Below are positions 1-64,000 of a stretch of DNA of 64,000 nt, in pieces. The number at the start of each line of letters is the position of its first letter. Within the stretch, counting starts at the first letter, position 1. A program made the position numbers and the translations under genes. This DNA comes from a phage, in the sequence record PZ445534.1. One strand, given 5' to 3'. Under the pieces are notes generated by a model. It saw only the letters and a list, made by a program, of their open reading frames with translations. It did no database searches and was not told the DNA's origin.

Positions 1-4
1 TATT

Positions 5-571
5 GTGACGTGGTTTAACAGTAATGTTAACCCTAATACAGCACTGCCTGGTCTAACTTGGACGTATCTGAACAATGGTGTTGGTAGAACTATCAGAATT
101 GCAGCAGCAAACGGTTCAGATGTTGCTACAACTGGTGGTTCAGACTCTGTGACGTTAGCTGTTGGGAACTTGCCTTCACACACTCACAGTTTTTCTGCGA
201 CTACCTCATCGTTTGACTACGGAACAAAAAACACTAACACGACTGGTGCTCACACACACTCTGTAAGTGGCTCTACTTCATCTGCTGGTAACCACAACCA
301 TTCCATTTCGTGGATTGGTCAGAACTCTACACACTACTCTGGTGGTGGTGGTGGTAAAATCGGTACAGGTCCGGGTTACACTGATGCTGCTGGTGCGCAC
401 ACCCACTCTGTAAGTGGTACTGCTGGTTCTGCTGGTAACCACGCTCACAGTGTTGGTATTGGTGCTCACAGTCATACAGTTAGTGGTAACACTGGTGGTA
501 CAGGTTCTGGTTCCGCATTTAGTGTTACTAACCAGTTCTATAAGTTAATGGCTTGGGTAAGAACTGCTTAA
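5..571 (+). CDS. tail fibre-like protein, C-terminal fragment (5' end probably outside window)
   Basis: Gly/Ser/Thr-rich ORF with repeated G-x-H-x-H-S motifs ([30 protein letters not shown]) like His-rich distal tail fibre tips; ORF runs to window edge. Confidence 0.4.
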
Positions 572-650
572 TCCCTTGTTGACTGATTGTTAAGATGGTG
601 TTAATATTCTTTATGGGTATTCTCACCATCTTGGCTGATGAGGTGATTAA

Positions 651-848
651 ATGCCTACAATCCTAGCAATTCTTCTAAAAAATCTAGGTAGCTTCTTCTG
701 GAAACTCATTTTATCCCTTCTAAGTGAATACATGATTGAGAAAGTGTTCTTTAAGCTTGCAAGATACCTTGCGAGTAAAACAGACACACCTATTGATGAT
801 GAGTTCGTAGATAACTTAGAAAAAGCTTTTAAGGGGGAGAATAAATGA
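651..848 (+). CDS. hypothetical small hydrophobic protein
   Basis: 65-aa ORF with hydrophobic N-terminus; no recognisable motif. Confidence 0.3.
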   Translation: MPTILAILLKNLGSFFWKLILSLLSEYMIEKVFFKLARYLASKTDTPIDDEFVDNLEKAFKGENK

Positions 849-1216
849 AGTGGCTAGAGGAAGCTTTTAAAAACAATATTGGTGCAATTGTTGTTGGTAT
901 TTTTAGTGTTATTGGGATGTATACCACTATGCAAGTTTCAAGTGGTAAGCAAGAAGTGTCTGTCACAACAAAGTTACAGCAGCTAGATAATTATTCCAAA
1001 AGTAACTATTCAGCTATTCGTGATTTACAGTCTGACATGAGACTGATTCAGCTAGGGATGGAGAACCAGAAAGTTCAGTTAGAGAATGTTAAGGGTGAAA
1101 ACGCAAAACTCACCAAAACTCTTGATAAATTCTCTGACAGTGTGAACAATCTGGCTCAATCAGTATCAGCCCTCCAAGCTATTACTGAAAAGAACACAAA
1201 GAATACTGAAAAATAA
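845..1216 (+). CDS. hypothetical membrane-anchored coiled-coil protein
   Basis: N-terminal TM-like segment IGAIVVGIFSVIGMY followed by heptad-like region; start overlaps previous stop. Confidence 0.3.
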   Translation: MKWLEEAFKNNIGAIVVGIFSVIGMYTTMQVSSGKQEVSVTTKLQQLDNYSKSNYSAIRDLQSDMRLIQLGMENQKVQLENVKGENAKLTKTLDKFSDSVNNLAQSVSALQAITEKNTKNTEK

Positions 1217-1222
1217 AGTTTA

Positions 1223-1248
1223 AGGCTCCTTTTTACGGGAGCCTTTTT
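1223..1248 (+). terminator. rho-independent terminator (hairpin GGCTCC/GGAGCC plus T-run), between convergent genes
   Basis: GC stem followed by TTTTTT at 1243-1248. Confidence 0.6.
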
Positions 1249-1252
1249 TGTT

Positions 1253-2152
1253 TTACTTACCTACTGACAAAGGTGCTTCAATCTTTCCTGCATGTTGGTA
1301 GTTGCTAATACCACCAATAAAATCACTTGCGGTAAGGTGTTTTAGGTCACTTAGTGTGTTAAGCTGCACACCAATCTCAAAAGTAGGTGCATGGAACTCT
1401 TTATTGTTCATCAGTTCATAAACCTGCTTCATATGGTTCTGATAAATCTGAGTATCTCCAAAGACACCTATCAAGTATCGTGGAGTATACCCAGTCATCT
1501 TGCAAAGAACTTCCAGAATAAAGCCATAGGATGCAATGTTAAACGGAAGTCCTAAAAAGGTGTCTACAGAACGTTGATACCATTGTAAATCAACTTCACC
1601 CTCATTAGTAATGTAAATCTGAAACAGAACATGACAAGGTGCTAAAGCCATCGAGTTGGCTGCAATATCTGCTGCATTCCAAGCATTAACAAGCATGTAA
1701 CGGTCTGTGATATCACCTTTCATCTTCGTTACTAAGGTCTCTAACTGGTCTACAACACAACCATTATGACCTTCAAAGTTTCTCCACTGAACCCCGTAGA
1801 TTCTTCCACCTGCATCTTCTAACCAGTCTTGCTCAGAGGAATAGCTAGAGCTTAACCAGCGTTTAAAATCATCTGACCAGATAGTCCAACGTTCCCCATC
1901 ATTTTCACCCCAAGTACGGTAACGGAGTTCACCAAGTTTATTCTCACCGTTCAGGAACCATAAAGCTTCCCCAATAACTTGCCGTGTAAACACCTGTTTA
2001 GATGTTAAGAGTGGGAAACCAGTACGCATATCAAAACGAAATTTTGGTGGAGCAAAAGCAGAGATAACATCTCCAGTTCGTGTAGTACGCAGTTCACCAA
2101 CTGATAAAACATGGTTCAGGATATTTTTGTAGCTTGTATCTGCTTGTGACAT
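1253..2152 (-). CDS. thyA: thymidylate synthase
   Basis: ThyA-like sequence including active-site Cys motif APCHVLFQ and overall length about 300 aa. Confidence 0.9.
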   Translation of the reverse strand: MSQADTSYKNILNHVLSVGELRTTRTGDVISAFAPPKFRFDMRTGFPLLTSKQVFTRQVIGEALWFLNGENKLGELRYRTWGENDGERWTIWSDDFKRWLSSSYSSEQDWLEDAGGRIYGVQWRNFEGHNGCVVDQLETLVTKMKGDITDRYMLVNAWNAADIAANSMALAPCHVLFQIYITNEGEVDLQWYQRSVDTFLGLPFNIASYGFILEVLCKMTGYTPRYLIGVFGDTQIYQNHMKQVYELMNNKEFHAPTFEIGVQLNTLSDLKHLTASDFIGGISNYQHAGKIEAPLSVGK

Positions 2153-2153
2153 A

Positions 2154-2699
2154 TTAAAAGTGCCCTTTTACTTGTGGAACATAAATTTCAAAGGTTGCTT
2201 TACCATCCTCTGATGGTTTTGACTGTACCTTTGTAAATACACGGTTATCATACAGCTTCTCAAAGAAGTTTTCAAAAGGTAAATGCACAGTGGCCTCTTC
2301 AGTAACTTTATGGAAAACAGTATGGAACACCACACTAGCATATGGTAAAGCGTTGACAAGGATACCTGCACCACCAATTACAAAGATATCTTCATCAATA
2401 GAGCTATCAAGATACTTCAAAAATGCTCCAAATGACTCTTTACTGGCTTTAGCATACATTACATCATCTTTGCCAAAGTCTATGCCTAAGTATGGTACAG
2501 AATTTGTTAAGATGAGGTTTGCACGTTCTGGTAAAGGTTTACTACCCAGAGTCTTAAAAGTCTCATTACCCATGACTACTAAGTTATTTTTAGTGAGTCT
2601 CTTAAACTCTTGCATGTCCTGTTTATGTCGAGGCCACGGCATACCAGTCGGTGTACCAAATTCACCGTTTTCACCACTTGCAAATATTAGTTTAATCAT
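2154..2699 (-). CDS. folA: dihydrofolate reductase
   Basis: DHFR-like N-terminus MIKLIFA...GMPWPRHKQDMQEFKRLT...NLVVMGNETFKTLG; adjacent to thyA. Confidence 0.85.
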   Translation of the reverse strand: MIKLIFASGENGEFGTPTGMPWPRHKQDMQEFKRLTKNNLVVMGNETFKTLGSKPLPERANLILTNSVPYLGIDFGKDDVMYAKASKESFGAFLKYLDSSIDEDIFVIGGAGILVNALPYASVVFHTVFHKVTEEATVHLPFENFFEKLYDNRVFTKVQSKPSEDGKATFEIYVPQVKGHF

Positions 2700-2956
2700 T
2701 TTGTAAACCCTTTCTTAATGAACCAGTTGATGACACTCTTCACAAATTTACTACGATGGTAGATAAAATGTGGAGAGGGTTGGTATGAACCATAAGCCCA
2801 GAAAGCGATAATTTCATTACACCCTGTGCATCGGGTACTTTCTTCAGCAATATGACCGTTGACTATTTCATTTACCTCACCTTGTAAGTCTGTACACCCA
2901 CAATGTGGACAACGGATAGGTGTTCCATCAGACTCATAGCAGTGTTCAATTTTCAT
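2696..2956 (-). CDS. small zinc-ribbon protein
   Basis: CPHCGC ... CTGCN paired CxxC motifs in 86-aa ORF. Confidence 0.4.
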   Translation of the reverse strand: MKIEHCYESDGTPIRCPHCGCTDLQGEVNEIVNGHIAEESTRCTGCNEIIAFWAYGSYQPSPHFIYHRSKFVKSVINWFIKKGFTK

Positions 2957-3472
2957 CTATTTAACCTCAAAAACTGGCTCAAGAACCAATATAAAGTCTA
3001 CACAGTCATCTTCTTCATCCAGAACACCATCAAAGTTCTTAGGAACGAAGTCGAAGAGGCTCATAACAAAACAGTCAGAAGTGACCCTGATAGTTCCTCC
3101 CATGTTCTCTACAGTTAACACTGTACGACTTTCTTTTACCTCCCTCAGAAGATTACCCACAAAGTCATCCAAGAAGTGCTTCATCAGTGACTTAAAACCT
3201 TTAGGGTAATCTGTACCAGAGTATGTTTCAATCTGGGGAACAAGCTTAACATTTATACTAGTCTTTGTTAAGAATGTATTAGAGAACATACTATCAGGTA
3301 ACTTACAAACAGTCTTTCCAGTACCTTCATGTTCAATCTCAACAAAACCAGCTTCATCGCCACATGTAACTATTTTAAAAGATGCTTCATTCTCATACTG
3401 TGAAGCCATAAACTTTTTAAGCATCACTTTAAGGAAGTCTGCATGAGCATCTTGTAAGAAGATATCAATCAT
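2957..3472 (-). CDS. hypothetical protein
   Basis: 171-aa ORF in operon-like arrangement, no motif recognised. Confidence 0.35.
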   Translation of the reverse strand: MIDIFLQDAHADFLKVMLKKFMASQYENEASFKIVTCGDEAGFVEIEHEGTGKTVCKLPDSMFSNTFLTKTSINVKLVPQIETYSGTDYPKGFKSLMKHFLDDFVGNLLREVKESRTVLTVENMGGTIRVTSDCFVMSLFDFVPKNFDGVLDEEDDCVDFILVLEPVFEVK

Positions 3473-3485
3473 AGTTAATCACCTA

Positions 3486-3845
3486 TTATGGGAACAAGCA
3501 CTTAATGTCATCGTTTTTGAAAACAAAACTTGTGTAGTTATGACCATCAACATCCAGCCAAACAGCCTGAACATCTACACCATCAAGATTCTGGTAAAGT
3601 TCTTTGATGAAGTGGTCTTTCACAATCTGACTGCTAGTTGTTTCCAGCTTAATGTTCGAGATTGCTGAACCTACAGCCATATAGCCCATGACACGTTTCT
3701 TCTCAGTATGCTTAATCTTACCATCTTTGTAAGCCATAATGAGATTGGAAAGAATCTTTACACCATAATACTTTTCAAGGTGAGTAGGTACACCATAAAA
3801 GCCTAATGCGAAGTTTTCAGAGTGGATAATGTTTTCACGTTTCAT
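3486..3845 (-). CDS. hypothetical protein
   Basis: 119-aa ORF, no motif recognised. Confidence 0.35.
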   Translation of the reverse strand: MKRENIIHSENFALGFYGVPTHLEKYYGVKILSNLIMAYKDGKIKHTEKKRVMGYMAVGSAISNIKLETTSSQIVKDHFIKELYQNLDGVDVQAVWLDVDGHNYTSFVFKNDDIKCLFP

Positions 3846-3846
3846 A

Positions 3847-4176
3847 TTAATCTGCCAGCCTTAAATTAAAATTAACACCAAATTTTTCGCATACTTCCAA
3901 CATATACTCAAGCGAGACATTACCAGTGAGGTGGACTATGTTGGATACACGAGCTTGAGAGATACCACAAATTTTAGCAACTTGCTCTTGAGAAAGACCT
4001 CTGGATTTAATCTCTCTCTTAAAACGATGTGCAACGAAATCTCTCATTTCGTCTACATCCATTGGACAAATATAACTCTCCATTTCAGCCTCTCTGTCAG
4101 CCTCCCAATCATCTTGTGGAGCATAAGGGTCAAAAACCTCATTCATCTTTCTTCTTCCGTTTGCGTGAAGTGTCAA
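3847..4176 (-). CDS. helix-turn-helix DNA-binding protein (XRE-like)
   Basis: C-terminal segment LSQEQVAKICGISQARVSNIV resembles XRE-family HTH. Confidence 0.5.
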   Translation of the reverse strand: MTLHANGRRKMNEVFDPYAPQDDWEADREAEMESYICPMDVDEMRDFVAHRFKREIKSRGLSQEQVAKICGISQARVSNIVHLTGNVSLEYMLEVCEKFGVNFNLRLAD

Positions 4177-4352
4177 TCAATGAATCTATGTTTGTAGCCC
4201 TAACCTTTTCACGTTCATCATTAAGATAATCGTCAAGAGCCTTTTCAATCTGTGAATCATCTTGACAGATAACTGTAAAGACTGTAAAGCCATCTGTATC
4301 GTCAATTATCTTGCCATAACCACTTCTGGGATGTAACTTTTTAAGAGCCATA

Positions 4353-4736
4353 TCAAATACCTGTGCAGCTTCTGTTTTCTAAGAAATACTCAACACCATA
4401 CATAGCTTTTTGCATCAAATCCTCTTTAAACTGGATACGATGATTTAGCATAGCCTGTACATCAATATTATCAGGGTGCTTCTCTTTAATGTTTGCAGAT
4501 TGCAAGAAATACTCTGCAAGAACACGATACTGATAGTCAGTTACTTTATCAGTCATCTCTGTTAAAGACTCTTCAGAGATTGGTTTAAGTAACTCACCAT
4601 TAGCCAGAGCAACACCTTTAACAATCTGACAAGTATCTTCTGGAACACCTGATAAGTCCACATTTGGGAGTTCTGTTGCATTGACTGGTAAATTCATTGC
4701 CATAACCATTGCAGCAGCTAATAAAATCTTTTTCAT
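4353..4736 (-). CDS. secreted/periplasmic hypothetical protein
   Basis: N-terminal signal peptide MKKILLAAAMVMAMNLPVNA. Confidence 0.4.
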   Translation of the reverse strand: MKKILLAAAMVMAMNLPVNATELPNVDLSGVPEDTCQIVKGVALANGELLKPISEESLTEMTDKVTDYQYRVLAEYFLQSANIKEKHPDNIDVQAMLNHRIQFKEDLMQKAMYGVEYFLENRSCTGI

Positions 4737-5169
4737 AATGACCTCAAAGTTATATTAAATTTTGTATTACATTGAGTATAAAAATAAGCTATAATACCTG
4801 ACTTGTCAACAGATTTTATAGCTTATTTGGCAGATTTTTTATAAGGCTACTGCCATCCTTCCATACCAGACCACACCATGCCAAACCAGACTTCACATCA
4901 CCTTACCGTGCAATACATTACTTAAAAACCCTCTTAAAAGGGTCTTAAGTGATGCTGGTGAGTACCCGTTGGTTTATGCTGCTCAGTATACTCACCAAAT
5001 TTTCTATGTCAACAACTTTTTATATAAAAGTCCTGATAGCTATATGTGTTACAAAACAGAAGATTGTGAACAAGACACCCATTGCAAAGGATGTGTTCAA
5101 AAGCTTACTTGTGATGTAAGACAACACAAAGATAACTAATGCAAATAGTATGATTATGCTTAGCATAGT

Positions 5170-6273
5170 TTACTCATAATCCCTAATAACTAGCCCGACA
5201 GGGAACTGTAAAGAACCCTTACGAGTCATCTTCTGGAACTGAACCGTTAGAGGCTTCCCGATAAACTCTTCAGGATGCTCAGCAAGATACTGTTTCTTCT
5301 CATGAGTAGTCTTCCATGAGACATCTACAAAGACGTTAGGAAGAGTCTCTACAACGAACTTACCATGACCACGTTTATCAGTCTTTACACCAGTAACTTT
5401 AAACTCTTCAGTGTGCATCTTCTTGTGCTTAATCAAGAAGTATGAACGGTGACCACACTCATAGAAAGATTCTTCAGAGATTGAACGGTACATTGCACCT
5501 TCAAACTTAGCTTCAACCCACTTATCATGAGCTTCATCAAATTCTTCCCAAGAATTTACACGACGAGACTTAACAGGAACAACTTTACAGCCATCTCTAA
5601 AGTCATTCAATGGTGAAGTCTCAATAATATCTCTACGCTCAGGCCACGTCTTAGTGCTGTCACAGATATCGTACCAGTAAAACTTGAGTAAATGTCGGTC
5701 AGGATTGTCTTCATTTTTAATCATGGAGACAATATCTTCTAAGTCCCACCCATGAGCATAAATCTCACCATCAAATTCATCAACATCTTTATGGAGCCTC
5801 AACATTGCCATAATGTCAGGTATTAGCTCAGTAGGAATTTTATAAATAGTGTTCTCACGAGAATATGCTGTAAATACACTGCCAATACTCAAGTGTCTTG
5901 AAATTCTACAACGGACACCATCAAGTTTTGGTTGAGCATCAGCAGGGAACTTCAGATACTTTGCATGGCTAACCTTTGCAGCATCATGAGCAAGCTGTAC
6001 ACCTACCTTCTCAGTATTCTGTGCAGACTCTTTTGTGTAAGCATAACCTTTGCGGTCTACTTGCTTTTTATACTTAGCAGCAACTTCAAAGAGAGCTTGC
6101 TGTTCAGCATTACGCTCATTCTTTTTACCGATGTTCTTAGGCTCTGCTGTGTACTCTTCAAACATCATCTTGCCATTTTCTTTACCATAGGTTGTAATAA
6201 CTTTGTTACCTATAGCACCGCATGACCAGATGTTGAAGGAACCGTCTTTATTTTGTTTGTATAGTGTTGTCAT
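5170..6273 (-). CDS. ATP-dependent DNA ligase (nucleotidyltransferase, T7 gp1.3-like size)
   Basis: Motif I lysine in PKLDGVRCRI (KxDGxR) within a 367-aa ORF; could alternatively be an RNA ligase. Confidence 0.6.
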   Translation of the reverse strand: MTTLYKQNKDGSFNIWSCGAIGNKVITTYGKENGKMMFEEYTAEPKNIGKKNERNAEQQALFEVAAKYKKQVDRKGYAYTKESAQNTEKVGVQLAHDAAKVSHAKYLKFPADAQPKLDGVRCRISRHLSIGSVFTAYSRENTIYKIPTELIPDIMAMLRLHKDVDEFDGEIYAHGWDLEDIVSMIKNEDNPDRHLLKFYWYDICDSTKTWPERRDIIETSPLNDFRDGCKVVPVKSRRVNSWEEFDEAHDKWVEAKFEGAMYRSISEESFYECGHRSYFLIKHKKMHTEEFKVTGVKTDKRGHGKFVVETLPNVFVDVSWKTTHEKKQYLAEHPEEFIGKPLTVQFQKMTRKGSLQFPVGLVIRDYE

Positions 6274-6575
6274 TTTCTCTTACCACCAATCTCTACGTCG
6301 ATAACCTGAACATCACCAGCAACATCAAACTTATGAATGATGCTTTCCACAGTGTAAGTCCAACCATCAATGCGAACCAACTCACCTTCTCGTGGGACGA
6401 TTGGATTACGTTGAGCTATGGTTGTAGTGGAGTGAACAACATCATAACGATAGATATAGTTTACTAATACTTCCATCGTGAAAACCTCACTCAATAACCG
6501 TAGTATGTGATTGACCATTTTTGCCATAGCTATAAGATGTTGTTGTTTGAGAGTTTGGGCATCTGACAACAACAA
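6270..6575 (-). CDS. hypothetical protein
   Basis: 101-aa ORF; 5' part overlaps the lipoprotein ORF so true start may be internal. Confidence 0.3.
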   Translation of the reverse strand: MLLSDAQTLKQQHLIAMAKMVNHILRLLSEVFTMEVLVNYIYRYDVVHSTTTIAQRNPIVPREGELVRIDGWTYTVESIIHKFDVAGDVQVIDVEIGGKRK

Positions 6576-6744
6576 TATCTCTGCTTATAGCATCACCATT
6601 GAGTTTGTAGATTTTGCAGTCTTGCATCTCTGGAGGGAGGCTGTAAGAAGCATCTTTGTTTTCATAAGATGGGTTGCAGCCAGCCAGAAAAATTACTCCA
6701 AGTGCAACCATTGCTTTCACACAACTCTTAACCTTATTGTTCAC
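6487..6744 (-). CDS. putative lipoprotein
   Basis: Signal peptide with lipobox FLAGC. Confidence 0.4.
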   Translation of the reverse strand: MNNKVKSCVKAMVALGVIFLAGCNPSYENKDASYSLPPEMQDCKIYKLNGDAISRDIVVVRCPNSQTTTSYSYGKNGQSHTTVIE

Positions 6745-6876
6745 GATAGTCTACCTCTCTGTATGTTTTTAAATAGTGAGTGATGAGTTCTGGTAATTCA
6801 CTACGTTTAACGTTTGAACGAAGAAGTGTCCAGTCAAAACCCTTACCAACCCTTCCCCAGAGACTGTACATTTTCT

Positions 6877-7110
6877 TCATAGCAACTCCAGAATATCAAT
6901 ACGTTCGCCTTTGAGTACTCCAGTACGGTCTTTTGCAATCTTACCGTCAACGATAAGGATGTGTGTAGACCTTAAAGCGTCGTTGTTAAAGGTTTTTACG
7001 AACTTGCTAGGCATGACTACAATGGACATCTCCTGAATTAACTCTGGAGTGTAGCAGTTATCATGAAGTTGCTGAATAACGTCTGCAAGTGTCATTTTTG
7101 ATGTCTCCAA
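6877..7110 (-). CDS. hypothetical protein
   Basis: 77-aa ORF. Confidence 0.3.
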   Translation of the reverse strand: METSKMTLADVIQQLHDNCYTPELIQEMSIVVMPSKFVKTFNNDALRSTHILIVDGKIAKDRTGVLKGERIDILELL

Positions 7111-7301
7111 TATTCAATATCTACAAGTTCTTGTGCAATGCTTTTCAGATTACCTTTCAAGAAAACCTTCTCAGAACCTGAAAGAGATGAATTGTCAATT
7201 AACCTGTTCATTCTCTCAAACAACTTCTGCTTACGATTTTTGATAGTCTCCTTTGAAGCACCTTTCATCATCGCTGCATGGGTTCTTCCACGATGGCTCA
7301 T
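7092..7301 (-). CDS. hypothetical protein
   Basis: 69-aa ORF. Confidence 0.3.
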   Translation of the reverse strand: MSHRGRTHAAMMKGASKETIKNRKQKLFERMNRLIDNSSLSGSEKVFLKGNLKSIAQELVDIEYWRHQK

Positions 7302-7352
7302 AAGCCCTCCTATATAAGATATAGTATAAGGTACTCTTCCATGAGCACCTTG

Positions 7353-7886
7353 TCAACTTAGTTTTGCAAACTCTCCGTGGAGTTTAATAGCAGCTTCACA
7401 GTAAGCTTTATGGGCTTCTTCAGGTGTGTCATGGTGACCTAAAAACATCTTCTTACCTTTATAACTTATCTGTGCGACCCACTTACCAGACTTCTTCTTA
7501 AGACTTACACCCTTGTACCCAGATTTATTGGTGACCGGTTTACCTTTATTCCAAGCACTTTGAAAATCATCTGCTTCCCTTAAGTTTACAATCCTGTTGT
7601 CAAGTGAGTCTCCGTTGATATGGTCAATGATACCTTTTGGCATCTTGCCATACACGTAAAGCCATGCGAGTCTGTGTGCTTTATGTGCTTTCTTGTCAAA
7701 ATAGATACTAACCTGTTTATGACCACTTGAATCAGTCTGGATATTACCTGCCACCTTTCCTGCATAATTACTGTTAAAAACACTAACAGCTCTTGATTTA
7801 CCTTCTCTACGAAGCCAAGTAAAGACCCCTGTTTCGGGGTCATAGTGCAGCAGCTCCTTTAAACGTTTTTGTAAAATTAAATCCAT
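7353..7886 (-). CDS. HNH homing endonuclease with AP2-like DNA-binding domain
   Basis: HNH_3-like core DHINGDSLDNRIVNLR and AP2-like SGYKGVS...GKWVAQI...EEAHKAY; N-terminus LHYDPETGVFTW shared with ORF 17725-18240. Confidence 0.7.
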   Translation of the reverse strand: MDLILQKRLKELLHYDPETGVFTWLRREGKSRAVSVFNSNYAGKVAGNIQTDSSGHKQVSIYFDKKAHKAHRLAWLYVYGKMPKGIIDHINGDSLDNRIVNLREADDFQSAWNKGKPVTNKSGYKGVSLKKKSGKWVAQISYKGKKMFLGHHDTPEEAHKAYCEAAIKLHGEFAKLS

Positions 7887-7889
7887 TAA

Positions 7890-8444
7890 TCAATGTACCT
7901 CATACCAGCTCTTACCAACCTTTGCTGTACCAGTTACAAGTGTTTCTTTCCTCAAACCTAAGTTTTTTGAAGCTTGTCCATACATCCAGTCAGCAATTGC
8001 TTTCATATCATGTGTCATACCCTCTGGACATTCCCAACTATTTTCATCGTGATATGCCAGAAGTAACCTTGCTCCGATAGCTGGTTTTCGAGCATTCAGT
8101 TTTGTCAGGCCATCTTCACAGGCTTTTCTTGCTGCTAGGTTGATGGCCTCATTCTGAATCTGTGCTTCCGAACTCATCAGGAGGTAGTTCAGTAGTTTAT
8201 GTGGAGATTTGCACCATATCCATGCTCCAGCGACCCTGATATAACCACCTTTAGCAATTGAAGAATTCTTCCCAAAAACCTCTTCCAGAGCCTTTTTAGA
8301 CGCCTTAAAATCGGCTTCTAAGCTATCAAGTAACTTCTTAATCTTTGGCAGACGCATATAGTAAGTTTGTTTAGTCAATGCACCTTCTTCCGTAGATGAT
8401 GCCTTGATAGTTTTTGCAAACTTCTCGTCTCCAGCCCCGAACAA
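7890..8444 (-). CDS. DNA polymerase (family A), downstream exon/fragment (motif B second half to motif C)
   Basis: FGAGDEK, KSPHKLLNYLL and AYHDENSWEC align with T7 gp5 YGAGDEK, RSPHAALNTLL, AWVHDEIQVGC; ORF track start is a TTG preceded by stop, no good RBS. Confidence 0.75.
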   Translation of the reverse strand: MFGAGDEKFAKTIKASSTEEGALTKQTYYMRLPKIKKLLDSLEADFKASKKALEEVFGKNSSIAKGGYIRVAGAWIWCKSPHKLLNYLLMSSEAQIQNEAINLAARKACEDGLTKLNARKPAIGARLLLAYHDENSWECPEGMTHDMKAIADWMYGQASKNLGLRKETLVTGTAKVGKSWYEVH

Positions 8445-8705
8445 TACATCTGGTCAATACACTCGCAAGGTGTACCAGTTCTCTTATGAACTTCTCCGCA
8501 TTTCTACGGAGTGTCGGACTATATCACGTAGCAGTGGTGCTACCGTTGCACTTGGGATGGTCATTAGCTTACCACCCTACTCTACTCAGTTCATACGTTA
8601 AGTATGCTTTTCGATAGTCTCTGAACGTTCCTCTTAAGAGGCTTCGCTGCTGATTACCATATCTTTACAGACTTAGGCTTCCAGCAATTCACAACGTTTT
8701 ACATG
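8445..8705 (-). ncRNA. putative ORF-less group I intron interrupting DNA polymerase motif B
   Basis: Intervening sequence with stop codons; coding strand has R-like GTTCAGAGACTA and S-like GATATAGTCC elements, ends in G; exact splice sites not resolved. Confidence 0.6.
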
Positions 8706-10886
8706 CGCCACTGACGCATAAATGCCATTTTTGGCTTTCTTACGACCTTTTGTAATCTCGTGGAGAAGTTCCTCATCCTGTGTCTCCCTACAACGAACAA
8801 TGTCTTCTTCCTTGTTCAGACCAAAGTAAATACTATTCAGTGTATGTGCATCAGTACCTGTGTAGACTTCATAGAGGTCATTCTCAGCATCATAACGCAG
8901 ATACTTGTCAGTTTCTGGGTTAAGATACTTGTCAAGATGCTTGCAGTAGTATCTACCATCATCTTGCTTAGTGAACTCAACTGACTCTTTACCCTCAGTT
9001 ACCGCTTTAGTGAAGTCTTCATCACCCATAAAGTTACAAAGAAGAACTAGCTGGGCTGAGTTTTGGTCTACAGAGACAACGTTAGTACCTTCTTCACAAA
9101 TCCACACCTCCCTCATAGGTGCTCCATAGACAGCAGCACCAGACGGTACGTTTACAATACCATATTGTGTCATACGTCCAGTTGAAGTACCAAACACCAT
9201 TGCACCAGCACTAAGGCGACCATCAGGACGAATCTGGTTCAACCAACCTTTTTCATCATCTTTTGAGTTCTCAATAGTTCTACGTCGGTGCATCAAAGTA
9301 TAGTACTTAGCAATCTTCTGTCCAAGCTCACCTTCAATCGTATCATAAGATGATTCAGTAAGTTTTGGTGAAGTACGGATTAAGCAAGGCTCAAGCAAAT
9401 CTGTGTATTTCTTCACAGACCAGTTATGCTCAATGTACTGGACACCTTCATGCTCAACATAGCTCAAACCACACCGCTCAACCATTTCCTGCCACTTAGG
9501 ATGCTTTGTAATCATCTTTTTATTGTCTTTGAAACGACAAACTTTGATAGGGCGACCATCTGAGTCTTTCTTGTAATTCCAGTCATCTGGAATCCAACCA
9601 ACTGATTTCAAGTAGTCTTTAACAACTGCTACCTGAGTCATACGAGAAACTTCAAACTCAATTGGTGTATATGGTGCATCAATCAAACCTGTGTAGCGAC
9701 TTGACTCAAGTTCAAAGTGGTTAACAACGTGGCTGTTATAGTACTTCACAGTTTTGACTGTTTTTACTGGCTTCCAGTCTTTGCATTTCTTACCAATCTT
9801 TGCGTTCAACTCATTGCAAATTGCACGAGCATCCTTCATTGCTACAAAACCTTCCTTGTACTCTTCACCAGTTACAGAGTTGGTTGGTGTATAGCAATTC
9901 CTTTTTTCAATGTTAAAAATCTTTGTAGTTGGCTTACCAAATGGTTTGATTTCGTATGTCTGCATCTCACCATTACGTACCTGCTGACGATACTTTGTCT
10001 TAGGGTACTTGGTAATTCTTTTCAGTCCATCTGCATGACCAAATGTTTCAACATACTCATTCCAAGCTTTTGCAAACTCTTCTCCAGTGACTTTACCTTT
10101 GGTCTTAATAGTTGGAGGAAGATGTGGTTCAACCTCTGAAGCAAGCTCATTAGTCAACTTGTCAAGTTCCTTTACATGGAACTCCATAAGCTCTTTATCA
10201 GCTTTCCAACCATTAATAGCTTGTTGACTCATCCAGAAAGATGTTTCTTTAGCTCGCATGTAGGTTTCATAAGTGTCTATGCCACACTTCTTAAGCTTGA
10301 GATACTCATTATCAAGTGCCCGTTTAGTTTTGGCGTTAATACGGATATCTTCTACAACACGAGTGAAGATTTCTGCATTCCACACACCCCAATGTTCAAT
10401 CTCTGGTTTACGAACACCAACACGAGCACCCCATGCAGCCAAGCCATGAGCACCTTTATAACCCTTTGGAGTTGGTCTATCCATCCACTGAACACGAGAC
10501 TGGATAAGAGAATCCTGAAAGAAATTACTCCACGGCTTACACTTTGGATTATCAAAGTTCCATAAATCCGGTGCAATGTGATTGAAAACCCACCAGTCAT
10601 AACCTAGACCATTATGAATGCAAAGACGTTTTGCCTTTAACGCAAACTCAACACCTTCACGTAAGCCACCCTTAATGTACTTGGTATACTTGTGACCGAG
10701 GATAGGCTCATCTGTAAAGACCCATACAGGCGGCTCTTTATCGTCAGATTTATAGTCTGCGAAAGCCATTACGTGCACTTTAGTGAACTCAAGGAGTAAA
10801 CCATCAGTTTCTGTATCACCAACTAAATGTAAGTTTTTAAAATCTACGTTTTCCATTTTTACTCCCTCTAAAATCATTAACCTCAT
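8673..10886 (-). CDS. DNA polymerase (family A, T7 gp5-like) upstream exon/fragment with 3'-5' exonuclease domain
   Basis: Exo motif VGDTETDG near N-terminus; ORF ends inside motif B (RKKAKNGIY...) shortly before an in-frame stop. Confidence 0.85.
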   Translation of the reverse strand: MRLMILEGVKMENVDFKNLHLVGDTETDGLLLEFTKVHVMAFADYKSDDKEPPVWVFTDEPILGHKYTKYIKGGLREGVEFALKAKRLCIHNGLGYDWWVFNHIAPDLWNFDNPKCKPWSNFFQDSLIQSRVQWMDRPTPKGYKGAHGLAAWGARVGVRKPEIEHWGVWNAEIFTRVVEDIRINAKTKRALDNEYLKLKKCGIDTYETYMRAKETSFWMSQQAINGWKADKELMEFHVKELDKLTNELASEVEPHLPPTIKTKGKVTGEEFAKAWNEYVETFGHADGLKRITKYPKTKYRQQVRNGEMQTYEIKPFGKPTTKIFNIEKRNCYTPTNSVTGEEYKEGFVAMKDARAICNELNAKIGKKCKDWKPVKTVKTVKYYNSHVVNHFELESSRYTGLIDAPYTPIEFEVSRMTQVAVVKDYLKSVGWIPDDWNYKKDSDGRPIKVCRFKDNKKMITKHPKWQEMVERCGLSYVEHEGVQYIEHNWSVKKYTDLLEPCLIRTSPKLTESSYDTIEGELGQKIAKYYTLMHRRRTIENSKDDEKGWLNQIRPDGRLSAGAMVFGTSTGRMTQYGIVNVPSGAAVYGAPMREVWICEEGTNVVSVDQNSAQLVLLCNFMGDEDFTKAVTEGKESVEFTKQDDGRYYCKHLDKYLNPETDKYLRYDAENDLYEVYTGTDAHTLNSIYFGLNKEEDIVRCRETQDEELLHEITKGRKKAKNGIYASVAHVKRCELLEA

Positions 10887-11113
10887 ACATTACTGCAAAA
10901 AATTATAAAAAGCAAGTTGACAATGCACTTGACAAGGTGTTAATCTTTGCGAAGTGGGTTTTTACTTAAAAGGTTACTTAACAGTTTAACTATACAGATA
11001 CTTTAAAACTCTTAAAAGATTATTTAATAGCTTTTAAAAAGCTTTAAAATATAACGTATAGAATACGTTAAGATAAAAGATTAAAACTTAATAGTTACTT
11101 AAAAGAGGCTTAC

Positions 11114-11536
11114 ATGCAGAAAATGTTTGTTCACCCAGACATAGCTGACTTTGTTAGAGCTTTGCAGAAGTTGGAAGAACTTGACATTGCTGCTCAACGG
11201 GAATATGCTCACCATCACAGGAGAATGGTTGATATACAACATGAAATAGAGTTGTCTGAAAACTATGAAGATGACTTAAAATGCTCTGTATTTGAGCATA
11301 TGAAAGATGTTGCTACAGCTAGACGTAAAGCTAAAGACACAGTTGCTTTACTAGATTCTCTTAAAAAGAGGTTGCAAAGTGGTACAGACCTGTGTAATCT
11401 AGCGTCACTGATTAACGATGTTGAAACTTCTTGGGATAGGCACTATTATCCACGTTCTGAAAAGACACTTGACTTTTCTTCATCAGAAAACTTAAAATGT
11501 TCTAGAAAGAAACTTAACCAACTGAGAGAGAAATAA
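11114..11536 (+). CDS. hypothetical protein
   Basis: 140-aa ORF, first gene of plus-strand block. Confidence 0.35.
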   Translation: MQKMFVHPDIADFVRALQKLEELDIAAQREYAHHHRRMVDIQHEIELSENYEDDLKCSVFEHMKDVATARRKAKDTVALLDSLKKRLQSGTDLCNLASLINDVETSWDRHYYPRSEKTLDFSSSENLKCSRKKLNQLREK

Positions 11537-11537
11537 T

Positions 11538-12338
11538 ATGAATATCGATGTAGAAAAGATGCTTGAAGAGAAAGGTATTGATGAAGCATTTTTAATCAAT
11601 GCCGTAGAAAGCATGGCTATGATTCTTCGTGGCAACAACTACACAGAAAAGTTTATGCCTGCAAGCTATAACTTGCCTGAAGACAAGTCTGATAACGGTG
11701 CTTTTGCAGAACAGGTTAATATGATGTTGACAGACACTACACTTGCTCTGGCATCTATTGCGGTTGGTGTTGATGCACTTGCTGAGTTCATTTTTTATGA
11801 AATGCAAAAGAATGACTATATCAGGATGTCAGACGAAGATAAGGAACTGTTGCTGACTAAGGACACTGATTTCATTATTGATACGCTTATCTCATCAACG
11901 AGTGCTGTTATGGCTGTTCTTGAGAAGCGTATGGAAGAGAAACTTTCACGATATGAAAAACTTGATTGGGGCGTAGAAGAATTAAACCCACGAATCAAAG
12001 AGATTATCCAGCAAACTAAAGAGTCTTTGGAAGAAGCTGTTGAAAATGACTCTGTAGCTGACATTGAACCACTTCAGGTGAAAGTTGCACTGATGATTCC
12101 AGCTATATCTACGATGATGAATATCGTTGCACTAATCCAACTGTCACAGATGATGGGTGTGAGTATTGAGTTCATTGAGGAAATGACTGGTGGCGTTAGT
12201 ATGCAAGCAATCAATGATGTTTTGGTGAACATTGGTGCTTCAATCATTGAAGAGAAACTACGCATTAACTTCGGTGATGATTTTGTGAAGCAAATCTCAG
12301 CTATGGCTGAAAAAGAGTCTGCTGAGCAACTGCACTAA
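11538..12338 (+). CDS. hypothetical acidic protein
   Basis: 266-aa ORF, tightly coupled to upstream gene. Confidence 0.4.
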   Translation: MNIDVEKMLEEKGIDEAFLINAVESMAMILRGNNYTEKFMPASYNLPEDKSDNGAFAEQVNMMLTDTTLALASIAVGVDALAEFIFYEMQKNDYIRMSDEDKELLLTKDTDFIIDTLISSTSAVMAVLEKRMEEKLSRYEKLDWGVEELNPRIKEIIQQTKESLEEAVENDSVADIEPLQVKVALMIPAISTMMNIVALIQLSQMMGVSIEFIEEMTGGVSMQAINDVLVNIGASIIEEKLRINFGDDFVKQISAMAEKESAEQLH

Positions 12339-12356
12339 GTCTTTATAAATCTTACA

Positions 12357-12381
12357 AGCCTCCTTAGTTGGGGGCTTTTTA
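12357..12381 (+). terminator. rho-independent terminator
   Basis: AGCCTCC/GGGGGCT stem followed by TTTTT. Confidence 0.55.
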
Positions 12382-12399
12382 GTAATTAAGGGAGATAAA

Positions 12400-13143
12400 A
12401 TGAGTAATATTATCGCATTTACTGGAAAGGCACGTTCTGGAAAAGACACCTCATGTTCTATTGTGAAGAACATCTTAGAGGATGAGTATGGCTACAATGT
12501 TGCTGTAATGGCCTTTGCAGACAACCTTAAACTATCTGCATCAAAGATATTTGACTTGACTTGGAATGACCTGTACGGTGAAACTAAAGAGACTCCGCAG
12601 GTATTTGACTTATCATATCATGAACTGATGTTTAAAGTTACGGAAGCTATGGAGTTCACCTTCAGGGATGAACGTTACCATATGGACTTCAAGCTTATGT
12701 CAGAGTTAACCGGACGATTAATCATGGAGCTTAAGAAGGTTGCTAAACCGACTCTATTGACACGTCTGGGGTTTAGTAAAAAGTATAAATTCTCATCAAG
12801 ACAAATTCAACAGATTTGGGGTACTGAAGTTGTCCGTAAAGTAATGGGCGACAAGTTCTGGTCTAAAGACCTTGAAAAAAGAATGGTTAGATTCCATGAA
12901 ATGTGCTCACTTAGAAACCAATATGGTTTTGTCTTAATCAGTGATTTAAGATTTGACTCTGAAGCTGAATGGCTGAGTAGATTTGCACACCAAACTATTG
13001 AAGTAAAAAGAGACAATGTGGACAAAGTTTCATCACATGTTTCAGAAAATGGGATTTCTACAAAATATGAGCGTGACATTATTCATAATAATGGTACTCT
13101 TGCAGACCTTGAGAACAAGCTAAGAGCCATCATTAAAGTTTAA
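12400..13143 (+). CDS. deoxynucleoside monophosphate kinase (T4 gp1-like)
   Basis: P-loop FTGKARSGKDT near N-terminus, length 247 aa. Confidence 0.6.
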   Translation: MSNIIAFTGKARSGKDTSCSIVKNILEDEYGYNVAVMAFADNLKLSASKIFDLTWNDLYGETKETPQVFDLSYHELMFKVTEAMEFTFRDERYHMDFKLMSELTGRLIMELKKVAKPTLLTRLGFSKKYKFSSRQIQQIWGTEVVRKVMGDKFWSKDLEKRMVRFHEMCSLRNQYGFVLISDLRFDSEAEWLSRFAHQTIEVKRDNVDKVSSHVSENGISTKYERDIIHNNGTLADLENKLRAIIKV

Positions 13144-13151
13144 AAGAGAGA

Positions 13152-13352
13152 ATGAAGATGAGAGTAAAAGACAATTTTAAAGTTATTGACCACCGTTTAG
13201 TGGAACTCTCATCTCTTTCCAATGAGGTAATGATTGAACGTCTTAAGAGAGTTGAATCACGAAGGAAAGAGATTGCAGATGAAATTCATGAACTGGACAA
13301 GATTGAAAATGGATTGAAGGCAGAACTACAACGAAGAGGTGCTAATGTCTAA
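13152..13352 (+). CDS. hypothetical small protein
   Basis: 66-aa ORF. Confidence 0.3.
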   Translation: MKMRVKDNFKVIDHRLVELSSLSNEVMIERLKRVESRRKEIADEIHELDKIENGLKAELQRRGANV

Positions 13353-15330
13353 AGGTCGTAAATTGAAAGAGGCTGGTCAGTTTGTTGGTCATTGCGCATG
13401 TCCACGTTGTGGTTCATCAGATGCTGGTTCAATCTATCATCATGACGATGATTCTTATTCAATGACTTGCTTTAGTTGTAACAAAGGTTTCCCAGAGTGG
13501 GATTTTGATAAAGGACAAATCGTGAGCACTTATTCTACTGGTTCAGACAATAAAAACCGTACTTTCCGTGGAATGGATTTAGACGATGTAAAAGAAAACC
13601 TTGAAGCAATGGACTTAAAGGATAGGAAGATTCCTGCAAAAGTCCTTGAACGCTTAGGTATCAAGGTTGACATTGACAGTGACGGTGAAATTGATGCGCA
13701 CTTCTATCCAACTTACAAACGTAATGAAGATGGTAAGCTAGAACATGTTGGCTACCGTGTTCGTCACCGTTACCCAGAAGACCATCCAAAAGAGCACCTA
13801 CGTGGTAAGCTAAAAGACTTTTCTGGTGGTGTTGGAGACATTAAAGGTGAACTAGCAATGTTCGGTTCATGGATTGCTCCAGAAGGTGGTAACCGTCTAT
13901 TCATCTGGGAAGGTGAGATGGAATGTGCGACAGCAATCTATATGACTTCTCTTGCGATTAAGGACAAGTCTCGTCGTAAGAATTACTGTCACGTATCTGT
14001 TCCATCAGGTGCAAACATTAAGTCTATCAAAGACAACTATCAGTACATCACATCATTTGATGAGATTTACTTGTGCTTTGATAACGATGAAGCAGGTGCT
14101 AAAGCTACCAAAGAGGCTGCTGGTATCCTACCTATTGAGAAGGTTCGCTTATTCCAGTATCCAGAAGGCGTAAAAGACCTTAACGAGTGGTGGACAAAGT
14201 TCTATAAAGAGAAAGATACAGTTCTGGAAGGATTTAAGCAGCGTATCTACAATGCACCTCGTTACTGTCCTGCTGGTATCAAGAACTTTGCAGATGGTTT
14301 TGAGGCAATGAAGAATCGTGGTCAGATTCCATTGATTCCTTTCCCAGAATCTTTCGGAGATTTGAACAGGCTGACTTATGGTGGTTATGGTCTAGGTGAG
14401 ATTACAACTATTGCAGCCCCATCTTCAGTAGGTAAGTCAGCTTACACTCGTGAGATGATTTACTCAGCTTGGAAAGAAACTGATTATAATATCGGTGTAA
14501 TTCCTGTAGAAGATACCTATGAAGAGTTGATGGAGATGCTCTGTGCAATCCACTTAAGCAAGCAGATTTCTGAGATTCCTTATGATGAACGAGATTGGGA
14601 TGAATTAAAGGGAGCACACGCCGAGCTTTCAAAAGGTCGTCGCATCAATATCGTTGACCATCAAGGGGCAATTGACCAAGATAACCTGCTGGAGTTTGTT
14701 GACTATCTTGTTAATAGCTTAGACTGTAAGATTATCATTCTTGACCCTATTACGTTGGCTCTGTCACGTTCAGATACGGATGAAGAGGAAGTTTTATCTG
14801 AGCTATTGCGTCGTTGCAAACGCTACCAGTATGCACAGGTAAACGTCTGTCACGTTCGTAAGAGTGCAGGTGGTCAGAAAGCTAACTCTGAAGGTGGAGA
14901 TATCTCTGAAGAGGACATTAAAGGTTCTGGTGCGTATTTCCAGATTTCCATGAACAACATTCTGTTAATGCGTAACAAGGTTGACCCAGACCCTGTTAAG
15001 AAAAACTTGACAAAAATTAAGTTAACTAAGTGTCGTCGTCATGGCAAGTCAACAGGTATTGCTGGTCATACTTGGTACAATCCAGACACAGGACGTCTTA
15101 TCAAAGCTTCTGGATGTGGTGTTGACATTGATGGTGCAGCAGAAAATATTCGTCAACAGTTTGGTATTGGTGAAGCCGAAGACCATTATGACGACTCTTT
15201 GCCTCATTATGAGGATGAAGTGTTTGACCGTGAGACTGGTGAAGTCTATACTGAAGAACAGCGTCAAAGCTCAACGATTCCACCTGTATTAAGTGAGGAT
15301 GCAGATGACTGCCCGTTTGAAACTGAGTGA
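13339..15330 (+). CDS. DNA primase/helicase (T7 gp4-like)
   Basis: N-terminal zinc finger CPRCGS...CFSCNKG, TOPRIM-like FDNDEAGAKA, DnaB-like Walker A AAPSSVGKSAY. Confidence 0.9.
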   Translation: MLMSKGRKLKEAGQFVGHCACPRCGSSDAGSIYHHDDDSYSMTCFSCNKGFPEWDFDKGQIVSTYSTGSDNKNRTFRGMDLDDVKENLEAMDLKDRKIPAKVLERLGIKVDIDSDGEIDAHFYPTYKRNEDGKLEHVGYRVRHRYPEDHPKEHLRGKLKDFSGGVGDIKGELAMFGSWIAPEGGNRLFIWEGEMECATAIYMTSLAIKDKSRRKNYCHVSVPSGANIKSIKDNYQYITSFDEIYLCFDNDEAGAKATKEAAGILPIEKVRLFQYPEGVKDLNEWWTKFYKEKDTVLEGFKQRIYNAPRYCPAGIKNFADGFEAMKNRGQIPLIPFPESFGDLNRLTYGGYGLGEITTIAAPSSVGKSAYTREMIYSAWKETDYNIGVIPVEDTYEELMEMLCAIHLSKQISEIPYDERDWDELKGAHAELSKGRRINIVDHQGAIDQDNLLEFVDYLVNSLDCKIIILDPITLALSRSDTDEEEVLSELLRRCKRYQYAQVNVCHVRKSAGGQKANSEGGDISEEDIKGSGAYFQISMNNILLMRNKVDPDPVKKNLTKIKLTKCRRHGKSTGIAGHTWYNPDTGRLIKASGCGVDIDGAAENIRQQFGIGEAEDHYDDSLPHYEDEVFDRETGEVYTEEQRQSSTIPPVLSEDADDCPFETE

Positions 15331-15804
15331 TAGTTATAAAAGAGAGGGATTCATACCCTTCTTTCAAGAAAAAAGTTTAAATGAATTTCAGGAAGAGTGT
15401 TTGACAAAGATTGATAGGTTCTATAGAATGCTCTACATGAAATGTGATGGAGGTGTTGAGGTAGAAGAAAAGTTCCATCATAGTATTATCACAGTCACTA
15501 TTACTATACCTGAACATAATATTGGTTGGCTGTTTATAATGAAAGAAAATGTGTTTGAATATCAAGTATATCGGAGAATATCATGAAACACTCTAAAGCA
15601 TTTGAAAAAGTTTTTGGGGATTCCTTAAAAGCCACTGCTGGAAAACCAGCAAAATACTATGAAGAGAAGCGTGTAAGAACTGGAAAAACTGCACGTAAAG
15701 CAGCTTCTAAAGATAAGCACAACTTCCAGTAATTAGTATTTGACAATAGAGTATCAACAAATTAGAATTGGTACTCTTCATAAATTGAGATAGAGGTTTA
15801 AATA

Positions 15805-16662
15805 ATGTCTAAAGTTGTTAAAATGAAAGCTCCGGTAGAGAAGTACAACGGTACTGAACGTCAAACTCTGCGTTACCTGCTGAAAGATGTCTGGTTTTAT
15901 TACCTGAACACTTCACCACGTCCGGGAAAAGGTAAGTCTATTGATAAGAAATTCCCAGGAAAAGATTGTAACTACAGCGTATCAATTCTGGCAGAAGACG
16001 GTAACAAACTGTTTAAAGAGTTTACTAAGTCTAAGAAAAATCCAGAAGGCTGGGATAAAGTTACTACTGAAGCAGTTGATGCAGATGACTTCGAAGAGAA
16101 GTTTGGTTGTAAACCACCTTTTGAAGCAGACACTTACTACATCTTGAAAGTAAGTCGTGCAGCAGCTTATAAAGATGGTGCTGTATGGACAGCTAAACAG
16201 TCATTCCCTGTAATGCTGATTGAAGAAGTAAATGGTAAGCGTGTAGCTGTTAAGCAGCCGATGAAGAAAATCAAAGCTCAAGCATCTGATAAACATGAAG
16301 ATGACAAGAACTATGATGTAATTCATCCAGATATTGCAGTTGGCAACGGTTCTTTTGGTAGTGTGATTCTTTCTACTCACTTCTACACTTTTGAGAACAA
16401 TGTTCTGACAAAACCTATTCAGGAACAGTTTATCATTGACACTCTTGTACCTTACACTGGTGGTAACGGTGCTAATGGTGAGCCTGAACTGGATGAAGAT
16501 GAACTGGCTATGCTTGGTCTTGATGGTGTTGAAGATAACGGTGAAATCACTGAAGAAGACGCAACAGACCATAAACCTTCGAATGCTTCTGATGATGGTG
16601 ATGATGAAGATTTACCAGACCCAGATGACGAAGAAGATGAAGACTTCGATACAGAAGACTAA
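15805..16662 (+). CDS. putative ssDNA-binding protein (gp2.5-like, acidic C-terminal tail)
   Basis: Position between primase-helicase and exonuclease; C-terminus DDGDDEDLPDPDDEEDEDFDTED. Confidence 0.4.
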   Translation: MSKVVKMKAPVEKYNGTERQTLRYLLKDVWFYYLNTSPRPGKGKSIDKKFPGKDCNYSVSILAEDGNKLFKEFTKSKKNPEGWDKVTTEAVDADDFEEKFGCKPPFEADTYYILKVSRAAAYKDGAVWTAKQSFPVMLIEEVNGKRVAVKQPMKKIKAQASDKHEDDKNYDVIHPDIAVGNGSFGSVILSTHFYTFENNVLTKPIQEQFIIDTLVPYTGGNGANGEPELDEDELAMLGLDGVEDNGEITEEDATDHKPSNASDDGDDEDLPDPDDEEDEDFDTED

Positions 16663-16681
16663 TCTCTAAAAGTTACTTTAA

Positions 16682-16708
16682 AGCCCTGTACTTAGTATGG
16701 GGCTTTTT
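16682..16708 (+). terminator. rho-independent terminator
   Basis: AGCCC/GGGCT stem plus TTTTT. Confidence 0.5.
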
Positions 16709-16724
16709 CATATGGAGAGCCATA

Positions 16725-17771
16725 ATGGAGAAGTACACATTAACAAAACTTCCCGATTCAGTTACACATGTTTTTATTGACTCTGACAGTATTGCCTATA
16801 AAGGTGCTTGTGTAGTTGAGAAAGCAAAGTATAAATATGTCAATAAACTCACAGCAGAAGAATCTGAACCATTTGATAATGCGAAAGATGCTGCAAGATG
16901 GTTAGCAGACCAGAGAATCCTTGTGGAAGAACTTGGCCTGACATTTGATGAAGATGAATGGGAAAGACAGACTTGGAAAGAAGCTAAGAGTGAAAAAGAA
17001 GCTATCATGGCTACTCAACAGGTTCTTCAGGAATGGCTTAAGGTTGTTGGTAAAGAGAGAATTTGGGTAGGTTATCTAACAGAGAAAGGTGTGCATAAGC
17101 ATAAAGACATTAAAGGTCTTGAGCACCAATATCAAGGTAACCGTAAAGATGCTGTCACACCAACACACTTAGTTGCTTGTCGTGAGTATCTTCTGTCAAG
17201 ACCAGAGTTCAAACTAATTCTTGATGGATTTGAAGCCGATTCTATCGTTATTGCTAAAGCTGAAAAGATGGGTAAAAAGGCTGCCTTGATGAGTATTGAT
17301 AAAGACCTTCGTCAAGCTGAAGGGACTTACTGCATTGATATGACCTATGAAAAGTCACCTTTGATTTTCATTGCTGACAACAACGTAGGTGAAATTTGGG
17401 ATTGCCCAATAAAATCGACACCAAAAGCTAAGAAGACAGTTGGGGTAGGTTTTAAATTTCTTTGTTACCAAGCTGTGGCTGGTGATAATGCTGATAATTA
17501 TTTTGGTTTAAAGGGCGTTGGTAAGGCTACTGTAATGAAAGCACTTGAAGGTAAAACCACCTACAAAGAGTGTCTTGATGCAATTTATGAGCTTTATGCT
17601 AAGAAAGAGTCATACACTTATGTCTCGTGGGATGGTCAAACAATTACCAGAACACCTTTAGAGTTAATGCAGCAACACTTTTTCTTAGCTTATCAGGAAA
17701 GAAACAAGAAAGACGATTTTACTTTTGATAAGTATGGGTGGACACCAAATGTTAACTCAACAAACTCTTAA
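16725..17771 (+). CDS. 5'-3' exonuclease / flap endonuclease (FEN family, T7 gp6-like)
   Basis: Acidic cluster FIDSDSIAY near N-terminus, AGDNADNYFG and H3TH-like LKGVGKATVMKAL. Confidence 0.65.
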   Translation: MEKYTLTKLPDSVTHVFIDSDSIAYKGACVVEKAKYKYVNKLTAEESEPFDNAKDAARWLADQRILVEELGLTFDEDEWERQTWKEAKSEKEAIMATQQVLQEWLKVVGKERIWVGYLTEKGVHKHKDIKGLEHQYQGNRKDAVTPTHLVACREYLLSRPEFKLILDGFEADSIVIAKAEKMGKKAALMSIDKDLRQAEGTYCIDMTYEKSPLIFIADNNVGEIWDCPIKSTPKAKKTVGVGFKFLCYQAVAGDNADNYFGLKGVGKATVMKALEGKTTYKECLDAIYELYAKKESYTYVSWDGQTITRTPLELMQQHFFLAYQERNKKDDFTFDKYGWTPNVNSTNS

Positions 17772-18240
17772 AGAGTACCTACATTATGACCCCGAAACAG
17801 GGGTCTTTACTTGGATTAAGAAATCTGCTAGACACACAAAAATTGGCTCTGTTGCAGGTACAAACTTAAGAGGGTATACCAGAATTTATTTGTTTGGTAA
17901 GGGCTATTATGCACATACCCTAGCCGTTCTGTATATGGATGGATACCTACCTGAGTGTGTTGACCATAAAAATCATGTAACACTAGACAATCGCTGGGTA
18001 AATCTTAGGGCATGTACGTTATCAGAGAACCAATGTAATAGGTTGCTCAATAAGAACAATAAATCAGGTGTTAAAGGTGTGTACTACAAAAAACAGTATG
18101 GTAAGTGGTCTACACAGATAACTTTTAAGAAGAGGGTTTACTTCTTCGGCAACTATGACACTATTGATGAAGCAGCAGAGGTTGTAAATAGGGAACGTCA
18201 ACGTTTACACAAAGAGTTTGCTAATAAAGGTGATGAATGA
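17725..18240 (+). CDS. HNH homing endonuclease with AP2-like domain (paralog of 7353-7886)
   Basis: LHYDPETGVFTW N-terminus, VDHKNHVTLDNRWVNLR HNH core, SGVKGVYY...GKWSTQI AP2-like. Confidence 0.7.
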   Translation: MISMGGHQMLTQQTLKEYLHYDPETGVFTWIKKSARHTKIGSVAGTNLRGYTRIYLFGKGYYAHTLAVLYMDGYLPECVDHKNHVTLDNRWVNLRACTLSENQCNRLLNKNNKSGVKGVYYKKQYGKWSTQITFKKRVYFFGNYDTIDEAAEVVNRERQRLHKEFANKGDE

Positions 18241-18737
18241 GAAAAATAAAAGGTTTTGGCAATTGCCCTGAATATGGACATTGGGTTTCACTATGTGGTG
18301 AAGTTGACCCAGCAAAGCACTTTGGTTTTGTCTACCTAGTGTACTGCAAAAAGACTGGACAGTACTATTTGGGTAAAAAACAGCTTAACAGTGTGACCAA
18401 AAGAAAAGTTGCTGGGAAGACTCGGAAGAAGATAGTCACTAAGGAAAGTGATTGGATGACTTATGAGACTTCTTCTGAGTATATTAAAAAAGATATTGAA
18501 AGCTTTGGAAAAGAATTTTTTGACTTTTACATTATTCAGACCTACTACACAAAAGGTGGCCTAGTCTATGGTGAAGCAAACCTTCAACATAAATTCGATG
18601 TAATGACAAAAAGGATTGACTCGAAGCTCAGACTCTTCTACAATGCCAATATTGCAGCAATTAAGTTTATTACTAAAGAAACTTATGAAGATGCTGAAAA
18701 AAGAATCCATAAGGTAATGAAAGCAAACTGTGCTTGA
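18237..18737 (+). CDS. putative GIY-YIG homing endonuclease
   Basis: GFVYLVYCKKTGQYYLGKK matches GIY-(10 aa)-YIG spacing. Confidence 0.5.
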   Translation: MRKIKGFGNCPEYGHWVSLCGEVDPAKHFGFVYLVYCKKTGQYYLGKKQLNSVTKRKVAGKTRKKIVTKESDWMTYETSSEYIKKDIESFGKEFFDFYIIQTYYTKGGLVYGEANLQHKFDVMTKRIDSKLRLFYNANIAAIKFITKETYEDAEKRIHKVMKANCA

Positions 18738-18743
18738 TAACTA

Positions 18744-18989
18744 TTGAGAGAGAATAAAATGTTTAACAAAAGTAAAGCTGTGAGTCATGTAGCAAAGGTT
18801 GACAGCAAGATTGAAGAACTTGAGCGCATTCTTGCAAATGCCAGAGAGTCAATAATTAAAGAAGTTGAAGCTGTTGAATCTCAAATGCAACACCTAATGC
18901 TTAAACGTCAAGAGTTACGTGAGCATCTGGAATATATTGAAACACGAGAGCTAAAGGTTAACAGATTTTTAAGGAGTCCAAATGTTTAA
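18744..18989 (+). CDS. hypothetical coiled-coil protein
   Basis: 81-aa ORF. Confidence 0.3.
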   Translation: MRENKMFNKSKAVSHVAKVDSKIEELERILANARESIIKEVEAVESQMQHLMLKRQELREHLEYIETRELKVNRFLRSPNV

Positions 18990-19737
18990 CTCAAGAGAAG
19001 CAGTAAAAAACTGGAATCTTCGTTGTGGAAACACTCAAAAGCAACCTTACAGTGATGAGTATTGGGAATCTTTAAAATCCCAGTCTCTGTGTATGCTTGA
19101 AGAAGCAAAAGAGCTTGTAAAAGCAATTGAAGAGAAAGACCCCATTGAGACACTGGATGCTCAGGCAGATTTGCAATATGTTCTTGATGGTCTGATTTAT
19201 CTGTCACAACATGACCATAACGGTGCTATGAAAGCTGTTTGCCATAATAATGACCTGAAATACACAGATAACTATGAAGAAGCTTTAAAACGTCTTGCAG
19301 ATATTGAAAAGCGTACTGGTCAAGAGTGTATTATCAGAATGTCAGTAGTTGATGGTAAAGAGTGGTATGCAATTGTTCGTGCAGCAGATGGGAAGATTAT
19401 GAAGCAATCAAATCTCCCTAAAGTACAGCTTGGTGAATACATTGTAGAACTTGAAAGCCAAGAACTTTTTGTGGTAGTATCTGAGACATGCGTTATCTGC
19501 AAAGGTATTGTATGTAGCTTAAAGGATTTGGGTGTAGATGGTTTTGTAGAAGTTAATCCAATTACCTCTAAAGCAGATAAAGATTTCTGTAAAGAGAATG
19601 GACTATGGATTGCAGATATTGTCTACTATGATGGTGAGCAGTTCCATGTAACCTCATACCCGAAACTGAATTATGATGCTAATAACCTGAAGTGCTGGTT
19701 AAAAGGGGTTGGTTATAATGGATTCACAGAACATTAA
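18982..19737 (+). CDS. hypothetical protein
   Basis: 251-aa ORF. Confidence 0.4.
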   Translation: MFNSREAVKNWNLRCGNTQKQPYSDEYWESLKSQSLCMLEEAKELVKAIEEKDPIETLDAQADLQYVLDGLIYLSQHDHNGAMKAVCHNNDLKYTDNYEEALKRLADIEKRTGQECIIRMSVVDGKEWYAIVRAADGKIMKQSNLPKVQLGEYIVELESQELFVVVSETCVICKGIVCSLKDLGVDGFVEVNPITSKADKDFCKENGLWIADIVYYDGEQFHVTSYPKLNYDANNLKCWLKGVGYNGFTEH

Positions 19738-20041
19738 TAAAGAGGGTGTGGCTCAGAAGAGCCACTTCTCAAACTACAATATTTCTATGACGGTGTTTAT
19801 GAATGACCCGTTACTAGAAAAATATGGTGAGACTCCAGATACACTTCTGGACAATGAACAAGTTTTAAAAGCAGTCCTGTACAAATATGGGATTGATATT
19901 GAGAAAGAGTATTCTTTTGAAATCTGCCAACACAGAAATACTTTTGGGAAAGTTGTAATGGCTCCACTCTTCATGGGTGTAGAAAGGACTGACTATGGTT
20001 GGTTATATCTAAAAAGAAACTTGGAGAAATACCGTGTCTAA
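19709..20041 (+). CDS. hypothetical protein
   Basis: 110-aa ORF. Confidence 0.35.
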   Translation: MVIMDSQNINKEGVAQKSHFSNYNISMTVFMNDPLLEKYGETPDTLLDNEQVLKAVLYKYGIDIEKEYSFEICQHRNTFGKVVMAPLFMGVERTDYGWLYLKRNLEKYRV

Positions 20042-20369
20042 AACAAAAAAGCTATCTTATGATGACATTATCTCAGGTGCTAAGTTAGGTGTTGACAGTA
20101 TCGGACAAGATATCAAGCACGGAGACACAGTCATGTACTGTGATGACCGAAGAGGAAGAAGTGCAATCTTGTTTGGAAGGATTGTTTGCAAGATGCGAGG
20201 TAATTACGTTGTTGCAGACATGGATGTGAACGTTACACAAAAACTTGAAACAATTATGGATGATAATACACCATCATGGTTCCTAAATTGTATGCACACC
20301 TCGTCAGTCACAAAAGTAAGTGATAAGTTTTACGATATGTGGCAGAATGAGCAAATTTTCAAGATTTAA
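20034..20369 (+). CDS. hypothetical protein
   Basis: 111-aa ORF. Confidence 0.35.
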   Translation: MSKTKKLSYDDIISGAKLGVDSIGQDIKHGDTVMYCDDRRGRSAILFGRIVCKMRGNYVVADMDVNVTQKLETIMDDNTPSWFLNCMHTSSVTKVSDKFYDMWQNEQIFKI

Positions 20370-20374
20370 ACTAT

Positions 20375-20398
20375 GGAGCCTCTTCGGAGGCTCTTTTC
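20375..20398 (+). terminator. rho-independent terminator
   Basis: GGAGCCTC-TTCG-GAGGCTC stem-loop plus TTTT. Confidence 0.65.
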
Positions 20399-20415
20399 AT
20401 CTGTAGGATTCAAAA

Positions 20416-22650
20416 ATGATTAAGACAATTAAAAAATCAAACGGTACAGTAGTAAGCTTTGACCCAGAAAGACTGAATAAGTGGGCATCATGGGCAGATA
20501 AACGTGGGATTATCTGGTCAGAAGTCACTATGGAAGCCATGAAACGTGTCTATGAGGGTTGCACTACAAAAGAGATGCACCAAGCCATGATTGATGTTTG
20601 TGTTGATAAACAAACTCAAGAGTACTCAGATATGGCTGGACGACTGCTTTTGGGTATTATCTACAAAGAAGCCTTTGGAGGCTTTACTAAGGTTCCTACG
20701 CTGGTTACCTTCGTTAAAAATATGGAGAGAGCAGGACTTTGGGAGAAGATGGACTATTCACAGGAAGAGCTTGAATATCTGCAAGGTTACATCGTACACT
20801 CAAAAGATATCTCTTACGGCTATGCAGTCTTGAAACAGTTCAGAGACAAGTATGGTATCCGTGATATTAAAACTGGAAGACTTTTTGAGTCACCACAATT
20901 TATGTTTATGGGTATGGCTATGAAAGCCTTTGAGAAGCAACCAAAGCACCGTAGACTGCAAGATGTTATCAAGCTGTACACTTACCTATCCGACCTGAAG
21001 ATTAACGCTCCTACGCCTTATTTAAATGGTTTAAGAGCAACTAAATCAGGTTATGCGTCATGCTGTTTGATTAAGGCAAATGATACTGCTGAGTCTCTCG
21101 GTATTGCTGCAAAGGTTGCTTATGATATGACCACAAAGCAAGCTGGTATTGGTATGCTGATGGAGACACGTACTATTGGTGATGGTATCCGTCAAAACAC
21201 TATTGAGCACATGGGTAAACTACCTTATTACAAGCTTGTACGTTCATCTGTAGAGGCAAACAAACAGAAGAGCCGTGGTGGTTCAGCTAATAACTTCTAC
21301 ACCGCTCTAGACCCGCAGATTGAAGACTTACTGCGTTTGAAGCACCCTACAACGGTTCCTTCTAAACGTATTAATGAGATGGACTACTCATTCGGCACAA
21401 ACGATTATTTCTGGCAGTGTGTTCAGTATGATACAGATTGGTTGCTATTCTCGTACAAAGATGCACCAAAACTCTATGACATGTTCTACACAGCATCTGC
21501 TGATGAGTTTGCTATGGCAGTTGGTCACGCAGTACACTCAGGAGTTAAGCACAGACGAGTTAAGGCTCGTGAAATTGCTAAGCTGTTTATTCAACAGCGT
21601 TATGCTACAGGACGTGTGTATCCATTCTTCACTAACAATGCAAACACACATACACCATTTAAAGAGCCTTTGAAGATGTCAAATCTTTGTATGGAAATTG
21701 TGTTGCCAGTGTATGGTTTTGAGAAAGAGACAGACCTTTACAGAGACGATGCTGTGAAAGAGGATGGTGAGGTGGCTCTTTGCTTCCTAGCTAGTTTGGT
21801 TGCAGGGAGAATTTCAGAAGATGAATACGCTGACGTTGCTTATTATGCTCTTGCAATGGTTGACTCCGTTATTGACCTTATGGATTATCCGTATCCGTCG
21901 ATGCGTAACCATGTTCAGAAGCGTCGTTCTGTTGGGATTGGCCTTACAAATGTGGCTCATTACCTTGCGAAGAACTACGTGAACTACTCTTCACGAGCAG
22001 GTAAAACGAAACTTCATGAACTTGCAGAGATGCACTCTTACTATCTGCATGAAGCTTCTCTGAGACTTGCTAAAGAGCGTGGTGTTCCAGAGTACATGAA
22101 GTTCACTAAGTATCCTGAAGGCTGGGTTCCTCCAAAGACAGCTAACAAGAAGATTGATGAAAAGCATGATGCAAAACTACGATATGATTGGGATGACTTA
22201 GCACAACGTATCAAAGAAAATGGTGGAATCCGAAACTCTGTATTAGAAGCTTACATGCCTAATGAGAGTTCTTCACTAGCAACTAATACGACAAACGGCT
22301 TGTACCCAATTCGTGACTTTATTTTAACTAAAAAGTCTGCAACTGGTAACGTACTGTTTATTGTTCCAGATTATGAAGAGTTGAAGTATGTCTATGAAAT
22401 TGCTTGGAATATTGACACCTTTGATATGATTGATTGTTATGCAATTGTTCAAAAGTTCACTGGTCAAGCTATCTCTTCAGACTTCTATGTTGACTATGCA
22501 AAGTCTAAGAAGGTATCATTGGCTCAAGCTCTGAAGTACATGATTTATGCCAACTCGGTAGGTATGAAAACAATGTACTACCTTAACAGTCGCATTGGTG
22601 TAGGTAAATCTGCACTGCAAGATGCTTATTGCGAGGGTTGTGGTGTTTAG
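20416..22650 (+). CDS. nrdA: ribonucleoside-diphosphate reductase class Ia large subunit
   Basis: N-terminal ATP-cone-like segment, 744 aa, C-terminal CEGCGV cysteine pair. Confidence 0.85.
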   Translation: MIKTIKKSNGTVVSFDPERLNKWASWADKRGIIWSEVTMEAMKRVYEGCTTKEMHQAMIDVCVDKQTQEYSDMAGRLLLGIIYKEAFGGFTKVPTLVTFVKNMERAGLWEKMDYSQEELEYLQGYIVHSKDISYGYAVLKQFRDKYGIRDIKTGRLFESPQFMFMGMAMKAFEKQPKHRRLQDVIKLYTYLSDLKINAPTPYLNGLRATKSGYASCCLIKANDTAESLGIAAKVAYDMTTKQAGIGMLMETRTIGDGIRQNTIEHMGKLPYYKLVRSSVEANKQKSRGGSANNFYTALDPQIEDLLRLKHPTTVPSKRINEMDYSFGTNDYFWQCVQYDTDWLLFSYKDAPKLYDMFYTASADEFAMAVGHAVHSGVKHRRVKAREIAKLFIQQRYATGRVYPFFTNNANTHTPFKEPLKMSNLCMEIVLPVYGFEKETDLYRDDAVKEDGEVALCFLASLVAGRISEDEYADVAYYALAMVDSVIDLMDYPYPSMRNHVQKRRSVGIGLTNVAHYLAKNYVNYSSRAGKTKLHELAEMHSYYLHEASLRLAKERGVPEYMKFTKYPEGWVPPKTANKKIDEKHDAKLRYDWDDLAQRIKENGGIRNSVLEAYMPNESSSLATNTTNGLYPIRDFILTKKSATGNVLFIVPDYEELKYVYEIAWNIDTFDMIDCYAIVQKFTGQAISSDFYVDYAKSKKVSLAQALKYMIYANSVGMKTMYYLNSRIGVGKSALQDAYCEGCGV

Positions 22651-22705
22651 TTTTAACAACTATGAGGGTCGTAAAAGACCCTCTAAAAATAACTTTGGAG
22701 AGACC

Positions 22706-22963
22706 ATGAAAGATTTAATAGAAAAACATGAGCGACCTATATACTTGCTCCACAAGCCTCGGAAAACGATGTACTATGTGAGTAGCACAGACATGATGAT
22801 AAAACAAAATGATGACTCATGGGTTGCTGGTATCTCTTACATCTCTACAGCAGATGGTAAAATCTATGCAAGACCTTATGAGATGTTTAACAAAGAAAAT
22901 TGGGAAGTTTTAGACAGAAAACAAGCCTTAGAAATGATAAAGAAAGGAGAAATCACACTATGA
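22706..22963 (+). CDS. hypothetical protein between nrdA and nrdB
   Basis: ATG at 22706 with GGAGA RBS; ORF track gives longer version from 22622. Confidence 0.35.
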   Translation: MKDLIEKHERPIYLLHKPRKTMYYVSSTDMMIKQNDDSWVAGISYISTADGKIYARPYEMFNKENWEVLDRKQALEMIKKGEITL

Positions 22964-24033
22964 TTAACCAGCACCCAATCTTTTTAGGTGGTGAGAGAAA
23001 AACTTTTGACTCACTTAATAAACACTACCCAAAAATCTTTGAGCTTTATAAGCAACAAAAAGCACAAGACTGGTCAGAAGATGAGTTCCCTTTTGAACAA
23101 TCACGTCTTGATTTTGAGAGTGTCCCAGCATCAATGTCAGGTGTAATGCTTGAGATTCTTAAGTGGCAGTGGGAAGCAGATACCCAAGTTGCTAAGAGCT
23201 TGGCATTTGCCTTTGCACCATTTATCTCTGATGACATCTATGCAACTGCAATTATGAAGCAGTCTGAGATTGAAAACCTACATGCTCTTACTTACTCAGA
23301 GATTGTAAGGCAATGTATTAAAAACCCTGAAACAATCTTAGATGAGATTAACCAGAATGTTGCTGTGCAAGACCGATTAAAAACTGTGAATCGTGTTCTT
23401 GAAGAATTACTGGATGAAGGTATAAACTATCGTCTGAATTATGTTCGTGATTCACTTCTGGACAAAGACCCTTTACACTTCCATAAAGTGATTCTGAAAG
23501 GGCTGTTTGCAGTGACTGCACTTGAAGGTATATCTTTTATGGCATCATTTGCATGTACTTTTGCACTTGATGCTCAAGATAAATTTCAGGGTATTGCTCA
23601 AGCTGTCCAGAAAATTATGCTTGATGAAATCCTTCACACTAAAATTGATATTGAAGTTTTAAAAGAAACTTTAAGAGATGATGAGTGGCAGAAAGCTTTT
23701 CAACAGATTCTTCCAGAGATTAAAGTAATCTTAGATGAAGTAGTTGAAAGTGAAGAGAAATGGTCGTATTATATCTTCTCCGAAGGACGTGCTGTAGTTG
23801 GCTTAAATACAAAGCTTCTTCATGAGTGGGTTTACTATAATGCTGCCCCACTGTATGATATGTTTGGCATTCCCAGAGATTTTGTAGCTCCTAAAGAACC
23901 ACCTTTGAAGTACATGATTAAGAAGATGGAAATTGATAAAGAGCAGAATGCTAATCAGGAGCAACAGAACGGTGCGTACCTATTGAATACTGTTGTAGAT
24001 GATTTGAATAGTGGATTTTTAGAGGTTCCTTAA
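22960..24033 (+). CDS. nrdB: ribonucleoside-diphosphate reductase small subunit
   Basis: R2-like iron-ligand region ...ENLHALTYSEIV...; start at internal ATG 22960 with AAGGAGA RBS (ORF track start 22900). Confidence 0.8.
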   Translation: MINQHPIFLGGERKTFDSLNKHYPKIFELYKQQKAQDWSEDEFPFEQSRLDFESVPASMSGVMLEILKWQWEADTQVAKSLAFAFAPFISDDIYATAIMKQSEIENLHALTYSEIVRQCIKNPETILDEINQNVAVQDRLKTVNRVLEELLDEGINYRLNYVRDSLLDKDPLHFHKVILKGLFAVTALEGISFMASFACTFALDAQDKFQGIAQAVQKIMLDEILHTKIDIEVLKETLRDDEWQKAFQQILPEIKVILDEVVESEEKWSYYIFSEGRAVVGLNTKLLHEWVYYNAAPLYDMFGIPRDFVAPKEPPLKYMIKKMEIDKEQNANQEQQNGAYLLNTVVDDLNSGFLEVP

Positions 24034-24275
24034 TGACTTATGTAATTTACTCCAAAACTGGATGCCCTCAGTGTGAGACTGCAAAGAATTTTGCAAAAGC
24101 TCGTGGTATTGACCATGTTGTGAGAATGTTAGGGCAGGATTATGAACTGTCAGACCTGATGGATATTGCACAGATGCCAGTCCGTCAGATGCCATTCATC
24201 ATGAAAACCGATGGACAAAACCTAAAACCTGTTGGGACGCTACAGAATTTTATGGCAGAGGTGAATAATGCTTAA
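24033..24275 (+). CDS. glutaredoxin-like protein (NrdH/NrdC-like)
   Basis: CPQC redox motif near N-terminus of 80-aa ORF directly after nrdB. Confidence 0.7.
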   Translation: MTYVIYSKTGCPQCETAKNFAKARGIDHVVRMLGQDYELSDLMDIAQMPVRQMPFIMKTDGQNLKPVGTLQNFMAEVNNA

Positions 24276-24474
24276 ACGCATTTGGGAAGGTTTGGTTGTT
24301 GATGCACCAGCTATTGTGATTGGTATGCTTATTGTTAACCTATTTACTGACTTTGAACAAGGTTCATTGTTTGGAGCCATGTTACTATGGGTTATCTTCG
24401 AAATATTAGAGATACAGCTAGGCATCACTGAAAAACTAAGAGAAATCTTTGCGAAGTTTTCTAAAAAGATTTAA
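24268..24474 (+). CDS. hypothetical small membrane protein
   Basis: 68-aa hydrophobic ORF. Confidence 0.3.
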   Translation: MLKRIWEGLVVDAPAIVIGMLIVNLFTDFEQGSLFGAMLLWVIFEILEIQLGITEKLREIFAKFSKKI

Positions 24475-24481
24475 AATGAAA

Positions 24482-24504
24482 GGGTCTCTTCGGAGACCTT
24501 TTTA
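24482..24504 (+). terminator. rho-independent terminator
   Basis: GGGTCTC-TTCG-GAGACC plus TTTTT. Confidence 0.65.
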
Positions 24505-24522
24505 GCATGTAAAGGGGCAATA

Positions 24523-25722
24523 ATGAACAAAGTACAGATTATTAAAAAGAATGGCTCACTTGAAGAACCTGATATCAAAAAAGTTTTAGCAGCAGTCACA
24601 AAGTCAGCTAACAGAGTTGGTTATAAAGAGCTTCCACCAGATGTTACTCAAGCTCTTGAGTCAGCATTTATGAGGATTCTGGTAAAGTCCACTAAGCAGA
24701 ATAATTTGCTAATTTCGGTAAATGATATTCACAGTATTGTTGAGGGTGCTTTGGCAGAAGTCAATCACGAGATTTATGAGTCTTACTCAACATATAGAAA
24801 TTACCGTAAAGAGGTTGCTCAAAATTGGGATGAACTCTACCAGAAGACCAAAGATACACTCTTCTTAGGCGACCGAGAAAACGCTAATTTTGACAGCAGT
24901 TTAATTTCTACAAAAGGCTCAATTATTCGTGGTTACCTGACTAAAGAAATCTTTAAACAGTACCATTTAACACCAGAGGAACTTGAAGCCATTGAAAAAG
25001 GATTTATCTATATCCATGATTTAAGAGACCTAATTTTTGGTGGTATCAACTGTTGCCTGTTTGACATTGGTAAAGTCCTGAAAGGTGGCTTTGAAATGTC
25101 TGGCATTGAATATTGTGAACCGAAGTCTGTGCTGTCAGCCTTACAGGTTATTGGTGATGTAGTTCTTTCAGCAACTGCACAGCAATTTGGTGGCTTTACT
25201 TTAGCAGAGATTGATAAGGTACTTGTACCGTATGCTAAGAAGTCTCTACGTTACCATGCTGAAAAAGCAACAGCTTATGGTATTCCTAAAGAACATTACC
25301 ACAACTATGTCATGGAGCAGCTACAGATTGAATTAACTCAAGGTTTTCAGTCTCTTGAAATGAAGCTCAATACTGTGCCTTGTAGCCGTGGTGATTTTGC
25401 ATTCACAACTTTGACATTCGGGTTACTTGACTCAGATATGTCTAATGAAGATAACCGACTGCAATACATGATTGCGAGCACTCTCCTAGATGTTCGTATG
25501 AATGGACAAGGTAAGAGCAAGAAACCTGTTGTATTCCCTAAACTGGTTTATATTTATGACCAGAAGAGACACAATGAGAATATCTGTCAAGGCCACCTGT
25601 ACAGTAAAGCTATTGAGTGTTGCTCTAAAGCTATGTATCCAGATTTCTTAAGTGTATCTGGACATGGTGCTGTAGCAGAGGCTTTTGAGCGTTCTGGCAA
25701 GGTAATTTCCCCGATGGGTTAA
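24523..25722 (+). CDS. nrdD: anaerobic ribonucleoside-triphosphate reductase, exon 1
   Basis: ATP-cone-like N-terminus; ORF ends at TAA 25720-25722 which lies at start of intron-like sequence. Confidence 0.75.
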   Translation: MNKVQIIKKNGSLEEPDIKKVLAAVTKSANRVGYKELPPDVTQALESAFMRILVKSTKQNNLLISVNDIHSIVEGALAEVNHEIYESYSTYRNYRKEVAQNWDELYQKTKDTLFLGDRENANFDSSLISTKGSIIRGYLTKEIFKQYHLTPEELEAIEKGFIYIHDLRDLIFGGINCCLFDIGKVLKGGFEMSGIEYCEPKSVLSALQVIGDVVLSATAQQFGGFTLAEIDKVLVPYAKKSLRYHAEKATAYGIPKEHYHNYVMEQLQIELTQGFQSLEMKLNTVPCSRGDFAFTTLTFGLLDSDMSNEDNRLQYMIASTLLDVRMNGQGKSKKPVVFPKLVYIYDQKRHNENICQGHLYSKAIECCSKAMYPDFLSVSGHGAVAEAFERSGKVISPMG

Positions 25723-26023
25723 CAAGCTCTATAGCTCATCTAAAACGTGCCTAAACAGGGAAACTCTACAGATGTAGACAATCCTGTGCTAAATGATGTA
25801 CGATGTAAGAAACTATACAACATAGGAGTCTTACATGCCAAATAACTTCGAATATGAGTTTGAATACATCTAAATGCCGAACGACTAACCGTGATGAATG
25901 TAGCGGTGTAGGGTCAAGCGACTCGAAATGGTACGCTACTTAGAAATAAGTAGAAGATATAGTCTGGACTTACTGGCGACAGTAAGCAGCTTGAATAAAG
26001 CGGGGTAAGCTTAGCGAACTTAC
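25720..26023 (+). ncRNA. putative ORF-less group I intron in nrdD
   Basis: AAACAGGGAAACTCTACAGATGTAGACAATCCTGTGCTAAAT closely resembles the T4 td intron core as recalled; S-like AAGATATAGTC element present; 3' boundary uncertain (26014-26038). Confidence 0.7.
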
Positions 26024-26983
26024 TTGAACAACAAGTGTAGAGCATTTTTATCACCATACCATAACGAACATGGTGAAGAGTTTTATGTAGGTCGTGCTAA
26101 CATTGGTGCTGTATCTTTGAACTTACCAATGATTTATCAGTACACCAAAGAGAATGGCTTAGATTTCTGGAAAGAGCTTGATAAGTACCTAGAAATGATT
26201 CGCAGCTTCCACAAGAAACGTTACGAAATGATTGCTAATATGCCAGCAAGTTCTAACCCTCTTGCATTCACACAGGGTGGTCTGTACAAAGGGAATAAGA
26301 AACCTACTGACAAGGTTGGCTGGGATATCGTGAAGTCCTTCACAGCTTCTTTTGGGGTTACTGCGCTTGATGAGCTATCTGTTCTTGCTGAAGGTAAACG
26401 ACTCCATGAAGTTGGAAGCTGTAGTTTTGCATATGATGTTCTGGCATACATTAACATGAAAACTGAAGAGTTTAAGAACGAAGATGGCTTCTTGTATGCG
26501 GTATATGGCACTCCAGCAGAATCACTTTGTGGAACTCAGTTAAAACAGTTCAGAGATATGTTTGGCGTTATTAAAGGTGTCTCTGACAAGGAATACTTTA
26601 CAAACAGTTTCCATATGAATGTTGCAGCAGACATCTCACCATTTGAGAAGCAGGACTTAGAAGAGCCATTCTTCCATATCTGTAGAGGTGGTAGAATCCA
26701 GTATGTAAGGGTAGCTAACCCAGAAAACTTAACAGCACTTAAAAGTTGTATTACAAGAGGGATGTTGAAAGGTTTCTATCAGGGGCTTAACTTTGACTTA
26801 GCAATCTGTGAACATTGTGGTAACAGACCAAAGGCTGATGTTGAAGAATGTGAGGTTTGCCATTCACATGATATCTCTGTGATTAACAGGGTGTGCGGGT
26901 ACTTGTCATTCACAAAAATTAAAGGTCAGTCTCGAATGAATGACGCTAAGATGGCAGAAATTAAGGATAGGGTTTCTATGTAA
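26024..26983 (+). CDS. nrdD: anaerobic ribonucleoside-triphosphate reductase, exon 2
   Basis: C-terminal CEHCGN...CEVCH zinc site and glycyl-radical motif RVCGYL; true exon start probably slightly upstream of ORF-track start. Confidence 0.75.
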   Translation: MNNKCRAFLSPYHNEHGEEFYVGRANIGAVSLNLPMIYQYTKENGLDFWKELDKYLEMIRSFHKKRYEMIANMPASSNPLAFTQGGLYKGNKKPTDKVGWDIVKSFTASFGVTALDELSVLAEGKRLHEVGSCSFAYDVLAYINMKTEEFKNEDGFLYAVYGTPAESLCGTQLKQFRDMFGVIKGVSDKEYFTNSFHMNVAADISPFEKQDLEEPFFHICRGGRIQYVRVANPENLTALKSCITRGMLKGFYQGLNFDLAICEHCGNRPKADVEECEVCHSHDISVINRVCGYLSFTKIKGQSRMNDAKMAEIKDRVSM

Positions 26984-26994
26984 AACTTGACAAG

Positions 26995-27381
26995 GTGGTG
27001 TGGGTCTTGATAGGCTTACATCACCTTTTTATTTGGAGTTACATTATGGACTTGTGGCTTTATGTAGCAGTTTGTGGGATTGTATGTCTGATAATCTTAT
27101 TTATTCTTGGAATAATGCGATTTAGAGACATCATACAGTCAGATTTTTTGCCTGAGTTTACCATGATAGTTGGAGTTATTACACTTTGTGTCTTGGCTGT
27201 GTTCTATTCATACAAAACTGTGATATGGATGGAGGCAAACAATTGTGTAAAAACTCATCAGCATCGTGAGGTTACTCATTCTGTGAGTGTACTTAGTGGT
27301 AGCACCACTATACTTGTCCCACAAACTTCTGTAGAGTATCTTTACACATGTGATAATGGTAAAACTATATGGTGGAATTAA
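26995..27381 (+). CDS. hypothetical membrane protein
   Basis: TM-like segments. Confidence 0.35.
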   Translation: MVWVLIGLHHLFIWSYIMDLWLYVAVCGIVCLIILFILGIMRFRDIIQSDFLPEFTMIVGVITLCVLAVFYSYKTVIWMEANNCVKTHQHREVTHSVSVLSGSTTILVPQTSVEYLYTCDNGKTIWWN

Positions 27382-27584
27382 CAATGACAACACTCTTAAA
27401 AGTATTGATACCCATACTACATATAGCAGTCTTCTTTTTTGGTGTTAGTGTTATGGTATGGGGATTTTCAGACCCACAATGGAGTTTCTCATATCATGGT
27501 CAGATGGATTTATGGTCATGCTTCAAACCATTTTTAGGGTTAGCTATAGCATTCAGTGCATTACCAACTAAGGTGAAATTATGA
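27369..27584 (+). CDS. hypothetical membrane protein
   Basis: 71-aa hydrophobic ORF. Confidence 0.3.
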   Translation: MVELTMTTLLKVLIPILHIAVFFFGVSVMVWGFSDPQWSFSYHGQMDLWSCFKPFLGLAIAFSALPTKVKL

Positions 27585-27976
27585 TTAAGTTGAACCAAAA
27601 ACAGTTAGAGTGGCTTAAAGATTACGCCTCAGAGTGTGGCTCTTGCGAAAAGAATCACGTAAAATACTCAACATTCCATACAACCTTCACATTGTATATT
27701 GGCGACAACGTTCTAAGTGATTCCGTAGAAGATGGTGTACCGTTGCCTAATGAATTGCTTGACAAATTAGCTGTAGTCACTGGAACTTGGTCTGAAGAAG
27801 ACGGTCATGAATTATCTGACAATGTTGTCTTCTACAGTCTTGAAAATATTATGAATCCAGAGTACATTATGCTAATGACTTGTGCACAAGATTGTGTGCC
27901 ATTGCAAAACTTCATTAAAGAGCACTGTGAAGAATTTATTACTAAACAGGTTCCCTGTCAGGTAGTGTTTGAATGA
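27581..27976 (+). CDS. hypothetical protein
   Basis: 131-aa ORF. Confidence 0.35.
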   Translation: MIKLNQKQLEWLKDYASECGSCEKNHVKYSTFHTTFTLYIGDNVLSDSVEDGVPLPNELLDKLAVVTGTWSEEDGHELSDNVVFYSLENIMNPEYIMLMTCAQDCVPLQNFIKEHCEEFITKQVPCQVVFE

Positions 27977-28035
27977 GTAAAACAATTCGAAGAAAAGGTT
28001 TAAAGAGCGATTAAATAAATTGGTGAGGTAACTAG

Positions 28036-28521
28036 ATGAATTACATGGAGATTAGACCATTCGATACATCTAATGGTGAAGGGGTTCGTGTAAGCCTCTT
28101 CGTAGCTGGTTGTAAGCATCACTGTGAAGGCTGCTTTAACAGGGAGTCTTGGAAGTTTAATGCTGGTAAAGTATTTACTTATGCAAACTTCTACGGCATC
28201 ATTAAGTTAATGGATGATGATGCTGTCAGTGGGCTGTCAATACTTGGTGGAGAACCTCTGGATGATAGAAATATTCAAGAGGTTACCAACATATGCAAAC
28301 GTATTAAAACCGTTTACCCAGAAAAATCTATCTGGCTCTGGACAGGTTTTCAGTTACACGAAAAAATTCACCTAGATGTGATGAAATATGTTGACGTGGT
28401 GATTGATGGTAAGTATGATTCATCTAAACCAACAGTTAAACCATATCGTGGTTCTGATAACCAAAACCTCTGGAGAAAAGAGTATGGATGGCAAGGCGAT
28501 TGTCAATGGCGAGCAGAGTGA
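28036..28521 (+). CDS. nrdG: anaerobic ribonucleotide reductase activating protein (radical SAM)
   Basis: CxxxCxxC cluster GCKHHCEGCFN near N-terminus, about 160 aa. Confidence 0.8.
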   Translation: MNYMEIRPFDTSNGEGVRVSLFVAGCKHHCEGCFNRESWKFNAGKVFTYANFYGIIKLMDDDAVSGLSILGGEPLDDRNIQEVTNICKRIKTVYPEKSIWLWTGFQLHEKIHLDVMKYVDVVIDGKYDSSKPTVKPYRGSDNQNLWRKEYGWQGDCQWRAE

Positions 28522-28759
28522 TTATTCTGGCAAATGGACTTACGACATCAACAAGTTAGATGCTTGGATGATTTATACGAGAGAAAAATTTGGTGCAAGT
28601 TCATTATGTGCTCTTGCAACGATGGTGAAGAACGTTACCTTTGACATTCATGACTCAGATAAGTTTGGAGACTTCTACAGGATTCAAAACATCAGAGAAG
28701 GCATGACTCCAATTGGTATCACTGAAGAAGAACTTCATAAGTTCTGTATTAAACTTTAA
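28484..28759 (+). CDS. hypothetical protein
   Basis: ATG at 28484 with GGAGAAAAG RBS; overlaps nrdG 3' end in another frame. Confidence 0.3.
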   Translation: MDGKAIVNGEQSDYSGKWTYDINKLDAWMIYTREKFGASSLCALATMVKNVTFDIHDSDKFGDFYRIQNIREGMTPIGITEEELHKFCIKL

Positions 28760-29040
28760 TGAGAGAGACTAAAATGGGAATTTTAGGTAATATGAAAGCT
28801 GGCTTCTTGAAGGCACTGGCAAAAGCAGCAGCAATCATTTCTATGACTGGAAAGCAGGTTGGTGTAGATGCTTCAGCAGTTGCACAAGTTCTTACAAGCC
28901 AAATTGAACAGCAACCTTACATCTACGTAGGCCGTGGCAAAGGTGGTAAAAAACAAGCACATCGACCAACTGGTGCAGCAGCAATTAAACGTGCAGCTAA
29001 AAAAGCTCGTAACCGTAAACGTAATAAGAAGGCTAAATAA
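28759..29040 (+). CDS. hypothetical small basic protein
   Basis: Lys/Arg-rich C-terminus. Confidence 0.35.
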   Translation: MRETKMGILGNMKAGFLKALAKAAAIISMTGKQVGVDASAVAQVLTSQIEQQPYIYVGRGKGGKKQAHRPTGAAAIKRAAKKARNRKRNKKAK

Positions 29041-29042
29041 TC

Positions 29043-29363
29043 ATGAGCAAAGTTTATAACACTCGCAAATTACAGATTTTCGTACTGTGCCAGTTTATGG
29101 CTAAAGAATACAACTTCTACTATTGCGGCACAGGTTTTATTAGCGACGATGATGGTTCATACCTACCATTCAAAGAAGCTGTAAAACTCTTTAATGAAGA
29201 GAAAAGCTCTAAGAAAGATATTGAAAAGGTTAAGCTAACTTACAGTAAGAAAGATAAGAAGATTATCTGCCTAGATAACTTTGTAAAAGTTACTGGAGAA
29301 GCAAAAGAGTTTATGGATGAGAGTGAGATTTCATTCACAAGCATCTTGAAAGTAGCTCAGTAA
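29043..29363 (+). CDS. hypothetical protein
   Basis: 106-aa ORF. Confidence 0.35.
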   Translation: MSKVYNTRKLQIFVLCQFMAKEYNFYYCGTGFISDDDGSYLPFKEAVKLFNEEKSSKKDIEKVKLTYSKKDKKIICLDNFVKVTGEAKEFMDESEISFTSILKVAQ

Positions 29364-29376
29364 ACAGATACTATAA

Positions 29377-29405
29377 GGGAACTGTAAAGGTTCCCTTTTT
29401 ATTTT
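29377..29405 (+). terminator. rho-independent terminator
   Basis: GGGAAC/GTTCCC stem plus TTTTTATTTT. Confidence 0.65.
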
Positions 29406-29527
29406 GGAGATGATATGTATCTGTCAAACCTAAAACGTTCTGCTGCAATGTCAGTGTTAAGACTTAGCTTTGAGGAACGTCAAGAGTTCATTGACTCCAC
29501 CAATACGACCCCTCAAACTCCAATCAC

Positions 29528-29800
29528 ATGATTCTCTGGAATCGTGAAAGTACTCGTGAAAGAGTACTATTCCGTTATTACCCACACTACACTATAGATA
29601 ACCTGTATGAATGTTTTGTTGTGAAGAACACCATTGCAGTGCTCAATAAGCTTTGTAGATACACAGGTAGTCAATCCTTCACATTAGGCCACCACAAACC
29701 TGTTACAAAAGGTGGTGAACATCACTGTGCAAACTGGTTTATTCAGACTAAAGCTGATAACCAGAAGCAAGGAGATAACCTTTTAAGTGCCCTAAGATGA
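29528..29800 (+). CDS. putative small HNH endonuclease
   Basis: LGHHKPVTKGGEHHCANW...QTKADNQKQ resembles HNH His/Asn core. Confidence 0.35.
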   Translation: MILWNRESTRERVLFRYYPHYTIDNLYECFVVKNTIAVLNKLCRYTGSQSFTLGHHKPVTKGGEHHCANWFIQTKADNQKQGDNLLSALR

Positions 29801-29920
29801 CCTATGAAGAGCAAGAGAGATATATCAAAAATAATATGCCAGATGTGCTTGACAACAACTATACAGATTTGGCAATATCTCTCCTGTTGAAGTTCGAGAC
29901 AGTTTATAGGGCAACTTATA

Positions 29921-30199
29921 ATGGCTAAAGAAAAGTGGGAGATTTTACCATTAGTCAGTGAAGGAGGTAATGGTTGTGAAATGTACATGATACGTGGTCA
30001 TGTTCCAGAGCCAATTGCACTTGAGATGGTAAACAACTTTACAGATGGTTCTTACAAAGACTTAGGCGAACCAACTGTCAAGCAACAATGGGTTAAACCT
30101 GTACCAGACAGCACAGGTAACTGTAGTGTACTTTATCACGTTGTAGACCCTGCAAAATGCAAATCTGCAATGGCAGTAACAAACGTAACTTTTGATTGA
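29921..30199 (+). CDS. hypothetical protein
   Basis: 92-aa ORF. Confidence 0.3.
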   Translation: MAKEKWEILPLVSEGGNGCEMYMIRGHVPEPIALEMVNNFTDGSYKDLGEPTVKQQWVKPVPDSTGNCSVLYHVVDPAKCKSAMAVTNVTFD

Positions 30200-31092
30200 G
30201 AGAGAAAACTATGAAAACTGTTATTGAAGCCGTCATCACCGCTCAAGAGAAATTCTTCCACACAGAAAAATTTAATATCATTCAATTCCCATCTGGAGAA
30301 ATTGGTGGAAACTTCTCTGAAGATTTTGTTAAGTTTACTGAGCGTAATGCCGGTAAGATTGATAATGTTATAATTACTGTACAGGGATATGACAAAGATA
30401 CACTGTTTGCATTAGCTTTGGCTAAGGATGCCGTTGACAGTCTTGTTCCCCAGAAATCAGCGATGAAAACCGTTGTTTTCGGGTTCTTACCAAATGCTCG
30501 ATATGACCGCCACATGTTCAAAGGTGATGCAGCAGCACTGAAAGTCTTTGCCAACCTAGTTAATGCAATGGGTTTTGATGCAGTATGTGCTCTTGACCCT
30601 CATAGTAATGTTGCAGAAAACTTATTTAAGTGCTTTCAAAGCATGAAGCAAAAAGATGTGGCAGTACACTTTGCAAGTGACCCACGCATTGATTTCTTGG
30701 TAGCCCCAGATGCAGGTGCAGCTAAGAAGACTGAAGATACCGCTAAAGAGGTGGATAAACCGTATATCACAATGTCTAAGGTGCGCAATCTTAAGACTGG
30801 AGAAATCACTGGTATGCGAATCCTAGACGATGTTGATTTGACCGATAAAACTGTCATGATTCTTGATGATATCTGTGATGGTGGTCGAACCTTCGTAGAG
30901 GCAGCTAAACACCTACGTGAAGCAGGTGCAAAACGTGTGGAACTCTATGTAACTCATGGTATTTTCTCTAAAGGTGTTGAAAACTTACTTGACAACGGTA
31001 TTGACCATATCTACACTACAAACACCTTAGGTGAAGCTAAAGACCGTGGCTTAACACATTACGCCCAAGTTACTGTAGCAACCATTGATTGA
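30196..31092 (+). CDS. ribose-phosphate pyrophosphokinase (Prs)-family protein; candidate ADP-ribose pyrophosphate synthetase (Adps-like)
   Basis: PRTase-type motif VMILDDICDGGRT and NARYDR (cf. Prs GYARQDR); adjacent to NAMPT-like gene. Confidence 0.7.
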   Translation: MREKTMKTVIEAVITAQEKFFHTEKFNIIQFPSGEIGGNFSEDFVKFTERNAGKIDNVIITVQGYDKDTLFALALAKDAVDSLVPQKSAMKTVVFGFLPNARYDRHMFKGDAAALKVFANLVNAMGFDAVCALDPHSNVAENLFKCFQSMKQKDVAVHFASDPRIDFLVAPDAGAAKKTEDTAKEVDKPYITMSKVRNLKTGEITGMRILDDVDLTDKTVMILDDICDGGRTFVEAAKHLREAGAKRVELYVTHGIFSKGVENLLDNGIDHIYTTNTLGEAKDRGLTHYAQVTVATID

Positions 31093-31141
31093 AACTTTAT
31101 ATGGGCTTGAAAGCCCCACTTTGAGAGAGAGAGATTAAAAG

Positions 31142-32923
31142 ATGACTAAATCACTTTACGCAGTACCAGCAGGTCTTAATGCAGATGCTTACAAGGCATC
31201 ACATATATATCAGTATCCAGATGCTACGCAATATCTTATGTTGAACCTGACACCACGTAGTGATAAATGGTTTAACAGCCCTTTGGCAATTGACGGTGTA
31301 GTGGCTTTTGGTATTCAACGTTTCGTTAAAGATTACTTGATAGACCACTGGAACGCCACTTTCTTTGAACGTGATAAAAAAGAAGCCATTGATGAAATCT
31401 TAGAAGTCATGAATGGTGTTCTGGGTAAAGATGCTATCGGTCGAGAGCACTGGGAAGCACTTCACGACTTAGGTTATCTACCAGTTGAAGTATACGCTGT
31501 AGAAGAAGGTACAGTTGTCCCTATGCGCGTCCCAATGATTGTCTTCCAGAACACTGTTTCAGGCTTCCATTGGGTAGCGGGGTATCTGGAAGATGCTTTC
31601 TCTGCTGAGATTTGGAAGGCTTGTACCATTGCAACTATTGCATTGCACTACAAACGTATCTGTAAGAAGTGGGCTGACCTTACTTGTGACAACGACTTGC
31701 ATTTGCCTTATCAGTGCCATGACTTTGCTATGCGTGGTATGTCCGGCTTTACTGATGACGCATTTAACGCTGTAGGCCACTTAACCAGCTTTAAAGGAAC
31801 TGATAGCTTCCCTGCTGTGTATACGGCTAAACGAATCTATGGACAGTCCTACCCAATCTCTGATATTGGTAGCTCTGTACCAGCCACTGAGCACTCTGTA
31901 ATGTGTGCAAACATTGCTTGGGAAGGTGGTAATGAGTTGATTGAAGAAGAAAGACGCTTTAAAGGTGAGTTACAAACCTTCCGTCGTTTCTTAACAGAAA
32001 CTTACCCAACTGGTATTGCAAGTGTTGTTTCAGACACTTATAACTTCTGGAGAACTGTGTCAGAAATTTTACCAGCACTTCGTAAAGAAATTATGGAACG
32101 TGATGGCAAACTGGTAATTCGTCCTGACTCTGGAGACCCTGTACATATTGTCACAGGTTATAAAGCAATCCACTTAGAATGTGCTAAAAAGGCTTATTAC
32201 GAGCACCTAAGCAAGCTGGAAGCCAGTGACACAATGTTGAATGCTGTTCTGAACATGAAGCTTGAAAATATCAACTATGGTATTGCTGGATGGCTACTGT
32301 CAGAAGGCTACGAAATGGTTGTTGACAGAGAAGACTTTGAAGTTGCTGATACAGTGATGTTGAAAAATGCTTATATGGTTGGTTCTGCAAACGTTGTAAC
32401 ACGTCCTGTAGCTGAGATTGATGGAGCTATTAAGACACTGTACAACATCTTCGGAGGGACTATTAACTCTAAAGGGTTTAAGGTACTGGATGAGCACATC
32501 GGCCTTATCTATGGTGACTCTATCACGCTGGAACGTGCAAACGAAATCCTGAAGCGTCTGTATGAAATGGGTTTTGCAAGCTCTAACGTAGTGTTTGGTG
32601 TAGGCTCTTACACTTACCAGTACATGACTCGTGACACCTTTGCATTTGCTGTCAAAGCAACTCTTGCAAGCATTGGTGGTAAAGAGATTATGCTTGCAAA
32701 AGACCCTAAAACAGATAGTGGTGTTAAGAAATCTGCCTTTGGTGGTGTAGCACCTATGTGGGATGGTGATAAGCTGAAAGCTGTAGATGGCTATGGATTC
32801 CAGAGTTTTGCAGATGTACTTGACCACCAAGCTTGTGCTTTACGTTTAGTCTTTAGCGACTCTGAGCAGTTCGGTTATACAACTCTTGGAGATATTCGAA
32901 ATAATATTGACAAGCAGCTTTAA
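31142..32923 (+). CDS. nicotinamide phosphoribosyltransferase-family protein (NAMPT/NadV-like; candidate Namat)
   Basis: 593-aa ORF with NadV-like N-terminus ...NADAYKASHIYQYP... Confidence 0.75.
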   Translation: MTKSLYAVPAGLNADAYKASHIYQYPDATQYLMLNLTPRSDKWFNSPLAIDGVVAFGIQRFVKDYLIDHWNATFFERDKKEAIDEILEVMNGVLGKDAIGREHWEALHDLGYLPVEVYAVEEGTVVPMRVPMIVFQNTVSGFHWVAGYLEDAFSAEIWKACTIATIALHYKRICKKWADLTCDNDLHLPYQCHDFAMRGMSGFTDDAFNAVGHLTSFKGTDSFPAVYTAKRIYGQSYPISDIGSSVPATEHSVMCANIAWEGGNELIEEERRFKGELQTFRRFLTETYPTGIASVVSDTYNFWRTVSEILPALRKEIMERDGKLVIRPDSGDPVHIVTGYKAIHLECAKKAYYEHLSKLEASDTMLNAVLNMKLENINYGIAGWLLSEGYEMVVDREDFEVADTVMLKNAYMVGSANVVTRPVAEIDGAIKTLYNIFGGTINSKGFKVLDEHIGLIYGDSITLERANEILKRLYEMGFASSNVVFGVGSYTYQYMTRDTFAFAVKATLASIGGKEIMLAKDPKTDSGVKKSAFGGVAPMWDGDKLKAVDGYGFQSFADVLDHQACALRLVFSDSEQFGYTTLGDIRNNIDKQL

Positions 32924-32937
32924 AAGTATATGATAAG

Positions 32938-32959
32938 AGGCTCCTACGGGAGCCTTTTT
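32938..32959 (+). terminator. rho-independent terminator
   Basis: GGCTCC-TAC-GGGAGCC plus TTTTT. Confidence 0.65.
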
Positions 32960-32976
32960 AATTTCTGGAGAAGACT

Positions 32977-33312
32977 ATGAAAATCAAAGAAATGAACATC
33001 AACATTGTCTTAGAAGAACGTTGGGAGAACATCAAGAAGCCTGAAGATGGTAAAAAGTTCCTTAACAAAATTTTAGTAGCAGCTAAAGAAGAACTGACTG
33101 GCAAGATTGCAGCAGCAATCACAATAAAAATCTGTGTAAAAGGTCTTCCACAACATCACCAATTTGCACTTGACGAGTTTAAAGAAAGCTTCTACAATCC
33201 AAACAAACAGATGCTTGAAAGTAACTTTGCAGTGTCTACAAGTATCGTCCATGACAGAAGCTTTATCCTTTACAAGAATATGAGAGGTGAGTCATGCAAG
33301 CATATTGGATAG
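32977..33312 (+). CDS. hypothetical protein
   Basis: 111-aa ORF. Confidence 0.35.
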   Translation: MKIKEMNINIVLEERWENIKKPEDGKKFLNKILVAAKEELTGKIAAAITIKICVKGLPQHHQFALDEFKESFYNPNKQMLESNFAVSTSIVHDRSFILYKNMRGESCKHIG

Positions 33313-33498
33313 AAATTTTACTGTCACTTGGTAGTGTAGCAGTATTTGTTTACCTTCTTTGCAAGTACTATGCAGAGCACAAGAAGTGTGATTACTGCAA
33401 CGGGGAAGGGTACACAAGAGCAGGCTGTTGCCCTATGTGTGGTGGTTCTGGTAAAATGTTTAATAAGTAATTTAACAGTAAACTAAGAGGAAAGTATT

Positions 33499-35865
33499 AT
33501 GCGCATGGTAAATGACCACGCAGAAGTGATTAAGAGTTCAACTTCTTTAGAGACGTCTCAAGCACAGATTACAATGACACCTGAGATGTTCAGCCTTTTG
33601 AGTTCTGGTGTATACACCTTTAAAGAAAGGGCAGTGATTCGCGAACTGTCATGTAACGCAGTAGATGCTCAGAAAGAAGCTGGAAAAGAGAACATCCCAT
33701 TCCATGTGCATTTACCTACTCGTTTTGAGCCTTACTTCGAAGTTCGTGATTTTGGAACTGGATTGACTCATGATAAAGTTATGAGTTTGTACCTAAACTA
33801 TGGAGCTTCTACGAAGAATGACTCTAATGACTACATTGGTGCAATGGGTATCGGCTCAAAGTCACCATTTGCAATTGCTCAGTCATTCACAGTATCTAGC
33901 TATGTTGACGGTGTTGTTAATAAATACTCTGTTTATCTTGAGAATGGTATCCCTCAAGTAACTAAGCTGACAACTAACCCAACAAAAGAACCTAATGGTT
34001 TGGCTGTACGTGTGGCAGTTGCTGACCACCGTATCTCAAAGTTCTTTGAAGAAGCTGGAAATGTGTACTCATACTTCACTGTAAAACCAGAAAGTAATAT
34101 TGAGTACGACGATGTATTAGCAGATATGAACGTCATTGCCCGTGAAGAAGGTGTTTATGATGCCATGATTCATAAGCAAAGCTGGCGTTCTAGTGGTAAC
34201 AGGACAGAGTTTAATGTGGTGATGGGTAATATTGCCTATCCAGTGAACATGGAAGCATTACTTGGTGATGATTTCTTCAAAGTCTTGCCAGAGTTTTTCC
34301 GTAGGAGCGTAGACCTTGTAAACATCTACATGCCTATTGGTTCAGTTGCTATAGCAGCTTCTCGTGAAGCATTGCAGATGAATGATACGACAAAAAATGT
34401 TATCATCGAGGCTACCAAAAAGATAACTGAAGCAATTACAAAGGATGTTATCAAGAAAGTTAATAGTCAACCTACACTTATGGATGCTGCACAGGCTTAT
34501 GCTGAGTTACGTTTGAACTCACGAGAGATGTTTAATGCTGTGTGTCCAAAGCTAGAGTGGGGAGGCGTTAAGCTTGATTCTCTGGAAGAAGAATTACTAA
34601 ACATTCGTCGTGGAATTATCTACGCAGAAGACGGCTCAGTCATTTATGAACGTGACGGCAAAGGTAATATTAAGGTTGATAGGAATGGGAACAATATCCC
34701 TAAAGTAGATTATCTTTATGACCCAGTTGCTTATGTCAAGTTCAACTCTTTAGAGAGTAAGATTCGTGCAACATCACTTTCCTACACTCAAGAGGCAAGT
34801 ATGTTCAATATCTTTGGCGCAATGCGTAAAAGCCAAATTGAACAGTTTTTGTTTGTTATAAATGACCGTCGAAATAAAAACGGTACTGAGAAGACTGTAG
34901 GACGCAACCAAATCTTGCGTGGTGCATGTCGAGACTATGCCAGTGAATCAAGTCTGTTTCACAGATACAATGGTATTGTCTTTGTATTCTCTACAGAGAA
35001 AGAGCTAGACGACTTAATCAATCTGCACAAACTTGATAAAAGCTTGTTAAAGATTGTGAAGATGTCTGATAAGGAACATCATTATCAGCGTAAAGAAGCT
35101 GTAAGAGGCGTTGTAAAACTTTGGAAAGCTGTTCCAGCAGAAGGTGTAGCTTCCTATAAAGAGGTTTCAGAGGACTTTGATACAATTGAAGAACCTCAGC
35201 TTTACATTAAGGCAGTCGGTGACACAGTTGATGGTGAATGTTTTTGCTCATCTCCAGAAGATGTAGCTAAGTCAGTTGCTAATGTTACAGGTAAGACAGT
35301 CTATGTTTTCCGAAAAGCAAATTGGAAAAAGATACCAGAAGACTGGATTGAAGTAGATGAGAAACTCTTGAACGACAGCTTAACTGATGTTCATTGGATT
35401 AATCATAACAGGTATATGACACGTATCTATATGAATGGTGTCCTCGACCTTACAAGCAGTTGGATTATTGCCAGAAACTTTACGTTCAATAACAGGAAGA
35501 TTTCTCGTGGCTATTGTTATTCACGGGATACAAACAAAACTATCTTCTTAGAAGGTAATGAAGATGCTGTAGAGGCAATGTTTGGTAAAATCCAATACGT
35601 TGCTGCGCCTTTTGCATACACTTACACTATTAGTGTGTTGCAAGATTTAAAAAGCTGTCTTGATAATGATACAAAGCTGTACAAGAAAATTAAGAAAGCT
35701 GGTGACCGTATGGTCATCAAGGTGACAAACTACCTTTCAAAAAGAAAACAAGAAAACTTCTTGCTTTCTCATTTAGATTGGAATAAAGTGTCACCCATCG
35801 AAGTGAGTAAGTTCTTAGGCTTTGATGTGAAGTGTGTTCCAGAAGGGACTACAATTTACGATTAA
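33499..35865 (+). CDS. GHKL-type ATPase domain protein (rIIA-like)
   Basis: Bergerat-fold motifs: N-box ELSCNAVDA, G1 box VRDFGTGL, G2 box GAMGIGSKS; 788 aa. Confidence 0.45.
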   Translation: MRMVNDHAEVIKSSTSLETSQAQITMTPEMFSLLSSGVYTFKERAVIRELSCNAVDAQKEAGKENIPFHVHLPTRFEPYFEVRDFGTGLTHDKVMSLYLNYGASTKNDSNDYIGAMGIGSKSPFAIAQSFTVSSYVDGVVNKYSVYLENGIPQVTKLTTNPTKEPNGLAVRVAVADHRISKFFEEAGNVYSYFTVKPESNIEYDDVLADMNVIAREEGVYDAMIHKQSWRSSGNRTEFNVVMGNIAYPVNMEALLGDDFFKVLPEFFRRSVDLVNIYMPIGSVAIAASREALQMNDTTKNVIIEATKKITEAITKDVIKKVNSQPTLMDAAQAYAELRLNSREMFNAVCPKLEWGGVKLDSLEEELLNIRRGIIYAEDGSVIYERDGKGNIKVDRNGNNIPKVDYLYDPVAYVKFNSLESKIRATSLSYTQEASMFNIFGAMRKSQIEQFLFVINDRRNKNGTEKTVGRNQILRGACRDYASESSLFHRYNGIVFVFSTEKELDDLINLHKLDKSLLKIVKMSDKEHHYQRKEAVRGVVKLWKAVPAEGVASYKEVSEDFDTIEEPQLYIKAVGDTVDGECFCSSPEDVAKSVANVTGKTVYVFRKANWKKIPEDWIEVDEKLLNDSLTDVHWINHNRYMTRIYMNGVLDLTSSWIIARNFTFNNRKISRGYCYSRDTNKTIFLEGNEDAVEAMFGKIQYVAAPFAYTYTISVLQDLKSCLDNDTKLYKKIKKAGDRMVIKVTNYLSKRKQENFLLSHLDWNKVSPIEVSKFLGFDVKCVPEGTTIYD

Positions 35866-35944
35866 AGTGTTTGACAAGGGGCTTCAAAGCCCCTTAGAAT
35901 AGCCTTACAAAATGATTTATTAACTAACAAGAGAGAGTAATAAG

Positions 35945-37054
35945 ATGACTACTAAAACTAAAGCACAGATTGACGCAGAAATTTACGAACTGGTTAAAGA
36001 AGGTAAGCTGACTAAAACAGCTATTGCACAGAAGTTCAATACTTCAACCCGTTCAGTTGGTCGTGCTGTAGAGCGTCATGAAGCAACCTTAAAAGGTAAG
36101 AAGAAGGTGACTTCTACACCAGCTAAGAAGACCCTAAAGCAAGTTGCTAAGTCAGTTAAAAAGAAAGCTGGCAAACCAGTTGAAAAGGCCGTTAAAGATG
36201 CTGTACAGAAAGCCCCAGTAAATAAACTGCATGAAGCTATGCAGAAAGATGACAAGATTGAGTACATGATTACTGGTGACTCTGTAATTATGACTTACGG
36301 TTCAGAATCTGAAATTGTTGAGTCTACTCATCCGAACTATCAAGAAATTGTAGTCCATGTTGTGAAAGGTGAGTTCAAGAAAGCATTTGAACTAATGAAC
36401 ATTCGTAAGTCTATCGAAAACTTCACTCAGGGTGCTATCACAATCAAAGGCGATAAGCTCTTCTACGGTGCTGTTGAGATGCGTTCTACTCTGGTTGACC
36501 GTATTCTTCACATGATGAAGACTGGAGATAAGGGTTTTGAACGCCTTGTGATGTTCTTCGAAAAACTGATGGAAAACCCATCTAAAGATTCTGTAGAACA
36601 ACTTTGGGGATTCGTATCTCACCTTGATGTTGAAATTGATGAAGAAGGCTACATCATTGGTTGGAAGAAAGTCTCTACTCATGAAGGCAAGCTGGTTGAC
36701 TCCCACACCTACAGAGTACCTAATGATTTGGGTAACATTGTAGAAATGCCACGTTGGATGGTTGATAATAACCGTAACGTGACTTGCTCTCAGGGTCTTC
36801 ACGTTGGTGCTTGGGATTATGTTCGTTGCTTCTCAGGTGATACAATCCTGAAGGTTCGTGTCCATCCACGAGATGTTGTATCTGTTCCAACTGATTACAA
36901 CGATATGAAGATGCGTTCGTCTCGTTATGAAGTTGCAGCAATCGTTGATAATCAACGTAAAGTGCTGAAAGAATGGGATGGCAAGACTGAAGCTTTGCAT
37001 GTCATCGTTGGCACTGCTGGTGAACTAATCTCCCAACGTAAACGTGAAATCTAA
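35945..37054 (+). CDS. hypothetical protein (possible rIIB-like partner)
   Basis: Immediately downstream of GHKL ATPase gene; call by context only. Confidence 0.25.
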   Translation: MTTKTKAQIDAEIYELVKEGKLTKTAIAQKFNTSTRSVGRAVERHEATLKGKKKVTSTPAKKTLKQVAKSVKKKAGKPVEKAVKDAVQKAPVNKLHEAMQKDDKIEYMITGDSVIMTYGSESEIVESTHPNYQEIVVHVVKGEFKKAFELMNIRKSIENFTQGAITIKGDKLFYGAVEMRSTLVDRILHMMKTGDKGFERLVMFFEKLMENPSKDSVEQLWGFVSHLDVEIDEEGYIIGWKKVSTHEGKLVDSHTYRVPNDLGNIVEMPRWMVDNNRNVTCSQGLHVGAWDYVRCFSGDTILKVRVHPRDVVSVPTDYNDMKMRSSRYEVAAIVDNQRKVLKEWDGKTEALHVIVGTAGELISQRKREI

Positions 37055-37071
37055 TAAGTAATTTCTTAAAA

Positions 37072-37093
37072 GGCTGCTTCGGCGGCCTTTTTT
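37072..37093 (+). terminator. rho-independent terminator
   Basis: GGCTGC-TTCG-GCGGCC plus TTTTTT. Confidence 0.65.
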
Positions 37094-37154
37094 ATTTGTA
37101 TTTTGTGCAGAGTGCTGTATAATTGTTGTCACGATAAACTAAACAGGAGAACCA

Positions 37155-37703
37155 ATGAAGAAATTGATTCTAGGTTTGTGCTTAATGTTTACAGCACACT
37201 TATCTTATGCAGTTGACTGCCCAGAGCTATCAATTAGCCAAAAAGTAAACATGTTAAAAGCTTACCAGTATGGTGAGAATAACATGGGTAAAGGTTGGGG
37301 TATCACTCTAGCTGCTATAGCCTTACAAGAGTCAGAGTTAGGTCTGAAGGTAGAGAATAAAAAGACACATGACTATGGTATTTTCCAGAATCACTTGAAG
37401 ACTGTTGTAAAGCGTAACAAAATCAGTCCTAATGTGGCTAAAAAGAAACTCTTAAAAGATTTTGATTATGCTGCGAAGGAAACGCACAAAGAACTTGAGT
37501 TTTGGACAAAGGTGCATGGTCAGCCAAAGTCAAAGAAGGCTTTACAAAAAGTTTTAGCATCTTATAATGCTGGGTATTCGTACAGAATCCCTAAAGCTAA
37601 GAAATATTCTCAAGATGTCTATAACAATATGAAAGTAATTGCTCAATGTGAATTTGCAACAAACATTTCTAAGGTAAACCATGAAAAAATTAAGAAAGTC
37701 TGA
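37155..37703 (+). CDS. secreted lytic transglycosylase-like protein
   Basis: Signal peptide MKKLILGLCLMFTAHLSYA; ALQESELG ... DYGIFQ resembles SLT domain ES / GLMQ motifs. Confidence 0.35.
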   Translation: MKKLILGLCLMFTAHLSYAVDCPELSISQKVNMLKAYQYGENNMGKGWGITLAAIALQESELGLKVENKKTHDYGIFQNHLKTVVKRNKISPNVAKKKLLKDFDYAAKETHKELEFWTKVHGQPKSKKALQKVLASYNAGYSYRIPKAKKYSQDVYNNMKVIAQCEFATNISKVNHEKIKKV

Positions 37704-38376
37704 TGAAGTACTGTGTCATGCTTATGACTTACATCCTCATGAGTTGGGTCTTGATTCCTGTGTATGGACTCCAGAACAGTGTAGAGACTTTGAAGACACC
37801 GCAAGAGAAGTTGTATGTTCACTTGAAGAGTTCCACACATCAGAACCAATTGTGAACGTTGTGGACAAAGAGACTGGGCAATCCATAGGTGTAAAACGTG
37901 ATAGCTTAGTCATAGTCAACAAAGACCTTGTAGAGAAAGGTAATCTTATCTTAGCAGATATTGATGGAGTTCTTACAAATTTTAATCACGAAGATTGTTC
38001 AACGGAATTGACTGATGGTTCATTTTCACAGTACACTAATCTTCTTGATTCTGTAAGAGCAAAACCAACGTATGTTTTCAATATCATTGATGCAATTGCT
38101 AATCATGCTGCCGTTGGACTCTTGACAGCGAGAGGCGAATCTCAGAGAATACCCACTGAGATGTTTTTAAGGCATAACACAGAGCATAACTACATGCTTT
38201 TTATGCGTGGTTTTGGTACTAACTCTATAAGTGCAGAAAGTTTGAAAGTGAGGATGATTCAGTCTTGCATTCTGCCTTACTTTAATATAGTATGTTTTAT
38301 AGAAGATACAGAGAAGAATGTGCAGAAGGTGAACAGAATCCTTCCACACATCAAAACCATGTTAGTTAAACATTGA
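37681..38376 (+). CDS. hypothetical protein
   Basis: 231-aa ORF. Confidence 0.35.
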   Translation: MKKLRKSDEVLCHAYDLHPHELGLDSCVWTPEQCRDFEDTAREVVCSLEEFHTSEPIVNVVDKETGQSIGVKRDSLVIVNKDLVEKGNLILADIDGVLTNFNHEDCSTELTDGSFSQYTNLLDSVRAKPTYVFNIIDAIANHAAVGLLTARGESQRIPTEMFLRHNTEHNYMLFMRGFGTNSISAESLKVRMIQSCILPYFNIVCFIEDTEKNVQKVNRILPHIKTMLVKH

Positions 38377-38386
38377 GAGAAAACTT

Positions 38387-38851
38387 ATGAACAATATCAT
38401 TACGGTAGCACTGGACGTTACGGCAAACAAATCTGAAGTAGTTCGTAACATTATCAAGAGCAACTTTGAGGGTAAAATCTTCCGTGCTGTCAATGTAAAA
38501 GCAGACGGCAACATCCGAGAGTATCGTGCTCTTTTGAATGTTAAGAAACACGTAAAAGGTTCTGGTTCAACGACAGCACACAAAGAAAACCTGATGACCA
38601 TCTATGATATGGGGATGGCTTCAGAATTAGGTGCTGAAGGTATCGTTAAAGAAGGTGCTCCGTATCGCTCTTTCAATCTGGAAACTGCTCTCATGCTTTC
38701 CTTTACAAGTGGTTCTAAAACAACTACTTATCTCTTTACTGATGCTGCAACGGTATCTGCTATCAAGGATAGCACTGTCAAAGCTGGGGTAGCTGCTGCT
38801 GCAAAAGCTTCTTCGATGGCTGCAAATGTCCTTGCTAAAGTCCTCGGTTAA
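38387..38851 (+). CDS. hypothetical protein
   Basis: 154-aa ORF followed by terminator. Confidence 0.4.
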   Translation: MNNIITVALDVTANKSEVVRNIIKSNFEGKIFRAVNVKADGNIREYRALLNVKKHVKGSGSTTAHKENLMTIYDMGMASELGAEGIVKEGAPYRSFNLETALMLSFTSGSKTTTYLFTDAATVSAIKDSTVKAGVAAAAKASSMAANVLAKVLG

Positions 38852-38862
38852 GGTTAAGATAC

Positions 38863-38885
38863 AGGCTCCTTCGGGAGCCTTTTTC
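38863..38885 (+). terminator. rho-independent terminator
   Basis: GGCTCC-TTC-GGGAGCC plus TTTTT. Confidence 0.65.
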
Positions 38886-38903
38886 ATTTCAGGAGATTGT
38901 TAA

Positions 38904-39251
38904 ATGACATTTAAAGAGTTCTGTCAAGCTACTTTCATAATTGTTTTCTTAGTTGGGGCAGGTGTCTGGGGAGGATACTCTTACAGAGACTACCAAGTTG
39001 CTGAAGCTGAGTTAAGCAATGAGAAACTAATAAGTGTTGCTAAAGATGCTTATCAGGAAGGTTTAGCCACACTCAGCACCAATTACAAAAATGATTTGAA
39101 AGATGTGCTTGCTAAGAATAAGCATACAAAAGAGGTACTAACATATGAAAAAACTAAGCCAGAGTTTTATAATGTTTGTGTTACTGATAATTATGTCAGG
39201 GTGTTCAACCAACAAAGTGAACAGTACATTCAAAAACTCCCAAGTAAGTGA
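38904..39251 (+). CDS. membrane-anchored periplasmic protein (i-spanin-like architecture)
   Basis: N-terminal TM FIIVFLVGAGVWGGY then helical region; 3' end overlapped by lipoprotein ORF. Confidence 0.3.
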   Translation: MTFKEFCQATFIIVFLVGAGVWGGYSYRDYQVAEAELSNEKLISVAKDAYQEGLATLSTNYKNDLKDVLAKNKHTKEVLTYEKTKPEFYNVCVTDNYVRVFNQQSEQYIQKLPSK

Positions 39252-39414
39252 GAGTGACAAGTACACTCAAGATGAGTCAAGATTCACTGTCAAAGGTAAT
39301 ACCGGTAGTGATGTGGCAGCAGCCCTTGAGTTTTACCGTGATGGATTCTACCAGTGTACAATCAAAGCTAATAACCTTATTGATATGATTTTATTAGGAA
39401 ACAAACAGCAATGA
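39145..39414 (+). CDS. lipoprotein (o-spanin-like position, not proline-rich)
   Basis: Signal peptide with lipobox IMSGC; overlaps previous gene out of frame. Confidence 0.3.
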   Translation: MKKLSQSFIMFVLLIIMSGCSTNKVNSTFKNSQVSESDKYTQDESRFTVKGNTGSDVAAALEFYRDGFYQCTIKANNLIDMILLGNKQQ

Positions 39415-39680
39415 CAGAGAATGAAGATACTTTTTACGTAGAAGGTTACTTACTGTTACCACGACCAAAAGAAACTTATATGCGGGTTGATTTCTCACCA
39501 ACCATTATGGATAACGTGATGTGTCATATCTTTATGCAAGGTGTCACAGCACAGCTTAAGCACGTTGATAAAGAGTGCAAAATAAAGGTTGACACTCATC
39601 CAGAAATCAAAGAGAATCACTACACATGGTTCTTACCAGACTCTAAAGAAATCTTAGCAGTTCTTAAAACGAGGAAGTAA
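39411..39680 (+). CDS. hypothetical protein
   Basis: 89-aa ORF. Confidence 0.3.
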   Translation: MTENEDTFYVEGYLLLPRPKETYMRVDFSPTIMDNVMCHIFMQGVTAQLKHVDKECKIKVDTHPEIKENHYTWFLPDSKEILAVLKTRK

Positions 39681-39682
39681 CT

Positions 39683-40009
39683 ATGCAGATTAATGGAAGA
39701 GATTTTGTAGCCGTTTACTACGAGAAAGATAAAGAGGTTGGTGTAGCACAAGTAACTTACGGCAATGGTAAGTGGCTATATGGAACAATCGCAGTAGTAG
39801 GAACAAGAAGTGATACAAAAACTTTTAAAGATTGTGTTGACCTTCTTGAAGAATCCATCCACAATCATTGGTGTCTGATATGGATGACTGACAATGAAGT
39901 GATGGAACGTTTCAAAAAGATTGATATCAACATAGACAGCATTGAGCATGTTGACTTGTATGAACTGACTGAGAAGGTAAATTATGAAAGTAATTCTAGC
40001 CAGAGATAA
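39683..40009 (+). CDS. hypothetical protein
   Basis: 108-aa ORF. Confidence 0.3.
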   Translation: MQINGRDFVAVYYEKDKEVGVAQVTYGNGKWLYGTIAVVGTRSDTKTFKDCVDLLEESIHNHWCLIWMTDNEVMERFKKIDINIDSIEHVDLYELTEKVNYESNSSQR

Positions 40010-40211
40010 AAAGACACGGAAAATTATCCGGTCAGCAGTATTTATTGGAAGAAATGAAGTGATTCCTTTTACAGCAAATGATGTGATAGTCTACAGGAAA
40101 AAATTAGCATTCAGTTATTGCTTACGTGGCTTTATCTCCCAGCCATTAGAAGATTTTAAAAATCGTTGTGGTAAAGGCATCATCATTCAAGAGGCAATTA
40201 TTCATGGCTGA
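39984..40211 (+). CDS. hypothetical protein
   Basis: 75-aa ORF. Confidence 0.25.
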   Translation: MKVILARDKKTRKIIRSAVFIGRNEVIPFTANDVIVYRKKLAFSYCLRGFISQPLEDFKNRCGKGIIIQEAIIHG

Positions 40212-40404
40212 CTTCTGTAAAGATTGTTCTATCGAAATGTTCGGACGTGATACAGGTGACTTAAAAGGTCTTATCACTGAAGATGACTTTAAAGCTGGTT
40301 ATGCAATGCCAGTAATCTGTGAAGGTTGTGGGTGCATCTGGGTAGACCACGAAGGGCAGCGTGTAAAACCTTCAGAAGATAAAGAATCTTGGGAGAGATG
40401 TTAA
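40168..40404 (+). CDS. hypothetical Cys-rich small protein
   Basis: CxxC...CxxC pattern; start may be internal ATG at 40204. Confidence 0.3.
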   Translation: MVKASSFKRQLFMADFCKDCSIEMFGRDTGDLKGLITEDDFKAGYAMPVICEGCGCIWVDHEGQRVKPSEDKESWERC

Positions 40405-41190
40405 ATGGGTATTGTAAAAATCATCAATGGCGATATCTTTGCCGCATTTGATAAAGGTAAGTTTGACATTATTGGTCACGGTTGCAACTGTATGAATTTA
40501 ATGGGTGCAGGTATCGCTGACAAGATTTCTAAACTTTACCCAAAAGCATATGAGACAGATACAGAAGTCTATCTATATGCAGGTGGCATAGGTCACAAAC
40601 CCTGTGAAAATTTACTGGGTAATTTCTCTGTAGCACGTTTAAAACAAGGTCGTATAGCTAACCTTTACACTCAGCTTAAGACTGGTAAAGATGCCCGATA
40701 CAGTGCTTTAGAGTCATCTTTGAAGCAACTTAACAGATACTGTGAAGTTAATCAGTTGAAGAAAGTTGGTTTACCTATGATTGGTGCAGGTATCGGTGGA
40801 CTTGACCCTCAAGCCGTCACAGTTATCATCAATCAGGTGATGAAGAGCGTAGATGTTTATCTATATGTCTATGAAGGAGAGATGTACCATAAGTTACTCT
40901 CAGGTTGGAAGAACTACTGTGAACCAGAATACTTTGCAGGTGTAGCAGTGTTCACAGATAACGCAGTTACCCTCTTCAGACGAAGAAAAGGTAAGATACA
41001 TCAAAGTAACCCTCCGGTTGAAAAGATGTCTCTAAGTAACGCTCTAGTTACCCACCTGTCAAAGAGCAATCACAGAATTGCTGTAACATTTGGTAGTGAT
41101 GCAGAAGCTTATATCTATGCAAGAACTGATGAGGATATTGAGGCAATCTTCTCTTCACCAGAAGTTACCTTCTTAGACGCAAAGAACTAA
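40405..41190 (+). CDS. macrodomain protein (TARG1/OARD1-like ADP-ribose hydrolase fold) with C-terminal extension
   Basis: INGDIFAA...IIGHGCNCMNLMGAGIA and GLPMIGAGIGGLD match TARG1 motifs as recalled (GDLFAC...HCISEDCRMGAGIA and MPRIGCGLDRL). Confidence 0.6.
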   Translation: MGIVKIINGDIFAAFDKGKFDIIGHGCNCMNLMGAGIADKISKLYPKAYETDTEVYLYAGGIGHKPCENLLGNFSVARLKQGRIANLYTQLKTGKDARYSALESSLKQLNRYCEVNQLKKVGLPMIGAGIGGLDPQAVTVIINQVMKSVDVYLYVYEGEMYHKLLSGWKNYCEPEYFAGVAVFTDNAVTLFRRRKGKIHQSNPPVEKMSLSNALVTHLSKSNHRIAVTFGSDAEAYIYARTDEDIEAIFSSPEVTFLDAKN

Positions 41191-41254
41191 GAAACTCTGT
41201 AGGATATTCACAATAGACTAAGCCTTTCTTATCTGGTAAATTTTTCAGGTAAGG

Positions 41255-41500
41255 AGGGCTTTTTCATTTCAGATTTGTGCAGGTAGAGTTCTGTAGAGAA
41301 ATCTATAGAGAAAATTTTGAACTCCAAAGAGAAAATTCATTCTCAAACTGTGCAGGTAATCTCCAAAGAGCTTTTTCATTTTCAAAACGTGCAGACCCCG
41401 CTCAGGTCGGGCAAGAAAAATCATTTTAGAATTGTGCAGGTAGGTTTTTATAGACAGCCAGCCCAACCCCTCTCCCCCTCTTACTCCCCCTCTCCCCAAA
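41255..41500. repeat. four tandem imperfect direct repeats (TTCATTTTCA-N4-6-GTGCAGGTA core) followed by a C-rich tract
   Basis: Repeat copies near 41257, 41330, 41368, 41413; C-rich run CCCAACCCCTCTCCCCCTCTTACTCCCCCTCTCCCC at 41461-41497. Confidence 0.6.
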
Positions 41501-41618
41501 AGTCAAGAGAAAAATTTGTAGCGGATTGAAAAATAATTCTTGATTTGCGTTCTGTTTTGTGGTAGTCGTGCGCACCCGTTTCATTACAGTTTTGCCAAAA
41601 ATATTTTTAAAATTTTTA

Positions 41619-41647
41619 TTGACTCTTTGAACGTGGTTATCTAATAT
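41619..41647 (+). promoter_or_regulatory. sigma70-like promoter, type B cassette (TTGACT-17-TAATAT) followed by 5' leader hairpin
   Basis: -35 41619-41624, -10 41642-41647; hairpin GGAGAGGGAATAACCTTCCCC just downstream. Confidence 0.55.
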
Positions 41648-41713
41648 TTGCATCAACGGAGAGGGAATAACCTTCCCCACTAAATAACTAACCTTAAACT
41701 AGGAGACTCTAAA

Positions 41714-42094
41714 ATGGCATATCGTGCACCTAAATTCATCAATAAAGACAACTTTCGCAACGCACTGGAGAAGGCACTTGATGAGAATTTCAAAGGTAAC
41801 GTTATCGTTGTTCACTCGTTCAATTTCAAGTATGATATCAACGGGAACAAAATCAACCACTACACTGCAACCATGCTAGATGGTACACTATCAAGTGAAA
41901 AAGCCGTACTGAATGCACTAGCAGGACGCGGAAAAGTATTAGTAAGATGTGATAAGAGACGTTATCAAGGCGGCGCATATGGTTACGACGATGCTATTTA
42001 TCATCTTGAAAATATGGGCTATCAAGTAGAAAAAGCTGGGGTATCACAAATCATCGGTAGTGATGGCTACGTGACAATCTTCAAAATTAAATAA
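41714..42094 (+). CDS. early-array small protein 1, hypothetical
   Basis: 126-aa ORF with strong SD (AACTAGGAGACTCTAAAATG). Confidence 0.5.
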   Translation: MAYRAPKFINKDNFRNALEKALDENFKGNVIVVHSFNFKYDINGNKINHYTATMLDGTLSSEKAVLNALAGRGKVLVRCDKRRYQGGAYGYDDAIYHLENMGYQVEKAGVSQIIGSDGYVTIFKIK

Positions 42095-42101
42095 AAAGTA
42101 C

Positions 42102-42130
42102 TTTACAAGGGGCTTATAGTTCGATAAAGT
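42102..42130 (+). promoter_or_regulatory. sigma70-like promoter, type A cassette (TTTACA-17-TAAAGT) overlapping hairpin GGGGCTTA...TAAGCCCC
   Basis: -35 42102-42107, -10 42125-42130; hairpin 42109-42137. Confidence 0.5.
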
Positions 42131-42182
42131 AAGCCCCAGATAAAGAGCTTTACCACTAAATCCTAAATTGGAGAACTTAAAA

Positions 42183-42473
42183 ATGGCTACTATCAAAAAC
42201 GTTGTAATTCCTGCAAAAACTCGTGATGACGCTCGCATTATGGCTAAAAAGTTAGGCGGGAAAGTGGTTGACAACGGAAAACAATCTGCTGTAAGATGGG
42301 GCGTGAAGACTGATAGACAGTTGAAGTTAAAAAATTCACCAATAAACCTTTTTACATGTGTAAACACTATCGGGAAGACAAATGTATACACGAAAAAGGC
42401 ATATATTAGACGCGTAGCCTTAACATCCCCCATTCGTACAATGAGAGGTTATGCAAAACTGAAAATTAACTGA
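42183..42473 (+). CDS. early-array small protein 2, hypothetical basic protein
   Basis: ATG 42183 after GGAGA SD; ORF track starts at upstream TTG. Confidence 0.5.
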   Translation: MATIKNVVIPAKTRDDARIMAKKLGGKVVDNGKQSAVRWGVKTDRQLKLKNSPINLFTCVNTIGKTNVYTKKAYIRRVALTSPIRTMRGYAKLKIN

Positions 42474-42482
42474 TAAAGTACT

Positions 42483-42511
42483 TTACAGGGGGCTTAAAAG
42501 TTGGTATCTTA
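42483..42511 (+). promoter_or_regulatory. sigma70-like promoter, type A cassette (TTTACA-17-TATCTT) overlapping hairpin
   Basis: Hairpin GGGGCTTAA...TTAAGCCCC between -35 and -10. Confidence 0.5.
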
Positions 42512-42561
42512 AGCCCCAGATAAAGAGCTTTACCACTAAATCCTAAACTGGAGATTCAAAA

Positions 42562-43074
42562 ATGAAAACTGTAGACGCTACCTTTGAAGTTGTAAAAGAA
42601 AAATTCACCATTATCTATGAAGCGGTAAATTGCTACGAAGCAAGCCATAACCTTGATAATTGGAAGTTTACAGATGACCATCAAGGCGGCGTGACTGTTA
42701 AAAATCCTAACTATCAGCATAATGCATTTAAATATGCAATCCCTTTGCATTACAGCCTTAAACAGCTTTCAAGTGACTATGCAAAACAAGGCCGGGAAAA
42801 TCCATCGAAAGAGGCTTACACCAGCTTACAGAAAGAACTAGAAAGAGATTTAGAGGCTTCAGAATACAACCTTGCCGCGAAAGTTGTGGATGCAAACGGT
42901 AACACGGTTTTAGAAAGTTTTTATCTTGGTTATGCTTTCGATTGGTGCTATCGTGACGGCGATGATTTAGAGGATAGACTAAAAGAAGAGGTGAACAATT
43001 CAGACGCAGAAACTGAAGTATTAGAACGTTTGGAATCGTTGAAAGACTCAGTGATGAATATCTTTAAGAACTAA
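42562..43074 (+). CDS. early-array small protein 3, hypothetical
   Basis: 170-aa ORF with conserved leader and SD. Confidence 0.5.
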   Translation: MKTVDATFEVVKEKFTIIYEAVNCYEASHNLDNWKFTDDHQGGVTVKNPNYQHNAFKYAIPLHYSLKQLSSDYAKQGRENPSKEAYTSLQKELERDLEASEYNLAAKVVDANGNTVLESFYLGYAFDWCYRDGDDLEDRLKEEVNNSDAETEVLERLESLKDSVMNIFKN

Positions 43075-43084
43075 ATAGCTTTCT

Positions 43085-43113
43085 TTACACGGGGTTATCA
43101 AGCTGGTAGGATA
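43085..43113 (+). promoter_or_regulatory. sigma70-like promoter, type A cassette (TTTACA-17-TAGGAT) overlapping hairpin
   Basis: Hairpin GGGGTTATC...GATAGCCCC keeps pairing via U.G wobble. Confidence 0.45.
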
Positions 43114-43166
43114 GCCCCAGATAAAGAGATTTATCAAATAAAGCCCTTAAACTAGGAGATTCTAAA

Positions 43167-43463
43167 ATGAAATTATCAAATCAAGTGCGTGAAAATCTGA
43201 GCAAATTACTCAACAAAATTGATTTCATTGAAACATCAAGGAATAGTCATGATGTTATGGAATGGTTACACGGCAAAATAAAAGGCCGTCGTGTAGTGAT
43301 TTGCTTATGGAATAGTTGCAGGGAATATAAAAAACCTGTATTGCAAGTTAATATTTATGATGATACTTTTAAAAGTCCTGTAAAGTCTAAAAGCGATTTA
43401 TTAGAATCCTATGAGATAACTGTAAATGGCAAAGTATCACGTAAAGAGGAAACACCATGTTAA
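43167..43463 (+). CDS. early-array small protein 4, hypothetical
   Basis: 98-aa ORF. Confidence 0.5.
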   Translation: MKLSNQVRENLSKLLNKIDFIETSRNSHDVMEWLHGKIKGRRVVICLWNSCREYKKPVLQVNIYDDTFKSPVKSKSDLLESYEITVNGKVSRKEETPC

Positions 43464-43789
43464 TGACTGGTATCACTGCAATCATTGCCATTTTCGCGCT
43501 ATATAAGGCATATAAAGCCTATAATCTAGCAAATAAGGCAATCACACAGCAGGTCAGCAATAACCTTGTAGAGAGCTTTCTAGGGCGTCTCAGTGATGAG
43601 CAAATAAAGCGGCTAGAGATGAGCTTCAGATACAAAGCGAAAACCTATCAGATAAGTGACATCTTCAAAGATGATTTTCAGTTAATCGATGATTATAATT
43701 CACTAATAAATGCTTTAAATATCAGTGACTTAAAAGACTACTACGCTGTAATTGTTCAAGAATTGAGCAAACGAAAACAAAACTGTTGA
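43457..43789 (+). CDS. early-array small protein 5, membrane-anchored hypothetical
   Basis: N-terminal TM ITAIIAIFALY; start overlaps previous stop (ATGTTAATGA). Confidence 0.45.
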   Translation: MLMTGITAIIAIFALYKAYKAYNLANKAITQQVSNNLVESFLGRLSDEQIKRLEMSFRYKAKTYQISDIFKDDFQLIDDYNSLINALNISDLKDYYAVIVQELSKRKQNC

Positions 43790-43814
43790 CACTGGTTTTT
43801 AGATAGATTAAATT
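43786..43814 (+). promoter_or_regulatory. sigma70-like promoter, type B cassette (TTGACA-17-TAAATT)
   Basis: -35 43786-43791, -10 43809-43814, hairpin GGGGAGGGAATGACCTTCCCC at 43825-43845. Confidence 0.6.
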
Positions 43815-43879
43815 ACACATCAACGGGGAGGGAATGACCTTCCCCACTAAATAAAGTCCTTAAACTAGGAGATTCTAAA

Positions 43880-44152
43880 ATGTATACTACTAACAACGGT
43901 CGCACTTTAAATGTCACACTACGTCACTATGTAGATGGTGTCATGCACTTTGAAGACTTACAAGCTGAGCAACATATCTTAGATTGGCAAGTAGCAGGAC
44001 TCCAAAAAACTGCTACGGGATACGGTAAAAAGATTCCAACCAGTTGGAAAGTACACTACGAAGGACGTTTGCGCAGAATTTATCAGGATGTGCAAAGCAA
44101 TAGCGCATCGAGTTACATTATAGTAAAAGGCAAAAAACTGCATTTAATGTAA
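43880..44152 (+). CDS. early-array small protein 6, hypothetical
   Basis: 90-aa ORF. Confidence 0.5.
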   Translation: MYTTNNGRTLNVTLRHYVDGVMHFEDLQAEQHILDWQVAGLQKTATGYGKKIPTSWKVHYEGRLRRIYQDVQSNSASSYIIVKGKKLHLM

Positions 44153-44157
44153 AGTAC

Positions 44158-44186
44158 TTTACATGGGGCTTGGAAGTTGATATCTT
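44158..44186 (+). promoter_or_regulatory. sigma70-like promoter, type A cassette (TTTACA-17-TATCTT) overlapping hairpin
   Basis: Hairpin GGGGCTTGG...TTAAGCCCC with two G.U pairs. Confidence 0.45.
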
Positions 44187-44238
44187 AAGCCCCAGATAAA
44201 GAGCTTTACCACTCAATCCTAAATTGGAGAACTTAAAA

Positions 44239-44643
44239 ATGGCTATTAATAACCGTGAATTATCAATGTTAAAAGCACGTTTGACCGTTAATCGAATCAA
44301 CATTATGACATCATCAGCGCCTGATGAGACATTGCACAACATTATCGGAAAGATTCAAAGCGTTATTTTAGACGTTGAAAACGTAAAAAGTTCATTGGCT
44401 GACGTTGCAGCAGGTATCACGCTAGACGGTGCGCAATATGAAATGTCCGACATGTTAGGCAAATCAAAGGTAATGAATAAAGAGCTTGATTTAAAGATGT
44501 TCCGATTTGCTGTTAAAGTATGGCTATCCGTCGAGTATGACGCTAATTTTGCAATCGCTGATTTCTTTGCCACTTGGTTACAACGTAATTTGACAAATCA
44601 CGATTTTCGTGATGTCTGTGATGCAATTTATGCAGAACTCTAA
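44239..44643 (+). CDS. early-array small protein 7, hypothetical
   Basis: ATG 44239 after GGAGA SD. Confidence 0.5.
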   Translation: MAINNRELSMLKARLTVNRINIMTSSAPDETLHNIIGKIQSVILDVENVKSSLADVAAGITLDGAQYEMSDMLGKSKVMNKELDLKMFRFAVKVWLSVEYDANFAIADFFATWLQRNLTNHDFRDVCDAIYAEL

Positions 44644-44652
44644 AAAATTTTG

Positions 44653-44681
44653 TTGACACTGGTTTTTAGATAGATTAAATT
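44653..44681 (+). promoter_or_regulatory. sigma70-like promoter, type B cassette (TTGACA-17-TAAATT)
   Basis: Near-identical copy of 43786-43845 element. Confidence 0.6.
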
Positions 44682-44744
44682 ACACATCAACGGGGAGGGA
44701 ATGACCTTCCCCACTAAATAAAGTCCTAAACTGGAGATTCTAAA

Positions 44745-44948
44745 ATGGCTATTATTAACGGTTTAACCATTGAAACTACACACATCAAAGATATCAAAGT
44801 TGGCGATATAGTCCTTTCCCACGGCGTAGAAAAAACTGTCACTGCAAAGGATATCAAAGAGGATTCTTTCATGGGTAGGACTCTTTTCGGTGATTCTTAT
44901 TGCTTAGGTTACCTTGCAGTTTTAAAAGTTGTCAAAAATAACAAATAA
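44745..44948 (+). CDS. early-array small protein 8, hypothetical
   Basis: 67-aa ORF. Confidence 0.45.
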   Translation: MAIINGLTIETTHIKDIKVGDIVLSHGVEKTVTAKDIKEDSFMGRTLFGDSYCLGYLAVLKVVKNNK

Positions 44949-44953
44949 AGTAC

Positions 44954-44982
44954 TTTACATGGGGCTTATAGTTCGATAAAGT
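44954..44982 (+). promoter_or_regulatory. sigma70-like promoter, type A cassette (TTTACA-17-TAAAGT) overlapping hairpin
   Basis: Same element as 42102-42137. Confidence 0.5.
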
Positions 44983-45032
44983 AAGCCCCAGATAAAGAGC
45001 TTTACACAATCCTTAAACTAGGAGATTAAAAA

Positions 45033-45281
45033 ATGATGAATTATTTCAATATCCCTGATACCTGCCGACTGTTGACACGAGAAGAAAACTTGGGTAAACC
45101 TTTTCTTTACCACATGCCAGATAACACACCAAAAACTTATAGTTACAATGTCAACCGTTTTACCGCATACGCTGCAAAGAACGGTTATAAGTTGGTCACT
45201 CAAAAAGTAATGCTGGTTACAATCGCTGACGAGGTTCCTACGGTTGCAGTTAAACTAATTTTCTCAAAGAAAGTTAAATAA
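45033..45281 (+). CDS. early-array small protein 9, hypothetical
   Basis: 82-aa ORF. Confidence 0.45.
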   Translation: MMNYFNIPDTCRLLTREENLGKPFLYHMPDNTPKTYSYNVNRFTAYAAKNGYKLVTQKVMLVTIADEVPTVAVKLIFSKKVK

Positions 45282-45286
45282 AGTAC

Positions 45287-45315
45287 TTTACAAGGGGCTT
45301 ATAGTTCGATAAAGT
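45287..45315 (+). promoter_or_regulatory. sigma70-like promoter, type A cassette (TTTACA-17-TAAAGT) overlapping hairpin
   Basis: Same element as 42102-42137. Confidence 0.5.
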
Positions 45316-45365
45316 AAGCCCCAGATAAAGAGCTTTACACAATCCTTAAACTAGGAGATTCAAAA

Positions 45366-45908
45366 ATGAAATGCTATCACGGAACTACTCAAGAAAATTT
45401 CCTCAACCTGATTAATAACGGTGATAAACCATCAGGCGCATGGAATTGTTCGGATATGGACGGCAATTTTTACGTGTATCCAGAAAATAAAATCTATGGC
45501 GACGATGAGGAAGAAATAGCATCAGAGGGCATTCAGCAAGCTCTAGGCAATGCCACTATCACCGCAGCTTTTCAGATGAAGACTCAAAATATTGTTATCT
45601 TAGAACTCGATATTCCAGAGGATGAGCTAAATGATGATTATTCTTGTGATAATATGTCGAGTGTAGCAAGTTTTACAGAGTACTTTGATGTAAATTGGAT
45701 TAAAAAGGTCTATACAACAGAGTTTAACGCTATGTATTCACCTTTTTGTCTTCCTTCATTGGATAACCCAAATTTAAACTATCTTGATGAGCCTCTGGAG
45801 CTTCTTGCTAAAAGTGTCCAACAGTCGGACAGTATTCAGGTTTTTTGTGACATCATGGACACACTAACGGGAAACATCGCAGAAGAGGATTTAAAGAGCT
45901 TTTTCTAA
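45366..45908 (+). CDS. early-array protein 10; possible ADP-ribosyltransferase-like fold (tentative)
   Basis: N-terminal CYHGTT resembles the YHGT NAD-binding motif of H-Y-E class ADP-ribosyltransferases; otherwise unassigned. Confidence 0.25.
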   Translation: MKCYHGTTQENFLNLINNGDKPSGAWNCSDMDGNFYVYPENKIYGDDEEEIASEGIQQALGNATITAAFQMKTQNIVILELDIPEDELNDDYSCDNMSSVASFTEYFDVNWIKKVYTTEFNAMYSPFCLPSLDNPNLNYLDEPLELLAKSVQQSDSIQVFCDIMDTLTGNIAEEDLKSFF

Positions 45909-45940
45909 AAACCTATGCAATCGCCTTATAAACACTGATT

Positions 45941-45961
45941 AGCCCCTCACAGGGGCTTTTA
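45941..45961 (+). terminator. weak terminator-like hairpin
   Basis: AGCCCCT-CAC-AGGGGCT then TTTT. Confidence 0.4.
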
Positions 45962-45974
45962 AGAGGCTTAAATC

Positions 45975-46208
45975 ATGCTTACAACCGTTTATCTTATCCT
46001 TTCTATTTGTAATGGTCATTCATGTGATTTTAAAGGGCTTGATGAGTTTACAGGAAGTAAAGAAAATGCTGTTCAGGTCTGTCAGATAGCAAGGCAAGAC
46101 TACCCCGCCAGTGATGACATACAATGTTACTTTAAGACAGAAGATGAAGATGGTATCTATTTCGATAGTGTAGACGGTCAATATGAAATAATTATAGAAA
46201 AAGACTAG
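45975..46208 (+). CDS. early-array small protein 11, Cys-containing, signal-peptide-like N-terminus
   Basis: 77-aa ORF, N-terminal hydrophobic segment. Confidence 0.4.
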   Translation: MLTTVYLILSICNGHSCDFKGLDEFTGSKENAVQVCQIARQDYPASDDIQCYFKTEDEDGIYFDSVDGQYEIIIEKD

Positions 46209-46234
46209 ACAAGCCTGATAAAAATCTGTAAATT
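46206..46234 (+). promoter_or_regulatory. sigma70-like promoter, type B cassette (TAGACA-17-TAAATT)
   Basis: -10 TAAATT 46229-46234 followed by GGGGAGGGAATGACCTTCCCC hairpin. Confidence 0.5.
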
Positions 46235-46297
46235 ACTAATCAACGGGGAGGGAATGACCTTCCCCACTAAACAAAATCCTAAACTGGAGATTCAAAA

Positions 46298-46639
46298 ATG
46301 GCTTATGTAACCGTAATTACCGATAAAGCTGGCGCATCTTGGTCAACTCAGGTTAGTGATAAGATGTCGCCTATGCAGTGCCTAAAATACTTTGAACAGT
46401 GGAACAAAGGCGAGGACACAAGCCCCTTTCACGTAATGCAGATTATTCATGTAGACAATGAAGGGAAGAAAACAACCCTGAATAGTGAGTACTACGCAAG
46501 CCGTTTTGAAACGAGAAGTAAAGCAATGAAGCTCTTACGTGAGGCCGGATATGGTCACATTGCCGCGATAATCTGGGATGACCTTCTAAAAAGTCAACGT
46601 ATCAGCTATGTAAAGCCTGAAAAAATATTCATCAGTTAA
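46298..46639 (+). CDS. early-array small protein 12, hypothetical
   Basis: 113-aa ORF. Confidence 0.5.
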   Translation: MAYVTVITDKAGASWSTQVSDKMSPMQCLKYFEQWNKGEDTSPFHVMQIIHVDNEGKKTTLNSEYYASRFETRSKAMKLLREAGYGHIAAIIWDDLLKSQRISYVKPEKIFIS

Positions 46640-46768
46640 TCAATAACTTACAAAAAACTTTTAAAAAAGTGTTGACAATACCCCTTGACATTGGTAACTT
46701 TGTTCGAGGGGGTTTATCTAAAAGGGATTCACTTAAAAGATTCTTTATAGATAAGCTTAAAAAATTGC

Positions 46769-46797
46769 TTGCAATCAGCTATCAAAACAAGTAAATT
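46769..46797 (+). promoter_or_regulatory. sigma70-like promoter, type B cassette (TTGCAA-17-TAAATT)
   Basis: Followed by variant hairpin GGGAGGGATGACCTCCCC. Confidence 0.5.
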
Positions 46798-46858
46798 ACT
46801 AATCAACGGGAGGGATGACCTCCCCACTAAATAAAATCCTTAAACTAGGAGAGTCAAA

Positions 46859-47389
46859 ATGAACAAGTTTAAAGCTATCAACTTCATTCGTTCAAATGCT
46901 GTAATGTCAAAACCTGTAAAAGACACATACGAATTTCGCTGCAATGGGGTACACTTTGCAACCATCACTAAGTCAGAAAACGGGGCTTATTACGTACATC
47001 GTCGTAATGTTGCAACCGTTGTAGTCTCTCACTTTATGCAAGCTGTAGCGGAGTTATTACCGTTATTCTTAGAGATTTATCTAGGTGAGTGTAAAAACGT
47101 TCGTAACCACGTTAAAAACCTTTTAAACGGTTATAAAATGGCTTATGAACGTTCTATCAAGTCCTTGAACAAGTTCTATAAAGCCCCTGTAAATACTGTT
47201 TCAATGGCTTACAGTGTAAGCGGTGAGTTGGTTAGCCTCTTCGAAGTAGAAGAAATTGAACTATATGACTCACGTCCTAGCGGTTACTCTAAGACACTGG
47301 GAGAAGGATTATCTTTCAATATCAAGAACTTAGAAAAAACTTTAAAAGATATTGAAAAAGATATTGACGAAACAATAAAAAGTCTGTAA
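46859..47389 (+). CDS. early-array protein 13, hypothetical
   Basis: 176-aa ORF. Confidence 0.5.
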   Translation: MNKFKAINFIRSNAVMSKPVKDTYEFRCNGVHFATITKSENGAYYVHRRNVATVVVSHFMQAVAELLPLFLEIYLGECKNVRNHVKNLLNGYKMAYERSIKSLNKFYKAPVNTVSMAYSVSGELVSLFEVEEIELYDSRPSGYSKTLGEGLSFNIKNLEKTLKDIEKDIDETIKSL

Positions 47390-47392
47390 ATT
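47364..47392 (+). promoter_or_regulatory. sigma70-like promoter, type B cassette (TTGACG-17-TAAATT), overlapping 3' end of previous gene
   Basis: -35 47364-47369, -10 47387-47392. Confidence 0.5.
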
Positions 47393-47457
47393 ACTAATCA
47401 ACGGGGAGGGAATGACCTTCCCCACTAAATAAAACCCTTAAACTAGGAGATTCAAAA

Positions 47458-47706
47458 ATGGCAACTATCCGCGCTACTGTTAACGAGTTCGGTTTTTCCT
47501 CTCTGGATGTTAAATTTGACATTGTAGGCACTGATAACGCCTTTGAAATGGTGAAAGGTCTTATCAGTCAGACCATCAAAGGCTATAATCCTTCTAATGA
47601 GTTCTGGGAGGAAACAAAACAGGAAGTTCTTAAAGAGGGTTATTCTTTTCACTATTGGGGTGAAAAAATTGTCTCCCTGTACTACGACAAAGAAGGCACT
47701 AACTAA
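47458..47706 (+). CDS. early-array small protein 14, hypothetical
   Basis: 82-aa ORF, last gene before non-coding region. Confidence 0.5.
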   Translation: MATIRATVNEFGFSSLDVKFDIVGTDNAFEMVKGLISQTIKGYNPSNEFWEETKQEVLKEGYSFHYWGEKIVSLYYDKEGTN

Positions 47707-47744
47707 TCGACGCAGCGGGGCTAAATAGCCCCAGATACCTTTAC

Positions 47745-47770
47745 AGCCCCTTTCCCATAGGGGCTTTTTT
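47745..47770 (+). terminator. rho-independent terminator
   Basis: AGCCCC...GGGGCT stem plus TTTTTT. Confidence 0.6.
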
Positions 47771-49360
47771 ACGTCTATCCAATCCTCATACAACCCCTTT
47801 CCCTTTCCTTTCCAGAATCTTATCAGACCTTAAAAAGCAATAACTTTACAGCCTTTTACTAAGTCAATTAATTGGCCTTATTAATAAGCCCTTAAACATA
47901 AGCCAATAACCCCAGAAAGGGGGCAACCCATTTAAACGCCATATAAAGCCCTATAACGGCCTTTTTAACCTAACTTAAGGGATTGCATTACCTCACCCTT
48001 AAAAGCCCTTTATAAAGCTTCACAGAGCCTTAAAAGAATCTTATAAGGGTGTAAGCTTTATTATCTCGTTAGCTATCTTGTGAACTACTAAACAACCCCC
48101 TTGATAGTAACTGAAAAGTATGTTATAGGGGCTTTAAAGTTACTTTGAAGTAGCTTAAAAGTTACGTAAATGCTAGCCCCCTTAACATTTTCTTAACAAT
48201 TTCTTAACAATCCCTACATAGTTATGCTTTTAAGGCACTTGTTAGCAACTTGTTAGCCCCTTGTTAAATCTCTGTTAAGACCACGTAAAAGCCTTGTAAG
48301 AGTCTTTGACATAGCCTTAAAAGCTCCTGTAAAGCCCTATAAAGAGCTTTCTGTATAGTTGGGGTGTAACTACTAGGAAGAGACTTAAAAGAGCTTACAA
48401 GGAGCTATAGAGAGCTTTTAAGAGGTATGTTTAAAGAATCACTAGGGATTGGTAACAATACCAATTAAGAAGTAAAGGGAACGATAAGAAAAGAGTAGTG
48501 ACCATGTTAATAGCTTGTTAAAAAGATTAAACACTTGTTAGGAACTTGTTAATTATCTTAACAAAATAACTCTTTAAAATTAACTTCTTAGCTCTTGTTA
48601 GTCATCTGTTAAGATTCTGTAAAGCCTATTCAGCACTTGTTAATTGGTATTGTTACCAATCCCTAGAAAACTGTTAAGCCCTTGTTAGTTCTGTTAAGAA
48701 ACTGTTAAGACTTTTGAAGATTTGTTAAGAGCTTGAGAGAGTTGTTAAGAAATTGTTAAGGATATTTTAAAATTTTGCAAAGTACTTGTAAGGGAGCTGT
48801 TAAGGGCTACCAAGCAGATATACATCTTCTACAGATATTTTTCAGTTCCTTCAAAGACCCTAAAAAATGACTTGATAGTCCTATTTTATAAAAATTTTAA
48901 GATTCTGAATAATTACCTAGACAGTCTTTTAAAAATACAGGTAATAACAGGCTTATAAGATACCTTGTTAGTACCGTGTTAGACCTTGTGAGATAAGGTC
49001 TGTAAAGATATTCCTGTTAAGTTTGTTAAAACAGTCTATATAGAGGCTTAGTAATACCTAGTGAACACCTATAGAGGGTATCATAGCTAACCTAGAGATT
49101 AAGAGGTGTATAGGAGCTTCTAAGAGGGTATAGAGAGATGGTTAAGGTGATTGTATAGGTTGTTAAGAAGGCTTGTTAGAGGGCTTGTTAGAAGGGTTAT
49201 ACAGAGGGCTATTAAGACCACTAGATAGTTACTAAGATACTATATAGTACTATATAACTATATAGAGAGTAAGATTAAGAGGGTTGTTAAGAAGGATAGA
49301 TATTTTGTTCACATATGCTGGTGACCCAGAGGTTGGGACAACCGATGGAATTTTATAAAA
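47771..49360. repeat. 1.6 kb non-coding region dense in short (C/T)TGTTA(A/G)(G/C) repeats with a 24-bp perfect inverted repeat pair
   Basis: No ORF over 60 aa; more than 30 TTGTTAAG/CTGTTAAG/TTGTTAGC copies; GGGATTGGTAACAATACCAATTAA at 48445-48468 and its reverse complement at 48640-48663. Confidence 0.7.
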
Positions 49361-49398
49361 ATTAAAAAGCCCCCAATTAAGGAGGCTCTTAAGATATT

Positions 49399-50004
49399 TT
49401 AAATCAGACTTTCTAAAACTGTTTTTAGTGATGACTTGGTTGTCTGATAAAAATGAGTGAATCCGTTGTTGTTATCGAATATCTGCATCATAACAGCATC
49501 TCCCTTGATTGGGTACACTCGGATATCATAGTGAAACCCATTAAAGACAGCAGAACCATTACAGAATACACTAAAATCACTTGCTGAGATATACTCTTCA
49601 TGACCTGTGATTTTTATACAGACACCTTTACTCGGTCTCTTAGGGTTGATATCTTCCATAATAGACATACTCTGTCCACCAAGAGATACCATAGTGACCA
49701 CTTTACGGTTCTTCTGTCTGAAGTACATTTTAACCTTCTGCAAGGTGTCTTCATAGAACGGATAAGACTTCTCTACAAAGATTCCTTCAAGTGGCTCTTT
49801 ACCGTTTACAATACCTCTGGTATGGCGTACTGAGAAGATAAGTTGCTCTAGCAGGTCAAGGCTTTCTTCGGATAGTGCTTCCCGAATATCGCTCCAGTCA
49901 AGTACTAGGTAGTTACCTTCAACTTCTTTTAAGTTATCTTTTTCCATAGCTATCACACCATTATCGTAAAACTTGGTAGGCTGGTACTGCAAACTTGTTG
50001 CCAT
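49399..50004 (-). CDS. hypothetical protein
   Basis: 201-aa ORF. Confidence 0.4.
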   Translation of the reverse strand: MATSLQYQPTKFYDNGVIAMEKDNLKEVEGNYLVLDWSDIREALSEESLDLLEQLIFSVRHTRGIVNGKEPLEGIFVEKSYPFYEDTLQKVKMYFRQKNRKVVTMVSLGGQSMSIMEDINPKRPSKGVCIKITGHEEYISASDFSVFCNGSAVFNGFHYDIRVYPIKGDAVMMQIFDNNNGFTHFYQTTKSSLKTVLESLI

Positions 50005-50425
50005 TGTTCTTAATAAGGTCTTCTTCTGTTACTAAGAATGTAATCCCACATAAGTGCGTATAGTGGCTATCATACTCAAATATTTTAAGTAAGTATTTAC
50101 CATCATGATAAACAGATTCTACTACACCTTTTGCAACAATCTTTCCAGTCTTGAAATCTTTAAGAGGGTATGTATTACCGACTCTAGGGACTGTTTTCAT
50201 CTCAGGCTCTTTTAGCTTATCACCAGCTTCTACATCACCTAGCAAGTGAGAACTTTCAAAAGCTACATATTGCATATAAGCCTCTGAGCATTCCCAGATA
50301 AAACAATGTACAAGAGCCTTAGCAGCATGTCTTGAACAATTCAACTTATCACAAATCTCTTTGTACATTTCATCTTTAGTTGAGTTGTCAAGCATTGCTT
50401 TTTGAACGACTTCTTTAATTTTCAT
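49961..50425 (-). CDS. hypothetical protein
   Basis: 154-aa ORF. Confidence 0.4.
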   Translation of the reverse strand: MKIKEVVQKAMLDNSTKDEMYKEICDKLNCSRHAAKALVHCFIWECSEAYMQYVAFESSHLLGDVEAGDKLKEPEMKTVPRVGNTYPLKDFKTGKIVAKGVVESVYHDGKYLLKIFEYDSHYTHLCGITFLVTEEDLIKNNGNKFAVPAYQVLR

Positions 50426-50477
50426 TTCGCTACCTTCTAAGTTTCTACAAAGGGGCTATCAAGTAACCCCTAAGTTA

Positions 50478-50702
50478 TTACTCAGACTTTTCAGTCTTCT
50501 TGTCGGATTTCTTACTAGTCTTCTTCTCAGCTTTCTGTTCAGGCTCCTTCTCAGAAGTTGCCTTAATAACCATATCAAGAAGCTCTGATAAGTCACTCTT
50601 CAGCAAAGTAACAGGCTGCTCGTTGTAGAAGTTTTTGTCAAGATAAACTTTGAACTCTTCTATAGAAGGAAATCCAAAAATTGGTACAGGTGTCTTAATC
50701 AT
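50478..50702 (-). CDS. hypothetical protein with Lys/Glu-rich tail
   Basis: 74-aa ORF. Confidence 0.3.
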   Translation of the reverse strand: MIKTPVPIFGFPSIEEFKVYLDKNFYNEQPVTLLKSDLSELLDMVIKATSEKEPEQKAEKKTSKKSDKKTEKSE

Positions 50703-50778
50703 TGTTTAGTCTCTCCATAGGCATCTTTTAAGATTGCCTTGTTAATCATTTCAGCGATTGCAAAACGAACACATACAG

Positions 50779-51312
50779 CTATAATTGTAGGTTGCATTCT
50801 TTACTTACCTCTTCAAGTTTAACTTCAGAGTCCTTAAGTCGTTTCTTATGAACTCTGAATCTTAGTAGTGAGATTATGATACCAGCTAAAGGAACAGCAT
50901 ACAAGTACCAAACATCATATACCTTTGCAGTAATCTGTGTAATAGTCAAGTCTTGAGCTATGTAGCTGATTGCTGATACGGCTAGTAATGTTGCTAAGAA
51001 GAAAACCAGTATCATGGCAATATTCAGACAACCTCTGGCATGGTATTCATGCTTAATGCACTTATTCTTCTCTTCAACAACACTGTTGTAGTCATTTGTA
51101 AAGTCTCTGTAGAAAGCTTTCAAGTATTCTTGAGTGTAGCCTTCAAAGCAACCTGTACCGTACCAGTAATCACCACCAAAATGTGCTATGATACCGGTAT
51201 CTCCATTTGGTTTTGTTACTCTTAGGGAGACATGATGACCAGTCTTCTGGTAATCTATTTTGTATCTTTCTTCGTAAATCATTTCCCAACCCCTCTCAAT
51301 CGTTTGTTCCAT
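50779..51312 (-). CDS. hypothetical membrane protein
   Basis: Two C-terminal TM-like segments. Confidence 0.4.
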   Translation of the reverse strand: MEQTIERGWEMIYEERYKIDYQKTGHHVSLRVTKPNGDTGIIAHFGGDYWYGTGCFEGYTQEYLKAFYRDFTNDYNSVVEEKNKCIKHEYHARGCLNIAMILVFFLATLLAVSAISYIAQDLTITQITAKVYDVWYLYAVPLAGIIISLLRFRVHKKRLKDSEVKLEEVSKECNLQL

Positions 51313-51497
51313 TCAAGGTCAACAAATCTTTGCAGAACTTTCCCTCTAGGTGTTACGCCTTTTAAATCTGCATCATAGCAATGGTAAAAATCGCCTTCAG
51401 CGTACTTACCATAGCATTTTCTGATATTCTGGCTTCTGCGATACTGTTCTAACAGGGAAAGTTTGTAGTAATCTTCAACTGTAGTTAACTTTTTCAT
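51279..51497 (-). CDS. hypothetical protein
   Basis: 72-aa ORF. Confidence 0.3.
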   Translation of the reverse strand: MKKLTTVEDYYKLSLLEQYRRSQNIRKCYGKYAEGDFYHCYDADLKGVTPRGKVLQRFVDLEWNKRLRGVGK

Positions 51498-51580
51498 TCT
51501 TTTACCATGTCTCTTCTCTAGAAACTAAAAAGGGAACTACCTCTCGATAGCTCCCATCATAATCAGTTTTGTATACTCGG

Positions 51581-52162
51581 TCAAGAGTATTTTTTAGGCA
51601 GTAATGCACTGCGCTTGTTACTCTCTTCACTCAATAGTGCAATGAAATCATCACTTTTACCTTTCCACGGGCTGAATGAAGGGATGTGTTCACGGATAGC
51701 ATCAATCACTGTTTTAAGTGCTGTGTTCTTCATCCACCAATCAGAATCTGCTGATGCTACCACGTAGTATCCACCATCATCAGTTAAAATTGGCTCTGAA
51801 ATACATGGTGAAATCAAAGTGGTGATGATTGAACCATTGTTCATGTAATATGTGCGCTTAATAACCTTTTCAAGAAGCTTGTGAAGGTCACCAAACAGTG
51901 TTACAAGTTCTTTGTGGTCGATGTCTTTTTCTAGGCTTGCTCGGTACTTCAATAGTGCAGCATCAACCTCTCTGTCATTAAACTTGAAGTACTGGACTTC
52001 ATCAACAAGGCAGACACTAATGTTATTAACATTCATAGTCAACTTGCAAACTTTTGCAGGGGAATTGATACTCGGTTGAAAAAGTGCAACACACCCTTCA
52101 ATGTTTCCAAAATGTTGGACTAATGTTACTTGTGGAATGATATCCTGTTGCTCTTCGGACAT
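51581..52162 (-). CDS. hypothetical protein
   Basis: 193-aa ORF. Confidence 0.4.
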   Translation of the reverse strand: MSEEQQDIIPQVTLVQHFGNIEGCVALFQPSINSPAKVCKLTMNVNNISVCLVDEVQYFKFNDREVDAALLKYRASLEKDIDHKELVTLFGDLHKLLEKVIKRTYYMNNGSIITTLISPCISEPILTDDGGYYVVASADSDWWMKNTALKTVIDAIREHIPSFSPWKGKSDDFIALLSEESNKRSALLPKKYS

Positions 52163-52506
52163 TACAGTTTCCTCATTAAATACTTTTTAAGTTGTGTGTT
52201 AGGTTTCTCAAAAACTTCTATAGAAGATATCTTGACAGCTTCACCACGCATACCTGTATGTTTGAATATGTAATACTCTAACATCCCTATGTACTTTGCT
52301 GGTAAGTCATATTTGACATACACCGTCACAGAATCTTCAAACTCAACAACCTTTGTACCATCTTTGTAGTTGAACTCTTTAGGATGGTTGTAGTTGTCTA
52401 TATCGTACATTAAAAAGAGTCTTTTACGTTGTAAGTCAAGCTTATTTGTTAAAGACTCTTTGATATCTGAGAAGTTTTTGTACACTGTGACATGGAGCTT
52501 ACTCAT
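52162..52506 (-). CDS. hypothetical protein
   Basis: 114-aa ORF. Confidence 0.35.
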   Translation of the reverse strand: MSKLHVTVYKNFSDIKESLTNKLDLQRKRLFLMYDIDNYNHPKEFNYKDGTKVVEFEDSVTVYVKYDLPAKYIGMLEYYIFKHTGMRGEAVKISSIEVFEKPNTQLKKYLMRKL

Positions 52507-52792
52507 CGTTAAACTCTCTGACGAAGAAATAGTTGACTTTATTATTACCTACCATAAGGTCAAAGCAGGTATTTTCAAAAGGCTTGTTGTAGGCATCGTA
52601 TGCAGTGTACGTATCAGCTACTTGTTTAGTGTTGAGCTTTTTACTTGATGGGTTTAAGAGGCCACCATACAGCTTCTTGATAGCCTCTTCTACAACAGAC
52701 CAGATGATTTCGTCAGTAATTTCTTCGTACAGGTCAAGTTCACGCTCTAGTGAGAAGTCACAAATAGGGAAAACAACCTGTACTTTACTCAT
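52499..52792 (-). CDS. hypothetical protein
   Basis: 97-aa ORF. Confidence 0.35.
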   Translation of the reverse strand: MSKVQVVFPICDFSLERELDLYEEITDEIIWSVVEEAIKKLYGGLLNPSSKKLNTKQVADTYTAYDAYNKPFENTCFDLMVGNNKVNYFFVREFNDE

Positions 52793-53181
52793 TAACGAAT
52801 AACCTGTGAGACTTGAATTGCTTCAGTTACAGACAAATCACCAACTTTCTCTTCTTTGATAAAAGTGAAGGTGAGTTCAACAGGCTCTTGCTCTTCTTGC
52901 TCAACTGGAATACCGTTAAGCTCATCACGGATTGATTGAGTTGTCCAATCTTCCCCACCATCTGGATAATGGATTGCATAAAGTGGGAACTCCATGTCAT
53001 ACCAACCAAATACAGGGCAGCCATCTGCATCATCTCGCATCCTACGTAGTGTGCTACCTGAGCCTGTAAAACGAAGGCTGATATTACCATTACACTCAAA
53101 AATTACTGCATCAGCAAGACCAGCGTCTTCACGGCCATCATGGCCAAAAGTGTCAACTTTTACTTGAATCTCTTTATTCAT
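52792..53181 (-). CDS. hypothetical protein
   Basis: 129-aa ORF. Confidence 0.35.
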   Translation of the reverse strand: MNKEIQVKVDTFGHDGREDAGLADAVIFECNGNISLRFTGSGSTLRRMRDDADGCPVFGWYDMEFPLYAIHYPDGGEDWTTQSIRDELNGIPVEQEEQEPVELTFTFIKEEKVGDLSVTEAIQVSQVIR

Positions 53182-53572
53182 AGAAACCTCTCTCTGCTTG
53201 TTCGATTTTTGCTCTTAAAGCTTCGCAATGTTGTAAATGATAGTTAGCTTCTTGTTCATGTGTTGCTAACTGCCTTTCCAGAACAGTTTTATAATAACTT
53301 GCAAGTTGCTCTTTTGTCAATGGGTGCTCTGAAATAATATCAAGTCCACTTTCACCGAGAGGGTTGAATTGTCCATGTTCGTTGACATTGTAAGTCTCAA
53401 ACTTGAACAGGCCATTGTTCACAGACTCAATAGGTGACAGTTCAACAAGCTCTACAGTAAACCGTGTATATACCTTGTCACCTCTTGAAACCACATTGTT
53501 CCCGACAATGCGTACAAGCGAGCCATTACGAGTGTACTTAAAAGTCCCAAAGTCACTAGCCCAAAGTTTCAT
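53174..53572 (-). CDS. hypothetical protein
   Basis: 132-aa ORF. Confidence 0.35.
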   Translation of the reverse strand: MKLWASDFGTFKYTRNGSLVRIVGNNVVSRGDKVYTRFTVELVELSPIESVNNGLFKFETYNVNEHGQFNPLGESGLDIISEHPLTKEQLASYYKTVLERQLATHEQEANYHLQHCEALRAKIEQAERGFYE

Positions 53573-53589
53573 AGTTTTCTCCTTAGAAA

Positions 53590-53616
53590 ATAAAAAAGGC
53601 TCCAGAAGGAGCCTAT
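53590..53616 (-). terminator. rho-independent terminator (minus strand)
   Basis: AGGCTCC-AGAA-GGAGCCT hairpin with A-run on plus strand (T-run on minus). Confidence 0.55.
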
Positions 53617-53623
53617 GAAGATA

Positions 53624-54088
53624 TTACTTTGGGTATACACTGTCAAGATAAATGTCAGCTTCCATTCTACGTCTGTTTTTCAGTCCGTTTGAAGTGACCT
53701 TCTTACCTTTGACTGTAACCTTGTTCCACCACTGCATAGCTTCTGCACAACCCACCTTATTACCAGCATTGTGGCGCTTGATAAATGTGGAATCCTGCAT
53801 AGCTGTGATACCAATGTTGTATGTTTCACTTACAAGTGCGTCAAACTCATTCTGAGAAGTTGGAACATTGACGGCTTTGTTCACTGCTGCAACAAACTTT
53901 TCAACATCTGCGAGAAGATACTGTTCAGCTTGTTCAGCGGTAATCTTCATACCCATCTTAACAGGTTTTCCGTCAATACGGATTGTCCCATACCCGATTG
54001 TTGGGATTCCGGCAGAATCTTCGTAAGCCTCTAACTTCAGACCTTCAAAGAACTTAATAGCTTCTAAACCTTTTCTTGAGAGTTGCAT
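53624..54088 (-). CDS. endolysin (T4 lysozyme-like glycoside hydrolase)
   Basis: LEAIKFFEGLKLEAYEDSAGIPTIGYGT matches the phage lysozyme catalytic region (E...D...TIGYG). Confidence 0.85.
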   Translation of the reverse strand: MQLSRKGLEAIKFFEGLKLEAYEDSAGIPTIGYGTIRIDGKPVKMGMKITAEQAEQYLLADVEKFVAAVNKAVNVPTSQNEFDALVSETYNIGITAMQDSTFIKRHNAGNKVGCAEAMQWWNKVTVKGKKVTSNGLKNRRRMEADIYLDSVYPK

Positions 54089-54972
54089 TATGCCTCCCCT
54101 GCTGGATTAACTGTAACTGTTGCTGCATTAGATGTTACAGAGCCACCTGCGCCAGTAACTACACAGGTGTAGCTTCCTGAATCAGCAGCGGTTGCTCCTT
54201 CTTTGGTGTAGGTTGCAGTAGTTGCATCGAGGATGTCTTCCTCATCTTTCTTCCACTGATAACCTGTTGCACCTGTTGCCACAACATTCAACGTTAAGGT
54301 CTCACCTTCATTGATTTCTTGATTGGTTGGCTGTTGAGTGATGACAGGAAGTGCATTCACAGTCACTGTTGCTGCATCTGAGGTAACACTTGTTCCACCC
54401 TCTCCAGATACAACACAAGTGTATGAACCAGCATCAGAAGGTGCTACTGACTGTTTTGTGTAAGTTGCAGAATTGGCACTAGGGATGTCCTCACCATCCT
54501 TCTTCCACTGATATCCAGTGGCGTTAGTTGCTAGAATGCTTAGAGTAAGTGTGCCACCCTCATTGACTGTTTGACCTGTCGGTTGCTGAGTAATTGCTGG
54601 TGGCTTAATAGCATCCTTCAACTTAGCATTCAACATTGAGAACGGCTTAACTCTTGCCAACCATTCACAGTAAATTGTGTCAACATCTTTACCATTGATG
54701 ATTGCATACTGCAAATCCATGAAGAAATCAGCAGTTCTCATCTGTGCACCAACACTGTAAAGCAATTCATCACTAAATGGAACTTTGTAGTCTGGTTTGT
54801 AGTCAAACTTCTCAACTTCTGCAATATCAGCTTCAGGCCAATATGAACTATAGGTAAGTGGTAAAATAGCCTCTTGATATGTTCTAAAATCATACCTCTT
54901 ACCAGCCTTTACATTTGCAATGAAACCCTTCACAAACTCTTTGAAGTCTGGGTAAGTCTTTGCTTTAATCAT
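54088..54972 (-). CDS. protein with N-terminal domain paralogous to 54969-55340 and two Ig-like (Big-type) repeats
   Basis: Duplicated ITQQPT-N-QxxNEGxTLTLxxxATxATGYQWKKD...SYTCVV repeats. Confidence 0.5.
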   Translation of the reverse strand: MIKAKTYPDFKEFVKGFIANVKAGKRYDFRTYQEAILPLTYSSYWPEADIAEVEKFDYKPDYKVPFSDELLYSVGAQMRTADFFMDLQYAIINGKDVDTIYCEWLARVKPFSMLNAKLKDAIKPPAITQQPTGQTVNEGGTLTLSILATNATGYQWKKDGEDIPSANSATYTKQSVAPSDAGSYTCVVSGEGGTSVTSDAATVTVNALPVITQQPTNQEINEGETLTLNVVATGATGYQWKKDEEDILDATTATYTKEGATAADSGSYTCVVTGAGGSVTSNAATVTVNPAGEA

Positions 54973-55340
54973 TTCTTTTTAGCCTCTAAATGTGCGTTTA
55001 GTCTAAAATAACCTTTGTGATGCGGAGATACATCACCAACAACAATACCTTTAACCTTATAGCCTTTACCAATTACATACTGGATATCCATAAGGAATCT
55101 TCCAAGTCCAACAATATGGAACATTGGATATAATAGGTTCTCAGAATCTGGAATATTGATTTCAGGTTTGTAGGTGCATTGTTCGATTGTTGGTGTAATA
55201 TCTTCTTCAGGCCATTTGCTGAGTCTCCATGTCAAAGGTGTTGGGATAACATCATTAAGGTTGTACCTTTCACCATTTTGCACGGAATTGATATAGGATT
55301 GTAGGAAGCAATAAAAGTCTTTTGCACTCTTAGCTTTCAT
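54969..55340 (-). CDS. hypothetical protein, paralog of N-terminal domain of 54088-54972
   Basis: Shared pattern K-A-K...F...Y...GxRY...WPExDI...YKP...LLY...FxMDxQYxI. Confidence 0.45.
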   Translation of the reverse strand: MKAKSAKDFYCFLQSYINSVQNGERYNLNDVIPTPLTWRLSKWPEEDITPTIEQCTYKPEINIPDSENLLYPMFHIVGLGRFLMDIQYVIGKGYKVKGIVVGDVSPHHKGYFRLNAHLEAKKK

Positions 55341-55387
55341 TAAATATCCTTATAAATAGTTAAAGGGGCATCAGCCCCTATTCACAC

Positions 55388-55978
55388 TTAAGCTTTGGTC
55401 TTAAGTAGGTTCTTAAGTTTTTTAAGATTCATACTCTCATCAAACTTAAAACCAAATCCATTGACATAATCAATGAACTCGGATTTCTTACTAAGTGACA
55501 ATGCGTAACTCATATCAAAGTTCTTACTTGTTTCTGCGTCTGGACTAGAGTTCACATCAAATGAAATTTCTGTAGGCTCTTGCTTACTTTTTCTCATATT
55601 ATCAACCAACAAACATGTATAGTTTGCTGGATAGAAGTTTACACTACCATCAACGTAGCTGTACTTATTATTATGGATAAGGTTGGAAAATACCTTAAGG
55701 AATGTTTCTGAGTCGTGGCAAACAAGTTTGAATTGGCTGCTCTCTCCAAGCGCAACTAATGAGTACGGACTTTCACTATCAAAGTCATAATTTAGATTCG
55801 ATGCCGTCACTGTTACACGCATCAAGTTATTAGCAATAGTCTTCTGTTTAAAAGAATTTTGAACATAGTGAAGACCTCTATCACACTGATTGACTAGCTC
55901 TTTAAGCAGGTCATTTGCATATGGTGAATTAATTGATACAGAGCCATCACTATTGTAATTAAAACTTACTGTTAACAT
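55388..55978 (-). CDS. hypothetical protein
   Basis: 196-aa ORF. Confidence 0.4.
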   Translation of the reverse strand: MLTVSFNYNSDGSVSINSPYANDLLKELVNQCDRGLHYVQNSFKQKTIANNLMRVTVTASNLNYDFDSESPYSLVALGESSQFKLVCHDSETFLKVFSNLIHNNKYSYVDGSVNFYPANYTCLLVDNMRKSKQEPTEISFDVNSSPDAETSKNFDMSYALSLSKKSEFIDYVNGFGFKFDESMNLKKLKNLLKTKA

Positions 55979-56205
55979 TTTTCAGTTCTCCTGCGATTTA
56001 TAATTTTGCTGCAATAGAGAAACGAAGTAAACTCACTGGAAGAAACTACTAAGTGTTGTTCACTAGATTGAGCCATTGCCCTGAAATACATTCCAGTCAA
56101 AGCATCATAGTGACTATTCTTTCCAATTGAGGTTATATAGCCATGACTCTTTGCAGTTTGATATAAATCTATAATATCTGCGATTTCTAATTGGGAACTA
56201 CACAT
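55972..56205 (-). CDS. hypothetical protein
   Basis: 77-aa ORF. Confidence 0.3.
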   Translation of the reverse strand: MCSSQLEIADIIDLYQTAKSHGYITSIGKNSHYDALTGMYFRAMAQSSEQHLVVSSSEFTSFLYCSKIINRRRTEKC

Positions 56206-56597
56206 AGATAATCCTCTTGTCTTCTGTAATTTTGAAAGAACAGGTACAGACCAATTTCAGAGGATGAATAGTAGAGTAACTCTACCCTTTTTGATTCCTT
56301 ACAGTGATTGGTATTTTTACCTTTCTTCGGGTTGTTTGATTTTCTCATTAAGTCTCCTTTGTAGAACAAGGCAGACCTACAGCTTTAAGTAAGATGGTAC
56401 AGTAATCCATACAACAAGTCAAGAACTATTGCAAGTTAAAAAAGTTGTTGACAAAGTACTTGACAAGGTGTAGGCTTATAAATACTTAGAAGATAACTTA
56501 AAAGGTTCCTCTAAAAAGGCTATTTAAACAGATATCTTTCTGGATATCTATCTTTTATCTTAAAAGCCTTTTAAGAGGTCTTATAAGAGGCATACCA

Positions 56598-56969
56598 ATG
56601 AAAAACAGAACAAACAAAGGCCAGTTTAAAAAAGGCCAGTCTGGAAACCCATCTGGAAGACCAAAAGGCTCTCGTAACAAAAGTTCACTCGTAAAAGCTC
56701 AACTGACCATTGATAATTCTGCTGAGTTCGCTGCAAAGCTGTTTGAGGCGATTGTTACAAGGGACGCGGCTAAGCTTGCAGAGTTCGGGTTAAACACAGA
56801 TGACGTAACCATCAAGAGTATGATTGAGGTCGGTAAAACTATCTTTACTCACTCAGCAGGTGAGATGAAAGCACTTGCAGCAGACACTAAGAAGACTCCT
56901 GATAATGGTGGTCAACAACAGACAGATAACAAACCAACGTTCTCTGCTGTAGCGACTCTCAAAAAATAA
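56598..56969 (+). CDS. hypothetical protein with N-terminal GNPSGRPKG motif
   Basis: KKGQSGNPSGRPKGSRN motif at N-terminus; function unknown. Confidence 0.4.
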   Translation: MKNRTNKGQFKKGQSGNPSGRPKGSRNKSSLVKAQLTIDNSAEFAAKLFEAIVTRDAAKLAEFGLNTDDVTIKSMIEVGKTIFTHSAGEMKALAADTKKTPDNGGQQQTDNKPTFSAVATLKK

Positions 56970-56981
56970 TCTTAAAAGATG

Positions 56982-57011
56982 TTGACAGACTCTACAAAGT
57001 TGCTCTAAAGT
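56982..57011 (+). promoter_or_regulatory. sigma70-like promoter (TTGACA ... TAAAGT) embedded in inverted repeat GACAGACT/AGTCTGTC
   Basis: -35 56982-56987; -10 near 57006-57011. Confidence 0.4.
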
Positions 57012-57050
57012 CTGTCACATCAAACAACAAATGAGAGAAGAGAGTAAAAT

Positions 57051-58466
57051 ATGAGCGAGTTATTTAAACATGCGCACCTTCATGCAGGTCGAACTGAAAA
57101 TGGTGCTGTAAACCATACTTCATCAATGTCTGCTCTGGTAGACTTCTACAAAGCCGCTGGCTCAAGCCGTAGCAATGTAGAAGTCTTACCAGACCTGTTC
57201 TACAAAGCTTTGCGTGAGGATGTTGATGTTGCAGTTCGTATTTTACTGCATATGCGAGATGTACGAGAGGGTATGGGTGAGCGTAAAGCCTTCCGAACTG
57301 TTTTACTTCAAGCAATTGAAGATAAGGTTTTAGAACCTACACAGGTTCTTCGCATTATGGATAAGATTGCAGAACTTGGTCGTTTTGATGACTTCAAAAT
57401 CTTCGTAGGTACTCGTTTTGAGACAGATGCCTTCAAACATTTAGAAGCAGCATTACTAGACCCTGCAACAGCAGGTTTGGCAGCTAAGTGGTTACCACGA
57501 GTCAAACCACGTCATAAGCAGTTTGTAAAACGTTTCTGCAAGTTTGCCAACTTGAGTGAGAAAGAGTACCGCACACTGTTGTCTGCACTATCTGATACAG
57601 TTGAGCAAAAAATCTCTGCTAATGAGTTTGGTAAGATTGACTACAGTAAGATTCCTTCACTTGCTGCTGCACGTTACCAAAAACTGTTTAACCGTAAAGA
57701 TGGAGAGCGTTACAAAGCTTACATCGAGTCCTTATCAAAAGGTGAGACTAAGATTAACGCTGGTGCTGTTTACCCATACGATGTGATTAAATCTGTCAAG
57801 TATGGTAATGCAGATGTTGCTAATGAGCAGTGGAAAGCACTACCAAACTGGATGGCAGAAGGTGAAAACATCTTGTGTATGTCTGATGTATCAAGTTCAA
57901 TGTCTTGGGTGAATTTTGGCTCCATTACTGCTCTGGATATTGGTGTATCACTTGCCTTGTATGTAGCAGAACGCAATACAGGTTGCTTTAAGAATGAGTT
58001 AATGGTTTATTCAACAAACCCTCACTTCATCGAACTGAGTGGTGATTTACGAAACCGTCATCGTCAGGTGATGCGACACGTTGAATATGGCTCAACTAAC
58101 TTACAAGCAGCTTTTGACCGCATTCTTGAAACAGGTAAAAGAAACAACTTGACTCAGAAAGATATGCCAAGTAAGCTTATCATCTTCTCCGATATGGAGT
58201 TCAATCAGGTTGATGGAGCTAACGGTCGTACAAACTTTGAAGCAATTCAGAGTAAGTACAAAAAAGCTGGATATGAGATGCCACAACTGGTATTCTGGTA
58301 CTTAGCAAACCGTAATGGTACTTGCGAAGTATCTGTTAAGGATAACGGTGTAGCAATGTTATCAGGGTTCTCTCCAGCCACTTTAAAAGCTCTGCTTGGT
58401 GGTGAGAAGTTTGACCCAATCAGTGTAATGCTCAAAGCAGTAATGATTGACCGTTATATCTGGTAA
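57051..58466 (+). CDS. von Willebrand factor A domain protein (DUF2828/TROVE-like?)
   Basis: MIDAS-like CMSDVSSSMSW (DxSxS); N-terminal TENGAVNHTSS segment. Confidence 0.45.
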   Translation: MSELFKHAHLHAGRTENGAVNHTSSMSALVDFYKAAGSSRSNVEVLPDLFYKALREDVDVAVRILLHMRDVREGMGERKAFRTVLLQAIEDKVLEPTQVLRIMDKIAELGRFDDFKIFVGTRFETDAFKHLEAALLDPATAGLAAKWLPRVKPRHKQFVKRFCKFANLSEKEYRTLLSALSDTVEQKISANEFGKIDYSKIPSLAAARYQKLFNRKDGERYKAYIESLSKGETKINAGAVYPYDVIKSVKYGNADVANEQWKALPNWMAEGENILCMSDVSSSMSWVNFGSITALDIGVSLALYVAERNTGCFKNELMVYSTNPHFIELSGDLRNRHRQVMRHVEYGSTNLQAAFDRILETGKRNNLTQKDMPSKLIIFSDMEFNQVDGANGRTNFEAIQSKYKKAGYEMPQLVFWYLANRNGTCEVSVKDNGVAMLSGFSPATLKALLGGEKFDPISVMLKAVMIDRYIW

Positions 58467-58484
58467 AAAGTTTTAAAAAGGGTA

Positions 58485-58513
58485 TTGACAATGTGTTTAA
58501 TACCCTTTAATAT
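58485..58513 (+). promoter_or_regulatory. sigma70-like promoter (TTGACA-17-TAATAT) embedded in palindrome AAGGGTATT/AATACCCTT
   Basis: -35 58485-58490, -10 58508-58513. Confidence 0.5.
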
Positions 58514-58575
58514 GTTCTACATAGTAGCGAAATGAGAGCTTTTCTAAGATACTGAAAAATATTTTAAAAAAGTTC

Positions 58576-58605
58576 TTGACAATCACTAAAAAATAATGTT
58601 AAAGT
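58576..58605 (+). promoter_or_regulatory. sigma70-like promoter upstream of tRNA array (TTGACA-18-TAAAGT)
   Basis: -35 58576-58581, -10 58600-58605. Confidence 0.45.
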
Positions 58606-58622
58606 GGTTACATAGAGTTTGA

Positions 58623-58699
58623 AAAGTTTATCTCTGTTTAGCTCAGCTTGGTAGAGCGTTCCGTTTGGGGCGGTAAGGCCGGAGGTTCAAGTCCTCCAA
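58623..58699 (+). tRNA. tRNA-Pro (anticodon TGG)
   Basis: Acceptor CTCTGTT/AACAGAG, D-arm AGCTCAGCTTGGTAGAGC, T-arm GGAGGTTCAAGTCCTCC, encoded CCA; one anticodon-stem mismatch. Confidence 0.7.
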
Positions 58700-58706
58700 C
58701 AGAGAC

Positions 58707-58784
58707 CAAATTAATGTTCCAGTAGACAAAATGGTATAGTCACCACTCTTTCAAAGTGGATATCTGAGGGTTCAAATCCCTTCT
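58707..58784 (+). tRNA. tRNA-Glu (anticodon TTC)
   Basis: Acceptor GTTCCAG/CTGGAAC, anticodon arm CCACT-CTTTCAA-AGTGG, T-loop TTCAAAT, CCA. Confidence 0.7.
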
Positions 58785-58786
58785 GG

Positions 58787-58866
58787 AACGCCAGTTTTGA
58801 CAGAAGACCAATTACAGCAAACTTAATCTACTCATCTGAAAGTTAATCGGACAAAGAAGATATTTG
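58787..58866 (+). repeat. inter-tRNA repeat element copy 1 (ACAGAAGACC-N4-TACAGCAA ... GGTCTGG)
   Basis: Conserved 5' and 3' motifs shared with copies at 58953, 59347, 59437. Confidence 0.6.
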
Positions 58867-58875
58867 GTCTGGTCA

Positions 58876-58951
58876 TTAAGAATTGCGGGTATAGAGAAAG
58901 GGCGTCTCACATGTCTCATTAGCATGGTATCGGCAGGTTCGACTCCTGCAC
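58876..58951 (+). tRNA. tRNA with CAT anticodon (Met/fMet/Ile2), irregular acceptor pairing
   Basis: D-arm GAGA-AAGGGCG-TCTC, anticodon arm CATGT-CTCATTA-GCATG, T-arm GCAGGTTCGACTCCTGC; acceptor 6 of 7 pairs. Confidence 0.5.
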
Positions 58952-58952
58952 C

Positions 58953-59025
58953 CGCCTCCAAATTTACAGAAGACCGTTTACAGCAATATTTATTAAATTT
59001 TTAGCGGAAAAATTGAAAGATACGG
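58953..59025 (+). repeat. inter-tRNA repeat element copy 2
   Basis: ACAGAAGACCGTTTACAGCAA ... ACGGTCTGGT. Confidence 0.6.
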
Positions 59026-59034
59026 TCTGGTAAT

Positions 59035-59108
59035 ACTAAATATGGTTAGGAAGCACATAAGGTATGTGCGGTCGCCTGTTAAGCGAATGGCACAGGGTTC
59101 GAATCCCT
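59035..59108 (+). tRNA. tRNA-Asn (anticodon GTT)
   Basis: Acceptor GGTTAGG/ACTAACC, D-arm GCAC-ATAAGGTAT-GTGC, anticodon loop CTGTTAA, T-arm CAGGGTTCGAATCCCTG; no encoded CCA. Confidence 0.6.
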
Positions 59109-59119
59109 GACTAACCGCA

Positions 59120-59207
59120 AAATTAAATGTGTCGTTATCCCGTAGATGGTAGCGGTGGGGACTGTAAATCCCTTGTCATTGAGACTCGGTAGGTTCGACT
59201 CCTACAC
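59120..59207 (+). tRNA. tRNA-Tyr (anticodon GTA), long variable arm
   Basis: Acceptor GTGTCGT/ACGGCAC, anticodon arm GGGGA-CTGTAAA-TCCCT, T-arm GTAGGTTCGACTCCTAC, CCA. Confidence 0.65.
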
Positions 59208-59212
59208 GGCAC

Positions 59213-59289
59213 ACCAATAAAGGCTATGTAGTTTAACTGGAGAAAATACTCCCCTGTCACGGGAGATGATGTGAGTTCAAGTCTCATCG
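59213..59289 (+). tRNA. tRNA-Asp (anticodon GTC)
   Basis: Acceptor GGCTATG/CGTAGCC, anticodon arm CTCCC-CTGTCAC-GGGAG, T-loop TTCAAGT, CCA. Confidence 0.7.
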
Positions 59290-59346
59290 TAGCCGCCAAT
59301 TTTGAGAGGGCTATTTAGCCCCTCCCTTAAAGAGTTCTTACGAGTA

Positions 59347-59428
59347 TTCTTTAAAGGAGCAGAAGACCAAATACAGCAAGAATGTATGATATTTTCAAGC
59401 CAATTCAATTTTGAAAAATTTAAAACTT
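59347..59428 (+). repeat. inter-tRNA repeat element copy 3
   Basis: CAGAAGACCAAATACAGCAA ... CTTGGTCTGGC. Confidence 0.55.
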
Positions 59429-59436
59429 GGTCTGGC

Positions 59437-59572
59437 TCAACAAATTTACAGAAGACCGTTTACAGCAAAACTTAAACAATCTATTTCTCGGTAAAGAAAA
59501 GGCGAAGGTTCGATTCCTTCACTCGGCAGAGGTCGAGTTGGTGTAATGGTAGCACTTAAGATGATAAACAAC
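59437..59572 (+). repeat. inter-tRNA repeat element copy 4 enclosing tRNA halves in permuted order
   Basis: ACAGAAGACCGTTTACAGCAA ... [anticodon-arm-like + T-arm GAAGGTTCGATTCCTTC + 3' acceptor ACTCGGC] GAG [5' acceptor GTCGAGT + D-arm GTGTAATGGTAGCAC] ... ACGGTCTGGT. Confidence 0.5.
59474..59547 (+). other. tRNA-like segments in 3'-half then 5'-half order (permuted tRNA or recombinant tRNA fragments)
   Basis: 3' acceptor ACTCGGC (59512-59518) is complementary, with one G.U, to GTCGAGT (59523-59529) located 4 nt downstream. Confidence 0.4.
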
Positions 59573-59721
59573 GGTCTGGTAATTATCTTTGCAGTAGCTT
59601 ATGTGGCTAATTATGTCGTCCCATGAGTGCCGATGAATTTCCTTAGCATGATTCTAGATTAGCTTAATAGGAAATGACTCTACAGACCCTTTAGCAAGGT
59701 CTGCGTAGGTTACTGCAAAGA

Positions 59722-59797
59722 TGATTTAATGGAAGTGTAGCAGAATGGTGATGCGGCAGACTTTTAATCTGACAGGCGATGGGTTCGAATCCCTCCA
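59722..59797 (+). tRNA. tRNA-Lys (anticodon TTT)
   Basis: Acceptor GGAAGTG/CACTTCT, anticodon loop CTTTTAA, T-loop TTCGAAT with weak T-stem, CCA; homologous to tRNA at 60957. Confidence 0.55.
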
Positions 59798-59802
59798 CTT
59801 CT

Positions 59803-59879
59803 ACCAAAAATGGTTCAGTCGCAGATAAGGTAATGCAAGGGTTTCATAAGCCCTATGAATGTGGGTTCGATTCCCATCT
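59803..59879 (+). tRNA. tRNA with CAT anticodon (Met/fMet/Ile2)
   Basis: Acceptor GGTTCAG/CTGAACC, anticodon arm AGGGT-TTCATAA-GCCCT, T-loop TTCGATT, CCA. Confidence 0.65.
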
Positions 59880-59881
59880 GA

Positions 59882-59957
59882 ACCTCCAATGCTGTGAAAG
59901 CACATATGGATGTGCATTCGGCTGATAACCGAAAGGCAGAAGGTTCGAATCCTTCTC
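59882..59957 (+). tRNA. tRNA-Ile (anticodon GAT)
   Basis: Acceptor GCTGTGA/TCACAGT, D-arm GCAC-ATATGGAT-GTGC, anticodon arm TTCGG-CTGATAA-CCGAA, T-arm GAAGGTTCGAATCCTTC, CCA. Confidence 0.7.
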
Positions 59958-59972
59958 ACAGTACCAATTTCA

Positions 59973-60001
59973 ATAAAGTTGTTGACATTAAGATGTGACT
60001 A
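59973..60001 (+). promoter_or_regulatory. sigma70-like promoter inside tRNA array (TTGACA-17-TATAGT)
   Basis: -35 59973-59978, -10 59996-60001. Confidence 0.55.
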
Positions 60002-60205
60002 CTTTATAGTAACCTTAGTTTTCGTTGCGTAGCGTCTATTTTGCAAATTTAAAATAAATGCAAACGACAATGTTTTTCTGGCAGTAGCTTGATAGGCTAA
60101 ACACCAGTGAGGTCTTCCAATCCCTCATCAAAGAATTTGGCGTACTCGCCCACGGTATGATTAATAAGGTGGGCATCTTTAAGGGCTTTCTAATAGAGTC
60201 TTTAA

Positions 60206-60287
60206 AGATAATTACGGGGCGTATCTCAGCGGTCTTCTAAACCGCCGTTAACCGAGTAAGTGGAGTATGCGGGTTCGAGTCCTGCCG
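60206..60287 (+). tRNA. atypical tRNA-like gene, possible anticodon TCT (Arg)
   Basis: Acceptor CGGGGCG/CGCCTCG, T-arm GCGGGTTCGAGTCCTGC, CCA; hairpin GCGGT-CTTCTAA-ACCGC; D-arm region not canonical. Confidence 0.4.
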
Positions 60288-60430
60288 CCTCGACCAATTT
60301 AGTTAGCAGATTACTTAGACGACCTAAGCGGGTCTTCCTGTAGGGAGGTGGTCTGTATCTCATGTTTTCCAGAACATGTAAATAATCTGAGAAGGGGCTT
60401 TACAGTGTTGAGATAATACGGTAAGCTTCG

Positions 60431-60513
60431 AATTATAGTATGGGACGATGTTAAGACTCTAAGGCATGAGCAACGGCCTCCAAAACCGTTTCAAAGGGGT
60501 TCAACTCCTCCGT
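60431..60513 (+). tRNA. atypical tRNA-like gene, possible anticodon CCA (Trp)
   Basis: Perfect acceptor ATGGGAC/GTCCCAT, T-loop TTCAACT, CCA; enlarged D region. Confidence 0.4.
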
Positions 60514-60526
60514 CCCATGCCAAAGT

Positions 60527-60614
60527 CTTATTAGGGGTAGGTAGCGGCTAATGGCAGCCAAACAGTCTTGAAAACTGTTGCCACTGTAGAGATACGGTGA
60601 GGGTTCGACTCCTT
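60527..60614 (+). tRNA. tRNA-Ser (anticodon TGA), long variable arm
   Basis: Acceptor GGTAGGT/ACTTACC, anticodon arm ACAGT-CTTGAAA-ACTGT, 20-nt variable arm, T-loop TTCGACT. Confidence 0.6.
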
Positions 60615-60770
60615 TACTTACCGCCTAATAAGATTTTAAAGCCAAGCTTCATTCGGATGTCGCTTTGGTATCCCTCGTGTATTGTCGTACACACTGATAA
60701 AACACCTAGTAGGTGTCACGGAGAAGAGATAATATCAAGCTCTCCAAAGGTTCTAGTCACCGGATTAAAC

Positions 60771-60797
60771 AAGACTATGCAAAGACCTTTTTAGGTC
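60771..60797 (+). terminator. rho-independent terminator inside tRNA array
   Basis: AGACC-TTTTT-AGGTCT plus TTTTT. Confidence 0.5.
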
Positions 60798-60872
60798 TTT
60801 TTAGAGGGCTTCTAAGGTTATTACAGCTTGTTGTGGAACCTTGTTGCTTAGGTTCTTAGAAGTTCTCTAAAA

Positions 60873-60949
60873 AGATTTAATGCACCTATAGCCCAACTGG
60901 TAGAGGCAGCAGACTTAGAATCTGCTCAGTGTGAGTTCGAATCTCTCTA
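60873..60949 (+). tRNA. tRNA with anticodon TAG (Leu by anticodon) but short variable arm
   Basis: Acceptor GCACCTA/TAGGTGT, anticodon arm GCAGA-CTTAGAA-TCTGC, T-loop TTCGAAT, CCA. Confidence 0.55.
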
Positions 60950-60956
60950 GGTGTAC

Positions 60957-61032
60957 CAAATTAATGCAGGTGTAGCAAAATGGTTATGCGGCTGACCCTT
61001 AATCAGTAAGACGATGGGTTCAATTCCCTCCA
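60957..61032 (+). tRNA. tRNA-Lys (anticodon CTT)
   Basis: Acceptor GCAGGTG/CACCTGT, anticodon arm GCTGA-CCCTTAA-TCAGT, T-loop TTCAATT, CCA. Confidence 0.55.
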
Positions 61033-61038
61033 CCTGTA

Positions 61039-61114
61039 CCAAACAATGGGGTCATAGTTTATATGGTTAAAATTCGAGTTTTGCAAACTTGGGAACTGAG
61101 TTCAATTCTCAGTG
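61039..61114 (+). tRNA. tRNA-Ala (anticodon TGC)
   Basis: Acceptor GGGGTCA/TGACTCC, anticodon arm CGAGT-TTTGCAA-ACTTG, T-arm CTGAGTTCAATTCTCAG, CCA. Confidence 0.7.
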
Positions 61115-61120
61115 ACTCCA

Positions 61121-61195
61121 CCAATTAGTGCATCCATAGTTTAAACGGGAAAATTACAGTCTTCCAAACTGAGGTTGAGGGTTCGATTCCCTCTG
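61121..61195 (+). tRNA. tRNA-Gly (anticodon TCC)
   Basis: Acceptor GCATCCA/TGGATGC, anticodon loop CTTCCAA, T-arm GAGGGTTCGATTCCCTC, CCA. Confidence 0.7.
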
Positions 61196-61202
61196 GATGC
61201 TC

Positions 61203-61278
61203 CAAATTAATGCTCCTATCGTATAATTGGTTATTACGGTTGCCTTGTAAGCAACTTATCAGGGTTCGAGTCCTTGTG
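61203..61278 (+). tRNA. tRNA-Thr (anticodon TGT)
   Basis: Acceptor GCTCCTA/TGGGAGC, anticodon arm GTTGC-CTTGTAA-GCAAC, T-loop TTCGAGT, CCA. Confidence 0.7.
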
Positions 61279-61384
61279 GGAGCACCAATTCAGAGGTCAA
61301 GTGAAAGACCGCTTTGAGTCAACTGAAGACCGTAACAAATTCCACGAAGTTGAGTTAGCGGCACAACTTCAGACCTCTTTCATA

Positions 61385-61459
61385 CTCGCTTAGTTTATAT
61401 GGTAAAACATCACCCTTACAAGATGAAGAAAAAGGTTCAAGTCCTTTAGTGAGTACCAT
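61385..61459 (+). tRNA. tRNA-Val (anticodon TAC)
   Basis: Acceptor ACTCGCT/AGTGAGT, anticodon loop CTTACAA, T-arm AAAGGTTCAAGTCCTTT, CCA. Confidence 0.6.
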
Positions 61460-61460
61460 G

Positions 61461-61538
61461 TTCCAGTATCCCAATTGGCAGAGGATGCAAGCTCAAACCT
61501 TGTATTAGTGACGGTTCGAATCCGTCTTGGAACACCAA
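61461..61538 (+). tRNA. tRNA with anticodon CAA (Leu by anticodon) but short variable arm
   Basis: Acceptor GTTCCAG/TTGGAAC, anticodon arm GCAAG-CTCAAAC-CTTGT, T-arm GACGGTTCGAATCCGTC, CCA. Confidence 0.55.
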
Positions 61539-61543
61539 TTTTG

Positions 61544-61619
61544 CAGGATTAGTTCAAATGGATAGAGCAACAGTCTACGAAGCTGCTAATAGGGGTTCGA
61601 ATCCCTTATCCTGCGCCAA
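61544..61619 (+). tRNA. tRNA-Arg (anticodon ACG)
   Basis: Acceptor GCAGGAT/ATCCTGC, D-arm GTTC-AAATGGATA-GAGC, anticodon loop CTACGAA, T-loop TTCGAAT, CCA. Confidence 0.6.
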
Positions 61620-61637
61620 TTTAAAGAGGCTATTTAG

Positions 61638-62195
61638 ATGAGATATTTGAAGTATGCTTCATGGATTTTCTTAGCTTTGTTAGAGCCATTTGCAGCAATC
61701 TTAGCAGTTATCTTAGCACCTTTTGTAGTTCCATTCTACAGTGAGAAGAAAGGGCACTTACCTTTCGGGTTCAGATGGATGGAGACATATGACAACCCAA
61801 TTGATGGTGATGAAGGTCACGTTAAAAGATGGGCTAATATTAGATGGATTGGTAAACTAGGTGTCTACATGCAAAGAGTCGGATGGCTCTGGAGAAACAA
61901 AGCTTATAACTTCTCTTACCATGTATTAGGAAGAGATGTAAGAGATGTTACTAAGTGGAAAGGTAATATCAACGTAAGTTCTGACCCCGAAGATAATCAG
62001 ACAGGTTATCTCCTAATGTGGAACAGTAATGCTTGGGGATTATTCGCTTTTATCCCATCAATTAAAATCTTTGGTAAACAATTTTACTGGAGAATTTATA
62101 TTGGATGGAAACTAAAAAGTGTTGTCCCAGAAGAAAGAGCATTCTCAAGGGAAAGAGTTATGTTGGCATTCTTTATTCATCCACTGAGAAAGTAA
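61638..62195 (+). CDS. hypothetical membrane-anchored protein encoded within tRNA array
   Basis: 185-aa ORF with N-terminal hydrophobic segment WIFLALLEPFAAILAVILAPFVV. Confidence 0.45.
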   Translation: MRYLKYASWIFLALLEPFAAILAVILAPFVVPFYSEKKGHLPFGFRWMETYDNPIDGDEGHVKRWANIRWIGKLGVYMQRVGWLWRNKAYNFSYHVLGRDVRDVTKWKGNINVSSDPEDNQTGYLLMWNSNAWGLFAFIPSIKIFGKQFYWRIYIGWKLKSVVPEERAFSRERVMLAFFIHPLRK

Positions 62196-62203
62196 AGATT
62201 TAA

Positions 62204-62279
62204 AGGGGATTAGTTTACAAGGTTAAAACCTCGGTCTTTGAAATCGAAGAAGTTGGTTCAATTCCAACATCCCCCGCCA
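62204..62279 (+). tRNA. tRNA-Gln (anticodon TTG)
   Basis: Acceptor AGGGGAT/ATCCCCC (1-72 mismatch), D-arm GTTT...AAAC, anticodon arm TCGGT-CTTTGAA-ATCGA, T-arm GTTGGTTCAATTCCAAC, CCA. Confidence 0.6.
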
Positions 62280-62281
62280 AT

Positions 62282-62360
62282 GCTCCATTACTCCAATTGG
62301 CAGAGAGGCCAGACTTAAAATCTGTGTTATGTATCGGTTCGAATCCGATATGGAGTACCA
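62282..62360 (+). tRNA. tRNA with anticodon TAA (Leu by anticodon), 7-nt variable loop
   Basis: Acceptor GCTCCAT/ATGGAGT, anticodon loop CTTAAAA, T-arm ATCGGTTCGAATCCGAT, CCA. Confidence 0.5.
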
Positions 62361-62365
62361 AATTT

Positions 62366-62441
62366 AGCGGTATAGCATAACTGGCAATGCAGCAGCCTCT
62401 GAAGCTGTCCTATTAAGGTTCAAATCCTTATGCCGCTGCCA
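62366..62441 (+). tRNA. tRNA-Gln (anticodon CTG)
   Basis: Acceptor AGCGGTA/TGCCGCT, D-arm GCAT-AACTGGCA-ATGC, anticodon arm GCAGC-CTCTGAA-GCTGT, T-arm TAAGGTTCAAATCCTTA, CCA. Confidence 0.7.
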
Positions 62442-62472
62442 CTTCTAAGGATTCTTGCGAGAGTCCTTAAAT

Positions 62473-62548
62473 GTGGCCTTATCATAAACGGTAATGACCC
62501 ATGCTGTGAACATGGTCTATACGGGTTCAAATCCCGTAGGTCACCCCA
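62473..62548 (+). tRNA. tRNA-His (anticodon GTG)
   Basis: Acceptor GTGGCCT/AGGTCAC, anticodon arm CCATG-CTGTGAA-CATGG, T-arm ACGGGTTCAAATCCCGT, CCA. Confidence 0.7.
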
Positions 62549-62554
62549 ATTTAT

Positions 62555-62630
62555 AGTCCAAGTAGCTTATATGGTTAAAGCGCGTGTCTGAAAAACATGA
62601 GAAGAGAGTTCAAATCCCACTGGACTACCA
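62555..62630 (+). tRNA. tRNA-Phe (anticodon GAA), boundaries approximate
   Basis: Anticodon arm CGTGT-CTGAAAA-ACATG, D-arm GCTT...AAGC, T-loop TTCAAAT; acceptor pairing ambiguous between two registers. Confidence 0.5.
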
Positions 62631-62646
62631 ATTTCAAAGGTGCTTA

Positions 62647-63381
62647 ATGAAAGAGATGACAGAACAAGGTAAGGAGATTTTTAATCTCTTAAAAACTGGT
62701 AAAGGGTTCTCTAACCCGCTTATTACTGGTGCAGCAGTTCTCGGTGGAACCGTAGCTGCCTCTACATCACTTGTAAGCTCTATTAGTTCTGTAACAGACC
62801 CTACAATGAAGGAGAAGCTTGTTGCTGCTGGACTTACAACAGTCCTTCTAAACAGCTTTACAACAAGCCTGACAAGCACTACAGCAACCACTAAGACCCT
62901 AACAGACTATGGTCAAAAGTCTATTGATGAGTTTTCATCACGTATGCAGGTAGCAAAGGGATACTCCAATGTTATGGGTGCAGCAGGAGAACAAGTTGGT
63001 TGTACACCATTCAGTGGTATTATGGGTGTTGCTACAGAATATGGTCAAAAAGCTATTGATACGATTAACAGTACACTAGAGAGTGTTAATGGTGTGTTAA
63101 GTGACTTACAAGATGCTATTGATAAGGGTCTTGATACTGTTTCTGATTTAGCTAATCAGGCTGTTAGTAAGATTAATGAAGGTATTTCAAAGATTACAGC
63201 TTATGCAGATGAAGTTGTGCAGATGATTGAAGAAGAAGCTGCCCTTATTGCAGAGTACCTTAAAACGAATATCAATGGGTTCTTAGCAGGTATCTTACCA
63301 GACTGGTTTGATGATGCTTGTAAAACTGGTGTAATCGACACTATTGCAACACCAGAAATGAAGAACGCATTGCAGAAATAA
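62647..63381 (+). CDS. hypothetical Ser/Thr-rich protein
   Basis: ATG at 62647 with AAGGTG RBS (ORF track start 62584 would overlap tRNA-Phe). Confidence 0.45.
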   Translation: MKEMTEQGKEIFNLLKTGKGFSNPLITGAAVLGGTVAASTSLVSSISSVTDPTMKEKLVAAGLTTVLLNSFTTSLTSTTATTKTLTDYGQKSIDEFSSRMQVAKGYSNVMGAAGEQVGCTPFSGIMGVATEYGQKAIDTINSTLESVNGVLSDLQDAIDKGLDTVSDLANQAVSKINEGISKITAYADEVVQMIEEEAALIAEYLKTNINGFLAGILPDWFDDACKTGVIDTIATPEMKNALQK

Positions 63382-63382
63382 T

Positions 63383-63475
63383 GGAAGATTAACCCTAAAA
63401 GGTAAGGGAGCAGTTTGCTAAACTGCCAGTAGCTGAGAAATCGGTGTACCAGTTCAAGTCTGGTATCTTCCTCCA
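63383..63475 (+). tRNA. tRNA-Ser (anticodon GCT), long variable arm
   Basis: Acceptor GGAAGAT/ATCTTCC, anticodon arm GCAGT-TTGCTAA-ACTGC, T-arm ACCAGTTCAAGTCTGGT, CCA. Confidence 0.6.
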
Positions 63476-63480
63476 ATTTT

Positions 63481-63555
63481 GAATCCGTGACAGAAATGGA
63501 TATGTGCCTGTCTGCAAAACAGGTTTATAAGGGTTCAAGTCCCTTCGGATTCTCC
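63481..63555 (+). tRNA. tRNA-Cys (anticodon GCA)
   Basis: Acceptor GAATCCG/CGGATTC, anticodon arm CCTGT-CTGCAAA-ACAGG, T-arm AAGGGTTCAAGTCCCTT, CCA. Confidence 0.65.
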
Positions 63556-63778
63556 AAGTTATTTTACTCTCTCTCAATTAAAATAATAATAATGCCCTGC
63601 TATAAGTATTCTTCCTTTCGCTACCGAAGAGTATTTTTAGACAGGGCTTTTTTACAGAGTTATACTTTATAAGAAGGCTTATACAGTATGTCTCTGACGT
63701 ACATTGTGGTTTCTCCTTGACGGTCTCTGTGCCGTCTTTTTTAAGGAGAAACATGGTTAATTATTTGGAGAAAACATA

Positions 63779-63979
63779 ATGAGTGAGACCGTTTATAAAG
63801 AACTTTATGAAGCTAACAAAAAGCTAGAATTTATGCAGAACACTATCATGGCAATTGCAGATAGATTATCTGTAGCAACAGGTATTGATATCAAAGAAGC
63901 CTCTATAGATGCACTTCTTGATGCTGTTGATGCAAAGTTCGAAGTTAAGAAAGAAGAGACTGCTACAGACTCTGAATAA
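63779..63979 (+). CDS. hypothetical small protein
   Basis: 66-aa ORF with AGGAGA-like RBS (GGAGAAAACATAATG). Confidence 0.4.
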   Translation: MSETVYKELYEANKKLEFMQNTIMAIADRLSVATGIDIKEASIDALLDAVDAKFEVKKEETATDSE

Positions 63980-64000
63980 TTCTATTTGCGGAGGTGCTTA

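What the first reader, a model, noticed from the sequence alone, without database searches (positions are those of the whole stretch)
42100..45320. Cassette hairpins are maintained by compensatory changes including G.U pairs, indicating RNA-level function
Type A hairpin variants GGGGCTTA/TAAGCCCC, GGGGCTTAA/TTAAGCCCC, GGGGTTATC/GATAGCCCC and GGGGCTTGG/TTAAGCCCC keep pairing through covarying bases and G.U wobbles that would be mismatches in DNA. The type B stem GGGGAGGG/CCTTCCCC likewise contains a G.U. Candidate roles are processing sites in read-through transcripts (as in the T7 early region), 5' stabilising stem-loops, or factor-dependent terminators; they lack U-tracts. In type A the -10 hexamer sits inside the 3' half of the stem, coupling promoter and RNA structure, and promoters at 56982 and 58485 are similarly embedded in inverted repeats.
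Basis: seen in the sequence. Interest (0 to 1): 0.6.

Follow-up and report, generated by a model that had tools for sequence, protein, structure and literature searches.

The report
Promoter-in-hairpin gene cassettes of Felix O1-like phage
The early genes of this Felix O1-like phage are separated by repeated cassettes in which a host-type promoter is built into a conserved RNA stem-loop; the pairing is kept by compensatory and G.U changes across four phage genera. This is the same kind of element as the "PeSL" cassettes of T4-like phages and has not been described for this phage group.

Summary
The window is a Felixounavirus. Between 41.6 and 47.7 kb, about 13 small + strand genes are each preceded by a cassette. 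Type A (6 copies) has a TTTACA-17-TAnnnT promoter inside a GGGGYTTA/TAAGCCCC hairpin. Type B (6 copies) has a TTGACA-17-TAAATT promoter followed by a GGGGAGGG/CCTTCCCC hairpin. I collected 64 distinct type A hairpins from four Ounavirinae genera. Six of 11 stem pairs change on both sides, G.U outnumbers A.C by 54 cells to 1, and covariation exceeds every shuffle and slid control. The short hairpin is only the top of a roughly 57-nt two-part helix. Its lower part pairs the -35 region with +4 to +15, so the structure spans the whole promoter and can form only in read-through RNA. Its size and energy match T7 early RNase III sites. The cassettes are also junctions for gain and loss of genes. The closest known kind is PeSL (RB49/phi1). 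Selection on RNA structure is well supported. The function is unresolved: processing or 3' protection versus attenuation. A 5' stabiliser role fits only type B. This is a new member of a known kind, of moderate interest.

The parts
42095..42151 (+). Type A cassette 1: two-part stem-loop. Lower helix 42095-42105 with 42141-42151; upper hairpin 42109-42137. Embedded promoter TTTACA 42102 to TAAAGT 42130. Precedes the gene at 42184-42473.
   Evidence: MFE -20.7 kcal/mol, z -4.8
42471..42535 (+). Type A cassette 2: upper hairpin 42489-42517 (GGGGCTTAA/TTAAGCCCC). Promoter 42482-42510 (TTTACA-17-TATCTT). Precedes the gene at 42562-43074.
   Evidence: -22.9 kcal/mol
43075..43134 (+). Type A cassette 3: upper hairpin 43091-43118 (GGGGTTATC/GATAGCCCC, U.G at pair 5). 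The lower helix has compensated pairs (AGCUUUCUUUA / UAAAGAGAUUUAU). Promoter 43084-43112 (TAGGAT). Precedes the genes at 43167-43463 and 43457-43789.
   Evidence: (-20.8 kcal/mol)
44149..44209 (+). Type A cassette 4: upper hairpin 44165-44193 (GGGGCTTGG/TTAAGCCCC, two G.U). Promoter 44158-44186. Precedes the gene at 44240-44643.
   Evidence: -27.9 kcal/mol
44946..45004 (+). Type A cassette 5: upper hairpin 44961-44989. Promoter 44954-44982. Precedes the gene at 45033-45281.
   Evidence: -25.1 kcal/mol, z -6.4
45279..45337 (+). Type A cassette 6: upper hairpin 45294-45322. Promoter 45287-45315. Precedes the gene at 45366-45908.
   Evidence: -21.6 kcal/mol
41619..41678 (+). Type B-like cassette, first in the array: promoter TTGACT-17-TAATAT (41619-41647). 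Degenerate hairpin GGAGAGGG/CCTTCCCC at 41658-41678, with one A.C and one G.U. Precedes the gene at 41714-42094.
   Evidence: (D2)
43786..43845 (+). Type B cassette: promoter TTGACA-17-TAAATT (43786-43814). Hairpin 43825-43845, at the 5' end of its own transcript. Precedes the gene at 43880-44152.
44653..44712 (+). Type B cassette: promoter 44653-44681, hairpin 44692-44712. Precedes the gene at 44745-44948.
46206..46265 (+). Type B cassette: promoter TAGACA-17-TAAATT (46206-46234), hairpin 46245-46265. Precedes the gene at 46298-46639.
46769..46824 (+). Type B cassette with a shortened stem: promoter TTGCAA-17-TAAATT (46769-46797, read by eye). Hairpin GGGAGG-gatga-CCTCCC at 46808-46824; one base has been lost from each arm. 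Precedes the gene at 46859-47389.
47364..47423 (+). Type B cassette: promoter TTGACG-17-TAAATT (47364-47392), hairpin 47403-47423. Precedes the gene at 47458-47706.
47717..47775 (+). End of the array: remnant hairpin GGGGCTAAATAGCCCC (47717-47732) followed by AGATACCTTTACA. Then a canonical intrinsic terminator at 47745-47765 with a T run.
41220..41271 (+). Canonical intrinsic terminator (17-bp stem plus T run) upstream of the array. It shows that this phage uses U-tract terminators where it needs them.
   Evidence: it is t13 in Table 2 of the Felix O1 paper
56981..57017 (+). Another promoter inside an inverted repeat: TTGACA-18-TAAAGT, with 12-nt arms TGACAGACTCTA/TAAAGTCTGTCA.
58477..58514 (+). 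Another promoter inside an inverted repeat: arms AAAGGGTATT/AATACCCTTT overlap -35 (TTGACA at 58485) and the spacer; -10 is TAATAT.
35869..35901 (+). Promoter-like TTGACA-18-TAGAAT with the hairpin GGGGCTT-ca-AAGCCCC lying wholly in the spacer.

Best explanation
These are PeSL-type regulatory cassettes: sigma-70 early promoter plus stem-loop plus Shine-Dalgarno sequence, in a Felix O1-like phage. One stretch of DNA carries two signals.

Read as duplex DNA it is a host-RNA-polymerase promoter that starts the mRNA of the next small early gene.

Read as RNA it is a conserved stem-loop that marks the boundary between cistrons. In type A that RNA exists only in transcripts that run through from the upstream promoter. 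There the structure is a two-part helix of about 57 nt: an A/U-rich lower helix of 5+5-6 bp, a 3x3 internal loop, a 9-bp upper helix with a G/C-rich base, and a 10-13 nt loop that holds the -10 hexamer. It runs from about -42 to +16 of the embedded promoter. I infer that it is cut in or near the internal loop by a double-strand-specific endonuclease (host RNase III, as at the T7 early R sites), that it slows or attenuates read-through, or both. Either way the upstream mRNA ends in a protective 3' hairpin. The downstream mRNA then has nearly the same 5' end whether it was newly initiated or processed.

In type B the promoter lies upstream of an 8-bp hairpin. The gene's own transcript therefore starts with a 5'-terminal stem-loop of the ompA-stabiliser type.

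The roughly 100-bp cassettes are repeated in tandem, so they also act as homology patches through which whole gene modules are deleted, inserted or swapped.

Shown: the repeats, the promoter consensus, the structure, the covariation, the strand asymmetry and the chimeric junctions. Inferred: start sites, formation of the structure in vivo, cleavage, attenuation and stabilisation.

My split of probability, as shares within the 0.55 given to this reading: RNase III-type processing about 0.35-0.4; attenuation or 3' protection without cleavage about 0.35; something else at RNA level the remainder.
For: Identity and spread:
- The window is 94-95% identical to Felixounavirus genomes.
- Cassette A is found in 288 phage records, all Ounavirinae apart from a few oddly named records. 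It occurs in Felixounavirus, Mooglevirus, Suspvirus and Kolesnikvirus.

Promoter:
- The -35 TTTACA and the T, A and T of the TAnnnT -10 are invariant or nearly so in 62 distinct copies, while the rest of the loop varies.

Structure:
- Pair 3 is G-C, or U-A in all Erwinia-phage copies.
- Pair 5 is C-G, U.G or U-A. Pairs 7-9 swap orientation.
- Six of 11 pairs have double changes. The covariation score is 0.360 against 0.123 for shuffles, 0/500.
- RNAalifold, run independently on 82 real 61-nt cassettes, returns the two-part helix. 98.3% of cells are paired; the score is 0.137 against 0.062 (0/500), and slid registers reach at most 0.054.
- In the lower helix G-C becomes U-A at position k11. That change breaks the self-palindrome of each flank but keeps the pairing between the flanks.

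Strand:
- There are 54 G.U cells against 1 A.C cell. The + strand hairpin is the more stable in 50 of 64 sequences.
- Within orthologous groups there are 21 WC<->G.U changes, 8 double changes and 1 change to A.C.

Size and energy:
- Type A cassettes fold at -20.7 to -27.9 kcal/mol, z -3.0 to -6.4.
- T7 R0.3, R0.5 and R1.3, folded the same way, give -24.4 to -26.2 kcal/mol, with a lower helix, an internal loop and a 9-13 bp upper helix.

Not built as strong terminators:
- No U tract follows the hairpins, yet canonical U-tract terminators bracket the array.

Analogy:
- The PeSL stem-loop of RB49 cut downstream lacZ expression about as much as rrnB T1 (PMC2839356).
- RB49 PeSLs have the same geometry.

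Recombination:
- Modules are present or absent as whole units among relatives, and the junction cassettes are chimeric.
Against: - No transcript ends, cleavage data or reporter data exist for any Felix O1-like phage in the library searched. Every functional step is therefore inference.
- The lower helix is mostly invariant. Its covariation rests on two or three columns, and one slid register (+3) comes close to it: 0.069 against 0.084. Its conservation could instead reflect promoter (UP/-35) and leader constraints.
- The terminal loop is 10-13 nt, against 3-5 nt in T7 R sites.
- Type B has no lower helix and no double substitutions; its arms vary only by matched indels.
- Paralogous copies exchange sequence, so counts of changes are not independent events.
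- G.T pairs are also the least harmful mismatch in single-stranded DNA, so a + strand DNA hairpin is not excluded.
Confidence: 0.55

Rival explanations
1. The element is purely a transcription attenuator or terminator. The G/C-based hairpin stops or pauses polymerases coming from upstream, as proposed for PeSLs, without any RNA cleavage. The lower-helix complementarity would be a by-product of the conserved promoter and leader sequence.
For: - The PeSL stem-loop of RB49, which also lacks a U tract, reduced downstream lacZ about as much as rrnB T1 (PMC2839356).
- The RNA just after the hairpins is A/U-rich (AGAUAAAGA, ACUAAAUAA), which gives a weak RNA-DNA hybrid.
- Tandem strong promoters create a need to limit cumulative read-through.
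Against: - There is no U tract, although the same phage uses textbook U-tract terminators at both ends of the array.
- A 10-13 nt loop is unusual for a terminator.
- The covariation and near-perfect pairing of the lower helix have no role in intrinsic termination, because that helix can close only after the polymerase has passed +16.
Confidence: 0.25
2. The feature acts at DNA level only. The inverted repeats would be operators for a dimeric phage or host regulator, or hairpins/cruciforms in DNA that serve recombination or replication. The apparent compensatory changes would arise from hairpin-templated repair (quasi-palindrome correction), not from selection on RNA.
For: - Each flank is itself a near-palindrome (AAAGTACTTT, AAAGAGCTTT) placed on either side of the promoter core.
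- The cassettes are recombination junctions.
- Template-switch correction of quasi-palindromes is an established mutational process in T4 and E. coli (general knowledge).
Against: - The upper-stem sequence differs between copies within one genome while complementarity is kept, so a single protein could not read them all.
- The spacing between arms varies from 2 to 13 nt among the phage's promoter-associated repeats.
- The change at position k11 destroys the palindromy of each flank but preserves pairing between the flanks.
- G.U pairs persist for long periods and are strand-specific: 54 against 1 A.C. Templated correction would make the arms perfectly complementary, and a cruciform would carry A.C mismatches on the other strand.
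- Central loops of 10-13 nt strongly disfavour cruciform extrusion (general knowledge).
Confidence: 0.1
3. The hairpins are 5'-terminal stabilising stem-loops for the cassette's own mRNA in both cassette types. This was one of the first reader's options.
For: For type B the predicted start lies about 4-6 nt upstream of an 8-bp G/C hairpin. That matches the known requirement for 5' stem-loop stabilisers such as ompA (general knowledge).
Against: For type A, the only promoter with conserved -35 and -10 bases places the start at or after the last base of the 3' arm. The alternative upstream hexamer TACTTT lacks a conserved A at its second position: TGCTTT, TCCTTT, AGCTTT and TTCTTT all occur. The type A hairpin is therefore not in its own transcript.
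Confidence: 0.1

Closest known systems
PeSL (promoter-early stem-loop) cassettes of T4-like phages RB49/phi1, PST and nt-1 (Arbiol et al. 2010, PMC2839356; Comeau et al. 2014, PMC4122927)
   Same: - An intergenic block of about 100 bp that starts at the upstream stop codon and has an A/T-rich lead-in.
- A sigma-70-type promoter.
- A stem-loop with a G-run and a C-run, placed in the spacer, overlapping -10, or after -10.
- G-T pairs in the stems and no U tract.
- It ends in a Shine-Dalgarno sequence plus ATG.
- It is clustered among small genes of unknown function.
- Copies act as recombination junctions for loss and gain of modules.
- Even the SD-to-ATG string is almost the same: GGAGAATCAAAAATG in RB49 against GGAGATTCAAAAATG here.
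   Different: - A different phage lineage: Ounavirinae, not Straboviridae.
- No blastn-level similarity of the cassette to RB49 or phi1. The 288 records that match the cassette are listed by genus, and none is a T4-like phage.
- The -35 is TTTACA.
- Type A has an additional conserved lower helix, so the whole promoter sits inside a structure of about 57 nt. The RB49 PeSLs I folded show only 7-9 bp stems.
- Mini-circles and terminator activity have not been tested here.
RNase III processing sites of the T7 early region (R0.3, R0.5, R1, R1.1, R1.3)
   Same: - Intergenic hairpins in a tandem array of early genes transcribed by host polymerase.
- An upper helix of 9-13 bp, an internal loop and an A/U-rich lower helix.
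- The same predicted stability: -24 to -26 kcal/mol against -21 to -28 kcal/mol.
- No U tract.
- In T7, minor E. coli promoters (B, C) and phage promoters also lie next to these sites.
   Different: - No sequence similarity.
- The terminal loop is 10-13 nt instead of 3-5 nt.
- The internal loop is a symmetric 3x3.
- A strong promoter is embedded in the element itself.
- Cleavage has not been tested.
- Type B hairpins are too short to be RNase III substrates.
Promoter-coupled terminators of bacteria (Fletcher et al., bioRxiv 2026, 10.64898/2026.08.19.745784)
   Same: A single DNA segment serves both the 3' end of the upstream unit and the promoter of the downstream unit in tandem genes, and the stem-loop DNA contributes promoter elements.
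   Different: In the bacterial case the stem-loop supplies the -35, a T tract fills the spacer, and the termination site lies about 10 bp upstream of the start. Here the stem-loop spans the spacer, -10 and discriminator, and there is no T tract.
5'-terminal stem-loop mRNA stabilisers (ompA type)
   Same: Type B only: a stable hairpin within a few nucleotides of the predicted 5' end, upstream of the ribosome-binding site.
   Different: This is not applicable to type A. The start site and any effect on half-life are not measured.

Membership tests
PeSL cassettes | Sigma-70-like early promoter with an A/T-rich upstream region | tested here: met
   TTTACA-17-TAnnnT (type A) and TTGACA-17-TAAATT (type B) are called by the scan at every copy. 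The -35 and the T, A and T of the -10 are invariant or nearly so in 62 distinct copies. Upstream is A/T-rich: AAATAAAGTAC.
PeSL cassettes | Stem-loop with G-run/C-run arms, placed between -35 and -10, overlapping -10, or downstream of -10 | tested here: met
   Type A overlaps the spacer, -10 and discriminator; type B lies downstream of -10. The promoter at 35869 has the stem wholly in the spacer, and the one at 58477 overlaps -35.
PeSL cassettes | [quoted passage not shown] | tested here: met
   all flanking genes are annotated as hypothetical proteins of 67-180 aa.
PeSL cassettes | Recombination between copies produces gain or loss of modules | tested here: met
   Presence or absence of whole modules is seen across 19 loci. 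Junction cassettes are chimeric in wV8, L079 and Felix O1. Mini-circles were not tested.
PeSL cassettes | The stem-loop reduces downstream expression (terminator/attenuator activity) | not testable with these tools
   This needs reporter or transcript-end data. None was found for Felix O1-like phages.
PeSL cassettes | Sequence homology to the RB49/phi1 elements | tested here: not met
   A sensitive blastn search with cassettes A and B hits only Ounavirinae-type records. The authors themselves treat non-homologous elements in other T4-like phages as PeSLs or analogues, so homology does not define the class.
RNase III processing site (T7 R-site type) | About two helical turns of mostly double-stranded RNA, often interrupted by an internal loop | tested here: met
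   Type A has a lower helix of 11-12 positions, a 3x3 loop and an upper helix of 9-10 bp. T7 sites folded the same way are comparable. Type B (8 bp) does not meet this.
RNase III processing site (T7 R-site type) | Cleavage by RNase III in vivo or in vitro | not testable with these tools
   No data exist. No Rfam family matches the region.
Intrinsic (Rho-independent) terminator | G/C-rich hairpin with a short loop, followed directly by a U tract | tested here: not met
   The terminator scan calls none of the cassette hairpins. The tails are AGATAAAG and ACTAAATA, and type A loops are 10-13 nt.
5'-terminal stem-loop stabiliser | The hairpin begins within a few nucleotides of the transcript's 5' end | tested here: inconclusive
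   This is predicted for type B from promoter geometry and predicted not to hold for type A. Start sites have not been measured.
Palindromic operator for a dimeric DNA-binding protein | Conserved half-site sequence at fixed spacing | tested here: not met
   Upper-stem sequences differ between copies in one genome while complementarity is kept. Substitutions in the flanks break within-site symmetry but keep between-site pairing.

The most novel reading that the evidence does not exclude
The most novel reading not excluded is that type A is a new class of dual-coded element. An entire strong sigma-70 promoter would be enclosed in a two-part RNA helix of about 57 nt that serves as an RNase III site only in read-through transcripts. 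Cleavage in the internal loop, directly beside the promoter's own start site, would give processed and newly initiated mRNAs the same 5' end. Each early gene would then be an autonomous, insulated and portable expression unit.
Probability: 0.25. Interest if true: 0.6.

Novelty: new member of a known kind. Interest (0 to 1): 0.4.

Why it matters
Felix O1-like phages are widely used for Salmonella and E. coli typing, biocontrol and therapy. Their transcription programme is nevertheless essentially unknown: the genome paper states that read-through, secondary promoters and temporal control are not understood.

Recognising these repeats as promoter/stem-loop cassettes has three consequences:
- It gives a concrete map of about a dozen early promoters.
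- It yields a testable model of how the early polycistronic RNA is punctuated.
- It explains why early-gene content differs between otherwise near-identical phages: whole modules are lost or gained at the cassettes.

It also shows that the PeSL design is not peculiar to T4-like phages, which suggests a general solution for portable, self-contained early-gene modules. The compact promoter-plus-insulator units could be useful parts for phage engineering.

Tried and rejected
- **MAFFT alignment of whole hairpins (A1).** It mis-registers the 28-nt class by putting a gap in the 3' arm only, so I did not use it for pair counts. Instead I used arm-anchored constructs with an artificial linker (A2, A3) and, as a check on real contiguous sequence, the 82 cassettes of equal length (A4).
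- **The first loose fuzzy patterns.** They hit many unrelated contigs. I then restricted the set to loci related by blastn.
- **Rfam scan of 41.0-48.5 kb at permissive E-values.** It returned only two chance snoRNA hits.
- **Lower helix for type B.** Only an occasional GUUGA/UCAAC pairing appears, and it is not conserved when the -35 varies.
- **Kolesnikvirus relatives labelled Salmonella, Enterobacter or Hafnia.** They are about 86% identical to MM7 and added no new lineage.
- **Literature.** I found no transcript mapping for Felix O1-like phages and no earlier interpretation of the repeats. The Felix O1 paper lists them as 57-bp and 39-bp direct repeats. The wV8 record calls them DR_1 to DR_9. 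The ASO1B record annotates type B as a promoter plus a predicted terminator. The KhF records annotate the type B hairpin as a terminator on the wrong strand.
- **Lambda nut/boxB-like or put-like antitermination for type B.** I considered and dropped this: there is no resemblance in the loop or the architecture, and no N-like protein evidence was sought.
- **Alternative -10 (TACTTT) upstream of the type A hairpin.** Rejected, because the second position of that hexamer is not conserved.

Full report
**What the window is**

The finding region is 94-95% identical to Felixounavirus genomes (ULIM3, KhF1-3, LMP33). It matches 247 Felix O1-like records. It corresponds to genes 14-23 of Felix O1: small early genes of unknown function downstream of rIIA/rIIB.

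**Checking the observation**

Type A has six copies. The upper hairpins start at 42109, 42489, 43091, 44165, 44961 and 45294. The layout is:

...TAA-AAAGTAC-TTTACA-n-[GGGGYTTA..loop..TAAGCCCC]-AGATAAAGAGCTTTAC...GGAG..ATG

Type B has copies at 43825, 44692, 46245 and 47403, a shortened copy at 46808 and a degenerate copy at 41658. The layout is:

TTGACA-17-TAAATT-acacatCAAC-[GGGGAGGG aatga CCTTCCCC]-ACTAAATAAAG...GGAG..ATG

The consensus scan calls a promoter at every copy. In type A the -10 (TAAAGT, TATCTT or TAGGAT) lies in the loop and overlaps the 3' arm by 1-4 nt. No hairpin is followed by a U tract. By contrast, the array is bracketed by textbook U-tract terminators at 41220 and 47745.

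**Is the pairing selected?**

I collected copies from relatives using anchors that exclude the stem (CTTTACA...AGATAAAGAG). The sources were IMG/VR and annotated genomes of four Ounavirinae genera:
- Felixounavirus;
- Mooglevirus (Maleficent, Sf18);
- Suspvirus (SUSP1, SUSP2);
- Kolesnikvirus (Erwinia phages MM7 and phiEa104).

This gave 64 distinct type A hairpins. Their pair states are:
- Pair 3: G-C, but U-A in all Erwinia-phage copies (GGTG.../...CACC).
- Pair 5: C-G, U.G (the majority), or U-A in one SUSP2 copy.
- Pairs 7-9: orientation changes (UA/AU, AU/UA, AU/UA/CG/GC).
- Pairs 10-11: formed in some copies.

The upper pairs covary with the free inner bases of the -10 hexamer.

Statistical support:
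- Each sequence's own 3' arm gives 8.97 contiguous pairs, against 6.31 for shuffled partners (0/10000).
- On an arm-anchored alignment the covariation score is 0.360, against 0.123 for shuffles (0/500) and at most 0.067 for slid registers. Six of 11 pairs change on both sides.

The observation therefore holds, and it is much stronger than the four variants visible in the window suggest.

**RNA or DNA?**

- Mismatches within pairs 1-9 are almost all of the kind that pairs in + strand RNA: 54 G.U cells, 1 A.C cell and 11 others.
- As RNA, the + strand hairpin is more stable than its complement in 50 of 64 sequences (mean -12.0 against -9.7 kcal/mol).
- I grouped copies by the gene they precede, giving 21 orthologous groups. 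Differences from the group's commonest hairpin comprise 21 WC<->G.U changes, 8 double (WC to WC) changes, 1 change to A.C and 5 others. The C-G/U.G alternation at pair 5 appears in six groups.
- Cassettes exchange sequence, so these are not independent events. The asymmetry is still hard to explain by a duplex-DNA feature.
- A dimeric-protein operator is also unlikely, because upper-stem sequences differ between copies in one genome while complementarity is kept.

Folding 78-80 nt around each type A copy gives the same structure in all six:
- a lower helix, AAAGUACUUUA with UAAAGAGCUUU: 5 bp, a 1x1 A.A mismatch, then 5-6 bp;
- a 3x3 (sometimes 2x2) internal loop, CAn/AGA;
- the 9-10 bp upper helix;
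- a 10-13 nt loop.

The free energy is -20.7 to -27.9 kcal/mol, with z -3.0 to -6.4.

RNAalifold, run independently on 82 distinct real 61-nt cassettes, returns this two-part structure. 98.3% of cells are paired. The covariation score is 0.137 against 0.062 for shuffles (0/500), and slid registers reach at most 0.054.

Taken alone, the lower helix is mostly invariant and its support is moderate:
- Position k11 is G-C or U-A.
- Position k10 is U.G, U-A or C-G.
- Position k13 is A-U or G.U.
- The score is 0.084 against 0.050 (0/500), but one slid register reaches 0.069.

One detail is informative. Each flank is itself a near-palindrome. The substitutions at k11 (AAATTGCTTT paired with AAAGAGATTT) break that self-symmetry but keep pairing between the flanks. 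This favours a long-range helix over two separate protein sites.

The structure runs from about -42 to +16 of the embedded promoter. It can therefore exist only in RNA that reads through from upstream. The promoter's own transcript starts at or just after the last C of the 3' arm; this is inferred from the spacing after -10. An alternative -10 upstream of the hairpin (TACTTT) is ruled out, because its second position is not conserved.

**Type B**

Type B is only an 8-bp hairpin and has no lower helix. Its variation consists of matched loss of bases in both arms: GGGGAGGG/CCTTCCCC, GGGGAGG/CCTCCCC and GGGAGG/CCTCCC. There are no double substitutions. Promoter geometry places the hairpin about 4-6 nt from the transcript's 5' end.

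**Comparison with known systems**

*PeSL cassettes.* The PeSL papers describe the following in T4-like phages RB49 and phi1 (PMC2839356, PMC4122927):
- repeated intergenic cassettes with a sigma-70-like early promoter;
- a stem-loop with a G-run and a C-run, placed in the spacer, overlapping -10 or -35, or downstream of -10;
- G-T pairs in the stems;
- a Shine-Dalgarno sequence plus ATG at the end;
- one stem-loop that lowered lacZ expression about as much as rrnB T1;
- recombination between copies that shuffles small genes of unknown function.

I extracted real RB49 PeSLs. They have 7-9 bp stems, no U tract and no lower helix. Their SD-to-ATG string (GGAGAATCAAAAATG) is almost identical to the one here.

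The recombination property also holds here. Among 19 loci, modules are present or absent as whole units. The junction cassettes are single or chimeric, for example:
- L079 M0|M2 switches from one parental cassette to the other inside the SD region;
- Felix O1 M5|M10 switches near the hairpin.

All defining PeSL features that can be tested from sequence are met. There is no sequence homology to the RB49 elements.

*T7 early RNase III sites.* Folded the same way, these show a lower helix of 5-8 bp, an internal loop and an upper helix of 9-13 bp, at -24 to -26 kcal/mol. That is the same shape and stability as type A, apart from T7's short terminal loops.

*Bacterial promoter-coupled terminators.* These share the dual-use idea but have a different geometry and a T tract.

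**Most likely mechanism**

The DNA is read in two ways.
- As duplex DNA it is a promoter.
- As RNA from read-through transcripts it is a boundary marker.

For type A, the conserved two-turn interrupted helix and the absence of a U tract make me favour endonucleolytic processing (RNase III type), 3'-end protection, or both. Classical termination seems less likely. Attenuation in the PeSL sense remains a close rival. For type B, a 5'-terminal stabiliser for the gene's own mRNA is the simplest reading. None of this is shown. I found no transcript-end data for any Felix O1-like phage.

**Novelty**

- The Felix O1 genome paper lists these sequences only as 57-bp and 39-bp direct repeats, and says that how transcription proceeds is unknown.
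- The wV8 record labels them DR_1-DR_9.
- The ASO1B record annotates type B as a promoter plus a predicted terminator.
- I found no paper that links them to PeSLs, reports covariation, or notes the lower helix.

This is therefore a new member of a known kind. Interest is moderate, and would rise if the processing model proves right.

Noticed in passing
window 47770-49390: About 1.6 kb with no ORF of 50 aa or more, between the end of the + strand early array and the first - strand gene. It is packed with CTTGTTA(A/G)/CTGTTAAG units, often 11 bp apart, and with their complement TTCTTAACAA at 48180-48216. It also holds a 32-nt inverted repeat (48442-48473 / 48635-48666, 97%). It looks like an iteron-type protein-binding array, possibly a replication origin. 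It corresponds to the non-coding gap between genes 23 and 24 of Felix O1.
   Followed up: partly
window 58700-63600: A cluster of tRNA genes, seen as repeated T-arm sequences (GGTTCGAATCC...). I did not run the tRNA finder (families D4-D7).
   Followed up: no
window 42150-42186 and all cassettes; L132 (RB49) intergenic regions: The ribosome-binding stretch of the cassettes (CTAAACTGGAGATTCAAAAATG, and GGAGAATCTAAAATG in Mooglevirus) is almost identical to that of RB49 PeSLs (GGAGAATCAAAAATG), although the rest of the cassette is unrelated. This could be convergence on an optimal initiation region, or exchange between phage groups.
   Followed up: partly
window 45935-45975: Inside the array, the gene at 45975-46208 is preceded not by a cassette but by a small canonical terminator-like hairpin with a T run (TAGCCCCTCACAGGGGCTTTT). 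It is the one module without its own cassette promoter.
   Followed up: no
window 46660-46700: Two overlapping TTGACA hexamers (gtgTTGACAatacccCTTGACAttgg) followed by a G-rich stretch, in the 220-nt spacer before the cassette at 46769. This may be an additional promoter pair.
   Followed up: no
public record GU169904.1 (hit H64): A 147-kb record named Staphylococcus phage SA1 carries a 92.6% match to the Felix O1-type cassette, and one Campylobacter-named record also matches. These are probably chimeric or mislabelled records rather than true occurrences outside enterobacterial phages.
   Followed up: no
L001 (KhF1, KT184313.1), locus 3060-3080, 3925-3945, 5483-5503: In the KhF1-3 records the type B hairpins are annotated as Rho-independent terminators on the strand opposite to the genes. 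This is likely an artefact of automatic prediction.
   Followed up: partly
L073, L089, L128 (Erwinia phages): Two Kolesnikvirus copies have the type A promoter and hairpin but a different downstream flank (GTCGAAACAAACAACC), so they lack the 3' strand of the lower helix. These natural variants could show what the lower helix is needed for.
   Followed up: no

What the first reader, a model, noticed from the sequence alone, without database searches (positions are those of the whole stretch)
47771..49360. 1.6 kb non-coding region packed with TGTTAAG-type short repeats and a 24-bp inverted repeat pair
Between convergent terminators (47745-47770 plus strand; about 49365-49395 minus strand) there is no credible ORF. 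The sequence contains more than 30 copies of (C/T)TGTTA(A/G)(G/C), often in tandem pairs such as CTTGTTAGCAACTTGTTAGCCCCTTGTTAAATCTCTGTTAAG, plus GGGATTGGTAACAATACCAATTAA at 48445-48468 and its exact reverse complement at 48640-48663. A non-coding tract this large is unusual for a phage; candidates are a replication origin, a packaging or terminus-proximal repeat array, a binding array that titrates a host protein, or a long non-coding RNA. Similar CTTGTTG motifs recur at 60820-60850 inside the tRNA array.
Basis: seen in the sequence. Interest (0 to 1): 0.7.

Follow-up and report, generated by a model that had tools for sequence, protein, structure and literature searches.

The report
Phage genome ends with repeat array
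The 1.6-kb gene-free tract is where the linear DNA of this Felix O1-like phage begins and ends: a roughly 636-bp terminal repeat and its flanks, packed with a conserved, evenly spaced short motif that most likely guides DNA cutting and packaging, which is a known kind of structure.

Summary
The tract 47771-49360 has no credible ORF and lies between convergent terminators. Copies are mostly 11 bp apart.

The window is a Felixounavirus, and the tract is its genome terminus. It has three parts: right-end unique DNA (47771-48175), one collapsed copy of the direct terminal repeat (DTR, 48176-48811) and left-end unique DNA (48812-49360). Records from several laboratories start and end at homologous nucleotides. 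Published work gives a 613-bp DTR by PhageTerm and a 608-bp DTR by Bal31 and run-off sequencing in close relatives.

The DTR boundaries form an imperfect inverted repeat, TAGCCC(CC)TTAACA. Motif positions are more conserved than the spacers between them, and the tract is more conserved than the flanking genes across genera. T7 has an analogous CCTAAAG array at its ends.

The best reading is a concatemer junction with a cis-acting array for terminase or packaging. The DTR part is near-certain; the binding role is inferred.

It is a new member of a known kind and of modest interest.

The parts
47745..47770 (+). Intrinsic terminator that closes the rightward gene block. This is the last transcription signal before the right genome end.
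   Evidence: 7-bp stem, T-run. Conserved in the alignment.
47771..48175 (.). Right-end unique non-coding DNA, lying just outside the terminal repeat at the right end of virion DNA. It has no TGTTA(A/G) copies. It is rich in CTTAAAAG, CTATAAAG and CTTATAAG-type octamers and has invariant blocks such as CCTTAAAAGAATCTTATAAGGGT.
   Evidence: In Ro111lw and HP1 the homologous DNA sits between the last gene and the right-hand DTR copy.
48174..48187 (+). Left DTR boundary motif TAGCCCCCTTAACA. Relatives' records start at the G of 48176 (PhageTerm-type ends) or at the T of 48174 (UAB_69 annotation).
   Evidence: It is unique in the window and present once per locus in 12 of 14 loci. Mordin and Sf16 carry a one-substitution variant, TTTACA.
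48176..48811 (.). Direct terminal repeat (636 bp here), present once in this assembly and twice in virion DNA. It holds 23 of the 31 TGTTA(A/G) copies (19 +, 4 -).
   Evidence: Exact prefix = suffix in Ro111lw (613 bp), HP1 (570 bp) and Erwinia MM7 (444 bp). UAB_69 carries an annotated 'DTR'. Published values are 613 bp (PMC6454146) and 608 bp by Bal31 plus run-off sequencing (PMC4837284).
48182..48210 (-). Three motif copies in reverse orientation (CTTAACA, 11-bp spacing) just inside the left boundary. They are 90% complementary to 48742-48770.
   Evidence: (I3). Phage ST11 has a fourth copy.
48238..48279 (+). Four head-to-tail motif copies at exactly 11-bp spacing.
   Evidence: (D3, D5). Conserved across genera.
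48443..48465 (+). Copy 1 of a 21-nt palindromic mini-insertion (core GGGATTGGTAACAATACCAAT plus a duplicated TA). It is absent from all 13 aligned relatives.
48641..48663 (-). Copy 2 of the same mini-insertion in the opposite orientation. Among the aligned relatives only adrianh shares it.
48672..48811 (+). Main forward array of about 9 TGTTAAG-type copies (spacings of 9, 11 and 20 bp) running up to the right DTR boundary motif TGTTAAGGGCTACC (48798-48811).
   Evidence: This block is the only part that still aligns at DNA level with Erwinia, Pectobacterium and Hafnia Ounavirinae.
48812..49360 (.). Left-end unique non-coding DNA, lying just inside the left-hand DTR copy in virion DNA. It has 8 forward motif copies. 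It has invariant blocks: AAGCAGATATACA at the cut, the CTATATAG triple at 49240-49265, and TCACAT..ATGGTGACCCA.
49365..49390 (-). Intrinsic terminator that closes the leftward gene block (49399-55978).

Best explanation
The tract is the genome terminus of a Felix O1-like myovirus (Felixounavirus) that packages unit-length DNA with short, exact, non-permuted direct terminal repeats.

In replicating concatemers the order is right-end unique DNA (47771-48175), one DTR (48176-48811), then left-end unique DNA (48812-49360). The assembly shows this junction form with one DTR copy.

Inferred mechanism:
- The roughly 30 conserved TGTTA(A/G) octamers are spaced about one helical turn apart. They act as cis-acting binding sites that assemble a terminase or packaging nucleoprotein complex on one face of the DNA.
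- The two DTR boundaries carry the same sequence, TAGCCC(CC)TTAACA, in opposite orientation. One enzyme can therefore nick opposite strands 636 bp apart.
- Fill-in or strand-displacement synthesis then duplicates the repeat, so each packaged genome gets a copy at both ends. This is a T7-type staggered-nick scheme.

Shown: the position of the ends and the DTR, the repeat anatomy, and purifying selection on the motif. Inferred: which protein binds, and the nick-and-fill steps.
For: Identity:
- 256 phage records match, nearly all Felixounavirus, Mooglevirus or Suspvirus.

Ends:
- At least five records from different laboratories (Ro111lw, NBSal004, HP1, ZX4221, SeKF_63) start exactly at the base homologous to window 48176 and carry a second copy at the other end.
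- Ro111lw has an exact 613-bp prefix = suffix and HP1 an exact 570-bp one. Their last bases map to window 48811.
- UAB_69 has an annotated 618-bp 'DTR' with boundaries 2 nt wider on each side.
- Published: a 613-bp DTR by PhageTerm in Ro111lw (PMC6454146), a 608-bp DTR by Bal31 plus run-off sequencing in UAB_Phi87 (PMC4837284) and 581 bp in Pr103Blw (PMC8303462).
- The boundary motifs occur once per locus in three genera. Inferred DTR lengths are 569-636 bp.
- Erwinia phage MM7 (Kolesnikvirus) has an exact 444-bp DTR with homologous boundary sequence and 16 motif copies.

Array:
- About 12-fold enrichment.
- 10 of 26 adjacent spacings are exactly 11 bp, with excesses at 20 and 31 bp.
- 16 phased pairs in the tract against 2 in the other 62 kb.
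- Copies nearest the boundaries are inverted relative to each other (I3).

Selection:
- Within the DTR, motif positions are 96.6% conserved against 82.5% for other positions. None of 5000 permutations reached this.
- Across genera the tract is 81-84% identical, against 71-75% for the flanking coding sequences.

Precedent, tested here:
- T7 has a 160-bp terminal repeat with 15 CCTAAAG-type heptamers in and next to it, mostly 13 bp apart.
- In T3 and T7 the packaging-specificity sequences lie within 5% of the genome ends (PMC3276506).
Against: - No binding protein is identified, and no reads from this phage were available, so the ends are placed in this genome by homology only.
- Most motif copies lie in the DTR interior and in the left-end unique DNA rather than at the cut sites. 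A terminase should not need about 30 sites, so another end-related function could use them (replication priming, recombination or annealing of repeats, end protection, ejection control).
- The boundary inverted repeat is imperfect (12 of 14 with a 2-nt gap) and is much weaker in Erwinia MM7.
- The right-end unique DNA uses a different octamer family (CTTAAAAG-type here, TTCTAAG in MM7). That points to more than one binder.
- The function of the analogous T7 arrays is, to my knowledge, also not settled.
Confidence: 0.6

Rival explanations
1. The array is an iteron-type replication origin, or a secondary origin at the ends. A phage or host initiator would bind the phased TGTTAAG repeats and melt a neighbouring AT-rich stretch.
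For: There are phased direct repeats. AT-rich 40-mers (82-85% A+T) lie beside the arrays at 48551-48590, 48745-48784 and 48882-48921. The tract is strongly conserved. From memory, T7 has secondary origins near its ends.
Against: There are no DnaA-box or IHF consensus sites. The tract sits at the maximum of cumulative GC skew, whereas the minimum, which is the usual origin signature, is near 11 kb. Skew is confounded with gene orientation, so this is weak evidence. No replication-initiator gene is annotated next to the tract in relatives. The symmetric arrangement at the two cut sites is explained by cutting, not by initiation.
Confidence: 0.12
2. The repeats bind a protein that acts on DNA ends rather than in packaging. 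Possible roles are protection of the entering ends from RecBCD, pausing or control of DNA ejection (as proposed for the repeat-rich non-coding part of the T5 terminal repeat), or promotion of DTR annealing and recombination to form concatemers.
For: The location at both virion ends, the number of sites (about 30, more than a cutting enzyme should need), their one-face phasing and their extension 550 bp into the left-end unique DNA.
Against: There is no direct evidence. No Chi or known host-factor consensus is present. The tightest symmetry and conservation are at the cut sites. Two-step DNA transfer is not known for Felix O1-like phages (my knowledge).
Confidence: 0.15
3. The tract is transcribed into a long non-coding RNA, or it acts as a promoter or RNA-polymerase sink.
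For: There are ten weak sigma-70-like matches against 5.7 +/- 2.3 in shuffles, because TTAACA resembles the -35 hexamer TTGACA. The CTTAAAAG..CTGTAAAG..CTATAAAGAG module at 48316-48346 resembles the 57-bp intergenic repeat reported in Felix O1 (PMC3185647).
Against: No match scored better than 9 of 12 inside the tract. No Rfam family was found. The flanking operons both terminate facing the tract. Conservation is concentrated in 6-8-nt motifs with variable spacers, which is the pattern of protein-binding sites rather than of RNA structure. No transcriptome data were found.
Confidence: 0.08
4. The tract is an assembly artefact or neutral junk, with simple repeats generated by slippage and no function.
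For: A DTR does collapse to one copy in assemblies, so the window does misrepresent the virion form. Copy number varies a little between relatives.
Against: The same tract is present in 256 independent records. It is more conserved than the neighbouring genes, and motif positions are more conserved than the spacers.
Confidence: 0.02

Closest known systems
Phage T7/T3 concatemer junction (160-bp terminal repeat with flanking short-repeat arrays)
   Same: Both have a short, exact, non-permuted DTR in a gene-free terminal tract. Both have a 7-8-nt motif repeated many times inside and beside the repeat at regular spacing. In T7, checked here, there are 15 CCTAAAG-type copies in the first 360 bp, mostly 13 bp apart. 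In T3 and T7 the packaging-specificity sequences lie near the ends (PMC3276506).
   Different: The host virus is a myovirus with an unrelated genome. The DTR is four times longer. The motif (TGTTAAG) and period (11 bp) differ. Most copies lie inside the DTR rather than just outside it. The boundaries form an inverted repeat. There are no phage-RNA-polymerase promoters, which T7 uses in junction processing.
Mapped DTRs of other Ounavirinae (UAB_Phi87, UAB_69, Ro111lw, Pr103Blw, HP1, Erwinia MM7)
   Same: The same locus, homologous boundaries and a DTR of 444-636 bp. The ends were determined experimentally or from reads.
   Different: In the passages I retrieved by keyword search (ends, repeats and non-coding terms), those papers give the DTR length only. 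I found no description there of the phased TGTTAAG array, the inverted boundary motif or the conservation of the flanks. The literature search was limited to the open-access library.
pac/cos recognition arrays of other phages (SPP1 pacL/pacR boxes, P1 pac hexamers, lambda cosB R sites); from my own knowledge, not tested here
   Same: Short repeated boxes, often phased by helical turns, flank a terminase cleavage site and bind the small terminase subunit.
   Different: Those phages make headful or cohesive ends from one cut region with a few boxes (3-7). Here there are two cut sites 636 bp apart, about 30 boxes, and no identified small terminase.
Terminal repeats bracketed by short inverted repeats in Staphylococcus Twort-like (Kayvirus) phages; from my own knowledge, not tested here
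   Same: The boundaries of the direct terminal repeat are marked by the same short sequence in inverted orientation.
   Different: Those repeats are several kb long and contain genes. No phased internal array is known to me.

Membership tests
Short exact direct-terminal-repeat (T7-type) genome terminus | The same sequence is present at both ends of virion DNA | tested here: met
   Met in relatives. There is an exact prefix = suffix of 613 bp (Ro111lw), 570 bp (HP1) and 444 bp (MM7). The window itself holds one collapsed copy, so for this phage the feature rests on homology.
Short exact direct-terminal-repeat (T7-type) genome terminus | Fixed, non-permuted ends at defined nucleotides | tested here: met
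   Records from different laboratories start at the base homologous to 48176 and end at 48811, within 2 nt. The boundary motifs are conserved and occur once per locus.
Short exact direct-terminal-repeat (T7-type) genome terminus | Ends shown on virion DNA by experiment or reads | not testable with these tools
   There are no reads or DNA for this phage. Published for relatives: Bal31 plus run-off sequencing for UAB_Phi87 and PhageTerm for Ro111lw and Pr103Blw.
Short exact direct-terminal-repeat (T7-type) genome terminus | Large terminase groups with DTR-type terminases | not tested
   I did not look for a large terminase gene in the window. PMC4837284 reports that the UAB_Phi87 terminase clusters in a Felix O1-like DTR group.
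Terminase recognition array (pac/cos-type) | Repeated short boxes flanking the cleavage site(s), conserved in relatives | tested here: met
   Motif copies lie directly inside both boundaries in inverted orientation. They are more conserved than the spacers.
Terminase recognition array (pac/cos-type) | Helical phasing of the boxes | tested here: met
   10 of 26 adjacent spacings are 11 bp, with excesses at 20 and 31 bp.
Terminase recognition array (pac/cos-type) | The boxes are bound by the small or large terminase and are needed for packaging | not testable with these tools
   This needs EMSA or footprinting and packaging or transduction assays.
Iteron-type replication origin | Phased direct repeats next to an AT-rich unwinding element | tested here: inconclusive
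   Repeats are present, and so are AT-rich 40-mers of 82-85% A+T. However, the whole genome is 61% A+T.
Iteron-type replication origin | Host initiator sites (DnaA box, IHF) or an adjacent initiator gene, and a GC-skew minimum | tested here: not met
   There are 0 DnaA boxes and 0 IHF sites. The flanking genes are annotated only as small hypothetical proteins in relatives. The tract sits at a cumulative GC-skew maximum.
Known RNA family | A match to an Rfam covariance model | tested here: not met
   The only hit is a sub-threshold Phe_leader match on the terminator (25.6 bits against a 55-bit gathering score).
Miniature mobile element (for the 24-bp inverted-repeat pair) | The same unit at different sites and in both orientations, with a target-site duplication and empty sites in relatives | tested here: met
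   The 21-nt core is flanked by TA..TA in almost every copy, with at least 6 distinct sites, and empty sites carry a single TA. The P219 variant and a degenerate IME338 copy depart from the rule. The Ro111lw site is off by one T. No transposase or insertion mechanism is identified.

The most novel reading that the evidence does not exclude
The roughly 30 phased TGTTAAG sites, together with a second octamer family on the other flank, may form a subfamily-wide 'telomere-like' nucleoprotein domain. It would position one nicking activity at two inverted boundary sites 440-640 bp apart. That would be a defined cis-element set for how myoviruses generate exact short terminal repeats, a step that is still poorly understood even in T7.

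Separately, the tract hosts a 21-nt TA-duplicating palindromic mini-element. It is shared with lambdoid prophages of Shiga-toxin-producing E. coli and would be an unusually small mobile unit.
Probability: 0.3. Interest if true: 0.5.

Novelty: new member of a known kind. Interest (0 to 1): 0.3.

Why it matters
Practical value:
- Most GenBank records of Felix O1-like phages are opened arbitrarily and lack the terminal repeat. This tract marks the true ends at about 48176 and 48811 in the window.
- That matters for correct annotation, for rebooting or engineering these therapeutic and typing phages from PCR fragments, and for interpreting coverage peaks.

Biological value:
- The conserved, helically phased motif array and the inverted boundary motif give concrete, mutable candidates for the packaging recognition and cutting signals of a widespread myovirus subfamily.
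- These signals and their binding protein are not described in the literature I could search.

The structure is not a new kind of system.

Tried and rejected
- First guess from the raw sequence: a T5-like phage and its injection-stop region. Rejected when one search identified a Felixounavirus.
- Literature searches for a description of this tract found none. The PhageMaP paper on the relative Bas63 gave nothing on this tract in my keyword search of it. The 'pacB' search was swamped by 'PacBio'.
- Rfam scans of the tract and of the related prophage gap found nothing.
- The sigma-70 scan gave only weak matches, caused by TTAACA resembling TTGACA.
- Host-factor consensus searches (DnaA, IHF, Chi, CRP, PhoB half-site) gave zero hits in the tract. 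The 11-bp head-to-tail layout recalls OmpR/PhoB-type boxes, but the PhoB half-site consensus tested is absent.
- The CTTAAAAG..CTGTAAAG module was tested as a dispersed promoter-like element. The full module occurs only once in the window.
- tblastn with the first left-end gene did not reach other genera. A sensitive blastn of the tract did.
- A 131-nt DTR fragment gave no E. coli genome match at E<=1e-3. The prophage similarity beyond the mini-element therefore rests on a pairwise comparison only.
- I did not use protein-structure, homology-database or metagenome tools, because no protein is at issue in the tract.

Full report
**1. Checking the observation**

The tract 47771-49360 contains no ORF longer than 33 aa. 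It is bounded by terminator-like hairpins at 47745-47765 (+) and 49390-49365 (-).

The quoted tandem block and the 24-nt inverted pair are present exactly as described. The inverted arms extend to 32 nt at 97% complementarity.

The 6-nt core TGTTA(A/G) occurs 31 times (27 +, 4 -). That is 19.5/kb against 1.65/kb in the rest of the window.

CTTGTTAG is about 209-fold enriched. Phased tandem pairs occur 16 times in the tract and twice in the other 62 kb. Ten of 26 adjacent spacings are exactly 11 bp, with further excesses at 20 and 31 bp.

The CTTGTTG pair at 60820-60850 lacks the core motif.

**2. What the window is**

Megablast of the tract finds 256 phage records, nearly all Felixounavirus, Mooglevirus or Suspvirus (subfamily Ounavirinae, Felix O1-like myoviruses). 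Of these, 192 cover at least 80% of the tract.

In annotated relatives the homologous stretch is gene-free, or carries only unconserved mini-ORFs or small 'repeat_region' features. The window also has the 25-tRNA array typical of the group.

**3. The tract holds the physical genome ends**

- Several records start inside the tract at query position 406, which is window 48176, and have a second match at their other end: Ro111lw, NBSal004, HP1, ZX4221 and SeKF_63.
- HP1 annotates repeat_region 1-570 and 88766-89335.
- Ro111lw has an exact 613-bp prefix = suffix and HP1 an exact 570-bp one. Their first bases map to window 48176 and their last to 48811.
- UAB_69 annotates a 618-bp 'DTR' at the same place, 2 nt wider on each side.

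Published work agrees:
- Ro111lw has a 613-bp DTR by PhageTerm (PMC6454146).
- Pr103Blw has 581 bp (PMC8303462).
- UAB_Phi87 has a 608-bp DTR shown by Bal31 digestion and run-off sequencing (PMC4837284).
- Felix O1 itself was inferred to have short terminal repeats (PMC3185647).

The window therefore shows the concatemer-junction form:
- right-end unique DNA (47771-48175, 405 bp);
- one DTR copy (48176-48811, 636 bp);
- left-end unique DNA (48812-49360, 549 bp).

**4. Anatomy**

Boundaries. The left boundary reads ...AAATGC(TA)|GCCCCCTTAACATTTTCTTAACAATTTCTTAACAA. The right boundary reads ...CTGTTAAGGGCTACC|(AA)GCAGATATACA. The brackets mark the 2 nt that UAB_69 includes in its DTR on each side. 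Read inward from each end, both boundaries show TAGCCC(CC)TTAACA followed by further CTTAACA copies. The DTR is therefore bracketed by an imperfect inverted repeat. The arrays at 48182-48210 and 48742-48770 are 90% complementary.

Motif distribution. None lie in the right-end unique DNA, 23 lie in the DTR (19 +, 4 -) and 8 lie in the left-end unique DNA, all +. The right-end unique DNA carries a different octamer family instead (CTTAAAAG, CTATAAAG, CTTATAAG).

**5. Conservation**

A 14-sequence alignment across three genera shows the boundary motifs invariant or nearly so. TGTTA(A/G) copies stay conserved while the spacers vary.

Within the DTR, motif positions are 96.6% conserved against 82.5% for other positions. 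None of 5000 random placements reached this.

Across genera the tract is 81-84% identical in aligned positions, while the flanking coding sequences are 71-75% identical. The product of the first left-end gene falls to 46-57% amino-acid identity in Mooglevirus and Suspvirus records.

A sensitive blastn search extends the homology of the right-boundary array to Erwinia, Pectobacterium and Hafnia phages. Erwinia phage MM7 (Kolesnikvirus) has an exact 444-bp DTR with homologous boundary sequences. It has 16 motif copies in the same orientation pattern. Its right-end unique DNA holds a separate phased TTCTAAG array.

Pectobacterium phage Arno18 has a 1.46-kb gene-free tract, closed on the left by a terminator-like hairpin, with recognisable boundary-like sequences and fewer motif copies.

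**6. The '24-bp inverted repeat'**

Each arm is a 23-nt insertion relative to relatives. It consists of a 21-nt core, GGGATTGGTAACAATACCAAT (a hairpin, ATTGGTA/ACAA/TACCAAT), plus a duplicated TA.

The copy at 48443-48465 is absent from all 13 aligned relatives. The copy at 48641-48663 is shared only with adrianh. Ro111lw, SUSP2, P219 and UAB_69 carry copies at other positions.

Only 63 records have the element, with 1-6 places each. All four copies in IME338 lie within the terminal tract. Almost all copies are flanked TA..TA, and empty sites have a single TA.

The element is a sporadic mini-insertion, not part of the conserved architecture.

**7. Mechanism**

Shown: the position of the ends and the DTR, the inverted boundary symmetry, the phased array unique to the terminus, and purifying selection on the motif.

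Inferred:
- The motifs are binding sites for a packaging or terminase complex assembled on one face of the DNA.
- The same enzyme recognises the inverted boundary sequence at both sides and nicks opposite strands.
- DNA synthesis across the 636 bp then gives each packaged genome a full repeat at both ends.

T7 offers a tested anatomical precedent. It has a 160-bp terminal repeat and 15 CCTAAAG-type heptamers in the first 360 bp, mostly 13 bp apart. In T3 and T7 the packaging-specificity sequences lie within 5% of the ends, and packaging starts at the concatemer junction (PMC3276506).

**8. Rivals**

- Replication origin: no DnaA or IHF sites, and the tract sits at a cumulative GC-skew maximum. 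AT-rich stretches exist, so it is not excluded.
- Non-coding RNA or promoter sink: only weak sigma-70-like matches, produced by TTAACA, and no Rfam family. The conservation pattern is that of short protein-binding sites.
- End protection, ejection control or recombination: compatible with the number and spread of sites, and not testable here.
- Artefact or junk: refuted.

**9. Novelty**

The DTR of this genus is already known and has been mapped experimentally in a close relative, so the core of the finding is explained.

I found no description of the phased TGTTAAG array, the inverted boundary motif, the second octamer family or the high conservation of the flanks. The search covered only the open-access library, and within the papers I used keyword look-ups.

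These features make the tract a new member of a known kind: a DTR concatemer junction with short-repeat arrays, as in T7. Interest is modest.

Noticed in passing
whole window 1-64000: GATC is completely absent: 0 sites against 183 +/- 13 in dinucleotide-preserving shuffles and about 223 from a Markov estimate. Several 6-bp palindromes are also missing or nearly so: CTGCAG 0 against 21, CAGCTG 0 against 13, CCATGG 0 against 10, ATGCAT 1 against 15. This looks like strong restriction-site or Dam-site avoidance. The Felix O1 genome paper does not mention it.
   Followed up: partly
window 48443-48465 (+) and 48641-48663 (-); L023 (IME338) 1070, 1239, 1606, 1792; L008 (SUSP2) 498, 1115: A 21-nt palindromic mini-element, GGGATTGGTAACAATACCAAT, is flanked by TA on both sides in almost every copy, and empty sites in relatives have a single TA. 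It sits at 6 or more different sites in both orientations. In every locus fetched (each covering only the tract and short flanks) and across this 64-kb window, all copies lie inside the terminal non-coding tract. It is present in only 63 of about 256 related phage records. It behaves like a very small mobile insertion with a TA target duplication. No mechanism is identified.
   Followed up: yes
L024 (E. coli E2863 chromosome NZ_AP018802) 4001-4029 and 3627-3742: The same TA-core-TA element occurs in 103 of 5426 complete E. coli genomes, always on the chromosome. In the one example examined it lies in an unannotated 1.5-kb gap of a lambdoid prophage, between a disrupted recombinase gene and ea22-like genes. 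About 110 nt nearby resembles window 48453-48563, a conserved block inside the terminal repeat, and TGTTAAG copies are scattered there too. The similarity beyond the element rests on a pairwise comparison only.
   Followed up: partly
window 47771-48175; L019 (Erwinia phage MM7) 785-1351: The DNA just outside the right-hand terminal repeat carries its own repeat family, distinct from TGTTAAG. It is CTTAAAAG, CTATAAAG or CTTATAAG in this phage. In Erwinia phage MM7 it is a striking run of about 20 TTCTAAG copies, many roughly one helical turn apart. This suggests a second DNA-binding specificity at the right genome end.
   Followed up: partly
window 48316-48346: The module CTTAAAAG-CTC-CTGTAAAG-CC-CTATAAAGAG resembles the core of the 57-bp direct repeat that the Felix O1 genome paper reports between early genes 15/16 and 19/20. 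The full module occurs only once in this window.
   Followed up: partly
window 60795-60875: An intergenic stretch in the tRNA array (AGAGGGCTTCTAAGGTTATTACAGCTTGTTG..CCTTGTTGCTTAGGTTCTTAGAAG) resembles in style the left-end unique DNA at 49170-49205 (TTAGAGGGCTTGTTAGAAGGGTTATACAG). It lacks the TGTTA(A/G) core. Its meaning is unknown.
   Followed up: no
window 49399-50004 (-): The first gene inside the left genome end is 100% identical at protein level to Escherichia phage heid (MN850577.1), so the window probably comes from that phage or a near-identical one. The protein diverges quickly between genera (46-57% identity) while the adjacent non-coding DNA does not.
   Followed up: no
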